Source: Octopus sinensis
Taxonomy: Eukaryota
Direction of reading: 5' to 3'
DNA length: 64,000 bases
Assembly: GCF_006345805.1 (NCBI RefSeq)
Contig: NC_043009.1
Coordinates: 60,388,001 to 60,452,000, forward strand
Part shown: positions 1 to 64,000 of the stretch, one piece after another
How positions within the stretch are numbered: the stretch's first letter is position 1
How the letters are laid out: the number at the start of each line of letters is the position of its first letter
Program-made: the position numbers and the translations under genes
The notes under the pieces: model-generated
The model's input: only the letters and a program-made list of their open reading frames with translations
Told to the model about the DNA's origin: nothing
The model's database searches: none

Positions 1-17
1 ATTCTTTTAGTAGATAT

Positions 18-57
<40 letters not shown>

Positions 58-233
58 ATAAATATTAGGGAATAAATCCAAATTTACAGGGAAAAAAATC
101 AGATTTAGGATTAAATCCAATTTTATAGTAAAATATTATATAATATTAATTAGAGACAAAACCACTATTTTGCAAAACAAACAAGGAAAGACTTAATCAA
201 TACATAAAATTTTAATAAAAAGTAAAAAAACCG

Positions 234-276
234 CCACTACAATTGTTTCATGTCCTGATCGACAATCTTCAGGTGG
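234..276 (-). ncRNA. Minimal type-I hammerhead ribozyme motif (mirror copy)
   Basis: Minus strand reads ccac CTGAAGA t tgtc gatcag gaca t GAAA caattg TA gtgg. Confidence 0.75.
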
Positions 277-330
277 ATTTCCAATTTTCAAGTCAGTTTC
301 AAATTTGAAACTGACTTGAAAATTGGAAAT

Positions 331-373
331 CCACCTGAAGATTGTCGATCAGGACATGAAACAATTGTAGTGG
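331..373 (+). ncRNA. Minimal type-I hammerhead ribozyme motif (C3:G8 core)
   Basis: ccac/gtgg helix I, CTGAAGA core, tgtc/gaca helix II, GAAA, palindromic CAATTG helix III, GUA cleavage triplet. Confidence 0.8.
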
Positions 374-554
374 CGGTTTTTTTACTTTTTATTAAAATTT
401 TATGTATTGATTAAGTCTTTCCTTGTTTGTTTTGCAAAATAGTGGTTTTGTCTCTAATTAATATTATATATATATATATAGGTACATAAATTCAGGGTGA
501 ATACTTGATAAATGTAGGCACCTGTATATGCCAGCTAGTGGCATAGGTGATAGG

Positions 555-824
555 ATTTATGTATCAAATGAAGTAAATGAAAAACAGGACGCAAAGGATT
601 TTGCGGTACATATGTTTCAGGCTTTATTGAACAACTTATTCTTATATCAATGCATATTGATATAATAGATAGATCAAAAGCCTTCTTCAGCCGCATACAA
701 TTGCTACACCAAAGACTTGTATCACATTATAAAAGGTTTGAACTTTAGAATAAGTTGTTCAATAAAGCCCGAAACATATGTACTGCAAAACCCTTTGCGT
801 CCTGTTTTTCATTTACTTCATTTG

Positions 825-832
<8 letters not shown>
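555..832. repeat. Inverted repeat with spacer; Penelope-like terminal-repeat remnant (family 2)
   Basis: About 555-652 is the reverse complement of about 746-832; contains a hammerhead motif. Confidence 0.7.
603..694 (-). ncRNA. Hammerhead motif with extended helix II
   Basis: Minus strand: gcgg CTGAAGA aggct ... agcct GAAA catatg TA ccgc. Confidence 0.7.
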
Positions 833-878
<46 letters not shown>

Positions 879-904
879 TATATATACTAGTATTATAACC
901 TGAT

Positions 905-1268
905 CTCATTCAGGTCTAATTGAGCCACATTTTAAAAGATAGGAATTTTGCCCTTGAGGCCATGCCTTTCAATTGAGCAAACTCAAAGTTGCCATGCAAA
1001 CTCACCAGCTCTTTAACATAGGTGTGCAAATTTCAGCTCAATCCAACTGTATTTACTAACACTTTTGCCTGCACAACTGCTTGTGTGACAATTCAGGTCT
1101 ACTTGGGCCACATTTTAAAGATCTTGCCCTAGGAGCCATGCCTTTCAATTGAGCAAACTCAAAGTTGCCACGCAAACTCGCCAGCACTTTTAACATAGGT
1201 GTGCAAATTTTCAGGTCAATCTGCAATCCGACCACATTTACTGACACTTTTGCCTGCACAACTGCTTG
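905..1268. repeat. Two-unit tandem repeat of about 180 bp (also 3866-4230)
   Basis: attcaggtct...gccacatttt...gccatgcctttcaattgagcaaactcaaagttgcc...ttttgcctgcacaactgcttg occurs twice in tandem. Confidence 0.8.
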
Positions 1269-1269
1269 G

Positions 1270-1473
1270 AGGGAGAAGCACAGACACACAAATACATACA
1301 TACATACATACATGCATGTATGAGGGGCATCTTTCAGTTTTTATCTACCAAATCCATGCACAAGTCTTTGGTCACCCAAGGCTATACTACAAGCCATTTG
1401 CCTATGGTGCTACACTGTGAGACTCACCAACCAAACCATGTGGTTGAAAGCAAGCTTCTTGCTACACAGCCAC
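1270..1473 (-). mobile_element. tRNA-derived SINE family A, degenerate 5' part (duplicate at about 4232-4434)
   Basis: Reverse-complement similarity to the full copies at 14376 and 20010. Confidence 0.7.
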
Positions 1474-1505
1474 ATATACATGTGCATATATACGTACATG
1501 CATTT

Positions 1506-1887
1506 GGAGGCGCAATGGCCCAGTAATTAGGGCAGCGGATTCGCGGTCATAGGATCATGGTTTCGATTCCCTGACCAGCGCGTTGTGAGTGTTTATTGAG
1601 CGAAAACACCTAAAAAAGCTCCACGAGGCTCCGGCAGGGGGTGGTGGCGATCCCTACTGTACTCTATTACCACAACTTTCACTCACTCTTTCTTCCCATG
1701 TCTGTTGTACCTGTATTTCAAAGGGCCAGCCTTGTCGCACTCTGTGTCACCCTGAATCTCCCCAAGAACTACGTTAAGGGTACACGTGTCTGTGGAGTGC
1801 TCAGCCACTTGCACGTTAATTTCACAAGCAGGCTGTTCTGTTGATCAGATCAACTGGAACCCTCGTCATCGTAAGCGACAGAGTGCC
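1506..1887 (+). mobile_element. tRNA-derived SINE family B (duplicate at 4468-4848)
   Basis: tRNA-like head with A box (TGGCCCAGTAA) and B box (GTTTCGATTCC); homologous to 25534-25917 and 39468-39852. Confidence 0.85.
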
Positions 1888-2121
1888 AACACATACATGT
1901 ATACTATATATACACACACATACATAATGGTGTTTACATAGTGTGCAAGCCCGCTGGGAAAATTTTTATCAAAATCAATTCGCAGAAAACCAAGAAATCC
2001 TAAATTTCACTCCTAAGCTATTAGCATGGTTTTGGGTGTATATTATCAGATATTATTTATTTAGCAAACTATTGTATGCATACATAAACTCATACACATC
2101 TGTACACATATTTATATATAT

Positions 2122-2512
2122 ACTAGCAGTATCACCTAGCGTTGCTCAGGTTTGTTTCAACCCTTTAGAATTGGAATTTTTGAAAAGCAAAATTTTGCAT
2201 TATGTAGCTTGTTATTCTCTTTAAGTGAACAATTTTCTGGTTGAAATACACCGAAAAATGGCGACACAGCAGTCAAAAAATCGTAAAAATAGGGATTTTC
2301 ATAGTAAAAAAAAAGCACCTTTGATGTAAATAATTTTTGGTCTTAACATGGTCCGATTTGAATTTTATCTTCTACAGAATGAAGAGCAAGCCTTCTTCTA
2401 TCATACTCTCAGTTTTGGTCAACTTGCACAGCAGGGTCTCGGAGGAGATAGTATTAGTTGAAAGCTACCAAACCTGCCACACACAGACAACTTCAGCTTT
2501 ATATATATAGAT
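2122..2512 (+). mobile_element. Non-autonomous Helitron-like (Lep1/HINE-like) element (duplicate at 5084-5476)
   Basis: Starts ACTAGCAGTATC..CGTTGCTC.GG, ends ACAGACAACTTCAGCTTTATATATATAGAT; at least seven copies in the window; no TSD. The rolling-circle class is inferred from the terminal architecture. Confidence 0.65.
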
Positions 2513-2596
2513 TTACACACACACACACACACACACTTTATATATTTTATATATGCTTTCATTCCTTACATTTTTTGTTTTGTTTTGGTTTTACAG

Positions 2597-2623
2597 ATGC
2601 TGTTGAAAACGATCCTCCAAATG
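2597..2623 (+). CDS. Micro-exon (27 nt, phase 1-1) of an unidentified host gene; (D)AVENDPPN
   Basis: T-rich tract plus TACAG acceptor, GTATGA donor; homologous flanking introns at 10108; frame is open across the exon chain. Confidence 0.6.
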
Positions 2624-2844
2624 GTATGATTTTTTTTTTTTTTTTACTATTATAACCGTTTCTAATGTTCTCTTTGTTGTTGGTTGTCTGTGAGTCAGCC
2701 TGTATCGAGTAGAGTCATGGTCGAAGACACTGAAACCTTTGCATATTGTATTTTCAGATATTATTTTGGAATCTAATGCTTTATCTCTCATTTTCTTTTA
2801 GATAGTGGTATTATTATAGGGATATTTAGTTACTATTTCTAGCA

Positions 2845-3175
2845 TGGCTCAGTGGTTAGAGTGTCGAGCTTATGATCATGAGGTTGTGAGTTCGAATCCC
2901 GGACCGTGCTGCATGCTGTGTTCTTGAACAAGACACTTTATTTCACGTTGCTCAGTTCATTCAGCTGTAGAAATGAATTGCGATGTCACAGGTGCCAAGT
3001 TGTATCGACCCCTTTGCCTTTCCCCTGGATAACATCAGTGGTGTGGATAGGGGAGACTGGTATGCATGGGTGACTGCTGGTCTTCCATGAAAACAACCTT
3101 GCCCGGACTTGTGCCTGGGAGGGTAACTTTCTAGGTGCAATCCCATGGTCAGTCATGACCAAAGGGGGTCTCAGC
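2845..3175 (+). mobile_element. tRNA-derived SINE family C (duplicate at 5812-6143)
   Basis: A box TGGCTCAGTGG, B box GTTCGAATCC; 10-bp TSD ATTTCTAGCA (2835-2844 and 3176-3185); the empty site is seen in the paralogous intron near 10340-10350. Confidence 0.9.
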
Positions 3176-3311
3176 ATTTCTAGCAAGTTGAATGACTGTG
3201 TAAAGGCTTCTTTAGTGACACATATCCAGAATTTATGTTATATTCTAGCTTCAGGTGGATTTCCAATTTTCAAGTCAGTTTCAAATTTGAACTGACTTGA
3301 AAATTGGAAAT

Positions 3312-3354
3312 CCACCTGAAGATTGTCGATCAGGACATGAAACAATTGTAGTGG
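3312..3354 (+). ncRNA. Hammerhead motif, duplicate of 331-373
   Basis: Identical core and helices within the tandem duplication. Confidence 0.75.
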
Positions 3355-3581
3355 CGGTTTTTTTACTTTTTATTAAATTTTATGTATTGATTAAGTCTTC
3401 CTTGTTTGTTTTGCAAAATAGTGGTTTTGTCTCTAATTAATATTATATATATATATATAGGTACATAAATTCAGGGTGAATACTTGATAAATGTAGGCAC
3501 CTGTATATGCCAGCTAGTGGCATAGGTGATAGGATATATGTATCAAATGAAGTAAATGAAAAACAGGACGCAAAGGATTTT

Positions 3582-3674
3582 GCGGTACATATGTTTCAGG
3601 CTTTATTGAACAACTTATTCTTATATCAATGCATAATTGATATAATAGATAGATCAAAAGCCTTCTTCAGCCGC
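3582..3674 (-). ncRNA. Hammerhead motif, duplicate of 603-694
   Basis: Same motif within the tandem duplication. Confidence 0.65.
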
Positions 3675-3804
3675 ATACAATTGCTACACCAAAGACTTGT
3701 ATCACATTATAAAAGGTTTGAACTTTAGAATAAGTTGTTCAATAAAGCCCGAAACATATGTACCGCAAAACCCTTTGCGTCCTGTTTTTCATTTACTTCA
3801 TTTG

Positions 3805-3848
<44 letters not shown>

Positions 3849-5564
3849 TAGTATTATAACCTGATCTCATTCAGGTCTAATTGAGCCACATTTTAAAAGA
3901 TAGGAATTTTGCCCTTGAGGCCATGCCTTTCAATTGAGCAAACTCAAAGTTGCCATGCAAACTCACTAGCTCTTTTAACATAGGTGTGCAAATTTCAGCT
4001 CAATCCAACTGTATTTACTAACACTTTTGCCTGCACAACTGCTTGTGTGACAATTCAGGTCTACTTGGGCCACATTTTAAAGATCTTGCCCTAGGAGCCA
4101 TGCCTTTCAATTGAGCAAACTCAAAGTTGCCACGCAAACTCGCCAGCACTTTTAACATAGGTGTGCAAATTTTCAGGTCAATCTGCAATCCGACCACATT
4201 TACTGACACTTTTGCCTGCACAACTGCTTGGAGGGAGAAGCACAGACACACAAATACATACATACATACATACATGCATGTATGAGGGGCATCTTTCAGT
4301 TTTTATCTACCAAATCCATGCACAAGTCTTTGGTCACCCAAGGCTATACTACAAGCCATTTGCCTATGGTGCTACACTGTGAGACTCAACCCAAAACCAT
4401 GTGGTTGGAAAGCAAGCTTCTTGCTACACAGCCACATATACATGTGCATATATACGTACATGCATTTGGAGGCGCAATGGCCCAGTAATTAGGGCAGCGG
4501 ATTCGCGGTCATAGGATCATGGTTTCGATTCCCTGACCAGGCGTTGTGAGTGTTTATTGAGCGAAAACACCTAAAAAAGCTCCACGAGGCTCCGGCAGGG
4601 GGTGGTGGCGATCCCTACTGTACTCTATTACCACAACTTTCACTCACTCTTTCTTCCCATGTCTGTTGTACCTGTATTTCAAAGGGCCAGCCTTGTCGCA
4701 CTCTGTGTCACCCTGAATCTCCCCAAGAACTACGTTAAGGGTACACGCGTCTGTGGAGTGCTCAGCCACTTGCACGTTAATTTCACAAGCAGGCTGTTCT
4801 GTTGATCAGATCAACTGGAACCCTCGTCATCGTAAGCGACAGAGTGCCAACACATACATGTATACATATATATACACACACATACATAATGGTGTTTACA
4901 TAGTGTGCAAGCCCGCTGGGAAAATTTTTATCAAAATCAATTCACAGAAAACCAAGAAATCCTAAATTTCACTCCTAAGCTATTAGCATGGTTTTGGGTG
5001 TATATTATCAGATATTATTTATTTAGCAAACTATTGTATGCATACATAAACTCATACACATCTGTACACATATTTATATATATACTAGCAGTATCACCTA
5101 GCGTTGCTCAGGTTTGTTTCAACCCTTTAGAATTGGAATTTTTGAAAAGCAAAAATTTTGCATTATGTAGCTTGTTATTCTCTTTAAGTGAACAATTTTC
5201 TGGTTGAAATACACCGAAAAATGGCGACACAGCAGTCAAAAAATCGTAAAAATAGGGATTTTCATAGTAAAAAAAAGCACCTTTTTGATGTAAATAATTT
5301 TTGGTCTTAACATGGTCCGATTTGAATTTTATCTTCTACAGAATGAAGAGCAAGCCTTCTTCTATCATACTCTCAGTTTTGGTCAACTTGCACAGCAGGG
5401 TCTCGGAGGAGATAGTATTAGTTGAAAGCTACCAAACCTGCCACACACAGACAACTTCAGCTTTATATATATAGATTTACACACACACACACACACACAC
5501 TTTAATATATTTTAATATATGCTTTCATTTCCTTACAATTTTTTGTTTTGTTTTGGTTTTACAG

Positions 5565-5591
5565 ATGCTGTTGAAAACGATCCTCCAAATG
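5565..5591 (+). CDS. Duplicate 27-nt micro-exon DAVENDPPN
   Basis: Identical to 2597-2623 with the same splice sites. Confidence 0.55.
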
Positions 5592-6760
5592 GTATGATTT
5601 TTTTTTTTTTTTACTATTATAACCGTTTCTAATGTTCTCTTTGTTGTTGGTTGTCTGTGAGTCAGCCTGTATCGAGTAGAGTCATGGTCGAAGACACTGA
5701 AACCTTTGCATATTGTATTTTCAGATATTATTTTGGAATCTAATGCTTTATCTCATTTTCTTTTAGATAGTGGTGTATTATTATAGGGATATTTAGTTAC
5801 TATTTCTAGCATGGCTCAGTGGTTAGAGTGTCGAGCTTATGATCATGAGGTTGTGAGTTCGAATCCCGGACCGTGCTGCATGCTGTGTTCTTGAACAAGA
5901 CACTTTATTTCACGTTGCTCCAGTTCATTCAGCTGTAGAAATGAATTGCGATGTCACAGGTGCCAAGTTGTATCGACCCCTTTGCCTTTCCCCTGGATAA
6001 CATCAGTGGTGTGGATAGGGGAGACTGGTATGCATGGGTGACTGCTGGTCTTCCATGAAAACAACCTTGCCCGGACTTGTGCCTGGGAGGGTAACTTTCT
6101 AGGTGCAATCCCATGGTCAGTCATGACCAAAGGGGGTCTCAGCATTTCTAGCAAGTTGAATGACTGTGTAAAGGCTTCTTTAGTGACACATATCCAGAAT
6201 TTATGTTATATTCTAATTTTTATTGCGATAGCAATGGTTTAAGGATTAAATTCTAGCTTTGTTTTATTAAATTTACCTGAACTTCAATATGGAAACTAAA
6301 TTTTAAAATTTATATAGACATATTTAATCATACATTGAATACCTTGGACTACAATATCTGATGTGTCTTCTTTCTTTTAAGTTGATAATTGAACAAATGA
6401 ACTGTTTTACTTCATGTTTATCTTGGAGGGAACAAGGCAGGCATTTTGTAGTTGACTGACCTGCTAAAAATAGCAGCGAAGTATGTTGGATATTATATTC
6501 AATTGCCTTAGGACAGGTCAGATATGTAGGTAGATGTTTTCAAAGATAAGACCTTTAATCACAGGTCTACTCAACCAGGGTCTATGTAGAATTAAACATT
6601 AACCATATTTACCAACTTCAAAGTTCAGGGATATTTAACTTCTCACTTCAAATATCATTTGAAATATATTTTCATTACTCTGAAATTCTGAAATTACTAT
6701 CTTTCTTTGCATATCTACCTTATTTCATTGAGATGTCTTATTTTCTTTTTTATTTATAAG

Positions 6761-6777
6761 TGCTCCACCTTCCCCTT
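6761..6777 (+). CDS. Candidate micro-exon (17 nt from the AAG acceptor, or 45 nt from a GAG acceptor at 6733)
   Basis: GTAAGT donor at 6778 is positionally homologous to the donor at 11539; the acceptor is ambiguous. Confidence 0.35.
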
Positions 6778-7147
6778 GTAAGTTAGAAAATTTACTCCTG
6801 AATAATATGTTACACATAGATTGTCACTATTTCTTATATTCAGCTTTACATGTGAGCCACAACCTTTCAAACACAGACCATATTATTTGGGTCTGGATCA
6901 CATCCTTCAGATGTGAACTGCACTCTTCCAATGTGGTGGGTCACAGTCTCTCAGATGTGGATTGTAGTCTTTAGATGTGGATCAGTCTTTCAATGTGAAC
7001 CACAGTCTTTATATTCCCTTTTCCCTCTGTTCTTTGTAATTTGTAATTTTTTTCTATTTCCAGTATTCACACAATTTTTTTTTAGCTTAATTTGCTTGTA
7101 TACATAACACTGGAACTTTTTATTTTCCTTCTGTCTTTATTCATTAA

Positions 7148-7368
7148 CCCTTTTGTTACCGTATTTCTGTTGAGATGCTCTGTGTTTCTTTCAATTACTT
7201 TAAATATATCAAAGAATTTAGTAAAATAACTTTGTTATCAATCAGCTAGTGTTAGGAACATAAATTGTGACTATGGTTTGGTGGAAGAGTTTAATTTAAA
7301 ACTTATGAAAACAAGACCTTTGTACTACAGAGCCAGAGCTGGTTTCAGCCGGGTTGGTAACGAAAGGG
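7148..7368. mobile_element. piggyBac-type MITE
   Basis: TTAA-CCCTTTTGTTACC ... GGTAACGAAAGGG-TTAA; family copies at 41295, 41547 and 57991. Confidence 0.8.
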
Positions 7369-8194
7369 TTAAGTGTTATTTCCTATTTGCTTCTATCTAA
7401 AAATCAAATGAAATGAACTACTTTTCCCTTCAAACTTTGTTTTTGTGAACTGAACTTCAATGCTTTGAAACTGACCTATTTTCCATTACATTTCTGACAG
7501 TTTCAGCACTGAGTTGCTGAAGCAGAAATATCATTATAGCAAATATTCTCTTCAATATCAATGACTTGTTTGTCAGTTGCTTGACTTTAACCACTTGAGC
7601 AAGTCCCTTAATGGCTGACAATATGTGCATCTCTGATCATGAGCAGGTTTAGTGAGGGAGCATCGCAGCCATTTGTTGGGAGGGATTCTTTGGGGTTTGA
7701 ATAAATATAACAGAAGTAAATGTGAAGTATATTTGCCATCTAAATGTGGCTAACCACTAAGGGTGGATGCTACTGTAGCTTATAGCCCCAGGAGAACATC
7801 TTCTCCGGCTGGCTATTGACACACTTTCTCTGCACTATCGGTATTTGCAAAGGGAAGCCATCCTTCCCATCGTCGACCTGACGTGATACGCATGAACCCG
7901 GGTTTCTGGGTATTTACCCGTCATCAGCACATGACAATCACTGGTCTTCGATGCGAAGGGGTCCCAATGCAAATACATATATCTGTTTTCCAGTGACTTC
8001 AAGATCAGTGACAAACAGAAGTAAAGTTTGACAGAAATATTAGCCATATTTCATAATTTTTAGGGGTAGACAAACAAGAAATAACAGTTGCTACCCAAGG
8101 GTAAAAATTGCCTTAAACATTGTAATGCATTCCCTTTTCCATGTGTTGTCATCAATTGCAAAGCTAATTAATTTTTTTGCTTTTATTTTTTTAG

Positions 8195-8209
8195 ATCGAA
8201 GCATTTTGT
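8195..8209 (+). CDS. Micro-exon (15 nt, phase 1-1); (D)RSIL
   Basis: Long T tract plus TTAG acceptor, GTAAGT donor; length is a multiple of 3. Confidence 0.55.
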
Positions 8210-10107
8210 GTAAGTTTCAATTTATTCCATTGAGTGTTTATGCCTGTTATGTGTTGAGACTGTGTATGTACATTGTGATTGTGTATGTATTTGTGTTGTC
8301 AGTATTATATAGTTGTTGTGTTTGTGTATTGTGACAATATGTATTTGTGTTGTTTGCTGTGAGTGTTTGTTAATATTTGTATATCTCGCATGAGTATATA
8401 TCCCTTATTACATGAATATGTATCCTCTTTGTCACTCTCACATAAACACACACACACACACACACATGCATGCATGCATTTATTCATGATCCTGCAACCA
8501 TGCAACAGGTTATACTGGATTTCATGTTACCAGTAGCACTCTTGAAAGACCTCACAAGTGGTGAGAATGGGTATTAAAAATATCCTTATCTGCTGATAAT
8601 TTTGTAATTCTCCTAGAAAAACTTTTAACTACTGCTTTTAACACATTATTGGGGTGATTTGATAATTTGCTCACGTATCTTGTAACTTCACCTGGTTTCC
8701 TATAAGGGTGGTATAATCCTGAGCTAATGTCTAAAGTAGTATCTAAAAAATTTACTACCTTTGTGCCATATTCATATGTAATGCCTAAGTTGAAGCTTTT
8801 AAAAAATTTTCAAATTCTTTTTCTCATTCTTTCCATGACTGATTTGTTGTTGCTAGTGATTAAGCTATTTATTCCTTTTATGGTGTTCTACCCTACCTGA
8901 TCATATTATTTTTATAATAGCCTTTATGAAATTTAACCTAATTTTTGTACCCCTAAATATTTATATTAGTTATATATAACAGCACCAGTAGCTTTACAAC
9001 TTATAATATACCTCTTAGATTATAATTAATATATAGTTAGCGTGTTCTATTGCCCCAGTGTTTCTTTATTAAATGCCAGTGATCAATCTTCATAGATACC
9101 ATCTAATAAGTAAATATTTAAGTATATGAATAAATATTAAGCTAATTTTATGTAATTTCTTTTCTCCCCTATTGTTGTAAATTTTGGTATATACTCAAAA
9201 GTATTCAAAAATTAATCCTTTTGGTTGTAATTTTCTTAATATTTTTCTTGATAACCCTAACTTCTATCTTTATAGAATATAACAATATTGTTTAAATCAT
9301 TCAACTATAGTACCCATGATAAAATTTCCCCTATATTATCATCATTGGTTTTATTAGAGTCTTGCCCCTTTAACTGGTAACTAACATCTTGATTTAAGAT
9401 CTTCCTTTACCAAACCTCATTATAGACAGTTACTTTATACTACTTGACAAGTTTTATGACTATACCCACTATGATTCTGTCAACTCACTCAGGCCCTTTC
9501 CTACTGGACAATGCTCTTTGATCTTAGATTTTGATATGGAAAGATTTGATAAACAAGACTATAAATTGAAACTGACCCAAAAATCAGTGACAAGCTAGAT
9601 CTCTAGCAAGTTTTTTTCCTGATGTCTTAGTGGCTTCTAAATTGAAGTGAATACAGCATGGACTTTGTCTTCTTACCATCTTAGAGGATGTAGGTAAAAT
9701 TGTACAAATGTGTCCAACTGATTAAATTAATTCTATTTATTTGTGCAGCTGAGGATAGCTCTGCATTTAAATTGATGTAATGATTGCATTGTTCAATGAA
9801 ATGGAGCCGCTTGAAACAATTGTCCTGCATCACCCCTGGATATCCTGTGGCTTATTTTGATTTTATTCACCTTATTTTGAAACATATATGTATATATTTA
9901 TGATATGTACACATACATAGATTCATATACATTCATACATGTGTATACATACATTTACATGCACACTGACACTTTCATATGCTGCTGCACATACCAAAAT
10001 CCATATATGGACATACATGTATTCATTCTTATCTCTCGTCCCTTCATTAGAACTGATTACACAATTATATTTTCATTTTCTCACGATTTTTTTTTTTCTT
10101 TTTGCAG

Positions 10108-10134
10108 ATGCAGATGAACACGAACATTTACCTC
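10108..10134 (+). CDS. Micro-exon (27 nt, phase 1-1); (Y)ADEHEHLP
   Basis: T tract plus TGCAG acceptor, GTATGA donor; paralogous to the 2597/5565 exon. Confidence 0.6.
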
Positions 10135-10944
10135 GTATGAATTTATTTTATTATTATTATTATCCCTTTCTAATTTTCTCTTTGTTGTTGTTTTGTTGCA
10201 GGTCTGCCCTAATCAAATAGATTTATGGTTAAAAGCATGCCATCCATATTATATTATCAGACTGTTTATTTAGGAAACATGTCTGTCATTGCTTCTTTTT
10301 TTAGATGGTGGTGTATTATTATAGAGAGATTTGATTACTATTTCTAGCAAGTTGGGTGACTGTGTAAAGCTTCTTTAGTGACACTTCAGCTTTTATTGTG
10401 AATAGTAATGATTTAAGGATTAAATTTTGGCTTTCTTTCATTAAATTTACCTGAACTTCAGTATGAAAGCTAGATTTTTAAATTTATATAGACACATTTA
10501 ATCATCTTAGACATTGGATACCTTGGACTACAATGTTCAATGTGTTTTCTCTTTTAAGATGGTGGGACAGGATTAAGCTGGTCTACAATTTCCATGACAA
10601 CCCAACAAGTTTTCAAATATGTTCGTTTTCACTTAGTCTGAAGGAATTGACTGTTTTTTTACTTCATGTTTATCTAGGAAGGAACAAAGCAGGCGTTTTG
10701 TGGTTGACTGACCCGCTAAATGTAGCAGCAAAATTCGTTGCACATTACATTCAATTGTCTTAGCAAAAAGGACAGAATGGATAATGTAGACCAGGAGTTT
10801 ACTAAGAGAAAGCACTTGATCGTAGGTCTACTCAACCAATTAAACATATTTATCTACTTCATATTTATCTTCCTCTTGCATATCATTTCTAAAACATATT
10901 TTCATTACTCCTCTGAATATTCTGGAATTACTATTTTAATTTGT

Positions 10945-11459
10945 ACTAGCAGTATCGCCCGGCGTTGCTCGGGTTTGTAAGGGAAATAACTATATAAGCA
11001 TTTTTAGAGAGTTACTTCCCTTATAGATGCCAATTCGGGCTTTCTTAGCCATTTCTGTTTTGGTGTCTTCAACCCATGAAGTCGTTGTTCTAAAAGAACG
11101 CTGGTCTCCTTGACAACGCTTTACGACGTTGATTTCCTTACACTCCCTTCCCCACAGCTTCACGAGGGAGGGAAGAAGGGGGAGAAGCAAACAGGTGGAG
11201 GTGTTTGACCATGGACACCAACTCCGCCACCATCGACACACGAAAAATTATGCATTAAAATGGAATAAAAAATGATGTTAAATTATTTTTAAAATCGTAG
11301 ACTCATCGTAGATGCGCGCTAATACTCAGACGGGCTCGATATGAATCACGCCTATAAGATACCCGAATTTGGTTAAACTGCACCGCAAAATGTGGGAGTA
11401 GTTAGGAATCTAAATCGAAGGGGACAGACTCACACAACTACAGTTTTATATATATAGAT
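10945..11459 (+). mobile_element. Helitron-like non-autonomous element, second subfamily
   Basis: Same ACTAGCAGTATCGCCCGGCGTTGCTCGGG start and TATATATAGAT end, different interior; absent from the paralogous intron near 6710. Confidence 0.65.
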
Positions 11460-11511
11460 TTGTATTTTATTTTATTAAGGTAATATATTTAATTTCTTTC
11501 TTTATTTTCAG

Positions 11512-11538
11512 TTTCATCACTATCTGCAGATTCCTATC
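11512..11538 (+). CDS. Micro-exon (27 nt, phase 1-1); (L)SSLSADSY
   Basis: TTTCTTTATTTTCAG acceptor, GTAAGT donor. Confidence 0.6.
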
Positions 11539-11965
11539 GTAAGTGATAAAATTTACTCCAACATAATAAATTACACATAGATGTTCACTATATATTATAT
11601 TCAGCTTTAGGTGTGACTCACAATCGTTCAACACATATCGCATTATTAGAGTCCGGATCACATTCATATGTAGATCACATCCTTCCAATCTTAATTGCAG
11701 TCTTTAGATGTGGATCACAAGCATCGTCTGTAGATCATAGTCGCTGCATGTGGATCAGTCCTTAGATGTGGTTCACAGTCTTTACATGTGGATTTTAGCC
11801 TTCACATGCAAATCACATTATTGAGATGTGGATCACATCGTTCAGGCATGTGTGACATTATCCCACTCTATATCACAGTTTTTAGACGTGGTTTGCAGTC
11901 GTTAGATGCTAATCATTGTATTTTGGTCTGGATTCGGTTCTTCAGATACATATCACAGTCTTTAA

Positions 11966-12185
11966 CCCTTTAGTATTCAAACTGGCCATATCTGGCCAAA
12001 ATATTTTATTCTGTTTTATGTTCAAACTGACCAGATCCAGGCTCTCACACCTACCCTACAATGTTATTCTACATTAAGTAATTACACAATCAACATCTTG
12101 AAGATATGAGATAATGCATGATTAATTCAAATCAATGGGAATCAATAAGCATTATGTTTGAAAGAATAATCAGAACACTAAAGGG
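11966..12185. mobile_element. piggyBac-type MITE, second family
   Basis: TTAA-CCCTTTAG ... CTAAAGGG-TTAG termini. Confidence 0.6.
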
Positions 12186-12524
12186 TTAGATGTAGATGAC
12201 ATGTGAAGCACACTTATTAGACACAGATCACATTAGTGAGATGTGAATCAAGTATGAATTGCAGTCTTTAGGTGTGAGTCATTGTCTTTCAATGTGAATC
12301 ACATTATTTAGATAATAATCACATTCTTCACTTATGTATCACATTCTTCAGATATGTACCACAGTCTTTAGATGCAGATCACACTATTGAGATGTGGATC
12401 ACATTCTTTTGATGCGGATTGCTTGTGTTAGATGCAGAGCACTTTATTTCAATCAGTATCTCCTTCTTTAGATGTAGGTCATATTTTTTAGATGCAGATC
12501 ATGTTATTCAGATATGAATCAAGA

Positions 12525-12855
12525 CCCCTGGACTGGAGATACGTAAAAAGCACTATCCGAATCGTGGCCGAAGCCAGTGCCGCCTCGACTGGCTTCCGTG
12601 CAGGTGGCACGTAAAATGCACCAATCCGACCGTGGCCGATGCCAGCCTCGCCTGGCACCAGTGCAGGTGGCACGTAAAAAGCACCCACTACACTCATGGA
12701 GTGGTTGGCGTTAGGAAGGGCATCAAGCTGTAGAAACATTGCCAGATAAGACCGGAGCCTGGTGCAGCCTTCTGGCTTCCCAGATCCCCGGTCGAACCGT
12801 CCAACCCATGCTAGCATGGAGAACGGACGTTAAATGATGATGATGATGATGATGG
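12525..12855 (+). mobile_element. 5'-truncated RTE LINE 3' end with (GAT)n tail (further copies at 13915-14345 minus, 18462-18633, 42385-42882, 46795-46975, 54668-55012, 55190-55515)
   Basis: Same sequence as the 3' UTR of the RTE at 26318-27000, ending AACGGACGTTAAA(TGA)n. Confidence 0.85.
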
Positions 12856-13706
12856 ATCACAGTCTTTAGATGTGGATTACATCCTTGGAAGTGGATCATA
12901 GTTTTTAGATGTATATCATATTTAGAAATGGATTACATTCTTCAGATATGCATTACACACTTTAGGTGTTGATCACAGTCCTTAGATATTGATCACAATC
13001 TTCAGATATGAATCACAATCCTTAAATGTGGTTTGCAGTCTTTAAATATGGAGCACAATCTTCAAATGTGAATCACAGTTTGTAGATGCAAATCACATTA
13101 TTTAGATTTGGAAAACAAGCTTTTGATGTTGATCACATTATTTAGGCCTAGATCACCTTCTACAGATAAGTGTCACAAGATGTAGATGTGGAGCTGGTGA
13201 TATCCCTCCTGGTTTAGGAGTGACTTGGTTTTAAGCAAGAGGAGCCAAGGCCAGAAATTTCTCAAATATAACCATCATTCAGTTGATCTTGTGTTTTCAT
13301 CAATTTAGAAGCTTCACCCAAAATTATTCTACAGCAATATTAAATATGTTTTAAACAACTTAAAACCATGGCAACTGAAGAAGGGGTTTTTTCCTTGTGT
13401 TAATTGTCCTGTACTCTATTTTTTTGTTGTTTAAGAAAAATGTCCAGTTCCTTGGGTTTGTGTCTATGTTTTCGTTTCTCATTGTGTTCGACGTTTTTTT
13501 GGTGTCCTGTACTCATATATGCGTGTATATATACATGTAGAGGTAGGTACGTACATATATGTATATATATATATGCATATGTTTTATTTATTAATATATA
13601 TATAATTAATCATGGATAGAATGAATTCTGTCTACTGCCTGTTATTGTAAATGAGTGTTTATATTTTATTTCTCATTTCTTTCTTTTTTTTCCTTTTTTT
13701 TTACAG

Positions 13707-13719
13707 AAGACTTAAACAA
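13707..13719 (+). CDS. Micro-exon (13 nt, phase 1-2); (Q)DLN
   Basis: Very long T tract plus TACAG acceptor, GTAAGT donor. Confidence 0.55.
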
Positions 13720-13752
13720 GTAAGTTGTTAATTCATTATCTCTCTCTCTTTC

Positions 13753-13791
<39 letters not shown>

Positions 13792-14375
13792 GGAATAGTC
13801 TTCTTAACAATCTTGTATAAATTATTAATCCTCACTATGCTGGTGGAATTTTTACTAGTAATGTAACGTGCTAACCACATGCAAATCAGTTCTCAGGATC
13901 TCTTTCTATTGGTCATCCTCATCATCATCGTTTAACGTCCGCTTCCCATGCTAGCATGGGTCGGATGGTTTGACTGAGGGCTGGCAAACCAGATGGCTGC
14001 ACGAGGCTTCAATCTTGATCTGGCAGAGTTTCTACAGCTGGATGCCCTTCCTACCGCCAACCACTCCGAGAGTGTAGTGGGTGCTTTTACGTGCCACCAG
14101 CACGGGGTCAGTCAGGCAGTACTGGCAACAACCTCAATCGAATCTTATACACATGCCACCGGCACAGAGGCCAGTAAGGCAATGCTGGTTACGATCACGC
14201 TTGAATGGTGTCTTTTACGTGCCACTGGCATGGAGGCCAGATAGCCGCTCTGGCAATGATCATGCTCGGATGGTGCTCTTAATACCCTACTAGCACGGGG
14301 CTCAAGTGCCTGTAAGACGACACTGGTAACGATCACACTCAAATGCTGAAAATAGAATATAAATGCTACATCACA

Positions 14376-14783
14376 GGCGCAGGAGTGGCTGTGTGGTAAG
14401 TAGCTTGCTAACCAACCACATGGTTCTGGGTTCAGTCCCACTGCGTGGCATCTTGGGCAAGTGTCTTCTGCTATAGCCTCGGGTCGATCAAAGCCTTGTG
14501 AGTGGATTTGGTAGACGGAAACTGAAAGAAGCCCGTCGTATATATGTATATATATATGTATATATATGCGTGTGTGTGTGTCTGTGTTTGTCCCCCTAGC
14601 ATTGCTTGACAACCGATGCTGGTATGTTTAAGTCTTCGTTACTTAGTGGTTCGGCAAAAGAGACCGATAGAATAAGTACTGGGCTTACAAAAGAATAAGT
14701 CCCAGGGTCGAGTTGCTCGATTAAAGGAGGTGCTCCAGCATGGCCACAGTCAAATGACTGAAACAAGTAAAAGAGTAAAAGAG
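14376..14783 (+). mobile_element. tRNA-derived SINE family A, full length (other copies at 20010-20393 +, 20795-21148 -, 23766-24740 + split by an LTR, 24757-25230 -, 34665-35330 +, 46560-46775 +, 59186-59563 +)
   Basis: Head GGCGCAGGAGTGGCTGTGTGGTAAG...GGTTCAGTCCCA, internal (TA)n/(TG)n, tail ending (GTAAAAGA)n. Confidence 0.9.
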
Positions 14784-15065
14784 GGAGAGTATAAGCATCC
14801 ACATACTTGCATGTGAAGGTGCATAGCTTAGTGGATAGTTTTATTTGGCTCATGACTGTAAGGGAGTGACACCAAAATATTTCCTCAAAAATTAATTTCA
14901 TCTCTAAATCCAAGCTTTGTCTTATAGCTTGTTTCAGTCACTGGATCGTGGCCATGCTGGAGCACTGCTTTGAAGAGATCTTTTTTTTTTGTTGTTGTTG
15001 TTTTGTTTTGTTTTTATTATTATGAATATGTATCAATTTTATTTTTTCATTTTTTTTTTTTACAG

Positions 15066-15084
15066 TATGGAAATGAATATTTAA
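15066..15084 (+). CDS. Putative terminal coding exon; (N)MEMNI*
   Basis: T tract plus TACAG acceptor; phase 2 matches the preceding 13-nt exon; TAA at 15082-15084. Confidence 0.5.
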
Positions 15085-15429
15085 GCCACTGCACAGTCCA
15101 TTTCTCATTTTAACTCAAGCGAAAACCTTAAGTGCCTGCTCTACATGCTGATCTCCAATGGACACTGAAAAACTGACTGTGATAATCTTTCTAATAATGA
15201 CTTTTAGGGACCCATTATTTCGTTATGCAACTATAAACGTTTTTTTTTTTTTTTTTTTAAATATGCTAAACATTTTTTATAAGACAATTCTGTGTTCCAC
15301 TGTGTTAGCTGTGCTATTATATCACTTGATAAGATTTTGCATTTATGAGCATATATCTATCTTTGTGTCAAGTGAGGATGTACTCAATCTGGCTGGCGTC
15401 CCCCCACCCCAGATTGATGAGTAGTCAGA

Positions 15430-18192
15430 CAGTTGACAGGATTTCTGAAGGTGGTGTTGCAGACTAATAAACCACGAGCATCGCAGAACCCCAGCATCTT
15501 TGTCCCCTCCTCATTTCTGGAGCTAAAGCCATAGTCGCCATGCACATGTAGATGTGTGTTGTGTCCAAGACGTATGATGGCGGAGAGCCTCAGCTAGACT
15601 GCAAAGGGCATAGACACAAATTTTTCTGGGTAGGCAACAATAATGTGACATAGGTGTGCTACTAGCAGTGAAATGAGTGGGTAAGGTGATTGAGCTAGTC
15701 AGGGTAAGTGATCAGATTATTAAAGCTTAGAATAACCTTGTTTGATGTAACTGCATCAGTTATCTCTGCGTATGTATCATATGCCTCGTAGATACTCAGA
15801 AGGACCACTTCTATGAATCTCTTCTGAGGACTACCTCAATGATGAAAAATGACTGCATTTTCATCATGGCTAAGGGACTTTAATGAACATGTTGGAAAAT
15901 ACTCTGATGGATTTTAGGGTGTGCATGGCGACTATGGCTTTAGCTCCAGAAATGAGGAGGGGACAAAGATGTTGGGGTTCTGCAATGCTTATGGTTTATT
16001 AGTCTGCAACACCACCTTCAGAAAACCTGTCAACTGTCTGATTACTCATTAATCTGGTGGACACGCCAGCCAGATTGAGTACATCCTCACTTGACACAAA
16101 GATAGATATATCCTTAAATCTTTAAAAATGTTTTAGGCCGCGGCCATGCTGGGGCACCACATAAATGCAAAATCTTTCCCAGGAGAATAATGTACAATGC
16201 AACGTAAGATGTTAATGACTTCAGGCTTAGGGCCAGAAAGATGCAGATGTGCAAGCCAATATGGAAAAAGAAGCTCTGGAAGGTCAAAGATCCTTCAAAT
16301 GGATAGTTTTAGAGATGTCCTCAATAAGGCCTATGATGAGGAGGGAGAGATAGAGACACAAGATGTAGAGAACAACAGGACGTTTCTATGGGACAATCTA
16401 CTAAGGGCAGCAGACCAAATTTATGGCTGGAGCAAAGCCTCTACTAGACCAAGGGTGATATGGTGGTGGAACAGTGAGGTTGACAGGGTCCATAAAAGGG
16501 AAGAGACAGGTCTGGAAAGAATGGAAAAAAACAGGAGCAGAGAATAATATCAGAAAGCTAAAAGGGAAGCTAGATGTCAGTTCTATCTAGATAGAATAGA
16601 AGCAGAAGAGAAGAGCTTTGCCAAAGTCTTACAGCATGACAATTGGAGACTTGAAGTGTTCCAGATTGCTAGAGTATGTGAGTGAGGATTGAGATATTGT
16701 AGAAGAGAAGTGTGTGTGGGTAGATAAGTATGCTTGCACTTAGTGATATGAACAGGAAAGGAGTGTAGAAGAGTTACTGTGCAAGACTGTTGAATCTAGA
16801 GAATAGATAGGCTAAAGGGAGTTTCCCTTGTGTGAACCCAACAGAGGGACTGTCTATGCTAGTGGACAGCAGTGGCAATTAAAACCATAAAGACCAGGAA
16901 AACCCCTGGTCCATCTGGAATCACTGCTGAGATGCTCAAAATATCTGGTAAAGTATTGTAGAGGCCATTCACTCTGCTTGCGAAGACCTGCTGAGGCAAA
17001 TGAAATCGAAATCCGGTAACTGGCATTCATTGATAGTGGAGCACTAAGAGTACCATATGAGTGAGATCGTTGCCAGAGCAACAAGCTGGCCTTCGTGCCG
17101 ATGGCATGTTAAAAACACCATTCGAGCATGATCATTACCTGCATCGCCTTACTAGCACTTGTGCTGGGGGCACGTGAAAAAACATTTGAGCGAGGTCGTT
17201 GCCAGTGCCACTGAACTTGCTCCTGTGCAGGTGGCACGTAAAAAACACCATTTGAGCGTGGCCGTGGCCAGTACCACCTAACTGGCCCTCAGATAGTTTT
17301 CACGTGTACAAGATCCATAAAAACTATAGAGGCATGGGAAATTGATTCTCTCAAATACCCTGGTGGCTCATTAGAGGTAGTAGATAATTTCTGTTACCGA
17401 GGGGACCAAATTAGTAGTGGGGGTAGATTCACGGAGCATATGATTGCTAGAATAAGAATAGGATGAAGAAATTCAGAGAGCTGTTACCTCTGTTGGCCAC
17501 AAAAGGTTTCTCTCTCTAAGTGAAAGGAAGATTGTATGATGTTTGCATATGGACAGCAATTTTACATGATAGTGAGATGTGGGTCCTGAATGCAGGGGAG
17601 ATGTGAAGATTAGAAAGGCATGAGGTTAGTATGCTCATCTGGATGTATGATTTAGGTGTACCTGTTCAATAGAGTGTCAGTGTTTTGAGAGAGAAGATAG
17701 GCATCAAAGGAATTAGCTGCTGGGTGTAAGAAAGAAGACTGCACTGGTTTGGTCATGTGATGCAGATGGATGCCAACAGCTCCATAAAGAAGTGCCGATC
17801 TCTGAAAGTAGATGGAACATGTAGAAGGGAAATGGGATGAAGAATGACCACAGGAGGCTGAACCTTTCAGGTGAGATGACAAAGGACCGCGATGCCTGGC
17901 ACCTTGCTGTTCTCAAGAAGACCTGTACACCACAGAGGGTATTAAGATCAGTCCCTCTGGTGTAAGGCACTCGAGGCAGTGGCATGTAAATGGATCCATA
18001 TGGTGCCACATGAGCACCTGTGAAGTGCCACATAAAAGCACCTGTCCAGTGTCGTGTAAAAGCAGCTCTGTGGCTCCCCGTAAAAGCACTCTGAAACATG
18101 GTTGGCATTAGGAAGGGCATCCAGCTTTTGAAACCATGACGGATCAGACTGGGACCTAGCATGGAAAATGAATGTTAAATGATAATGATGAA
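15430..18192 (+). mobile_element. Old degenerate RTE LINE (endonuclease and RT relics, 3' UTR, GAT tail)
   Basis: GDFNxHVG- and RNEEGT-like endonuclease relics near 15870-16000; RELLPLL- and LHWFGHV-like relics at 17470-17770; many stops and frameshifts. Confidence 0.75.
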
Positions 18193-18889
18193 CAAATGTA
18201 GGGGCCATTCACTCCGCTTGATGAACAAACTTTAGAACCACCAGTTATTTCCACTCATTTATTTATCTTATTGTCTTTATTTTTGTTTTTTTATTTATAA
18301 TTTTCTCAATCTTTTATATTTATATTCCTTTTTTTTTTTGTATTCATATATATGTGTTAGTTTAAAAAAAAAATTTTTTATGAACATTCCGTAATCTGAA
18401 ATGCTAAAGTTATAAACCCCTATGTTTCTCTTTGTTATGTATTGGTTTATCCACTTATATTGCCACTACACTCACGGAGTGGTTGGCGTTAGGAAGGGCA
18501 TCCAGCTGTAGAAACACTGCCAGATCAGACTGGAACCTGGTGCAGCCTTCGGGCTTCCCAGACCCCAGTTGAACCATCCAACCCATGCTAGCATGGAAAG
18601 CGGACATTAAACGATGATGATGATGATGATGATTGCCAGTCAACTGATCATGATCTTTATGAGTGTATACTTAACAGCTTTCACAGATGCACATATCTAT
18701 AAATTGACTGAAGAAAGGGAAATATGGTACAAACATTTGATTTTGTAACTGAAAAGCCTTTGTTTTGACATCAATAAAGTGGAGAGCCATTATAATTGTG
18801 TAATGTACTTTTCTGGAATCTTTTGGTTTTATTTTATTTTCTATCGTTTTACATTCTCCATCAACCATGCATCAAACATTGAACATTAT

Positions 18890-19102
18890 TTACATTGTTT
18901 ACATTTGACAGATATTTGTCCTCATCTTGTTTGTTGTTAACACAACGTTTCGGCTGATATACCCTCCAACCTTCATCAGGTGAGAACCCAGGTTTGAAAT
19001 TTCCCCAAGACACCTGATGAAGGCTGGGGGGTACATCAGCCAAAATGTTGTGTTAACAACAAACAAGATGAGGGCAAATATCTGTCAAATGTAAATAATG
19101 TA
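18890..19102. repeat. Inverted repeat (28-bp spacer); Penelope-like terminal-repeat remnant (family 3)
   Basis: 18890-18982 is the reverse complement of 19011-19102. Confidence 0.8.
18941..18982 (-). ncRNA. Minimal hammerhead motif (canonical CUGAUGA)
   Basis: cac CTGATGA a ggttg gagggtatat cagcc GAAA cg TT gtg; the mirror copy at 19011-19052 is decayed (GAAAcg to CAAAATG context). Confidence 0.75.
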
Positions 19103-19261
19103 CAACTTATCTGTGGTAAAAAGTTAGCTCCCCAAACACATGGTTCTGGGTTCAGTTCCACTGCATGGCACCTTGAGCAAGTGTGTTCTACTAGAGCCCT
19201 TGGCCAACCAAAGTTTTGCAAGTGGATTTGATAGACAGAAATTGAAAGAAGCCCATCATAT

Positions 19262-19603
19262 TTGGTAGCTTTCAACTAACACTATCTACTCCGAGATTGA
19301 GACCAAAATTGAGAGAATGATAGAAGAAGGCTTGCTCTTCCTTCCGTAGAAGATAAAATTCAAATCAGACCATGTTAACACGAAAAATTATTTACATGAA
19401 AAAGGTGCTTTTTTTTCTATGAAAATCTCTATTTTTTACGATTTTTTTTTACTGCTGTGTCGCCATTTTTCAGTGTATTTCAACCAGAAAAATGTTCACT
19501 TAAAGAGAATAACAAGCTACATAATGCAAAATTTTTACTTTTCAAAAATTCCAATTCTAAAGGATCGAAAGAAACCCGAGCAACGCCGGGCTATACTGCT
19601 AGT
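19262..19603 (-). mobile_element. Helitron-like non-autonomous element (further copies at 38659-39048 -, 53327-53727 +, 55999-56390 +)
   Basis: Reverse complement of the 2122-2512 family. Confidence 0.7.
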
Positions 19604-21440
19604 TCTTTAATATGTTGGTCGAGCAAGGAATATCTGCCCCTTAGCTTGTTTCTAGGATCCTAAAAAAAACGGAAGCGAACGATGCAAGCTTTGATATAGC
19701 AGAGCGGACAAGGGTCATTAGATACTTGTCGTAAGGGTGGGATTCTCGTCCGTCGATAAGAGCTGGGAAATGTTATTGCAGACTTGAAACAGCCTAAGGG
19801 CAGAAAATTCCCGTTTGTCCATTAGACCCGTCAGATTTGTTAACCGGTCTAAGGGAGATAACTCGGCCTATTTAACGTTCAAACGACGTACATTATTCTT
19901 TCGTTTACAAATTAACTCACCGTAAAAGCTTTCCTATCATCGTTTGAATCTAACGAGTCGTCTTTAAAACTAAGCGCTTTATGGATGCTAAGATATATAT
20001 ATATATATAGGCGCAGGAGTGGCTGTGTGGTAAGTAGCTTGCTAACCAACCACATGGTTCCGGGTTCAGTCCCACTGCGTGGCACCTTGGGCAAGTGTCT
20101 TCTACTATAGCCTCGGGCCGACCAATGCCTTGTGAGTGGATTTGGTAGACGGAAACTGAAAGAAGTCCGTCATATATATGTATATATATATATGCGTGTG
20201 TGTGTTTGTCCCCCTAGCATTGCTTGACAACCGATGCTGGTGTGTTTATGTCCCCGTTACTTAGCGGTTCGGCAAAAGAGGCCTATAGAATAGGTACTGG
20301 GCTTACAAAAGAATAAGTCCCGGGGTCGAGTTGCTCGATTAAAGGCGGTGCTCCAGCATGGCCGCAGTCATTTGACTGAAACAAGAAAAAGAGTATATAT
20401 ATATATACAAGTGGACATCCAATATGCTAGAAATAGATCACCTACGATCTCACAACAAAGTGGTCATCCCTTATACGCATGTAATACAAAATTTTCTGAA
20501 TTTTCAGATTTTTCTATATGCTAGGCCACTGGTTTTAAATTGATGCTAATTAAATTAATATTCAATTTATTACCCTCATTACTTAAATTTGTGTGTGTGT
20601 GTGTGTGTTCCTTTAGGTTAATATAAAGATTTACTCCCGTTAACGAAAATAAAAACCTGCCTGCTCGGTGTTAAAAACTGTGTAGAAAACGAATATGAAA
20701 AAAAATTGCGCAAACGAACGTGGGTGGGAGACTTTCGGAAAATTCACAAGATCCGATTTTTCCTTCATAACTTCAGGAAAATGGATAAATAATACTCTTT
20801 ACTTGCTTCAGTCATGCTGGAGCACCACCTTTAGTCGAGCAAATCGACCCCGGGACTTATTCTTTGTAAGCCCAGTACTTATTCTATCGGTCTCTGTTGC
20901 CGAACCGCTAAGTAACGGGGACGTAAACACACCAGCATCGGTTGTCAAGCAATGCTAGGGGGACAAACACAGACGCACAAACATACACACATACATATAT
21001 ATATACATATATACGACGGGCTTCTTTCAGTTTCCGTCTACCAAATCCACTCACAAGGCTTTGGTCAGCACGGGGCTATAGTAGAAGACACTTGCCCAAG
21101 ATGCCATGTGGTTGGTTAGCAAGCTACTTACCACACAGCCACTCCTGCGATAATGTTGAAATGTTATAGAAATACCGTTCAAATGGAACAAATTACGATT
21201 ATAAAGACATTTCTGGGGGAAAATTTTTCCGAAGAAGTGGGGAAAAGACTGTCGGAAAATTCACACGAGCCATTATTTTTCCTTCATAACTTTCAGGATT
21301 TAGCTTAGCGACCAGTCGCCAAAATGTTACTATTTTTTTTATGTTTGACTTTTGCTTTAATTTGTACAAGTTGGCTCCAAGTTTCACCCAGAGACTTCAA
21401 GAGACAACAAGTTGGAAGTTCTATTATTATTATTATTATT

Positions 21441-21990
21441 GAGTGAGAGAGCAGTTCATGCCATCAAAGTGACACTGGGATAAAATATACGAAGCCCAAT
21501 ATACCCATCATGACTACCCGTCTGATAAAGGTACACCAGGCACATGCATCACAACCATATGTGCGCGACATGGTGATCTCATATCAAGATAAACAGCACA
21601 TGACCTTGCAGGTGGGGCCCAGTTAGAATTTTCTTCAGGTTGAGTAACCCATCCCGCTCAAACGGTCCCTGAATAAGGGTTGTTTAAGGATGTTGAAAGA
21701 ACCACCCATGTTTCCAGAGGTGAACTATTCAAACCCCAAAGAATCCCTCTCAACACATGGCTATGATGCTCCCCCACTACTTCTGCTCGTGATCAGAGAT
21801 GCACATATCGTCAGCCACTAAGGGACATGCTCAACTGGTTAAGGTCAAACAACTGACAAGCAAATCTGTGGTATTGAGCAGAATATTTGCTGTAGCCCAT
21901 CTTTTATACCAAGACAAAACAATGTACATGATAACACTTCCAATCAGTTAAGATCAGAAGCCATGAGAGCCACTGCCTGGGACTGCATCA
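21441..21990. mobile_element. Element of about 550 bp embedded in (ATT)n; probable non-autonomous or 3'-fragment retroposon
   Basis: Flanked by (ATT)n on both sides; a partial homologous copy lies at about 7540-7705 in the opposite orientation. Confidence 0.5.
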
Positions 21991-22178
21991 ATTATTATTA
22001 TTATTGTTATTGTTATTATTATTGCACTGGATTCCTATGTTTTCGATTACGGAGATTCCGAATATGCAAAAAAAAACACGTTTTATAAATTTTTAATAGT
22101 GGAGGACAAACACAGGCACACAAATACACACACACACACCACCATACACACATACAATACACAACACACACACACAAT

Positions 22179-22267
<89 letters not shown>

Positions 22268-22268
<1 letters not shown>

Positions 22269-22655
22269 CACATTACAGAGATGTACTTGCATAGCAAGTG
22301 ACCTGATCTGAGATCGTGTGGTGGAACGTAAACAATTGCAGCGTGGAAGGTGTTTATAAGCCATTTAAGAAACACACAAAAACCGTTAGATTCACTTCGA
22401 CATTTAAATTTAATTTGTCAAACTATTTTCATCGCTTTGAGACCGCCACCTGTTCACTGACAAAAAAAAGATGCAGCAGAGAATTTTGTCAGTGAACAGG
22501 TCGCGGTCTCAAAGCGACGAAAATATTTTGACAAATTAAATTTCAATGTTAAAGTGAATCTAATGGTTTTCGTGTGTTTCCACGCTGCAATTGTTTACGT
22601 TCCACCACACGATCTCAGATCAGGTCACTTGCTATGCAAGTACATCTCTGTAATG
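22268..22655. repeat. Inverted repeat; Penelope-like terminal-repeat remnant (family 4)
   Basis: 22268-22465 versus 22485-22655 are reverse complements, with an internal deletion in the right arm. Confidence 0.8.
22485..22535 (+). ncRNA. Hammerhead motif with swapped G3:C8 core
   Basis: tttgtca GTGAACA g gtcgc ggtctcaaa gcgac GAAA atat TT tgacaaa. Confidence 0.65.
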
Positions 22656-22699
22656 TATATTTCCACGCTGCAATTGTTTATATATATATATATATATAA

Positions 22700-22739
<40 letters not shown>

Positions 22740-22924
22740 TATATACTAATAAAAAGGGTTTAGCAAAGATTTGCTACACCACAGACCGAAGTTTAGAAAT
22801 AGCAGCCAAAAATCTTAGCTATTTCTTCTACTTTAAAAGGGGGTCTCCCGGAGAAACCAAAATACTTGAAGAAAATTCACACGAGCAGAGAGTAAAGCAA
22901 CGAAAATCAATCAATATCTGGTTA

Positions 22925-22960
<36 letters not shown>

Positions 22961-22970
22961 TGCTTTTTTC

Positions 22971-23004
<34 letters not shown>

Positions 23005-23010
23005 TGCTTT

Positions 23011-23054
<44 letters not shown>

Positions 23055-23101
23055 TGCTTTTTTCATATATATATTATATATATATACATATATATATATA
23101 T

Positions 23102-23239
23102 ATAGGAAAAAAGCAACAAGAATGGATCAATATATCGGTACAATTGTTTCGTACGAGGACATCTTTAATAAAGCTACAATGTCCTCGTACGAAACAATTG
23201 TACCGATATATTGATCCATTCTTGTTGCTTTTTTCCTAT
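23102..23239. repeat. Palindrome with 61-bp arms containing only the 3' half of a hammerhead motif
   Basis: 23102-23162 and 23179-23239 are reverse complements; GAAA caattg TA is present but no CUGA core. Confidence 0.75.
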
Positions 23240-24065
23240 TTGTAATCACCCCACTTGTCGTATGGTTGACACCATATAGATTTCCGGTGCATCCTAGTTA
23301 AGGACCATATTCATGTGAATTCATTAGAACTCACTTGAATCTCAATTACTTAAGCCGTATATATATATATAATATATATATATTATTACAAAAATGTAAA
23401 TTTTGGACATAGAGTTACCAAAGGTTTCGTATCCACAAAGCCAAAGCCTTGTGGACAGCTTGTCAGACTCTGTGCAAAGACAATTCTAATTTTCTACATC
23501 AAAGACGTTAGGAAACACTTAGAAATAGAGATTTAAATCTCAACATATAAAATGTTTATGCGGATGGGGTTGTCTCCCCTGAACCACAGTATATAAAAAC
23601 AACCGTTAGAGACCCGAGAATGCTTAAACAAGCAAACGTGGAGATGCAATTTGGAAGTGGATAGCGCTTGGAGCTTTTTTGGTTTGTGTCCATTTCAAGC
23701 GCTACCTACAAGGTTTTGGTCGACCTAGGGCTATAGTAGAAGACATTTGCCCAAGATGCCACATAGGCGCAGGAGTGGCTGTGTGGTAAGTAGCTTGTTT
23801 ACCAACCACATGGTCCCGGGTTCAGTCCCACTGTGTGGCATCTTGGGCAAGTGTCTTCTACTATAGCCTCGGGCCGACCAAAGCCTTGTGAGTGGATTTG
23901 GTAGACGGAAACTGAAAGAAGCCCGTCATATATATGTGTGTGTGTCTGTGTTTGTCTCCCCAACGTCGCTTGACAACCGATGCTGGTGTGTTTACGTCCC
24001 CGAAACTTAGCGGTTCGGCAAAAGAGACCGATAGAATAAGTACTAGACTTACAAAAGAATAAGTC

Positions 24066-24655
24066 TGAAACGAACTTAGTGTGAAGTGAATATCCTCGTG
24101 CACTTTTGGGGTGCACAAAGCAATCACTCACTAGCCGTTGCTTTAATAATCCAGATTCTCTACAAGTCAGAAACAACAAGACGCAGACGTGAAATATATA
24201 TATAACTACTTTATTCTCTTTCTTGGTAAACAATAACAATAAGTGTGTTATCTGATGTCCTAGGTTCGGGCGCGCACCGCTATAAGTTAATAGATTGTAA
24301 TATTTACAATGTCCAGCCCTAAACCAGAAAGGGGTCAAGATGGCGTCGAACAGGGAAGTTGAATGTGGTCGGCAACAATTTGGTTAAAGGATTCGGCCGA
24401 CTGCTGCTATCAACCGGAGAGAATATATGCGTGACCGTCGCCTTCATCGCTGGGTCCCAAGTCGCCGCTTGCTGCTCTAGTGTCTCAAACGTTCTACGGC
24501 CCTTGCCTCGCTAACTGCTACGTAGGCAATAGGGTTCTTCTTCCGGTGCTTCGCGCATGCGCGAGAGGGCCCTTCCTCTCACTTGGTGAAGGCACCAACA
24601 CGCGCGAAATACAAATGGACAGTGCGCGAGCGCGCGCCGTTGTAGGATCACTACA
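24066..24655 (-). mobile_element. Solo LTR (590 bp) inserted in a family A SINE
   Basis: TG...CA termini, 4-bp TSD AGTC (24062-24065 and 24656-24659), minus-strand AATAAA near 24210; the SINE sequence resumes in register. Confidence 0.85.
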
Positions 24656-25533
24656 AGTCCCTGGGTCGATTTGGTCGATCAAAGGCGGTGCTCCAGCATG
24701 GCCACAGTCAAAATGACTGAAACAAGTAACAGAGTAAAGAGAGAGTAAAGAGTAGGACTGAACCCGGAACCATGTGGTTGGGAAGCAAGCTTCTTACCAC
24801 ACAACCACTCCTGTGCCTTATACATACTCTTTACTCTTTACTCTTTTACTTGTTTCAGTCATTTGACTGCGGCCATGCAGGAGCACCGCCTTCAGTCGAA
24901 CAAATCGACCCCGGGACTTATTCTTTGTAAGCCCAGTACTTATTTTATCGGTCTCTTTTGCCGAACCGCTAAGTGACGGGGACGTAAACACACCAGCATC
25001 GGTTGTCAAGCAATGCTAGGGGTGAGAAACACAGACACACAAACATATACACACACACTTATATATATATACTTATATACGACAGGCTTCTTTCAGTTTC
25101 CGTCTACCAAATCCACTCACAAGGCATTGGTCGGCCCGGGGCTATAGCAGAAGACACTTGCCCAAGGTGCCACGCAGTGGGACTGAACCCGGAACCATGT
25201 GGTTGGTTAGCTAGCTACTTACCACACAGCCACTCCATATATACATACATACATACATACATACATGTGTGTGTGTGTGTGTGTGATCTTTCTCTGTCTC
25301 GGTTTCATTTTTTGAAATTTAAAAATTTAAGTGGAAACGTTCACATTTGGTATCTCGAAGCTACTTTTCGCTCTGAATCTGTTGTTATTTACCTGTTCCC
25401 CAAAAATTTTAGCAAGACACTACAAAGGTTTTAAGTTTAATTATTTTCGCCTAATTATTTCGCCTAAACAGGAATTGGAAGCTGGCATTTTCTGCATCAT
25501 AAACAAATTGAAAACTATATTTTAAGAAGAAGA

Positions 25534-25917
25534 AAGCACTCCGTCGGTTACGACGATGAGGGTTCCGGTTGATTCGAATCAACGGAACAGCCTGCTCGTG
25601 AAATTAAAGTGTAAGTGGCTGAGCACTCCACAGACACGTGCACCCTTAACGTAGTTCTCGGGGATATTCAGCGTGACACAGAGAGTGACAAGGCCGGCCC
25701 CTTGAAATACAGGTACAACAGAAACAGGAAGTAAGAGTGAGAGAAAGTTGTGGTGAAAGAGTACAGCAGGGATCACCACCACCCTCTGCCGGAGCCTTGT
25801 GGAGCTTTTTAGGTGTTTTCGCTCAATAAACACTCACAACGCCCGGTCTGGGAATCGAAACCGCGATCCTATGACCGCGAGTCCGCAGCCCTAACCACTG
25901 GGCCAATGCACCTCCAC
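25534..25917 (-). mobile_element. SINE family B with 12-bp TSD TGAAAACTATAT
   Basis: TSD at 25509-25520 and 25918-25929. Confidence 0.9.
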
Positions 25918-25992
25918 TGAAAACTATATATTACAACAATGAAAGATGTAAGAGGTTTTGAAGTTTTAAATATTCGTCCGAATATAATATAT

Positions 25993-26038
<46 letters not shown>

Positions 26039-26217
26039 TATATATATGTGTGTATGTATATAAATGTATATGTATATGTGGTATACATATTTGTATATAT
26101 ATGTATATAATATAATATATTATATTATATATATATATTATAAATATATATTATATATATATATTAATGTATATATGTATATATATATATGTGTGTATAT
26201 ATGTATATGTATATTAT

Positions 26218-26248
<31 letters not shown>

Positions 26249-26317
26249 TATGTATGTATGTATGTATGTATGTATGTATATACATATATATATATACATA
26301 TATATGTATGCATGTAT

Positions 26318-29300
26318 ATCATCATCATCATCATCATCATCATCATTTAGCATCCGTTTTCCATGCTAGCATGGGTTGGGCGGTTCAACTGGGGTCTGTG
26401 AAGCTGGAAGGCTTCATCAGGCCCAGTCAGATCTGGCAGTGTTTCTACGGCTGGATGCCCTTCCTAACGCCAACCACTCCGTGAGTGTAGTGGGTGCTTT
26501 TTACGTGCCACCCGCACAGGTGCCAGACAGGGCTGGCAAACGGCCACGAACGGATGGTGCTTTTACGTGTCACCGGCACGGGGGCCAGGCGAGGCTGGCA
26601 ACGGACGGAACGGATGGTGCTTTTACGTGCCACCAACACGGGGGCCAGACAGAGCTGGCAAACGGCCACGAAACGGATGGTGCTTTTACGTGTCACCGGC
26701 ACGGGGGCCAGGCGAGGCTGGCAACGGACACGAACGGATGGTGCTGTTACGTGCCACCAACACGGGGGCCAGACAGAGCTGGCAAACGGCCACGAAACGG
26801 ATGGTGCTTTTACGTGTCACCGGCACGGGGGCCAGGCGAGGCTGGCAACGGACACGAACGGATGGTGCTTTTACGTGCCACCGACACGGAGGCTAGACGG
26901 GGCGGCACCGGCAACGACCACGATCGGATGGTTTGCTTAACCACAGCTGCAATTCCCACTGATGTTGATCGACCTCAATTTGGTTTGCTTTCTGATATAT
27001 GAATTGATTTGGTTTGATTTTGATTTTGACTGTTCTCACTGGTCTTGCCGGTTTTCTCACGCACACAGCATACTTCCAAAGGTCTCGGCTCTGGTATTTC
27101 CTTGGTGAGACCTAAAGTTCGAAGGTCTTGCTTCACCACCTCGACCCAGGTTTTCCTGGGGTCTACCTCTTCCACAGGTCCCCTCAACTGCCAGGGTGTG
27201 GCACTTTCGCACACAACTATCTTCAGCCATTCTCATCACATAACCATACCAGCGCAAACGTCTCTCTTGCACGCAACAACTGATGCTTCTTAGGTCAACT
27301 TTTCTCTCAATGTACTTACACTCTGTCGATTATGAACACTGACGTTACACATCCATCGGCGCATACTTGCATTTCTTGCAAGCTTACGCAAATCCTCAGC
27401 AGTCACAGCCCAAGTTTCACTACCATGTAGCATGGCTGTACGTACACATGCATCATACAGTCTGCCTTTTACTCTGTGCGAGAGGCCTTTTGTCACCAGC
27501 AGAGGTAAGAGCTCTCTGAACTTTGCCCAAGCTATTCTTACTCTAGCAGTTACACTTTCAGCACACCCTCCCCCGCTACTGACTTGGTCACCTAGGTAGC
27601 GGAAGCTATCAACTACTTCTAGTTTTTCTCCCTGGAACGTGGTAGAAGTTGGTCTCTGCATATTTTCAGAGTTTATTGCTCCTGAGCATCTGCCACAGAT
27701 AAAAACTATTTTCCTAGTTAGTCTTCCTTTGACATTACTACATCTCTTATGTGTCCATAGCTTACATTTGGTGCATCTTATAGAGTTTCTACCTACGCCT
27801 TTTCTACAGATCGAGCAGGGCCATCTACCTGAAGGCGTTTGTGATTGGTCTACCTTCCTACTTATTAGGACTTTGGTTTGGCTAGGTTGATTCTAAGGCC
27901 CTTCGATTCTAAACCTTGCTTCCATACCTGAAACTTCTCCTCTAGTTCTGATAGAGATTCAGCAATAGAGCAAGGTCATCAGCATAGAGGAGCTCCCAGG
28001 GGCATCCTGTCTGAATTCCTCCGTTATGCCTGGAGGACTATGATAAATGGAGGGGACTGAGGACTGAACCTTGGTGGACCCCAACCTCTACCCTGAATTC
28101 TTCACTGTACTCGATGCCAACCCTCACCTTACTAGCAGCGTCTCTGTACATGGCTTGTACAGCTCTCACTAACCATTCATCTATCCCTAGTTTCCTCATT
28201 GACCCTGTCGAAGGCTTTCTCCATATCAACAAAAGCCAGGTATAGGGGCTTGTCTTTGGCTAGGTATTTTTCCTGCAGCTGTCTTACCATGAAAATAGCA
28301 TCAGTAATACTTTTCCCTGGCACGAACCCAAACTGCATCTGATCTAGGCTAACTCTCTCTCTAATTAGTTGGGCTATAACCCTCTCCGTAACCTTCATTA
28401 CCTGATCCAGCAGCTTGATACCCCTGTAGTTATTTGTATCTAGGGCATCACCTTTACCTTTGTAGCAGTTGACTATTATGCTGCTACACCAGTCATTGGG
28501 AATGACTCCTTCGTGTATCACCTGGTTAACTATACGGGTGACTAGGCTATAGCCGAACTACCAGATATTTGAGCATCTCTGCAGTAATTCCTGATGGGCC
28601 TGGGGCTTTCCTGTTTTCATGCTTGTAATTGCCTTAACTACTAAGGAACTGTCAACTCGGATTGCTGGTCCCTCTGTTGGGTCAACATTCGGCAGACTCT
28701 CTTTATCCCATTCATTTTACTCATTCAGCAACCTTTCATAGTGGCTTCTCCAAACCTCTCTCTTTGCATCCTCATTTAGCGCCAGTGAGCCGTCATCCGT
28801 GCGAACACATTTTTCTCCTACCACGTCAAAATTCTCCCTCACACACTGTCTTGCTATACGAAATACCTCAAGTCTTTCATCCTCACGGCGCAGGACATTG
28901 GCAAATTTTTTCTTATCTGCTTCCCCTCTGGCTAAATAAGCCTGCCTCTAGCTTCCCTTCTTGCAGTCTGATACACTTCCCTGCTACCACCGTTCTTCCA
29001 GTCCTTCCAACCCTGTTTCTTTGTCTAATAGCCCTGTCAACAGTATTGTTCCACCACCACGTTATTTTGGGTCTTGTGGGACTTTGCACCAGCCACAGAT
29101 CTGGTCAGTGGCTTCAGCAGGTTGTCCCTTAGAAGTGCCCAGTTATCTTCTACCCCATGTGTAGCTATACCCCTTCTATTTCGTCGAAGGCTTCAAGTAA
29201 CGTCTCTAAATCTCTGTCCATTTGCAGGGTCTTTAAGCTTCCAGACCCTTCTTCTCCATGTTGGTCGTCTTCTAGTCGTCCTCTTAGTCCTGATCCTAAA

Positions 29301-29860
29301 GTCACTGACTACCATTCTATGTTGTGGGGTACATTCTTCGCCTGGGAAGGTTTTGGCATTTATAAGCAGCCATCTTTCCCTTTTTCTGGCAAGGATGTAG
29401 TCGATTTGGCTAGTATGCTGGCCCGAACGGTAGGTGACCAAGTGGCTTGTCGGTTTCCTGAAGTTAGTGTTGCAAACCATAAGACTATTCGCATCACAGA
29501 ACTCCAGCAGCCTGGTTCCCTCCTCATTGCGGAGAACGATAACCATAGCCTCCATGAACGCCATAGAAGCCTCAGCATATCGTCAAACATGCCCATTGAA
29601 GTCACCAGCCACAAAGAGAAGGTCCCTGTTGTTCGTCAATGAGGTGGTCTGCAGTAGGGTGTCATAGAAACGGTCTTTCTGCCCATCGGGTAACCCTGGC
29701 TGAGGGGCATAGGCCGATATAATAGTTGCTAAACTATGATGGAGCACTAATCTAATCTTCAGTATTCTGTCACATACTCTGACTACCTCGATAACCTTAT
29801 TTTACTCTGACTACCCCGATAACCTTATCTCTTACTCTGACTACCTCGATAACCTTATCT
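26318..29860 (-). mobile_element. RTE-clade LINE, 5'-truncated, frameshifted (AP endonuclease plus RT pseudogene) with VNTR-containing 3' UTR and (GAT)n tail
   Basis: Minus-strand ORFs contain SQIDYIL (endonuclease), NYRGIKLL, QFGFVPGKS.TDAIF, FVDMEKAFDRV, GVHQGSVLSP, FRYLGD and RRLRWYG motifs. Confidence 0.95.
26490..26935. repeat. Tandem array of about seven units of about 60 bp in the RTE 3' UTR, alternating A/B
   Basis: Units anchored on GGATGGTGCTTTTACGTG alternate GTCACCGGCAC..GGCGAGG and GCCACCAACAC..GACAGAG variants. Confidence 0.85.
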
Positions 29861-30010
29861 GTGTGTATATATATGTGTGTAGTGTTGTGTGTGTATACAT
29901 ATATATATAGGTATATACATTTATATTTATAGATGTATATGCATATAGGTGTGTATATGTATATATATATATATACATTTAAAAAAGGAGATGTGGAACA
30001 CGAGTTGTGA

Positions 30011-30342
30011 TATATAAAAAAGAAATGAAGAAAATGCTGACAAAATAATTTAAGTAATTTAAGTAATTTAATTAGGTGAAAGTTCATTTTACCGGTTGCG
30101 CATTGTTATGCTTATCAAAATATATTTTTAAGAGAGATTAGAGTTCCTTCTGATAGATTTTTTCCCTTATCTGATAAGAGGAAAAAAAATCTATCAGAAA
30201 AGGAACTCTAATCTCTCTTTAAAAAAATATATTTTGATAAGCATAACAAATGCGCAACCGGTAAAATGAACTTTCACCTAATTAAATTACTTAATTACTT
30301 AAATTATTTTGTCAGCATTTTCTTCATTTCCTTTTTTATATA
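30011..30342. repeat. Near-perfect palindrome of about 330 bp; Penelope-like remnant (family 5)
   Basis: Centre CTTAT-CTG-ATAAG near 30172; the arms carry TTGATAA-gcat..atgc-GCAA-ccgg-TA. Confidence 0.8.
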
Positions 30343-30348
30343 TATATG

Positions 30349-30390
<42 letters not shown>

Positions 30391-30443
30391 GAAAAAAACA
30401 AGTCAAGATAGAAAATGCTAAAATAATTTTATAAAGAACATTT

Positions 30444-30481
30444 CAGTACCGGTTTCGGTCATTTTGAGACCTTTTCAACTG
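30444..30481 (-). ncRNA. Hammerhead motif with U3:A8 core
   Basis: cag TTGAAAA ggtc tcaaaat gacc GAAA ccgg TA ctg. Confidence 0.65.
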
Positions 30482-30810
30482 TAAAGATTAAATAATTAAA
30501 TTTAGAAAAATTAAAAGAAAAGTTTTTTTAAAGGAATATTTGTACAGTGTTCAAATATAAGTGGCATTTTCCTTGTTTCTGCCTTTCTCTGTCTCTCTTG
30601 TTTGCACTTGTGTGTTCGAGGTCAGGTCTTTGTGAATTCTTGGTAGGGTAGAAGAAGAAGAAGGATGATGAGGAGAAAGGGTAGAAAAATTTGGGAGTGC
30701 CTTGATTGTCGTATTTTGAATGGTCAGTTGCAGTTCAATTCAGGAGAATATTTCTATTGAAAGGTTTGTTTATAGAATTGCGTAGGTGTTATACTAAAAA
30801 ACATTAGTGA

Positions 30811-30871
<61 letters not shown>

Positions 30872-31949
30872 TATATATATATAAATATATGTATATATAC
30901 ATATATATATGTATATAGCCATATATGCATACATTAAAATATATAGATATTTATACATATATGTGTGTGTGTGTGGTGTGTGTGTAATCTTGTACTCTAT
31001 GTTAGATAAATGGAGTGGGTACGAATTCCATATGGTGTATATTATGTAATTTATGGATGTACTAAAGGACAAGAAGTGTACTCGAATCACAGATAGACTG
31101 AAAGTGAATAATGACGTTGCTTGTGATAAATATACTGCTGTAGTAAGTAACCAGAATTCCATCTCACCTTTGTTGCATTTCTCCATATCTATTTCCTATT
31201 ATCTATTAATATACATTTCCTATTCATGTAAATACAGGAAGATGATATGATTCCAATTAATATGTATGTGTTCTGAGAACTCAGATAAGTGTACCACCAA
31301 AATTCCAGGTAGTTCAGCAGTTTAAGTTGTGGTTGTGTGATTGTCATGTTCAAAAGGCGGCTAATGGTGGCTTCCCTTTGAGTCAGAAGGTATAGGCTAA
31401 AATAGTGAGGAAAGACAAACATTTAGTCAAGGTGAGACAAAGACATTTGATTTAATTTGATTGAATCTAAAAATTTACCCACATAACAAATGGTAAAAAT
31501 AGTACAAACTGGTAGATAGTGTTCTGTTATCATTCACTCTTCCTGTGGAGTGAATACCCTTCAATATACTGAACAATATATATCCAATGTATACCTCTTA
31601 GCTTTTTATCTTTGCCCTCACCAGAATGTATCTTTATATCATGCACAAAACTGGATCTGCTAGCATTCAATTTCAGTCTCTTTCAATATAGAGTTCTGCA
31701 TAACAATTCTTTCCCTCCTCTTACCTTGATGTAATATTTTACCATTCTTTCTGATCACAGATTTACCTAAAGAAGACTCAATCCAACTGGATTAATTGGA
31801 CCCTCCCACCCACCTGGACATAATGAACCACAACAAATATCATTGATGAGGAGCATTCTTTCCACTATCAAACATATATTTCTCCGATGATGGAATACTC
31901 AATTTATATATGAGGGGTTATATGTACACACATAAGCCTTTATTCTCTG

Positions 31950-33200
31950 ATTACTTCTGGAAGCAGGTCACACCAAGCTTGCAGACTTGTCCAGGATGAC
32001 TGAGAGATTGGGCCTCATTGATGTGCATCCAAAAATTTTCCCCTTGAGGAACTGCTTTACTCCGCCTGAGCTCCCTTTCTTGCTATGCAGTGTATTACAT
32101 CACCCTCTCAGAGACTGCCAAAGTTATTTAGATAACACCATCCAGTGATGTACCAAATTAATCTGCTAAGTCAGTTTTGACAGCACTGGCTGGTAACAGG
32201 CTAAACTGTCCATAAGATTCAGTGGCCTTGGTTTCTGTCATTCCTTGCACCTGGCTCTACCAGCCTATCTTCCCTCGGTCTCCTTTAGCTCCACCCTCAT
32301 CAGCAAGATACTCCAAGAGATGGCTGAACCAGATATTGCCCTGGAACTGGAGTCAGACCTAGTTGACTGGACTGCTGTAGGCCTTGCCATCCCCAAGAAC
32401 ACAGATGTCCAATGCAGCTAGGATAACATGAGATACAAGTCCACCTTCAAGCAGCTCGAGACATCACTAGACCAGCATCATCTTATTTGCCTCCATCTCA
32501 CCTTGCAACCAAACGATGGGGCTTGGTTCAATTCAGTGTCCTCAATGGTTCAGTACTTTTCTAGATGAGGAGTGCACTCATTGGAGTGGCCCAAGGCCTT
32601 GGTCTCTATATGAGTGAGCTGCTCAAATGTCATTGCGGAGCAGTAGCAGACAAATTTAGCCTGCATCCATTATCCTGTAGCCTTTGTGTGAGCCAGTTTT
32701 CCCAACACACCACTCTGAATGAAATAACTGTAAGGGGCTTTGATGTAGCTGGCTTCTTGTTTCAACTTCAACCAACATGTCTTGACTGTGGGGTCATTAA
32801 GTACTCTAATTGAATATCCCTCTTCCTATTCAAGTCAGGCAGATCCCTGTTCTGGACATGATGTGCAGTGAGATGTTCTCTGGCTCCAACCATGCTGTGT
32901 TAGCCGCAGTTCTGGATGTTGCTGCCTGTAACACAAAGGAAAGAAAAATCAATAAATACAGGGACCTGACTGGTTGCTATACGTTTCAAATGATCACGAT
33001 CAAGACATCAGATGTTCTCAGACCCCCATCACTACCAAATTCTTCTGCCTAATCAAGATAATGGCAACCCATCAGAGAAATGAATGCCACAAGGTGGAGT
33101 GGCTAATACTGCGAGTGTCACTGGCCATTCTCTGTGGCATTGCCATCATGGTCATAGCCATGGGGCATGGCTAAGCACACCATTTCTTCTGGGGTATGTT
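31950..33200 (+). mobile_element. Degenerate CRE-like non-LTR element relic (CCHC finger and RLE region); related fragments at 54029-54270 and 58300-58660
   Basis: CHCGAVADKFSLHPLSC and WLILRVSLAI here; CCCGRPLDPTGLHGLSC...KRLDGL at 54029; RPDA...WDVTV at about 58480-58550. Confidence 0.6.
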
Positions 33201-33289
33201 GCTCATCGCTCCCTCCTCCTCCATCTTCCGCTGCTTTACCCCCACCATTCTTTCTCTTTCTTTCTTTTCCTTTCTTAACTCACTTCTTG

Positions 33290-33530
33290 CCTGTTTCTTT
33301 GGAACAAACTGCCGGCATCAGTTGTTGGTTGTCGGAGCACTGCATCCTTCAAGACTTCCATGCTTCCTGAGGTTCACCAACACTACACCTGATTTTCTCC
33401 CCTCCATACACACGCAAGCATGTATCTGACTCATACACTGTTCACTTCCCAGACATTTGTACATTACTGCATTTGCTTTATATGCACTTTTGACAAGTTG
33501 TGGTGCACCTGAGCACTGTATACAATAAGT

Positions 33531-33571
<41 letters not shown>

Positions 33572-33572
33572 G
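33290..33572 (+). mobile_element. 3' end of a CR1/L2-group LINE with (TTA)n tail (longer copy at 38120-38600 minus)
   Basis: The 38120-38600 copy encodes LELRRLAADL and RVAEVWNKLP.SVV...SFK, typical of the ORF2 C-terminus. Confidence 0.75.
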
Positions 33573-35064
33573 TACTTCATATAAAATCTGGTTTGTTGCT
33601 GGAATTTACTGCATATTATTACATTTCAATAGACATGACCTGAACTATTCAATCTTTCTTCCTTTTCTTTCAGTGGATTTTTTTGCTGTAACAGGCTGAT
33701 AAAAACAGGATTGAGCAAATAATTTGCAGGCAGTTTAGTTGTTAAGCTTGTACTGTGTGAATCATAGCTTCTTACATGCCTGAATTATTTTTCTCGGAAA
33801 ATCTTCCTGAATTGTTAAACAAAAATACTTTCACTTCAGTTTTACTTACAACAATAAGACAGCCAGGAAGATATTTCTGTTTTTTGTCATGTTTTTGTAT
33901 CTTTTTACACTTCAGCGCATTTTTGGCGCTAAAGTAATATTTTCTCTTTACATTTTAAACAACCTTGACTACAAAACAAAACTGTAGACTTGGGGGGTAA
34001 AAACGACGCAATATAGGAAAGAGATATGAGAAGAAAAATAGGGCATAAGACAAAGTTTAAACCAAGGCCAACAGATAAGAAAAGTCAATACTGCCAGGTG
34101 TGATAAAGTGGCAAAGTGACAGAATGCTTAGTGGCATTTTGTCCATCTTTGTCTTCTGAGTTCAAATTCAACCAAGGTTGACTTTGCCTTTAGTTTTTTC
34201 AGGGTCAGTAAAATAAGTACCAGTCATGTACTGAGGATCAATGTAATCAACTTACTCCTGCCCCCAAAATTGCTGTCCTTGTGTCAAAATTTGAAACCAA
34301 TATTACCAAGCTTGAATAGTGAAATATTTCACAATATCAAAGAAAAAAATCAACAGGAACCTAGAGATAAGATGGACAGGGAACAATGAGTTGATCCCAT
34401 GTGATACTATCAAGAGAAATCCAGTGAAATAGAAACAAAGACGAAAGCGTGAAATATTAGGAAGAACGTTGAGAAAGCAATCAAGAACAATGAAAAAATA
34501 GGGTTGCAGATTTTCTTTAGAATTGATCCTCTGGCATTTCTGTCAATATGAGGTCTTGCTTTTAGTCAATATTATCATATATGGTACTATAACAACTGCA
34601 TGCACAAAAGTACATATATGCAAATACACCTTCTGACATTTATTTCAATAAATGTATATATAGACGTAGGAGTGGCTGTGTGGTAAGTAGCTTGTTTACC
34701 AACCACATGGTTCCAAGTTCATTCCCACTGTGTGGCACCTTGGGCAAGTGTCTTCTACTATAGCCTCGGGCTGACCAAAGCCTTGTGAGTGGATTTGGTA
34801 GACGGAAACTGAAAGAAGCCCATCATATATATGTGTATATATATATGTACGTGTGTGTGTATGTTTGTGTGTCTGTGTTTGTCCCCCCAACATCGCTTGA
34901 CAACCGATGCTGGCGTGTTTACATCCCCATAACTTAGCTGTTCGGCAAAAGAGACTGACAGAATAAGTACTAGGCTTACAAAGAATAAGTCCTGGGCTCG
35001 AGTTGCTCAACTAAAGGCGGTGCTCCAGCATGGCCACAGTCAAATGACTGAAACAAGTAAAAGA

Positions 35065-35104
<40 letters not shown>

Positions 35105-35922
35105 GTTTGTGTGTCTGTGTTTGTCCCCCAACATCTGTTTTATTATTACCCACTAGGGGCGAACATAGAGGGGACAATACAACATCCCCGTAACTTAGTG
35201 GTTCGGCAAAAGAGACTGACAGAATAAGTACTAGGCTTACAAAGAATAAGTCCTGGGGTCGAGTTGCTCAACTAAAGGCGGTGCTCCAGCATGGCCGCAG
35301 TCAAATGACTGAAACAAGTAAAAGAGTAAATGATTAAAGAGTAAATAAAAGTGTATTTTTGTTTTTCTCCATTTTTTTTTTCTGTTTTTTTTTTCTGTCT
35401 TGTAAGTTACCTGGCAACTTCACAAGAGCCAATGTCATGAGGAAAAACAAACACCCAGTTACACACTGTAATATGGTTTGTGTTAGCAGACACTGCAGCT
35501 TAGTGCAACCTTGTGTCTTGCGGGATTCTGTGACGCAATCATGGAAAGCAGGTGTTAAGTGGAAGTGACAGCGATAATGCCAACTTGAAAGACAGGATTA
35601 TTTCCTTGCCAAAATTCTGATTCTGACAGAACTTTCTGGAACATTGCAACATTCTTTTATGTTTTTAGTTTTTTTTTTTTATATATAAACAAGTTTCCCT
35701 TCAAACTTCTCACCAGAGTTTGCTTTAATGCAACTGAACGCTATGTCATCTTATCCTGACCATTAAAGTACAAATCACTCACAATTCATATTCTATGTCC
35801 ATTACATATCTTCTGCAGGAGACAATATTTGTACATTTTCCAAGCATACAATCCTCATATATCTGTTTCTCTCTTTCATGCATATAAACACACAAAAATA
35901 GACAACAAAGATAATGCTGAAG

Positions 35923-35924
<2 letters not shown>

Positions 35925-35972
<48 letters not shown>

Positions 35973-35990
35973 TAACAATAATAATAAAAC

Positions 35991-36023
<33 letters not shown>

Positions 36024-36220
36024 CGATGACGACGAAGAACATAATTTTCGTATGGTTTTTTAGACACTCACTAGTACAACACTCAGTACAAAACCAAATA
36101 TTTGCCAGCCTAGGCATAACACCAACATGAACTTCCAACTTGTTGTCTTTTGAGGTCTCTGGGTGAGACTTGGAGCCAACTTGTACAAATCTAAAGCAAA
36201 AGTCAAACATAAATTATTAC

Positions 36221-36262
<42 letters not shown>

Positions 36263-36269
36263 CATTATT

Positions 36270-36310
<41 letters not shown>

Positions 36311-36455
36311 TAATAATTCTAACAATAATAATAATAATAATGATAATAATTCTAGCAATAATAATAATAATAATAATAATGATAATAATAATAACAACAA
36401 TAATAATAATAATAACAATAATAATAACAATAATAATAATATAATAATAATAATA
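35925..36455. repeat. Compound (AAT)n/(TTA)n microsatellite containing a short retroelement 3' fragment (about 36100-36213; homologue at 21345-21420)
   Basis: Direct inspection; the fragment is shared in reverse orientation with 21345-21420. Confidence 0.8.
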
Positions 36456-36457
36456 AA

Positions 36458-38110
36458 GCATTCAGCGATGACATCGGGATGGAGTTTGGACTTGAGAAGT
36501 GTGCCAAGGCCACTTTCCAGAAAGGGAAAGTGAAGACCACAAATTCAGTCGTGTTAGATGTTGACACAGTCATAAGAGAGCTTGAGCAAGAACAAACATA
36601 CAAATATTTAGGGATAAATGAAGGCTCTGGTATTCAGCATGCAAGCATGAAAGAGAGGATCAGGAAGGAATGTTATAGGAGAGTTCGTGCAGTCCTGAAA
36701 TCTGAACTAAATGCACGTAACAAGGTGTTAGCTATAAATTCCTTAGCAGTTCCAGTTGTTACTTATAGCTACAATGTGTTGAACTGGAATATGAGTGAAG
36801 TAAAAAATATAGATAGGAAAATACGCAAGCTGCTGAGTTGTAATAGGATGCACCACCCAAAGGCAGACGTAGACCGCCTTTACCTTCCCAGAGCCCAAGG
36901 AGGTCGAGGCCTGATCCAATTTGAACTAGCTTACAAAACAACCACAATTGGACTGGCCAAATATCTCGAAATATCGAATGACTGGATGCTAAAGCTCATG
37001 GAAAATCACGAGAGACGAAAGAAGCTTCATTCTATCATAAAGGAAAGCAAAAAATTTGCTATTGATCTCGTGCAGGATACCCAAACTGAACAACCCGAGG
37101 GAAGTACGGCAACTATTGTTGCAAAGAAGGTGAAAATGATGGCAATGAAAAAAGCGCACGAGCAATTGGCTGATAGGTGGGAGGAGAAACCTCTGCACGG
37201 CAAATATGTGACCCGCAGCAAACAAGCTCATGTTGACCAGAAGCAAACCCATCAGTGGCTACGGAGCTCAGGGCTAAAAGCAGAGAGCGAAGGTTTCATC
37301 CTGGCTGCTCAAGATCAAAGCCTATTAAGCCGGAACTACCAGGCCAATGTGATGAAAAATGGAGCAGACCCAAAATGCCGATTCTGCAACGACATGATTG
37401 AAACAGTGGACCACCTAATCTCTGGATGTAAAGTCTTAGCACCAGTGGAGTATAAATTAAGACATGACAGAGTTGGCCAATATCTACACTGGCTAATAAG
37501 TCGGCATTACAATATCAAAACTGCCGACAAGTGGTATAATCACCACCCTGAGGCTGTAACTGAAGGAGAAAATGTAACCATTCTGTGGGACTTTCCAGTA
37601 CATACAGACCGAACCATCAAGGCCAATAAACCAGATATTGTTGTGAAAGACCAAAACAATAAAGTTTGCTTATTGATCGACATGAGCATCCCCTGTGATC
37701 ATAATATCTCAGCGAAAGAGTTTGACAAGCTCAGAAAATATAAAGACCTACTCATTGAAATTGAGAAAATGTGGCATCTCAAGGCGGTTACAATACCAGG
37801 AGCACTAGGAATGATCAAGAAGGGAACTGAAAATTATATGAGAATGATCCCTGGCTTACCATCCCTGCAAGAAGTGCAAAAGATTGTCTTAACTGGTACA
37901 TCACACGTATTGAGAAGAGCATTGTTGATGTGAGAACTGTTGCTGCTCATGTATTTTAATTTAACTTTAAAAAAAAATTTTTTTAAATGAACGAACTATT
38001 GAGTTTGGTTTAATGGCCTACCAATGTATACTATGAGTTTCTTTGCCCTAGGAGTCGGGAAGACACTCGGCAAGAAATGGAAGCAAATTTGAAAGAAGAA
38101 AAAAAAGTAA
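36458..38110 (+). mobile_element. 5'-truncated Dong/R4 element flanked on both sides by (TAA)n
   Basis: (AAT)n upstream; 3' UTR then A-rich/(TAA)n downstream. Confidence 0.85.
36479..37933 (+). CDS. R4/Dong-clade non-LTR retrotransposon ORF, 5'-truncated: RT C-terminus, CCHC finger, restriction-like endonuclease
   Basis: 484 aa with no stop; FGLEKCAK, YKYLG, RLYLPR.QGGRGL, CRFC...ETVDHLISGC, RHD and KPDIVV...LLIDMSIP...K..KY motifs. Confidence 0.92.
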   Translation: MEFGLEKCAKATFQKGKVKTTNSVVLDVDTVIRELEQEQTYKYLGINEGSGIQHASMKERIRKECYRRVRAVLKSELNARNKVLAINSLAVPVVTYSYNVLNWNMSEVKNIDRKIRKLLSCNRMHHPKADVDRLYLPRAQGGRGLIQFELAYKTTTIGLAKYLEISNDWMLKLMENHERRKKLHSIIKESKKFAIDLVQDTQTEQPEGSTATIVAKKVKMMAMKKAHEQLADRWEEKPLHGKYVTRSKQAHVDQKQTHQWLRSSGLKAESEGFILAAQDQSLLSRNYQANVMKNGADPKCRFCNDMIETVDHLISGCKVLAPVEYKLRHDRVGQYLHWLISRHYNIKTADKWYNHHPEAVTEGENVTILWDFPVHTDRTIKANKPDIVVKDQNNKVCLLIDMSIPCDHNISAKEFDKLRKYKDLLIEIEKMWHLKAVTIPGALGMIKKGTENYMRMIPGLPSLQEVQKIVLTGTSHVLRRALLM

Positions 38111-39467
38111 TAACAATAATAATAATAATGAAATTATTGTATACAGTGCTCAGGTGCACCACAACTTGTCGAAAGTGCATATAAAGCATATGCAGTAATG
38201 TACAAATGTCTGGGAAGTGAACAGTGTATGAGTCAGATACATGCTTGCGTGTGTATGAAAGGGAGAAAAACAGGTGTAGTGTTGGCGAACCTCAGGAAGC
38301 ATGGAAGTCTTGAAGGATGCAGTGCTCCGACAACTAACAACTGATGCCGGCAGTTTGTTCCATACTTCAGCAACTCTTAGCATGAAAAAATGTTTTCGAA
38401 AGTCATGGGAGCTGTGCTTTTTTCTGACTTTGTAAACATGTCCACGGGTGTTAGACAGCTGGATTTGTAAAGGTGCTCAGAGTTATTGTTAGTAAAATGG
38501 TTAATAATTTTATGGGTGTCTGCCAAGTCAGCTGCCAGACGTCGGAGTTCCAATGTATCCATGCCCAGGGAAGTAAGGTGTGTTTATATTGAAGTTATCT
38601 AGACTGATCAATTCAATGATTTCTGTTAAGCAAGCAGTAAAAATAAACATATTAATCTCTCTATATATAAAGCTGAAGTTGTGTGTGTGTGGCAGGTTTG
38701 GTAGCCTTCAACTAACACTATCTCCTCCGAGACCCTGTGGCACAAGTTGACCAAAATTGAGAGTATGATAGAATAAGGCTTGTTCTTCCTTCCGTAGAAG
38801 AAAAAATTCAAATCAGACCATGTTAACACCAAAAATTATTTACATCAAAAAGGTGCTTTTTTTTCTATGAAAAGCCCTATTTTTTACGATTTTTTTACTG
38901 CTGTGTCGCCATTTTTTGGTGTATTTCAACCAGAAAATGTTCACTTAAAGAGAATAACAAGCTACATAATCCAAAATTTTTACTTTTCAAAAATTCCAAT
39001 TCTAAAGGGTCGAAACAAACCTGAGCAACGCCGGGCGATACTGCTAGTTTTAGAATAAATCATTTTGGTTATCTCTTCCTGGTTCAGCTTTCAATAACTA
39101 CACACAGAATATATTCTCTCTACATAGCATTTGTTGATTCTTATGAAATCATGTGGTATAGTGGTTAGAGTGTTGCAGTCACGTTCACAATAATGTGATT
39201 GTCCATTAAAAAAATAGAAAAAATAGGATGGTTGTTAAAAAGTTTTAAAATTAGAATGCACACGATTGTTATGAGCTACAAGTTGTTAACTTACTTTGAG
39301 GCTAAATATAAATAATAACTAGAGACAGGACTTATTTCAGTCAGGAACCTTCTGTATCAGAGTTTTTCAACCATTTTTTATCTATGGAACCCTTTGATTC
39401 CTACTTTACTTGGAAGGACCCTCCTAGCCATTCAATGGTTTAAAAACTCCTATTGTATTTTCATATT

Positions 39468-39852
39468 GTGGAAGCACTCTGTCGGTTGCAACGACAAGGG
39501 TTCCGGTTGATCCGAATCAACGGAACAGCCTGCTCGTGAAATTAACGTGTAAGTGGCTGAGCACTCCACAGACATGTGTACCCTTAACGTAGTTCTCGGG
39601 GATATTCAGCGTGACACAGAGAGTGACAAGGCCGGCCCTTTGAAATACAGGTACAACAGAAACAGGAAGTAAGAGTGAGAAAAAGTTGTGGTGAAAGAGT
39701 ACAGCAGGGATCACCACCATCTCTGCCGGAGCCTTGTGGAGCTTTAGGTGTTTTCGCTCAATAAACACTCACAACGCCCGGTCTGGGAATCGAAACTGCG
39801 ATCCTATGACCGCGAGTCCGCTGCTCTAACCACTGGGCCATTGCGCCTCCAC
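39468..39852 (-). mobile_element. SINE family B with 12-bp TSD TATTTTCATATT
   Basis: TSD at 39456-39467 and 39853-39864. Confidence 0.9.
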
Positions 39853-40084
39853 TATTTTCATATTAGGAATTGTATAAAAGAGATTGTTAGAATATTTTGT
39901 GTATTGTAGAAATAAAACCAATCTATTGCACAGAAATTTTAACAAGTAAATCTTACATGGACCCCATTTGAGAACCATTGGTCTACAGGGTCTCCCAATC
40001 TGCTAAAAATAAAGATAACACTTCCATTTTGAGACTTATCTTTAGCATAGATGGACCCCCTGCACACACACACATACAATAATT

Positions 40085-40985
40085 GGCTAGGACAATGAAG
40101 GTTCCAACTGATCCGACCAACAGAAGAGCTTGCTCATGAAATTAAATATGCAAGTGGCCGAGTACTCCACAGACACACATACCCTTAATATAGTTCTCAG
40201 GGGGATTCAGCATGACACAGAGTGTGACAAGGCTGGCCCTTTGAAATACAGGTACTACTCACTTTTGCCAGCTGAGTGGACTGGACCACCGTGAAATAAA
40301 GTGTCTTGCTCAAGGACACAAGGCATCACTGGGAATTGAACTCATGACCTTATGACTGTGAGTCGAATACTCTAACCATGAAGCCACACTTATATAGTTC
40401 AAGTAATATTCTATCAAATGATATAATGACATGCAATTAATGCTCAGAGTGATTTAGCAAAAGGTAATGATGATACAGTTGCCTGGCAACAAATGACTAT
40501 AAAGTGGTTTGTCATTGAGCAGAAACACATACTGTAGAACACAATCATGAATAAGGCAAATAATTGATATAATTTTAGGTCAAGGCATTTATATATTTAA
40601 ACATAATTGCTAGGTTGTTAGTGTGAGAGTGCGTGTGTGAATGTGTGTGTGTGTGAGAGAGAGAGAGCGTGCGTGTGTGTGCATGCATGTGTATGTAATT
40701 TATATTAGTTAAATAAGATTTGGGTAAAAAAACCTTGTGTGGAGGTGCGTGGCTTAGTGGTTAGGGTGTCAGCATCATGATCGTAAGATTGTGGTTTCGA
40801 TTCCTGGACCGCGCGACGCGTTGTGCTCTTGAGTAAAACACTATATTCCGTGTTGCTCCAGTCCACTCAGCTGACAAAAATGAGTAATGTTGTGATGGAC
40901 TGGCGTCCCATCCAGCTGGGGAACACATACGCCATAGAAACCGGGAAACTGGGCCCATGAGCCTGGCTAGGCTTTAAAAGGGCGC
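40085..40985. mobile_element. Two tRNA-derived SINEs related to family C (about 40085-40390 minus; about 40740-40985 plus)
   Basis: tRNA-like heads with A and B boxes; shared caagacactttatttcacg..ctccagtccactcagctg core. Confidence 0.7.
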
Positions 40986-41294
40986 ATTTATTTTTATTTA
41001 AAAAACCTTGTCATATGCTATGCAAAGCTCACCCACAGTTATTGGCTAGCAGATGTCATTATACAGTGGAAATGCTTATGATAAAGGATATATTCATCAG
41101 GAATTCCATAGTATCCATAGATCTTAAATAAATAGATAAATAACAGAGAATGGACTGAGTGGCATTATTTAAAATCATTTCAATTGTGTGTCCCACCCAT
41201 GCTAGTATGGAAGACAGAAGTTAAACGATGATAACATTGGTACATTGGTGAGATGATATAATTAACATATTGTGTAATCACTATCATCCATTAA

Positions 41295-41765
41295 TCCTTT
41301 CGTTACCATATTTATTTTGAGATGCTCTGTGTTTCTTTCAATTACTTTAAATATAACAGAGAATTTTGGAAAATAACTTAGTTATCATTCAGCTAGTGTT
41401 AGAAACATAAATTGTGACAAAGGTTTGATGGAAGATTTTAATTCAAAACTTTTGAAAACAAGACATTTGAATTATATAGCCAGAAGCGGTTTCAGCCAGG
41501 TTGGTAACGAAAGGGTTAAGAATGGTTTCTCTATTATATATTTTAACCCTTTTGTTACCATATTTCTGTTGAGATGCTGTGTTTCTTTCAATTACTTTAA
41601 ATATAACAAAGTATTTAGTAAAATAACTTAGTTATCATTCAGCAAGTGTTAGGAACATAAATTGTGACTAAGGTTTGATGGAAGATTTTAATTCAAAACT
41701 TTTAAAAACAAGACATTTATACTACAAAGCCAGAGCTGGTTTCAGCCAGGTTGGTAACGAAAGAG
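41295..41765. mobile_element. Two adjacent piggyBac-type MITEs (41295-41515 and 41547-41765)
   Basis: Each is flanked by TTAA and homologous to 7148-7368. Confidence 0.8.
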
Positions 41766-43114
41766 TTAAAGGTGCAAGATGTGTTTCTTCAGGTGAAGAA
41801 TAAGTCCTTCGTTAGATCATACTGCCATTTCACCCAGTGAGAAAATGAATACCCAAAGCAGTGACTATATTCAGCAATTTGCAGACAAAATTCAATCCAT
41901 AGATACAGCAACAGACAAAACACAATTACATTAAAAATACAAAACACAGAAACTGAAAAAATTAAAGAAAGGAAAAGCAAAAAATTGTCCATGCTGGCTA
42001 TAAATTCTGATTCTGTCTTTGTGGTCAGATTATGAGGAAGAGAAGGTAAAACAGAATGAAGAATAAAATGTTTTATTTTGTTCTTTGTTTTATTTTGACT
42101 TTCCTAGAATTGAGAAATTTCACAATAATCTTAGCAAAGACTAAAGTTACTGTAAGAAGAAAGAATTCAGTTGGCATCGGAGAAATCATTGTGCTCTATA
42201 TTACAGAAATGGAGCGGCTAGGAATTCCATATGGTGGGCATAATGTGATCTATGGATGTACGAAAGGACAAGAAGCATAATGGGACCACAGACAGACTGA
42301 AAGTGAATAAAGACTCGGCTGTAGTTAGCAATCAGAATTCCATCTCATTTCACCTGTATTTTACCTGATTTATGGTATTTCAATTTCATTTTGCTTGCGA
42401 AGACCTGTTGGGGCAAGTGAAATCGAAATCGGAATCGAAATTGAACCAATCCTATGACTGGCACCCAGCAGATGCCAGGACCCCTGGACTGGAGGTACGT
42501 AAAAAGCACTATCCGAACCGTGGCCGATGCCAGCGCCGCCTCGACTGGCTTCCGTGTCGGTGGCACGTAAAAAGCACCATCCGAATCGTGGCCGAAGCCA
42601 GCGCCGCCTCGACTGGCTTCCGTGTCGGTAGCACGTAAAAAGCACCAATCCGACCGTGGCCGATGCCAGCCTCACCTGGCACCAGTGCCGGTGGCACGTA
42701 AAAAGCACCCACTACACGGAGTGGTTGGCGTTAGGAAAGGCATCCAGCTGTAGAAACATTGCCAGATAAGACCGGAGCCTGGTGCAGCCTTCTGGCTTCC
42801 AAGATCCCTGGTCAAACCGTCCAACCCATGCTAGCATGGAGAACGGACGTTAAACAATGATGATGATGATGATGATGATGATTTTCATTTAAACTCACCT
42901 TTGATGCATTTCTCCTTATCTATGACCTCTTTTGTATTATCTAGTCACATGTTGTATGGTTAAGAGGTTTATTTCCCAACCACATGGTCCCAGCTTCAAT
43001 TCTACTGCACGGCACCTTGGGTAAGAGTTTTCTACTATAGCCACTTCAAAGCCTTGTGATTAGATTTCGTTTTTGGTAAATAAAAACTGAAAGAAATGTA
43101 TGTATATATATATA

Positions 43115-43168
<54 letters not shown>

Positions 43169-43249
43169 AGAATTCACAAAAAAACAAAAGACAGGTGGTG
43201 TAGAAAACAAACAGATGTATTAGTATAACACACAGGAATTGAAAAAAGT

Positions 43250-43285
43250 CTTTAATGTTTCGAGCCTGTGCTCTTCCACAGAAAG
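43250..43285 (-). ncRNA. Degenerate hammerhead-like motif in a Penelope-like remnant
   Basis: cttt CTGTGGA a gagc acag gctc GAAA ca TT aaag. Confidence 0.45.
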
Positions 43286-43338
43286 AAACAAGGAGAGAAA
43301 ACAAATGTGTGTAGTGGTTAGCGATCTATCATGGTGAA

Positions 43339-43381
<43 letters not shown>

Positions 43382-43569
43382 TGGGTGCTGAAAAGATCCT
43401 GGCTTTTAAGGGTATTGTGAAAGGTCTGCCTGGAGGCCCAACCTTCCAAGTTCTTTTACAGGGCTTAGAAAAACTGAAGGACCACTGCAATAAGTGTTTG
43501 AACCTGAGAAGGGAAATATGTGGAATAAAATAATAACAACCAATCCTCCTGTATTTTCTTTTACTCAAA

Positions 43570-46070
43570 ACTAGGAATTTTTCAGCACCCTCTTCATATA
43601 TATATACTGGATGGCCACCTCTGACACTTCTACATATGTCAGACCAGTGGCCCCTACTGATATTCCATATGCCATACTAGTATTCCTGCTAAACATCAGG
43701 GGCCTTGTAATGTCCCACCAATACAAAACCCAATACCAGAAAGATTCAGTGACATATAGGCAGGCTAAATGCATGGCGTTGACGAGGCCAAGGTACACAT
43801 GCAAAAATATGTTATATTGTGAACTGGCAGAAGGGAAAGGACTCATGGTGGAGTTGCCGTGTATATCTGGGAATATGTCATGCCTATCGTCCTGCTGTTA
43901 CACTCAAACTCAGTCTGTGACACTTTGGTGTGCACATTAAATAGATGAAATGATAATATGCATTACATATCACCCACCAGATGCTCCAAGTCATGGAGAC
44001 TCATTCAAAGAGAGTGTCAAAACGAAGAAAGAAGCATTAAACAATGTTGATGACAGCCTTCAAACACTTCTTTTAGGAGACTTCGACCTCCCCAATGTCA
44101 AATGGCCTGAGAGCTGCCTTCTCTCAGGTATGTCACTGCATGAACAGAGGCAAGCAGAGTCTCTGCTTGACCTCACAAGCATGCTCTTTGTGGGAACAAA
44201 TAGTGCACCACTCAACAATGGGAAAAAATGTCCTGAACTTCTGATTCGCAAATAATGCAGTGCTCATCCACAATGACAACTCTCTCAGACCATAACTTAA
44301 TAAAAATAACAATGTATGGTCTGCAAAATACTGCAGACATGCAGGCTACTAGAAGCGCTCACTTCCTCTCCAGTCTGAACTTTCACAACGCTGATTGAAA
44401 GGGTGTTGAGAAAGAGGTCTGCCAGTCTTTCTGTGCAAGATATTTACATAAAGACAAAACCTAAAACCTCCTATAGGTTTACTAAAGAGTCTGCTTCAGT
44501 ATGGTACCAGACACTAGTTGAAAAAATGGGCCACTGACTGCAGACCCCCAGAGGATCATTAAAATACTGAATATGCAATACAAGAATACTTTCATAACTG
44601 TTATATTGTGCATGTATTGTGGTGAGTTCTTCGGCACCACAGCTCTACACAAAAAGATGGCAATTATTGATAACTTCTAAATAGAGGAAACAGGCATATC
44701 AGTCATTGATGAAACGAGCTCAAACTCAGCAACAAGCTCTGATAAATTACCAGCAGTCCTCCTAAAGAAATGCAAAGGGGTTCTAGCAAGACTACAACAG
44801 ATTCTCTTTCAGAGTTTTCTCGCAACTGGGAAACTTCCCAAAATGTTAAAGGAAGACATGGTATGTCCTGTCCATACGAAAGGTAGCTGAACAAATGTTA
44901 AATTATAGACCTGTCTTTCTCACCATCCATATCACCAAAGTCACGGGATGCTTTGTTAAGAGGAACCTGATCGAGTTCCTCAAAGATAATGCTAGGTGCC
45001 CCCTGACACCTAGCATGGCTTTTGCTCAGGAAGAAGCTGCCTTACACAGCTCTTGCAGCATTATGACAAGGGGTCAAAACAATTAATGAATGACTCAAAT
45101 ATGGATGTGGTACATCTTGACATTGCAAAGGGCTTTGATATGGTAGATCAAGGGATGATATGTCACAAGTTATGGAGGCTCAGCATAGTAGGAAAACTGG
45201 AAGAGTGGTTACATGACTTCTTAAAAGACAGAAACCAGTGGTAGCAGCTAATGAAGTCCTTTCAAGAAGATATCAATAGAGAGTGGAGTGCCTCAGGAAA
45301 CTGTCTTGAGACCACTGCTGTTTATGATGGCTCTCTTAAACATGCTATGAGTTAGGCAGACAACCACATTTTCTAGCTATGTCAATGACACAAGCAGTCA
45401 AAGAATCTTCCAATGCTAATCTTCTAAAGAAAGACTTAGATGGGCTGAAGAAAACAACATGCAATTTAATGCAAGTAAATTCCTTGCCCTCCACTATCAC
45501 CAAGCTAGAGTTCACATGCCACAGCAACAATACTTTTGATCAGAAGAGCAGCAATCTCAGAGTCATGTACTGTGTGTGATCTGAGGGTTGATATGAGCAA
45601 CAATGCTTCATTTCACATACTTATCACCAAGACAGTGGCAATGGGCAAGCGAATGGCTGGCTGGATTCTGAGAACCTTCAGAACAAGGGACCAGGAAATT
45701 ATGCTGGTTCTATGGAGAACGTTTGTACTCAGCTATTTTGACTATTGCTCATAACTGTGGTTACCACACAGGGTCAAACTAATAGTAGAACTTGAGGCAG
45801 TTCAGCAGTGCTACACCATGAAGATTGCATCAATGGAACAGATAATCTACTGGGAGGAACTGAAAGAGCTATGGCTCTACGTCCTGAAGCAACAATATAA
45901 GTATGGAAGATTCTGGAGGGGTTGGCACCAAACTTTGATATCAAGAGCTGTACTAACCCCTGAACTGGACGTCACTACACTGCTCCAGATGTCCCATCTA
46001 TCCCATCTAGAGTGAGGAACATGTGCTGCAGTGGCTTGGGATTCAAGGGCCCACAGCGATTTAGTGTCTT
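43570..46070 (+). mobile_element. Highly degenerate CR1/L2-group LINE (endonuclease plus RT pseudogene)
   Basis: ITYHPP, LLGDFDLPNVKW, YRPVFLT, VVHLDIAKGFDMVD, SGVPQ.TVL.PLLF and LSYFDYCS relics. Confidence 0.8.
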
Positions 46071-46418
46071 GCCAGTTGCATTAGGGCAATCACTGAAAAG
46101 GTGATGACACTAGCCATCCTCCAGCATGCCCATATATGAAATAAAGGATATATATGTATATAAAAATATATACAAGATAAGAAAATGGAGAAATACATCT
46201 AAATCAAATATCAATTACACGATAATACTCAATCACATACTTTATTAAACCACCACATAAGAGACTGTAGGGTTACATATAAAAAGCAGAACAAATCAGT
46301 GTACATACAGTAGTGTACATAAAAAAGCATACATAAAAGAGTAATGATGTATAATAAGTAGAATATATATAAAAGAGAATATAAATATAAGTAAATATAA
46401 ATATAAGTATTAATTTAC

Positions 46419-46545
46419 ATCTTACAGCTGTTTCGGCCATGTAGATAAGTATGTCTCATTTTACCAATATTAGCCTTTTGTGGTAGGTCAATATATAGAT
46501 ATAAATGAGACATTTACAAAAATATCATAAGGCCTCTTTGGAGAT
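46419..46545 (-). ncRNA. Decayed hammerhead motif with long helix II
   Basis: atct CCAAAGA ggcc ...(about 90 nt, internal atgtctcattt/aaatgagacat stem)... ggcc GAAA cagctg TA agat. Confidence 0.5.
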
Positions 46546-47017
46546 TATATATTTATTTATATATGTGTGTGCGTGTGTGTGTGTGTGTGTTTGTGTGTCC
46601 ATGTTTGTCACCCCACCATCGCTTGACAACAGATGCTGGTGTGTTTACGTCCCCATAACTTAGTGGTTCAGCAAAAGAGACCGTTAAAATAAGTCCCAGG
46701 ATTGATTTGCTCAACTAAAGGCAGTGCTCCAACATGGCTGCAGTCAAATGACTGAAACAAGTAAAAGAATAAAAGAATATATATATATATATAACTATGT
46801 CCCTTTCTTATGCTGATGGCACATAAAAGCACCCATTACACTCTCAGAGTTTGGAAGGGCATCCAGTCTTAGAAACCATGCCATGACAAACTGGAGTCTA
46901 GTGCAGCTTGCCAGCCCTGGTAAAAACATCCAACCCCTGCCAGCATGGACAGCAGATGTTAAATGATGATGATATGTGTGTGTGTGTGTGTGATATATAT
47001 ATATATATATATATATA

Positions 47018-48296
47018 CGAGGGGCGTTCAATAAGTAATGCCCCTGACCCACTTCCCATCGCAGTAGAGCAACAAAACTTGGTACAGTTATTAGTCTTTT
47101 TCTACATAGGACCCACCAAGAGGTACGCATTTCTCCCATCATTTGATGCAGCTCTGGAGACCGTTTTTGTAGAAGACCCCAGCTTGGTCCTCCAACCACG
47201 ACGTGACTTCAGAAATCAAGGCTGCATCATCTGGGAAATGCTTTCCTTTCAAAAACAACTTCATGGCTGGAAAGAGGAGAAAATCAGAGGGTGCAAGGTC
47301 AGGAGAGTAGGGGAGAGGGGGGAGGGGTTCATAGCCACACGCCTGTGCTTCTGATCTGGCGACACGCGAGTTGTAGACCGGAGTGTTGTCGATGCCTTTG
47401 CTGATCTTGCCCCACCTCATGATTTTGATAGCTTCTCTTAATTTCCTAAAAAGTGAAGCATAATAGGCTCCTGTAATTGTGGTACCCTTTGCCAGGAAAT
47501 CTGTCATCACTACTCCGTCCTGGTCCCAGAAGACTGTGAGCATGACCTTGCCAGTGGAGGGCTGCACCTTTGCCTTCTTTAGAGGAGGTCAGTCATGGTG
47601 CTTCCACTGCATTGACTGGGCTTTGGTCTCTGGATCATAGTGATGGACCCAGGTTTCATCCTGTGTAATCAGTCTTTTGAAAAATTTTGACTCATCTTCT
47701 TGGCACATCTCCAAATTCATCCTTGAGCACTCGACGCGTTTTTGCTTCTGGAAAGGTGTGAGCAACCTGGGAATCCAACTAGCAGACACTTTTTGCATAT
47801 GCAAATGGTCATGAATGATAGTTTCCACAGACCCGGTACTAATCTTGATCTCATGGGCTATTTGGCGAATAGTTATGCATCGATCTTCCAAAATGGCAGC
47901 CTCAACTTGACAGACAGATGCCTCATCAATAGCAGAAGGGGGCGACCAGATCTGGGAGCTGTTTCCACAGAGCTCCGACCATGTTTGAATTCACGATGCC
48001 AGCGTTTTACAAGGTCATATGATGAGGCATCATCACCATAAGTTACTTTCATTTCATCAAAAGTCTCCCATGGTGTGCATCCTTTCAAATACAAAAACCG
48101 GATCACTGCTCGACACTCAACAGGCTCCATTTCACACTTGACTCTGTTCAAACACCTGTAAATCAGAAACTGCAATTAGTTCAGAGCTGTAATTTGCCAC
48201 TTAATCTATAGAGATATAAATAATTGCACATGCAAAATTTCAGCTAGATCAAATAACTGCAAGTGAGTCAGAGGCATTACTTATTGAACGTCCCTC

Positions 48297-48297
<1 letters not shown>
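47018..48297 (-). mobile_element. Full-length mariner (Tc1/mariner) transposon with disrupted transposase
   Basis: TIRs CGAGGGGCGTTCAATAAGTAATGCC / GGCATTACTTATTGAACGTCCCTCG, TA TSD; WIPRLLT, ITQDETW, YSPDLAPSDF motifs split over three ORFs. Confidence 0.95.
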
Positions 48298-48355
<58 letters not shown>

Positions 48356-48446
48356 TAATCCAAACGGGAAAACAGAAAAAACAACAACACGTGGAACAAT
48401 TACAGTATTATTATTATTAGGCGCTCAGGAAAATGGAAGAAGGAGG

Positions 48447-48481
48447 GTATGACGTTTCGAGCGGAGCTCTTCGTCGGAAAC
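48447..48481 (-). ncRNA. Hammerhead-like motif with U4C core variant
   Basis: gttt CCGACGA a gagc tcc gctc GAAA cg TC atac. Confidence 0.5.
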
Positions 48482-48649
48482 ATAAGAGAAAGAAAGAAAG
48501 ATCCCGAGACGGGAGGACTGAGGAAAAAAAATTGCAGGTCGTCTTCACGAGGTCACATACTGAAAAGACGGAAGTAGTAAAAAAGGAGGAAAATGTTTTT
48601 TTTAAAAACAGGAGAGCTGAATCAATGAGGGAATGGTAAAAAAGGTGTT

Positions 48650-49275
48650 GCGATGACGGTGTGTGTGTGTGAGTGTGCGTGTGTGTGTATATGTGTGTAT
48701 GGTGGACAATGGCTAGTAGCAAGCAGTAGTAGAATTAAAGGAGTGGTGTGGGGGTACCCTAGCAAGTCAGAAAGGCAGGTCAGAAGCAGGGAGGTATGTG
48801 TGTGTGCGTGTGTATGTATGTGTGAGTGTGTGCGTGTGTATGTATGTGTGAGTGTGTGCGTGTGCATGTGTGTATGTGTGTGTGAGGCGTGATAAAAAAA
48901 CAGAAAATATGTATATGTTAGTGCGAGCGGGGCGGGAAAGGGTGGGGGCGTATGTAACGTGCCAGTGTGTGTGTTGAGTGGTAGTGTGTGTATATGTCCA
49001 GCGTGCGTAGTTGTGTGTGTGGCAAGTAAATTTGAAGTGTGTGTAAGTGTTATGTGTATATATATGCAAATGTGTGTGTGTGAGTGGGTGTGTGTATGTG
49101 TGTACGTGTGTGTACAAAAGGGGGGGTTTAAGGGGAAAAGAACTGCAGCGAAGGGGGGGAGGAGGGGGAAGATGTGTGGATGTGTGAGTGTGTCTGTGTG
49201 TAAGTCTGAGTGTCAGTGTGTCCGATGAATGTATGTAAGTATGTGTGTGTGTATATGTGTGTGTATAGATGTATG

Positions 49276-49309
<34 letters not shown>

Positions 49310-49386
49310 AGTGTGTATGTATGTACGTATGTGTGTGTGGAAGTGTGTGTATGTGCATGTGTGTGCGCGTAGATAGATAGACAGAC

Positions 49387-49442
<56 letters not shown>

Positions 49443-49474
49443 TGATCGATAGATAGATAGATAGACAGATAGAC

Positions 49475-49537
<63 letters not shown>

Positions 49538-49578
49538 TAGACAGACAGACAGACAGACAGACAGCCAGACAGACAGAC

Positions 49579-49609
<31 letters not shown>

Positions 49610-49620
49610 CATAGATGTAT
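48650..49620. repeat. Low-complexity (TG)-rich tract followed by a (TAGA)n/(CAGA)n tetranucleotide array
   Basis: Direct inspection. Confidence 0.95.
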
Positions 49621-50299
49621 AGGTATATGTTCCATTTTTTGTGTTTGTCTTAAATCTTTGAAACATTATATAATGTAACACCACACCCCTGGCTGTTATA
49701 TTTTTATCCATTCTGTTGTGACATCTACATTAATCACTCCTTATTCTTTTTCTATCTCTTTTGTCTTCCTCTCTCTCTCTCTCTCTCTCTTTATCTCTCT
49801 ATAGCACTCTCTTCTGTGCTGCTATGTACTTCTGTCTCCTCTCTCTTCTAGTATCTCTCTCTTCCATTTACTTTTTTGCCTCACCTTTGATTTGATCGCA
49901 CATCTCTCATCTCATCCACTTTCTACCTGGTTTGTTTTTTTTTTGTTTTTTTTGTTTTTTTTTCATTATGATTTTTTTCCCCCTCTCTTGTTTTCCAGTC
50001 TACAGGATATTTTCCTCTGCATTACTTTGCATTATCAGTCTTAGAACCACACAGCCTTATTTTGTTTGTATAAGTATATATTTTTTTTTTTTTGTGTGTG
50101 TGTTTTCGTATCTACATTTTGTCGTGTTCGCTTTTGTCATTGCCTTGCATGTCCGTTCATTCTACCCAGTCACTTCGTAGGACTGTTACCATCAAATGTG
50201 AACATCATTGGTAAAGCTGTGAAATTGTTTGGGATGTTGATTGATGGAATTAGCAACATTCTTGTATGTGAATTTCCCATTTGTTGTGCTTCTGTTAAA

Positions 50300-50356
50300 G
50301 TTTGAAACATTATATAAATATACACACATTTATAAAAAATACATACATATAATATA

Positions 50357-50417
<61 letters not shown>

Positions 50418-50599
50418 GTATATATATGTATATGTATATATATATATGTATATATATATATATACATATATATATATAAAGATATATATGTATATACATA
50501 CATACATATATAAATATAATACAAAATTATATATATATACACATATATATATATGTACATATACATATATATACATATATATTTATATGTGTGTATATG

Positions 50600-50638
<39 letters not shown>

Positions 50639-50995
50639 ATAATAAATATTAGGGAATAAATCCAAATTTACAGGGAAAAAATCAGATTTAGGATTAAATC
50701 CAATTTTATAGTATAAATATATTATATAATATTAATTCGAGACAAAACCACTATTTTGCAAAACAAACAAGGAAAGACTTAATCAATACATAAAATTTTA
50801 ATAAAAAGTAAATAATAAATAAATAAATAGTAAATAAATAAATTATTTACTTTTTATTAAAATTTTATGTATTGATTAAGTCTTTCCTTGTTTGTTTTGC
50901 AAAATAGTGGTTTTGTCTCGAATTAATATATATATATATATATATATATTTTTAGCTGTCATTGTTTATTTATTTGTTGAGTCACTGAATGCCAC

Positions 50996-51062
<67 letters not shown>

Positions 51063-51122
51063 TATATATATATATATATATATACATATATATATACATA
51101 TATATATATGTATATATATATG

Positions 51123-51155
<33 letters not shown>

Positions 51156-51246
51156 GTATGTATATATATATATATATGTATCTATATATTACATTATATA
51201 TATATTACATACATATTATATATATAACATATATATATATATAGAC

Positions 51247-51310
<64 letters not shown>
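50300..51310. repeat. Long (TA)n-rich microsatellites enclosing a family 1 Penelope-like inverted remnant (50640-50930)
   Basis: About 50725-50810 and 50845-50930 are reverse complements and homologous to 56-230. Confidence 0.85.
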
Positions 51311-51329
51311 ACCTCATCCAACGACAGAC

Positions 51330-52075
51330 ACCCAGCCAACCCCCCATGCTTGCGAAGACATGTTGGAGCAAGCGAAATCGAAATCGAAACCGAATTGAAT
51401 CAGCCAGGATCCCTGGCCTGGTGTGTACGTAAAAAGCACTATCCGACTCGTGGCCGTGGCACGTAAAATACACCAATGCCGACCGTACGACAGGCACCCA
51501 TGCCAACCCCCTTTGCTTGTGAAGACATGTTGTGGCAGCGAAGCGAATCGAAATCGAATTGAACAAGCCAGGATCCCTGGTCTGGTGGTACGTAAAAAGC
51601 ACTATCCGACTCGTGGCCGTGGCACGTAAAATACTCCAATGCGACCGTACGACAGGCACCCATGCCAACCCCCTTTGCTTGTGAAGACATGTTGGGGCAA
51701 GCGAAATCGAAATCGAATTGAACCAGCCAGGATCCTGGTCTGGTGGTACGTAAAAAGCACTACTCCGACTCGTGCCGTTGGCACGTTAAAATACACCAAT
51801 GCGACCGTACGACAGGCACCCATGCCAACCCCCTTTGCTTGTGAAGACATGTTGGGGCAGCGAAATCGAAATCGAATTGAACAAGCCAGGATCCTGGTCT
51901 GGTGGTACGAAAAAAGCACTATCCGACTCGTGGCCGGTGGCCGTAAAATACTCCAATGCGACCGTACGACAGGCAACCATGCCAACCCTTGCTTGTGAAG
52001 ACATGTTGGGGCAAGCGAAATCGAAATCGATTGAACCAGCCAGGATCCCTGGTCTGGTGGTACGTAAAAAACACT
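51330..52075 (+). repeat. Tandem array of about 4.7 units of about 160 bp derived from the RTE ORF-end/3' UTR, continuing into an RTE 3' end (to 52375)
   Basis: GCCAACCC anchors at 51335, 51502, 51664, 51824 and 51981. Confidence 0.9.
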
Positions 52076-52372
52076 ATCCGACTCGTGGCCGATGCCAGCA
52101 CCCCTCGACTGGCTTCCGTGCCGGTGGCACATAAAATACACCAATCTGACCGTAGCCGTTGCCAGCCTCGCCTGGCACCTGTGCAGGAGGCACGTAAAAG
52201 CACCCACTACACTCACGGAGTGGTGGCGTTAGGAAGGGCATCCAGCTGTAGAAACATTGCCGGATTAGACTGGAGCCTGGTGCAGCCTTCTGGCTTCCCA
52301 GAACCCCGGTCGAACCGTCCAACCCATGCTAGCATGGAGAACGGACGTTAAACGATGATGATGATGATGATG

Positions 52373-52436
<64 letters not shown>

Positions 52437-52451
52437 CATAGATATATATAC

Positions 52452-52529
<78 letters not shown>

Positions 52530-54295
52530 TGCGTGATTTAAGGAAGATTTCAACTGTTGTCTCTAGCATATTTCATGACTGGTAAGGTTGATAAAAATCG
52601 TAAGTTTAAAAAAAATTTTAATAGCATGAATGAGTTTATGCTGTTAATGGGGAGAAAATATTCTTTTTCTACTCTGGGCACAAGGCCCAAAATTTTTGGA
52701 GAGGTGGGGGGGGGGGCAGTCAATTAGATTGACCCTAGTATGCAACTGGTACTTAAATTATCAACCCGGAAAGGATGGAAGTTAAGGTCGACCTCAGTGG
52801 AATAATGGGGAGAAAATATTGGAAAACATTAATACTTGTCAGTTAACAAGAAACGACGAAGGTGGTCATGGAACATGCTAAAAACAACAACCAAATCTTC
52901 CTTTAATCCCACACCATTTTGCCTGAAAATATTCCCTATAGTATATTCATGATCTTCTGAAGTGTCCTTTTTGTGATATATTTACACAACATGAAGTTAA
53001 AGAATAAAAAAAAAATCATTGAAATTAGTCATTACTCATTTTATCCCATTTTGACATCATTTTTTGAAACTGGAAAATTGTGTGGATAAAAATTTACTTG
53101 GAATCCAATTGAGGATAATGATCGTTAAACACGAAAAAATCATCCAGATATTTTATTAGCAGCCTCAATTAAACTCAGGTCAAAGTAGAATGAAAATTTC
53201 TTGAAACAAGAGGACCTGCACCTAACTATATTTTGGACTACATCAACTTCTAGAACAAGTGAACTATGCCCTCAGATTCAGCTTGAAAAAGTACATCAAT
53301 ACACCAATTTTGAACTTTTTCACTTAACTAGCAGTATAGCCTGGCGTTGCTTGGGTTTGTTTTCTTTTCGACCCTTTAGAATTGGAATTATTGAAAAGTA
53401 AAAATTTTGAATTATGTAGCTTGTTATTCTCTTTAAGTGAACATTTTTCTGGTTGAAATACACCAAAAAATGGTAACACAGCAGTCAAAAAGTCATAAAA
53501 ATAGGGATTTTCATAGAAAAAAAGCACCTTTTTGATGTAAATAAATCTTGGTCTTTACATGGTCTGATTTGAATTTTTCCTTCTACGGAATGAAGAGCAA
53601 GCCTTCTTCTATCATATTCTCAATTTTGGTCAACTTGCGCCACAGGGTCTCGGAGGAGATAGTGTTAGTTGAAGGCTACCAAACCTGCCACACACACACA
53701 AACAACTTCAGCTTTATATATATAGATTTTTATAATTTCAAAAAGTGCAGTCAAACAGAAAGACCCATAAAATCTATAAGTCCAGACTGTTTGTCAACTT
53801 CATTTCAGTTCATACATAAACTTGCCACACGCAGCTTTCTCTAATTCAATAACTTCTGCTTGTCACGTAATTGTTTGATATATCCTGCCAACTGCCAGCT
53901 GTTGCTATTTAAATCTTACCCCTTCGATAGAGATACGATAGGATCAATTGCATGGAAGAGACTGCTTTAGGTGTACATGCCAAATTTATAGCTACATGTG
54001 ATGTATGTCGGCAGTCCTCTAACTGATAATGATGAACTCTACTTCTCCATCACACTCAGAGTGGGAGGCTGATGTCTGTAGGGAACTGAGATGTTGCTGT
54101 GGTAGGCCCCTTGACCCCACAGGTCTTCATGGTCTGTCTTGCTGCTTAAATGCTGGTCACTTTGCTTGTCACACTGAGCTAATCCTAATCATTAAGCAGG
54201 CTCTGGCTCAGATTAATATCCCCACAGTCCTGGAGCCATTGGGATTATCCAGCAGTGATGGAAAGAGACTAGATGGTCTATTTCTATTTCTTTTA

Positions 54296-54515
54296 TACCC
54301 ACAAGGGGCTAAACACAGAGAGGACAAACAAGGACAGACAAATGGATTAAGTCAATTATATCGACCCCAGTGCGTAACTGGTACTTATTTAATCAACCCC
54401 GAAAGGATGAAAGGCAAAGTCGACCTCGGCGAAATTTGAACTCAGAACGTAGCAGCAGACGAAATACCACTAAGCATTTCACCCGGTGTGCTAACGTTTC
54501 TACCAGCTCACCGCC
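54296..54515 (-). mobile_element. tRNA-derived SINE family D with a Meta-like central domain (other copies at 34100-34312 +, 52660-52800 -, 57215-57392 -, 61009-61224 -)
   Basis: Head GGCGG.GAGCTGG.AGAAACGTTAGCAC; central GCCTTTCATCCTTTCGGGGT.GAT.AAATAAGTACCAG resembles the MetaSINE domain (from memory, not searched). Confidence 0.75.
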
Positions 54516-55602
54516 AATGGTCTTATCCTCTGTCCCTGGGTTAGAGGTAGGTGCCTCATTTGGGATGCCAAAGTTTGCGACTCCTTTGCTTCCACTCACA
54601 TCCTGGATGCTACAGTTAATGGGAGGATCACTGCTTCCATAGCCAAACAGAAGAAAACCCTGAAGTATTAGTTCGTTGCCAGCACCGCTCCGACTGGCCT
54701 CCGTGCCAGTGGCACGTAAAAAGCACCATCCGATCGTGGCCGTTGCCAGCCTTGCTTGGCCCTCGTGCCGGTGGCACGTAAAGAGCACCATCCGCCCGTG
54801 GCCGTTTGCCAGCCCCGTCTGGCACCTGTGCGGATGGCACGTAAAAAGCATCCACTACACTCACGGAGTGGTTGGCGTTAGGAAGGGCATCCAGCCATAG
54901 AAACACTGCCAGATCAGACTGGGCCTGGTGCAGCCTTCTGGCTTCCCAGACCCCAGTTGAACCGTCCAACCCATGCTAGCATGGAAAGCGGACGCTAAAT
55001 GATGATGATGATTAGGAATTGAAAGTAAACTATCTCTTCCAAACTGTGGCGTTTGAGATGATCGGAGGGACTGGGCTACTAAACAAGGTGTCGGGTGATG
55101 CCTTCACAGACATCACCCAACACCTTGTTTATATGTATGTTTATATGTTATAAATAAAAATTAAATGGAAATTGTATTTGTGATACTCGTGCCAGTGACA
55201 TTTAAAAAGCACCATCCAAACGTGGCCAATGCCAGAGCCGCCTTGACTGGCTTCTATGCCGGCGGCATAGTAAAAAGCACCAACAGACCATGGCTGTTGC
55301 CACCTCCTCCGGCCCCTGTGCCGGTGGCACGTAGAAAGCACCCACTACACTCACGGAGTGGTTGGCATTAGGAAGGGCATCCAGCTGTAGAAACACTGCC
55401 AGATCAGACTGGAGCCTGGTGCAGCCTCCTTGCTTCCCAGACCCCAGTCGAACCGTCCAACCCATGCTAGCATGGAAAACGGACGTTAAACGATGATGAT
55501 GATGATGATGATGATATAAAAATAAAAACCTTTACTTAAGACAAAGGACAGCATAAACCAATCAATCTACACACAAAGGGGTTAAATTTATTTAAATACT
55601 AG

Positions 55603-55998
55603 TGTAGTGATGCTACTGTGTAGGGTTCGGCGCGCATGCGCAGAATGGACTACTTCCGGGTGGCCACCGAAGTATCCATGCGCCATATGCGGGAAAACAT
55701 CTCTCGAGCCCGCGAACCTCAAATCTCCTCTTCGGCTCAAGACAGCACTGCGATCGGTCACGGTTTTCCTGGCTCTGACAGCCACAACACCAGCTTCAAC
55801 CAACCTCAACGACAGCAGTATATCAAAGGCTGTCTATTCCTCCATCAGACAACGTACAACCATGAATCAATAAACCAAGTTGTCTGTTCACCTTTAACCT
55901 GAGTTTCGTCTGTTTGTTTTCTGCAAGAATTTTGTATGTGACTAGAAAGGATCTCGACACCCTTCCAGTGCTTCGATGATAGATCCTTTCACGTTACA
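55603..55998 (+). mobile_element. Solo LTR (396 bp) inserted at the 5' end of a Helitron-like element
   Basis: TGTAGTGAT...TTACA termini, 4-bp TSD CTAG (55599-55602 and 55999-56002), AATAAA near 55868. Confidence 0.85.
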
Positions 55999-57990
55999 CT
56001 AGCAGTATCGCCCGGCGTTGCTCGGGTTTGTTTTGACCCTTTAGAATTGGAATTTTTGAAAAGTAAAATTTTGCATTATGTGGCTTGTTATTTATTTTCT
56101 TTATGTGAACATTTTCCCGGTTGAAATACACAAAAAAATGGTGACACAGCAGTCAAAAAATCGTAAAAAATTGGGATTTTCATAGAAAAAAAGCACCTTT
56201 TTGATGTAAATAATTTTTGGTCTTAACATGGTCTGATTTGAATTTTTTCTTCTACGGAATGAAGAGCAAGCCTTCTTCTATCATGCTCTCAATTTTGGTC
56301 AAGTTGCGCCGCAGGGTCTCGGAGGAGATAGTGTTAGTTGGAGGCTACCAAACCTGCCATACACAGACAACTTCAGCCTTATATATAGAGATATACCCTC
56401 TGTATAACTGAGGAAACAAAGGCGTTTGCATTGATATGTTTCATATTTCTTCAGCATTTTGTTGATGAATTTAAAAGCTAAAAATAATCGGTTTTTTTTC
56501 TTTTGTTTTGTTTTTACTTATCTATTCATTTGCCCATCCCATCTTACATATATATAAGAAGGCAACGGTGCTTGTGATCAGATACTTTAGCTTTCTTCGG
56601 CTTATTTGTGACTAAATTGAAAACCAGCTTATGTTTTTGGGTTTGTAGCCGGGCATCTCGTACAGGTTTATGCCACTCCGTATATGAGAAGCCAAAATGC
56701 ATTTGCACTCCATTATTTCAGCTTTCTTCGACATATTTGTGGAGAAGTTTGAAAATTTAAAACCATCGTAAGTTGACGAATTTCTCCGCGCTCTCTTCAA
56801 CCGTCACTTCCACCACTTGAGAAACTCAATTGTATGTCACAAAATATAATAGGAACACTGACGTGTTTATGGAAGTGTTTCTTTCGTTTTTTTTCTCTCT
56901 TTCTTTTAATGTTTTAAATGAAGTGGAATTTGGCCCTATGATCTTTTCGACATAAATAAGACTTGGTTTTTTGTGTGTTTTTTTAGGGGGTACGCTATAT
57001 GACTAAAATCTACCTTCTTGTTATTTTTGTTTTCGTTGTTGTTTAAGTCGAAGCAAGGTTGTCCTTTTCTGTTTCCAAACTGAAAATTGCCATAGTTTAA
57101 CTTTAGTGTTGATCGATAAAAAAATAAAAATTATATAAAAAAAAAATTTCATTTCATTTGAAGTAACTTTCTGTCTAAGACAGAATTTTTAATTGTTAAT
57201 TTTTTTTTCTTTACTACCCACAAGGGGCTAAACATAGAGAGGACAAACAAGGACAGACAAATGGATTAAGTCGATTACATCGACACCAGTGCGTAACTGG
57301 TACTAAATTTATCGACCCCGAAAGGATGAAAGGTAAAGTCGACCTCGGCGGAATTTGAACTCAGAACGTAACGGCAGACGAAATACTGCTAAGAAATACT
57401 GCTAAGCAATTGCATGCAGTAATACTTTTTTGTTTGTTTGTTATGGCCGATTCATCGTAATTTTTTACTCGGTGTATGTGTATATGTATGTCTGCATGTA
57501 TGTGTGTGTGTGTATGTATCTATGTATGTGTGTATGTATGTATGGTCGATTCAGTGTAATTTTTTACTCGGTGTATGTGTATATGTATGTCTGCATGTGT
57601 GTGTGTGTGTGTATCTATGTATGTGTGTGTGTGTATGTATGTGTATATGTATGTCTGTCTCTTCGCACACACTAACAGAAGCACTTCACTTACACAACAT
57701 ACTGTCTGTCTCCCACACCCCATCAAACACACACAGGCCGATTTCAAAGTGAAACATCGTCGTAAAATCGCTTCCTCTTAGTCTCTTTCGCTCTCATTAC
57801 TTATGGGATGTTCACTTATGATTTTTTCGAGTCAACAAAATGGTAAATATATATATATATTTATATATTTTATAATATTTTTTCTATGTTGTTAAGTCCT
57901 GAGCAACACCTCCCCCCCCTATCCTGTACTTCTTTGTTTATGTTCTAGGTGCTGACTACATTACGTAGCTTTTGTTGTTATTTATTTTAA

Positions 57991-58211
57991 CCCTTTCGTT
58001 ACCAACCCGCCTAAAACAGCTTCTGGCTCTGTAATGCAAATGTTTTGTTTTCATAAGTTTCGAATTAAAATCTTCCACCAAACCTTAGTCACAAATACTG
58101 TTCCTAACACTAGCTGAATGACAACTAAGTTATTTTACTAAATTCTTTGTTATATTTAAAGTAATTGAAAGAAACTCAGAGCATCTCAAAATAAATACAG
58201 TAATGAAAGGG
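57991..58211. mobile_element. piggyBac-type MITE in the opposite orientation
   Basis: TTAA-CCCTTTCGTTACC start; reverse complement of the 7148-7368 family. Confidence 0.75.
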
Positions 58212-61200
58212 ATTTGATTACATCTGTGGAGGACAAATGTTCGCTGTGGTAGGCCCCTCAAGCCCACAGGCCTTCATTGTTTGGTTTGCCGTCTTAATGC
58301 TAGTCGTTTCGCTCATCACGTTGGCCCCCACAGGTCTTCAGGGTCTGCCTTGCTGCCTAAATGCTGGTCGCTTCGCTCGTCACACTGAGCTAAACCTAAT
58401 CATTAAGCGGACCCTGGCTTGGGTTAATATCCCCTCAGTTCTGGAGCCGGTGGAATTCCTCAGAAGTGAAGGGGAAAGACCAGATGCTTTCATCCTTTGT
58501 TCCCCGGATAAGAAGTAGATGTCTCACCTGGGACGTCACTGTCTGTGACCCTTCTGCTCTCTCTCTCTCTCTCTCTCTCGCATCTTGGATGCTGCTGTCA
58601 TTGGGGGTGAGGTGGAGGCGCAGCTTCCGTAGCTGAATGGAACAAAGGTCATCTCTACAAAACGAAAGGTCGCCCAGATTTTTTTGATTTTTTTTTTTTA
58701 TAGAAGTTAAAGCTAGCACTGATCGCATCCAAGACGTCAGATGTAAACAAACAATGAGATTGAAGATGGGAAAAAAAAAAAACGGAGGTACTACTTAAGA
58801 AGAGTGGTCCCGGTGTGCGCACTCGCGTACTCGTGCATCCGCGCTAGCTAGTCGTGACTAGTCGATCCTAACTTTGTGTTTTTGTGATTTATTTACTTTG
58901 TTTTCCAAGGGCACAATGACCACATGCAACTCCAGGCTGAACCCAGCCGCTAGCTCCCTAAGGATTACCGGGCATTCCGTCTTGACATCATATCTTCTCC
59001 TTTCTGATCCCTCATCCTTCCTCCACAGAGGGGGATGCTTTTTTCCCCCTTTTTCTTCTTTTTCATTTTGTTTTCTTTGCTTATGTTTGTATTTACTTCA
59101 ATTTTGGATTAGGATTGGTTACCTTTCGATAAAGGCACACGGAAAATGAAACCATTTCTTTGGCAATTTCCATAAAAAATTTTCTTTTTTTCTGTGTGGT
59201 AAGTAGCTTGCTAACCAACCACATGGTTCCGGGTTCAGTCCCACTGCGTGGCATCTTGGGCAAGTGTTTTCTACTATAGCCTCTGGCCGACCAAAGCCGT
59301 GTGAGTGGATTTGGTAGACGGAAACTGAAAGAAGCCTGTCGTATATATATATATATATATATGTGTGTGTCTGTGTTTGTCCCCCTAGCATTGCTTGGCA
59401 ACCGATGCTGGTGTGTTTACGTCCCCGTCACTTAGCGGTTCGGCAAAAGAGACCGATAGAATAAGTACTGGGCTTACAAAGAATAAGTCCCAGGGTCGAT
59501 TTGCTCGACTAAAGGCGGTGCTCCAGCATGGCCGAGTCAAATGACTGAAACAAGTAAAAGAGTATCACTTAAGTTTATGTATTTTTTTCTGTATGTATTA
59601 CGTGTTTATGTATATTTGTGTAAGTACTGTATATGTATGTGTATATATTATGTGTTTATATATGTTTGTGTAAGTACTGTATATGTATGTGATCACCGTG
59701 ACCGACCAGGCTATCAGATGTTGTTACACATCGCTGGTCGCAATGCGCTTCGCATTGTTCTAGCCTTCAAATGACGCCACCCCACTGGCTAAGCGAGCAG
59801 AAAGTTGTGGCGAAAGAGTACAGCAGGGATCGCTACCATCCCCTGCTGGAGCCTCGTAGAGCTTTAGGTGTTTTCTCTCAATAAATCGAAACTGGGAATC
59901 GAAACCGCGATCCTACGACCGCTGCCCTAACCATTGGGCCATTGCGCCTCCATGTATATGTATGCGTATGTATAAATAAACATGGCAATTCAGCTGGAAA
60001 AAAATTAAGAAATAGACATACACACAGATATACATACATGCACGTAAACACATACATATGTTTATTTACATACAAAAATATACATACATGCACACATAAT
60101 AAACAGAAGGGCCAAACTTAGAGGGGTCAACAGAAAATGAATACGGGGTCGTGAAGCGTATGGGATTTACATAGAAATGAATTTAAAATTTATTTTAGAT
60201 ATAAAAGCGAATGAAAAACAAACAAGACAACAGTACAAGGAAGTGGCGGGAGAGAAAGTTTAAGACCCCCAAGATACGTTCCCCTTCTGGACTTTGTACT
60301 CACGCAGGAACTTTCATTCCCAGCATGTTTTCTACTTGCTTCCATCTTTTACCAAACGTGTCTGATGACAAGCACCCCTTTTCTAGCCTTATAAACAAAG
60401 AAAGTTAACAAACTTTGACCAGAGACGAAGACTGGTGGCACCCCAGTAATATATGTCACAGTTCCTAATCGTTATTACTATCAATGAATATACATACATA
60501 CAAATATGCATACGTAAGTACATTTATACACACACACATACACACACACACACAAACATATACACACACACAGAGTTAAGTCTGATTTATTCATCATATC
60601 CAAAATTAGAAGAATAAGCTTTCTCTCTTCTCATTCCCTCTCTCTCTCTCTCTCCTCCTACTCTCTTTCTCCCCTCTCCCTTTCTCCCCTTCTACCTCTC
60701 CTTTTCTGCCCTTCTCCCTTCTCTTCTTCTCTCCTCATCTCTCCCTCTTTCCTCCTCTCTCAATTTATGTTTTATTTTCTCTTCAAGAATTTGATTATTT
60801 TGTTTAGTTCAATTGAAAATATCACCCTTTCCCATCCATCTAACCACACCACCTTTCTCTGATAACTTTTGGTGGTTGTCCTTGAGAAGGCAGCACCCAT
60901 TATGCATGAATACAAACATATGCACATTGATTACAGGTATCTTATCACAGATGTCTGCTACAAGTCACAGATGATTGCTCCAGGTAAAATGTATACCTAT
61001 TTCTTTACTACCCAAAAGGGGCTAAACACAGAGAGGACAAACAAGGACAAACAAACGGATTAAGTCGATTACATCGATCCCCAGTGCGTAACTGGTACTT
61101 AATTTATCAACCCCGAAAGGATGAAAGGTAAAGTCGACCTCGGCGGAACTTGAACTCAGAACGCAGCGGCGGATGAAATACTACAAAGCATTTCGCCCGG

Positions 61201-61465
61201 CGTGCTAACGTTTCTGCCAGCTCGAAGATATCTGTCACCAATCCTTTCATTCGTGTTCTCCATATAGCCTCTTTGGCATTCTTTCGATATGAGTCCCATT
61301 TACGTCACGTGTATTTGTTTACATTTGAAGAAGAAGATCGTCACTTTCCGTAAAATTTTTATTTTTTTATATACGTGGGGGTAAGGGTTAAGGGTGGAGG
61401 GAAGAGTTTCTTTTTTCTTCAGAAATGTAAATAAACCCACGTGGGTTTATATGACAGTTATGTTA

Positions 61466-62120
61466 CTAGTACCGAATAATCGCCGCCTCTTTCGCTATAG
61501 CAACCACTACAAGGAAACAGACCTTACCTTCTCTGTTCAGTGAGGTAGGTGGAACAATGTTTATGACTGACTCGGACGACAGCTGTACTCTTCCAAGACG
61601 TGACAGCAGTCGTTCGACGTAAGCCCACAGCTCTGAAATCCTCGAACACTGCACAAATGCTTGCGGAACAGTTTCACTGTCCCTCCCACATCTTGGGCAG
61701 GTGGGTGAGCATGAGGTACCATGCCTTGCGAGTTTATCGTGAACTGGTAAAGTTCCTCGGTAACACTGCCAGCTTAGCGACGTCTGGAAGTTGTCCAGAG
61801 ATCCCGGCCCGAATGTCCTTTGCAACAGGCTGGCTAGTTGGCCTTCGTCGAAGCCCAGGGTTTCTCCCAGAGTCTTATCACACTTGGTCTCTACAAACCC
61901 TCCATAGAATGACGAGGTGGAACCCACGCTACCAGCATTGACCGTGCAGCAGAAGAGCAAGAGTGCCGAACGATCGAGTCGATGTTGCTGTATAACGCTG
62001 TGATCTAACCGTGAAAGATCGGGCCCAGCCCGGCCACCGCAAAAACCGTCACCAGACACCGATGGTCAACCCTATCAAAAGTTTTAACCTGGTTTAAATG
62101 TACAAGCACCCCACATAGCA
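61466..62120 (-). mobile_element. Tx1/L1-clade RT and zinc-binding C-terminal fragment (pseudogene)
   Basis: LVHLNQVKTFDRVDH and WQCYRGTLPV...CPRCGRDSETVPQAFVQC motifs. Confidence 0.75.
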
Positions 62121-62127
62121 TATACGA

Positions 62128-63470
62128 TGGAGATTCAGCCACTCTGCTTGGCTGGGTGGGATCAGTGATCACCAGTGAGAAAAGAGTTCGGACGAAAGGT
62201 GCCGTGGTGATGGTGAAGCGCCGTCTAGGAGTTCTGGGAGAATTGATTGCCAAGTTCGGACTGAAGCTGAACGTGGTTTTCGTGCCTTCGAAGAGAAACA
62301 GGGCAGATGCACTGACCAGGGTGAAAAGGGCGCGGTTGGAGGAACCGGAGGAGGCAAAGAAAGGGATAGCTACGGAGTATCAGTTAGATGACTCCGAACT
62401 GAAGAGACTACACGCTGTGCATCACTTGGGTGTGAACAGGACTCTGTATGTCGCAAAGATGATTGATGCTGACATCACTATGAGAAGCATCCGGAAAGTG
62501 GACGGGAACTGCGATAGGTCTCAGTCCATTGACCCTGCTCCGTGTGGGCATGAGCAAGGAAACCTTTCGATGGAGCAGAACTGGAAGAGACTAGCTGTGG
62601 ATGTGATGCACTACTGTCAGGGAATGTATCTCTCCATGGTCGACTGCAGGCCGGGCCGGCTGGCCATTTGGAGGGAGTTGAGGACGGGCGTTACTGACGA
62701 GATTTTGAACAGGATATTTTTAGAGAGGGGTCCCGTGGAAGAATTGCTAATGGACAACGAGGCGGCGTTTCGTTCGGAAGCGTTGAGGGATATGCTCGAC
62801 CGGTGGAAGTGCGTCGCTTGTTCAGAGCAGCGTATAGGCCGAGCGGTAATGGAATCGTAGAAAGGCACCATCGGATAGTAAAGGCCATTGCGGAAAGAGG
62901 GCACATTTCACCGCTGGAAACAGTTTTCTGGTACAACATGTCTCCCCGATCCGGACAAGCTGAAGAATCTGTGCCACACAGAGCACTATTTAAATACAAA
63001 TGGAGGCATCCGAGTAAAGCGCTGGAGTGTCACGAGGAAGCGAAGGGACCCCCTGCATGAAAATAGGGGAGGAAGTCTGGGTTAAGCTACCGAAAGCTCG
63101 CTGTACGTCTCAATGGAGCAGAGGAATGGTGACGGCAGTCAATTCCAGAAACAACGTCTCCGTGGATGGAATGCCGCGACACGTCTTGGACCTTCGCAGG
63201 ATTGTCGCTTCGTTGGATGACGATTATGGAGAGGAGGAGAACGAGGTGCCTAGCCTGAGAAGATCTCGACGTGCAAGGTGCCCCCAGTTGGATGATGGAC
63301 TTCGACATGGAGTAGAGGGAATGTGATCTTTAAGATCAGGGTGGCATGTGGGATGACGTCAGCAGCTGGGGAGCTGACTGGAAGAGAAGGGGCACAGCGG
63401 TGACGCGTGCGCAGGCAGGAGACGATTGGGCATTTTCGATCGGGGAAACTGACAGTGCTTGACATGTGAG
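62128..63470 (+). mobile_element. Gypsy-type pol fragment (RNase H end, HHCC, integrase core) with polypurine tract and start of 3' LTR at 63322
   Basis: FVPSKRNRADALTR, HAVHHLGVNRT, WKRLAVDV, LLMDN and SGNGIVERHHR motifs; GGAGTAGAGGGAA then TGTGATC. Confidence 0.85.
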
Positions 63471-63990
63471 CGCTTCGACAAGGTTAGGGAAAGCAGCTGC
63501 TATTTTTAGCGTTCGGGTCGGGCCACATGGAAGGGTGCATTATCACCGGGGAGGTCTGCGTCAACGAAGAGAAGGTAGGTGTCTTATTTCAAATCTCCTG
63601 CATACACCACAGGGGAATCATTTGGGTGTCGTGTGTGTCTGCAGGGGGTGGGAGAGAGATTTTTCTTGTTGGTGCTAGGTTAGAATTGGTGATTTTCCTT
63701 TATGGTACATTTTTTTGGTTACCGTATCCCAATCTTTCCAATGTTTCATTGTTTACGGGAGCTTGGGAATTTCTTTCCTGCGCTGGAGTTTTAGAAGCTT
63801 CTACGTTTCGAGTGGGGCACTGTGCTCTTATGTAGCCCTTTTCGCCACATTCAAAACAACGAGGCCTTCTCCCCTCGATTATGACACGCAATGTGGTTTC
63901 TCACTGATTATATTTTCTGCTATCTCACCTAAATGTTGAGATTCAGCTTGAATTATTATCTCAAGTCCTTGGCCTTTCTAGTTTTGTTGT
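63470..63990 (-). mobile_element. Tx1-like ORF1 fragment with zinc knuckle
   Basis: RVIIEGRRPRCFECGEKGYIRAQCP (CCHC-like, H replaced by Y). Confidence 0.65.
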
Positions 63991-64000
63991 TCAATCAGGG

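What the first reader, a model, noticed from the sequence alone, without database searches (positions are those of the whole stretch)
2597..15084. Micro-exon chain encoding an acidic tail with tyrosine motifs
Seen: exons at 2597, 5565, 8195, 10108, 11512, 13707 and 15066 (27, 27, 15, 27, 27, 13 nt and terminal) each have strong polypyrimidine/AG acceptors and, except the last, GTATGA or GTAAGT donors. They splice into one open frame: (D)AVENDPPN DAVENDPPN DRSIL YADEHEHLP LSSLSADSY QDLN NMEMNI*. Five are symmetric phase-1 exons, so each can be skipped independently. One Tyr codon is formed across a junction and a YQDL (YxxL) motif spans another. None of this is visible in the ORF track. Inference: the modular cytoplasmic tail of a receptor-like protein whose 5' part lies upstream of the window, able to generate combinatorial isoforms.
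Basis: partly seen in the sequence, partly recalled or inferred. Interest (0 to 1): 0.8.

Follow-up and report, generated by a model that had tools for sequence, protein, structure and literature searches.

The report
Probable micro-exon gene tail, unverified
A string of very short candidate exons on the + strand probably forms the real 3' end of an animal gene and encodes a short acidic tail, but no transcript or related species could be checked, and calling it a receptor tail is a guess.

Summary
Every letter-level claim checks out: the seven pieces sit at the stated coordinates, have the stated lengths, AG acceptors and GTAAGT/GTATGA donors, and join into the stated peptide.

Four corrections:
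- E1 and E2 are copies within a near-identical 2.97-kb tandem duplication, so there are six independent exons.
- The three GTATGA donors are weak.
- E1–E5 are also open in a second frame.
- A permissive chain-builder finds open micro-exon chains of 3–15 exons in every stretch of this window, so openness is not evidence.

Evidence that survives:
- The only three "long pyrimidine tract + GTAAGT within 30 nt" pairs in 128 kb of strand are E3, E5 and E6.
- All frame-carrying lengths are multiples of three.
- E1/E4 and ψE5/E5 form an old duplicated two-exon module.

Evidence against:
- The exons are no more conserved than introns between paralogues.
- No database protein or spliced sequence matches.
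- The 5' part of the gene is outside the window.

Verdict: a likely real coding micro-exon 3' end (about 0.6). The receptor/cytoplasmic reading is untestable here; ITIM and ITAM patterns are absent. This is an ordinary kind of feature.

The parts
2597..2623 (+). Micro-exon E1, 27 nt, phase 1-1, encodes (D)AVENDPPN. CAG acceptor, GTATGA donor.
   Evidence: splice-score rank 50 of 12,033; AG-exclusion zone 84 nt.
5565..5591 (+). Micro-exon E2, an identical copy of E1 made by a very recent 2.97-kb tandem duplication (or an assembly artefact).
267..6215 (+). Two tandem copies (267-3247 and 3249-6215) of a ~2.97-kb unit, 98.3% identical (8 mismatches, 21 gaps). Each carries one DAVENDPPN exon.
   Evidence: A perfect 334-nt palindrome (137-303 / 304-470) sits at the left boundary.
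6761..6777 (+). Decayed paralogue of E5 (psiE5): AAG instead of CAG acceptor, 17 nt (9-nt deletion), GTAAGT donor kept. It would shift the frame if used.
8195..8209 (+). Micro-exon E3, 15 nt, phase 1-1, encodes DRSIL. TAG acceptor with CTAAT branch-point motif at -31 and UGC at -17; GTAAGT donor. Unique sequence in the window.
10108..10134 (+). Micro-exon E4, 27 nt, phase 1-1, encodes (Y)ADEHEHLP. An old paralogue of E1/E2 (block ~73% identical). Best acceptor score of the set (14.1 bits); weak GTATGA donor; UGC at -5.
11512..11538 (+). Micro-exon E5, 27 nt, phase 1-1, encodes LSSLSADSY. CAG acceptor, GTAAGT donor.
11606..13160 (+). Degenerate 20-nt minisatellite (consensus about TTTAGATGTGGATCACAnTC, ~45 units in three blocks) in intron E5-E6. 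A remnant of it lies downstream of psiE5 at 6886-6986, so it is part of the old duplicated module.
   Evidence: (22 matches vs 0.39 expected, all on the + strand and only at these two places).
13707..13719 (+). Micro-exon E6, 13 nt, phase 1 to 2, encodes QDLN. 27-nt uninterrupted pyrimidine run, GTAAGT donor. Top-ranked micro-exon candidate of the whole window.
   Evidence: (rank 1 of 12,033).
15066..15084 (+). Start of the terminal exon E7, which finishes NMEMNI and carries the TAA stop. Acceptor ranks 9th of 7,479 AGs.
15085..15260 (+). Putative short 3' UTR. Unique sequence, TATAAA at 15232 followed by a run of about 20 T. This is inferred; no canonical AATAAA occurs before the downstream transposon.

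Best explanation
The + strand from about 2.6 to 15.3 kb is the 3'-terminal part of a protein-coding gene of a repeat-rich animal genome. Its last exons are micro-exons of 27, (27), 15, 27, 27 and 13 nt, followed by a terminal exon holding six codons and the stop. They are separated by introns of 1.3-2.9 kb.

Exons this short cannot be recognised by exon definition. Here they carry compensating signals: long U-rich polypyrimidine tracts, AG-exclusion zones of 29-88 nt, and perfect GTAAGT donors at three of them.

Read in phase 1, they encode a 42-51-residue acidic tail (net charge -12 for the 51-residue chain, pI about 4 for the 42-residue chain). It is low in complexity, probably disordered, and forms the C-terminus of the protein.

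The array grew by tandem duplication. An old duplication copied a two-exon module, giving E2 + psiE5 + the start of the 20-mer array on one side and E4 + E5 + the 20-mer array on the other. One E5-type copy then decayed. A very recent 2.97-kb duplication produced E1/E2.

Because E1-E5 are multiples of three in the same phase, each can be skipped alone without a frameshift.

Shown: the sequence features, the periodicity and the duplication history. Inferred: that the exons are spliced, that they are translated in phase 1, and that any are alternative. Unknown: what the rest of the protein is.
For: - Exact sequence features.
Only 0.05-0.13% of random or AG..GT-bounded pseudo-chains that are open reach this level. 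The rival phase-0 frame has G at its codon position 1 in only 2 of those 18 cases (table, shifted by one position).
- Strict scan: the only three 'at least 13/16 pyrimidines + YAG, then GTAAGT within 3-30 nt' pairs in 64 kb on both strands are E3, E5 and E6. Expected numbers are 0.49 and 0.19. With GTATGA allowed, E4 is added.
- A-priori splice matrices put all six internal exons in the top 0.8% of 12,033 candidates. E6 ranks first, and the E7 acceptor ranks 9th of 7,479.
- AG-exclusion zones are 29-88 nt against a background median of 10.
- Pyrimidine content is 0.77-1.0 at -22..-10. PMC4317164 reports a U2AF2-type tract at this position in 96% of constitutive micro-exons.
- All frame-carrying exons are 3n long. 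E3, E5, E6 and E7 are unique sequence, not repeats.
- E1 and E4 keep exactly 27 nt, the CAG acceptor and the GTATGA donor, while their flanks carry indels.
- The + strand is T-rich (AT skew -0.06 to -0.13) from 2 to 16 kb and not beyond, as expected for the sense strand of introns.
- The exons are less T-rich than their flanks (all seven) and mostly richer in GC (five of seven).
Against:
- The strict scan was designed after seeing the exons.
- The GTATGA donors of E1, E2 and E4 are weak, 1.7-5.2 bits.
- Between paralogues the exons are not better conserved than introns. E1 vs E4: exon 63%, flanks 60% and 69%. E5 vs psiE5: exon 56% plus a 9-nt gap, downstream intron 79%, Fisher p=0.04.
- No protein in the 5.8-billion-sequence collection shares the peptide in either frame.
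- No spliced junction sequence was found in the metagenome collection. Coverage of this organism is evidently poor.
- There is no canonical AATAAA before the transposon at 15335.
- E1/E2 may be an assembly artefact.
- The 5' exons are not in the window.
Confidence: 0.6

Rival explanations
1. Chance pseudo-exons. The region is T-rich intronic or intergenic DNA in which poly-T tracts followed by AG are common. A handful happen to lie near GTAAGT/GTATGA, and the reader picked those that chain. Nothing is spliced or translated.
For: - Open chains of 3-15 micro-exons are found on both strands in every stretch tested.
- The exons are no more conserved than their flanks between paralogues.
- There are no database matches.
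- Three donors are weak.
Against: - Codon-position periodicity at about 1e-3 in exactly the frame that stays open to the last exon.
- Three perfect GTAAGT donors next to top-tier acceptors, clustered on one strand within 5.5 kb and nowhere else in 128 kb of strand.
- 3n lengths for every frame-carrying exon.
- E6 is the single best micro-exon candidate in the window, and the E7 acceptor ranks 9th of 7,479.
Confidence: 0.27
2. The exons are real, but the gene is a MEG-like gene and not the tail of a large receptor. It would be a small, probably secreted or surface protein whose coding region is built almost wholly from duplicated symmetric micro-exons. These would evolve fast and be shuffled by exon skipping, as in schistosome micro-exon genes.
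For: - The architecture matches the published MEG description: very short symmetric exons (6-81 nt, many of 15 nt), introns of 0.1-5 kb, and origin by duplication (10.1101/2023.06.21.545858). Here the exons are 15-27 nt, the introns 1.3-2.9 kb, and the terminal exon holds only six codons.
- The exons diverge at least as fast as the introns between paralogues.
- There is no homologue anywhere, as expected for a fast-evolving lineage-specific gene.
Against: - No signal-peptide exon is visible; the region 5' of E1 in the window is only the duplicated unit.
- MEGs are described as specific to Schistosomatidae.
- Faster exon divergence rests on one comparison with a dead copy (p=0.04).
- A disordered tail of an ordinary protein explains the same facts.
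Confidence: 0.08
3. The sites are used by the spliceosome, but the pieces are not a protein tail. They could be exons of a non-coding or 3'-UTR part of a transcript, frame-switching or poison cassettes, or stepwise (recursive-type) splicing intermediates that help remove a long terminal intron.
For: - Juxtaposed strong 3' and 5' splice sites a few nucleotides apart are what recursive-splicing exons look like (my knowledge, not tested).
- A second frame is open through E1-E5.
- psiE5 (17 nt) or E6 (13 nt) could switch frames.
- There is no conservation of the coding content between paralogues.
Against: - The codon periodicity is not expected for non-coding exons.
- Lengths of exactly 3n are unnecessary for non-coding pieces.
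Confidence: 0.05

Closest known systems
Animal micro-exons (3-27 nt, or up to 51 nt), constitutive and neural/alternative (Li et al. 2015, PMC4317164; Torres-Mendez et al. 2022, PMC8797185)
   Same: - Sizes of 13-27 nt and mostly 3n lengths.
- A U-rich tract at -10 to -20, long AG-exclusion zones and strong donors.
- The encoded segment is acidic and probably disordered, as reported for alternative micro-exons (PMC4317164).
- The intronic flank of E5 is better conserved than the exon, which recalls the conserved flanks of symmetric alternative micro-exons.
   Different: - Known micro-exons are usually single inserts between normal exons. Here at least five lie in a row and make up the whole visible coding region.
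- UGC near the 3' splice site, the SRRM4/eMIC mark, is present only at E3 and E4.
- The downstream GCATG pattern is not strand-specific.
- Inclusion in mRNA and conservation between species are untested.
Schistosome micro-exon genes (MEGs) (10.1101/2023.06.21.545858)
   Same: A run of symmetric micro-exons (6-81 nt, many of 15 nt) separated by introns of up to 5 kb, a terminal exon with few codons, growth by duplication, potential for in-frame skipping, and fast sequence divergence.
   Different: - There is no sequence similarity.
- A signal peptide and the 5' end are not visible.
- Only the last six or seven exons are seen, so the share of the coding region made of micro-exons is unknown.
Tandem exon duplication arrays (e.g. 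duplicated cassette or mutually exclusive exons, PMC9741552; troponin T 5' mini-exons and titin PEVK exons, from my own knowledge)
   Same: Homologous neighbouring exons of identical length and phase (E1/E2/E4, each 27 nt, phase 1-1) with conserved splice sites, produced by block duplication that includes the flanking intron.
   Different: - Nothing here indicates mutually exclusive use.
- The duplicated unit is a two-exon module plus a minisatellite.
- One member (psiE5) has decayed.
- The exon sequences are only 63% identical.
Tyrosine-based signalling or sorting motifs in receptor tails (ITIM, ITAM, YxxPhi)
   Same: One YxxPhi (YQDL) in an acidic context near the C-terminus.
   Different: - The ITIM pattern [SIVL]xYxx[IVL] and the ITAM pattern are both absent.
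- No transmembrane segment is known.
- A single YxxPhi is expected by chance about half the time (my inference).

Membership tests
Micro-exons (internal exons of at most 27-51 nt) | Length of at most 27 nt (strict) or 51 nt, bounded by AG and GT | tested here: met
   27, 27, 15, 27, 27 and 13 nt, each with YAG upstream and GT downstream.
Micro-exons (internal exons of at most 27-51 nt) | Compensating strong splice signals: a U2AF2-type pyrimidine tract 10-20 nt upstream and strong splice-site motifs (PMC4317164) | tested here: met
   Pyrimidine fraction 0.77-1.0 at -22..-10. AG-exclusion zones 29-88 nt. GTAAGT at E3, E5 and E6. The donors of E1, E2 and E4 are weak.
Micro-exons (internal exons of at most 27-51 nt) | Presence in mature mRNA (junction reads) | not testable with these tools
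   No transcript data for this organism. Searches for the spliced junction in the metagenome collection found nothing, and this is uninformative.
Micro-exons (internal exons of at most 27-51 nt) | Conservation of the exon and its splice sites across species | tested here: inconclusive
   No orthologous sequence was available. In the paralogue proxy, splice sites and length are kept between E1 and E4, but exon identity is no higher than flank identity.
SRRM4/eMIC-dependent neural micro-exons | UGC motif close to the 3' splice site | tested here: inconclusive
   Present at E4 (-5) and E3 (-17). Absent within 40 nt at E1, E2, E5, E6 and E7.
SRRM4/eMIC-dependent neural micro-exons | Long AG-exclusion zone, long polypyrimidine tract, strong branch point (CUAAY) (PMC8797185) | tested here: inconclusive
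   AG-exclusion zone and tract: met at all exons. Strict CTRAY in a branch-point position only at E3 (CTAAT, -31); E4 has a CTGAT at -55, at the far edge of its AG-exclusion zone. Looser yTnAy motifs occur everywhere.
SRRM4/eMIC-dependent neural micro-exons | Neuron-specific inclusion | not testable with these tools
   No expression data.
Schistosome-type micro-exon genes (MEG) | Coding region mostly built of symmetric micro-exons separated by introns of 0.1-5 kb | tested here: inconclusive
   True of the visible 3' part: five symmetric exons and introns of 1346-2941 nt. The rest of the gene is outside the window.
Schistosome-type micro-exon genes (MEG) | N-terminal signal peptide, secreted product | not testable with these tools
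   The 5' end is not in the window. No candidate exon was found in 1-2596.
Schistosome-type micro-exon genes (MEG) | Sequence relationship to MEG families; restriction to Schistosomatidae | tested here: not met
   No similar protein in the collection. The window's repeat content does not point to a schistosome.
Receptor cytoplasmic tail with tyrosine motifs | Transmembrane segment or receptor ectodomain upstream in the same protein | not testable with these tools
   The upstream exons lie outside the window.
Receptor cytoplasmic tail with tyrosine motifs | ITIM ([SIVL]xYxx[IVL]) or ITAM (YxxL/I x6-12 YxxL/I) pattern | tested here: not met
   The regular-expression scan of the peptide finds neither. 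ILYADE has E at +3, and DSYQDL has D at -2.
Receptor cytoplasmic tail with tyrosine motifs | YxxPhi sorting motif | tested here: met
   One instance, YQDL. It has low information content because it is expected by chance about half the time.

The most novel reading that the evidence does not exclude
A MEG-like gene outside flatworms. This would be a lineage-specific gene of a (putative) cephalopod whose coding region is assembled almost entirely from tandemly duplicated, symmetric, fast-diverging micro-exons. Exon skipping could then generate a family of short acidic secreted or surface peptides. In this reading, the exons diverging faster than their introns would be a mark of diversifying selection.
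Probability: 0.08. Interest if true: 0.65.

Novelty: new member of a known kind. Interest (0 to 1): 0.3.

Why it matters
If the exons are real, automatic annotation would probably miss this gene end, because no ORF is visible and the exons are 13-27 nt long. It would add a clean example of a protein tail that grows by duplicating a micro-exon module and can vary by in-frame skipping.

The practical lesson for the scan matters more. "Splices into one open frame" is worthless as evidence for micro-exon chains. Codon-position periodicity and coincidence statistics of acceptors and donors do discriminate.

The finding does not open a long-standing question. Its value depends on identifying the upstream gene and on transcript evidence.

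Tried and rejected
no hits.
- **Database coverage check with the window's 484-aa RT ORF:** many eukaryotic hits, none named as cephalopod. The only 98% hit is on a 2-kb ENA metagenome contig. The negatives above are therefore weak evidence.
- **Exhaustive representative search with the spliced peptide:** I did not pursue this by other means.
- **Spliced E5|E6|E7 junction in the metagenome collection, exact and codon-degenerate:** nothing found.
- **Open-chain statistic as evidence:** rejected after the negative control.
- **RBFOX reading:** GCATG lies within 300 nt downstream of all five independent internal exons and never upstream (p about 0.006 to 0.001). I rejected it as evidence because the reverse-complement control CATGC gives 5 of 5 too.
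- **Nova/PTB reading of the 20-mer minisatellite:** YCAY is enriched only about 2-fold, so it is not pursued.
- **Search for normal-sized exons on the + strand in 1-16.5 kb:** only low-complexity or repeat-derived candidates.
- **Search for more copies of the E1/E4-type or E5-type exons:** none beyond those listed.
- **Repeat-derived exons:** E3, E5, E6 and E7 are unique in the window, and E1/E2/E4 match only each other, so they are not pieces of a dispersed repeat.
- **Rfam and tRNA scans of the window:** nothing.
- **Other genes in the window to calibrate this genome's splice consensus:** only transposon fragments.
- **Literature on micro-exons in cephalopods:** no relevant paper.


Full report
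**1. What is in the sequence**

- E1 2597-2623 and E2 5565-5591 are 27 nt each, with a CAG acceptor and a GTATGA donor.
- E3 8195-8209 is 15 nt, with TAG and GTAAGT.
- E4 10108-10134 is 27 nt, with CAG and GTATGA.
- E5 11512-11538 is 27 nt, with CAG and GTAAGT.
- E6 13707-13719 is 13 nt, with CAG and GTAAGT.
- E7 starts at 15066 and reaches TAA at 15082-15084.

Joined in phase 1, they read (D)AVENDPPN DAVENDPPN DRSIL YADEHEHLP LSSLSADSY QDLN NMEMNI*. The Tyr across E3|E4 and YQDL across E5|E6 are as described. The introns are 1346-2941 nt.

**2. Corrections to the observation**

- E1 and E2 are the same exon twice. They lie in a tandem duplication, 267-3247 vs 3249-6215, that is 98.3% identical with only 8 mismatches. 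A perfect 334-nt palindrome (137-303 / 304-470, 100% complementary, no spacer) sits at its left boundary. The duplication is either very recent or an assembly artefact.
- GTATGA is a weak donor on a generic metazoan matrix, at 1.7-5.2 bits, against 4.4-8.7 bits for the three GTAAGT donors.
- E1-E5 are open in two frames. Phase 0 reads MLLKTILQM MLLKTILQM IEAFC MQMNTNIYL FHHYLQIPI KT*, with the stop inside E6.
- Skipping any single exon keeps the frame, but E3 joined directly to E6 gives a TAA (read from the sequence).

**3. Is it more than chance?**

Using all AG..GT micro-exon candidates of at least 12 bits, a simple chain-builder finds open chains of 3-15 exons in every 13-kb stretch on both strands. 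Three other lines do hold.

(a) Codon periodicity. Without the paralogue E4 the count is 9 of 14 (P 0.017). Pseudo-chains of the same lengths were taken from the introns, from the whole window, or from AG..GT-bounded pieces, and were conditioned to be open. They reach this level in 0.05-0.13% of cases.

(b) Signal coincidence. Only three places in the 64 kb, on either strand, have a strong pyrimidine tract + YAG followed within 30 nt by GTAAGT. They are E3, E5 and E6, where 0.49 + 0.19 would be expected. I chose this rule after seeing the exons. With matrices chosen beforehand, the exons rank 1 (E6), 15 (E4), 16 (E5), 49/50 (E1/E2) and 97 (E3) of 12,033 candidates, and the E7 acceptor ranks 9th of 7,479 AGs.

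(c) Every exon that must carry the frame is 3n long. All acceptors have AG-exclusion zones of 29-88 nt against a background median of 10. The pyrimidine fraction at -22..-10 is 0.77-1.0, and PMC4317164 reports a U2AF2-type tract at this position in 96% of constitutive micro-exons.

The + strand is T-rich from 2 to 16 kb only, which fits a transcribed sense strand that ends near 16 kb.

**4. History of the array**

- The block around E4 (10066-10500) is an old paralogue, about 73% identical, of the block around E1/E2. Both exons are exactly 27 nt and keep CAG and GTATGA, while the flanks have indels.
- Sequence starting exactly at the E5 donor (11539-11660) is about 80% identical to 6778-6900. 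In front of the latter lies a decayed exon (6761-6777): AAG acceptor, 9-nt deletion, 17 nt long, GTAAGT kept.
- A degenerate 20-nt minisatellite follows both copies. It occurs nowhere else in the window (22 matches vs 0.39 expected) and only on the + strand.
- So a module of [27-nt exon, 1.2-1.4 kb of intron, 27-nt exon, minisatellite] was duplicated long ago. One E5-type copy died, and much later the E1 unit was duplicated again.
- E3, E5, E6 and E7 are unique sequence. None of the exons is part of a dispersed repeat.

**5. Evidence against**

The only comparison I could make is between paralogues, and there the exons are not better conserved. E1 vs E4: exon 63%, flanks 60% and 69%, not significant. 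E5 vs psiE5: exon 56% plus a gap, downstream intron 79%, p=0.04. This is a poor proxy for orthologues, because one copy is dead and duplicated exons of a disordered tail may diverge freely. It still gives no support.
- Neither frame has a relative in the protein collection.
- The spliced junction, exact or codon-degenerate, is absent from the metagenome collection. The organism is barely represented in these resources, so these negatives are weak.
- No canonical AATAAA precedes the inverted-repeat element at 15335-16127. TATAAA at 15232 followed by a run of about 20 T is the only candidate poly(A) signal.

**6. What it most likely is**

It is most likely the 3' end of a + strand protein-coding gene whose C-terminal 42-51 residues are encoded by a run of micro-exons. 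These would be recognised through unusually strong pyrimidine tracts and donors. The tail is acidic (pI about 4 for the 42-residue chain, net charge -12 for the 51-residue chain) and low in complexity. I put this at about 0.6. The rivals are chance pseudo-exons at about 0.27, a MEG-like micro-exon gene at about 0.08, and spliced but non-coding pieces at about 0.05.

Whether the exons are alternative is open.
- Strong signals are more typical of constitutive micro-exons (PMC4317164).
- Of the SRRM4/eMIC marks (PMC8797185), the AG-exclusion zones and long tracts are present, but UGC near the 3' splice site occurs only at E3 and E4.
- A GCATG (RBFOX core) lies within 300 nt downstream of every independent internal exon and never upstream. 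The reverse-complement control behaves the same way, so I do not count this.

**7. The receptor-tail reading**

Nothing in the window bears on it. The peptide has one YxxPhi motif and no ITIM, ITAM, NPxY, dileucine or dibasic motif. No transmembrane or domain-encoding exon is visible on the + strand in 1-16.5 kb. The reading is not excluded, but it is not supported.

**8. Comparison with known systems, and novelty**

The closest known kinds are animal micro-exons, schistosome micro-exon genes and tandem exon duplication arrays. If real, this is a new member of a known kind. A run of five or more consecutive micro-exons forming the whole visible coding region is unusual but not unprecedented. 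I could not confirm that the organism is a cephalopod. The window is repeat-rich animal DNA with RT, zf-RVT and Mos1-type transposase fragments, and Rfam and tRNA scans found nothing.

Noticed in passing
window 137-470, with a truncated copy at 3249-3454: A perfect 334-nt palindrome (arms 137-303 and 304-470, 100% complementary, no spacer) lies exactly at the left boundary of the 2.97-kb tandem duplication. The second copy keeps only 37 nt of the left arm. This is either a palindrome-mediated duplication or foldback element, or a long-read assembly artefact. It casts doubt on whether E1/E2 are really two exons.
   Followed up: partly
window 11606-13160 and 6886-6986, + strand: A locus-specific degenerate 20-nt minisatellite (about TTTAGATGTGGATCACAnTC, ~45 units in three blocks split by SINE-like insertions). 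It starts ~70 nt after the E5 donor, and a remnant lies after psiE5. Each unit carries a YAG-like and a UCAC motif. YCAY density is only about twice the background. Its function, if any, is unknown.
   Followed up: partly
window 6761-6777: A decayed paralogue of exon E5 (AAG acceptor, 17 nt, intact GTAAGT donor). If it were ever used, it would shift the reading into the second open frame (IEAFC MQMNTNIYL FHHYLQIPI KT*), which ends in E6.
   Followed up: partly
window 15335-16127: A ~790-nt element bounded by long inverted repeats (15409-15546 / 15920-16057 at 95%; 15335-15399 / 16063-16127 at 89%) begins about 250 nt after the putative stop codon. The only AATAAA near the gene end (15466) lies inside it.
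   Followed up: partly
window 36479-37933, + strand: An intact 484-aa ORF, the C-terminal part of a non-LTR retrotransposon protein (its relatives carry RVT_1 and zf-RVT). The closest database relative is 98% identical and sits on a 2-kb contig of an ENA metagenome assembly (ERZ22666216). The next best hits are 60-66% identical, and the few named ones come from a shrimp, a fish and cnidarians. The host species itself seems absent from the protein collection.
   Followed up: partly
window 47139-48175, - strand: Remnants of a Mos1/mariner-type transposase (HTH_48 and Transposase_1 domains) split over several ORFs, so the copy is broken.
   Followed up: partly
window 12541-12685, 17079-17249, 26376-27002, 42370-42708, 51216-52351, 54393-54969 (both strands): A short GC-rich repeat containing ...GTGCAGGTGGCACGTAAAA.GCACC..., often in tandem (63-nt period at 12541-12685). 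It produces long spurious ORFs with repeating 'GAFTCHRHGGQARLA'-like peptides. It is probably a SINE or satellite family of this genome.
   Followed up: no
window 2400-2516, 5364-5480, 11424-11465; copies at 38658-38769 (-), 53611-53729 and 56280-56396: The 3' end of one dispersed repeat family, followed by (CA)n/(TA)n, lies 50-85 nt upstream of the acceptors of E1, E2 and E5. These insertions are unusually close to putative functional 3' splice sites.
   Followed up: no
window 1-16500, + strand: GCATG occurs within 300 nt downstream of each of E1, E3, E4, E5 and E6 and never within 300 nt upstream (random-position p about 0.001-0.006). The reverse-complement motif shows the same pattern, so this is a composition effect or a palindromic GCATGC effect and not clear RBFOX sites.
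   Followed up: yes
window ~16000: The AT skew of the + strand changes from T-rich (2-16 kb) to A-rich or mixed beyond 16 kb. This is consistent with the end of a + strand transcription unit near the putative terminal exon.
   Followed up: no
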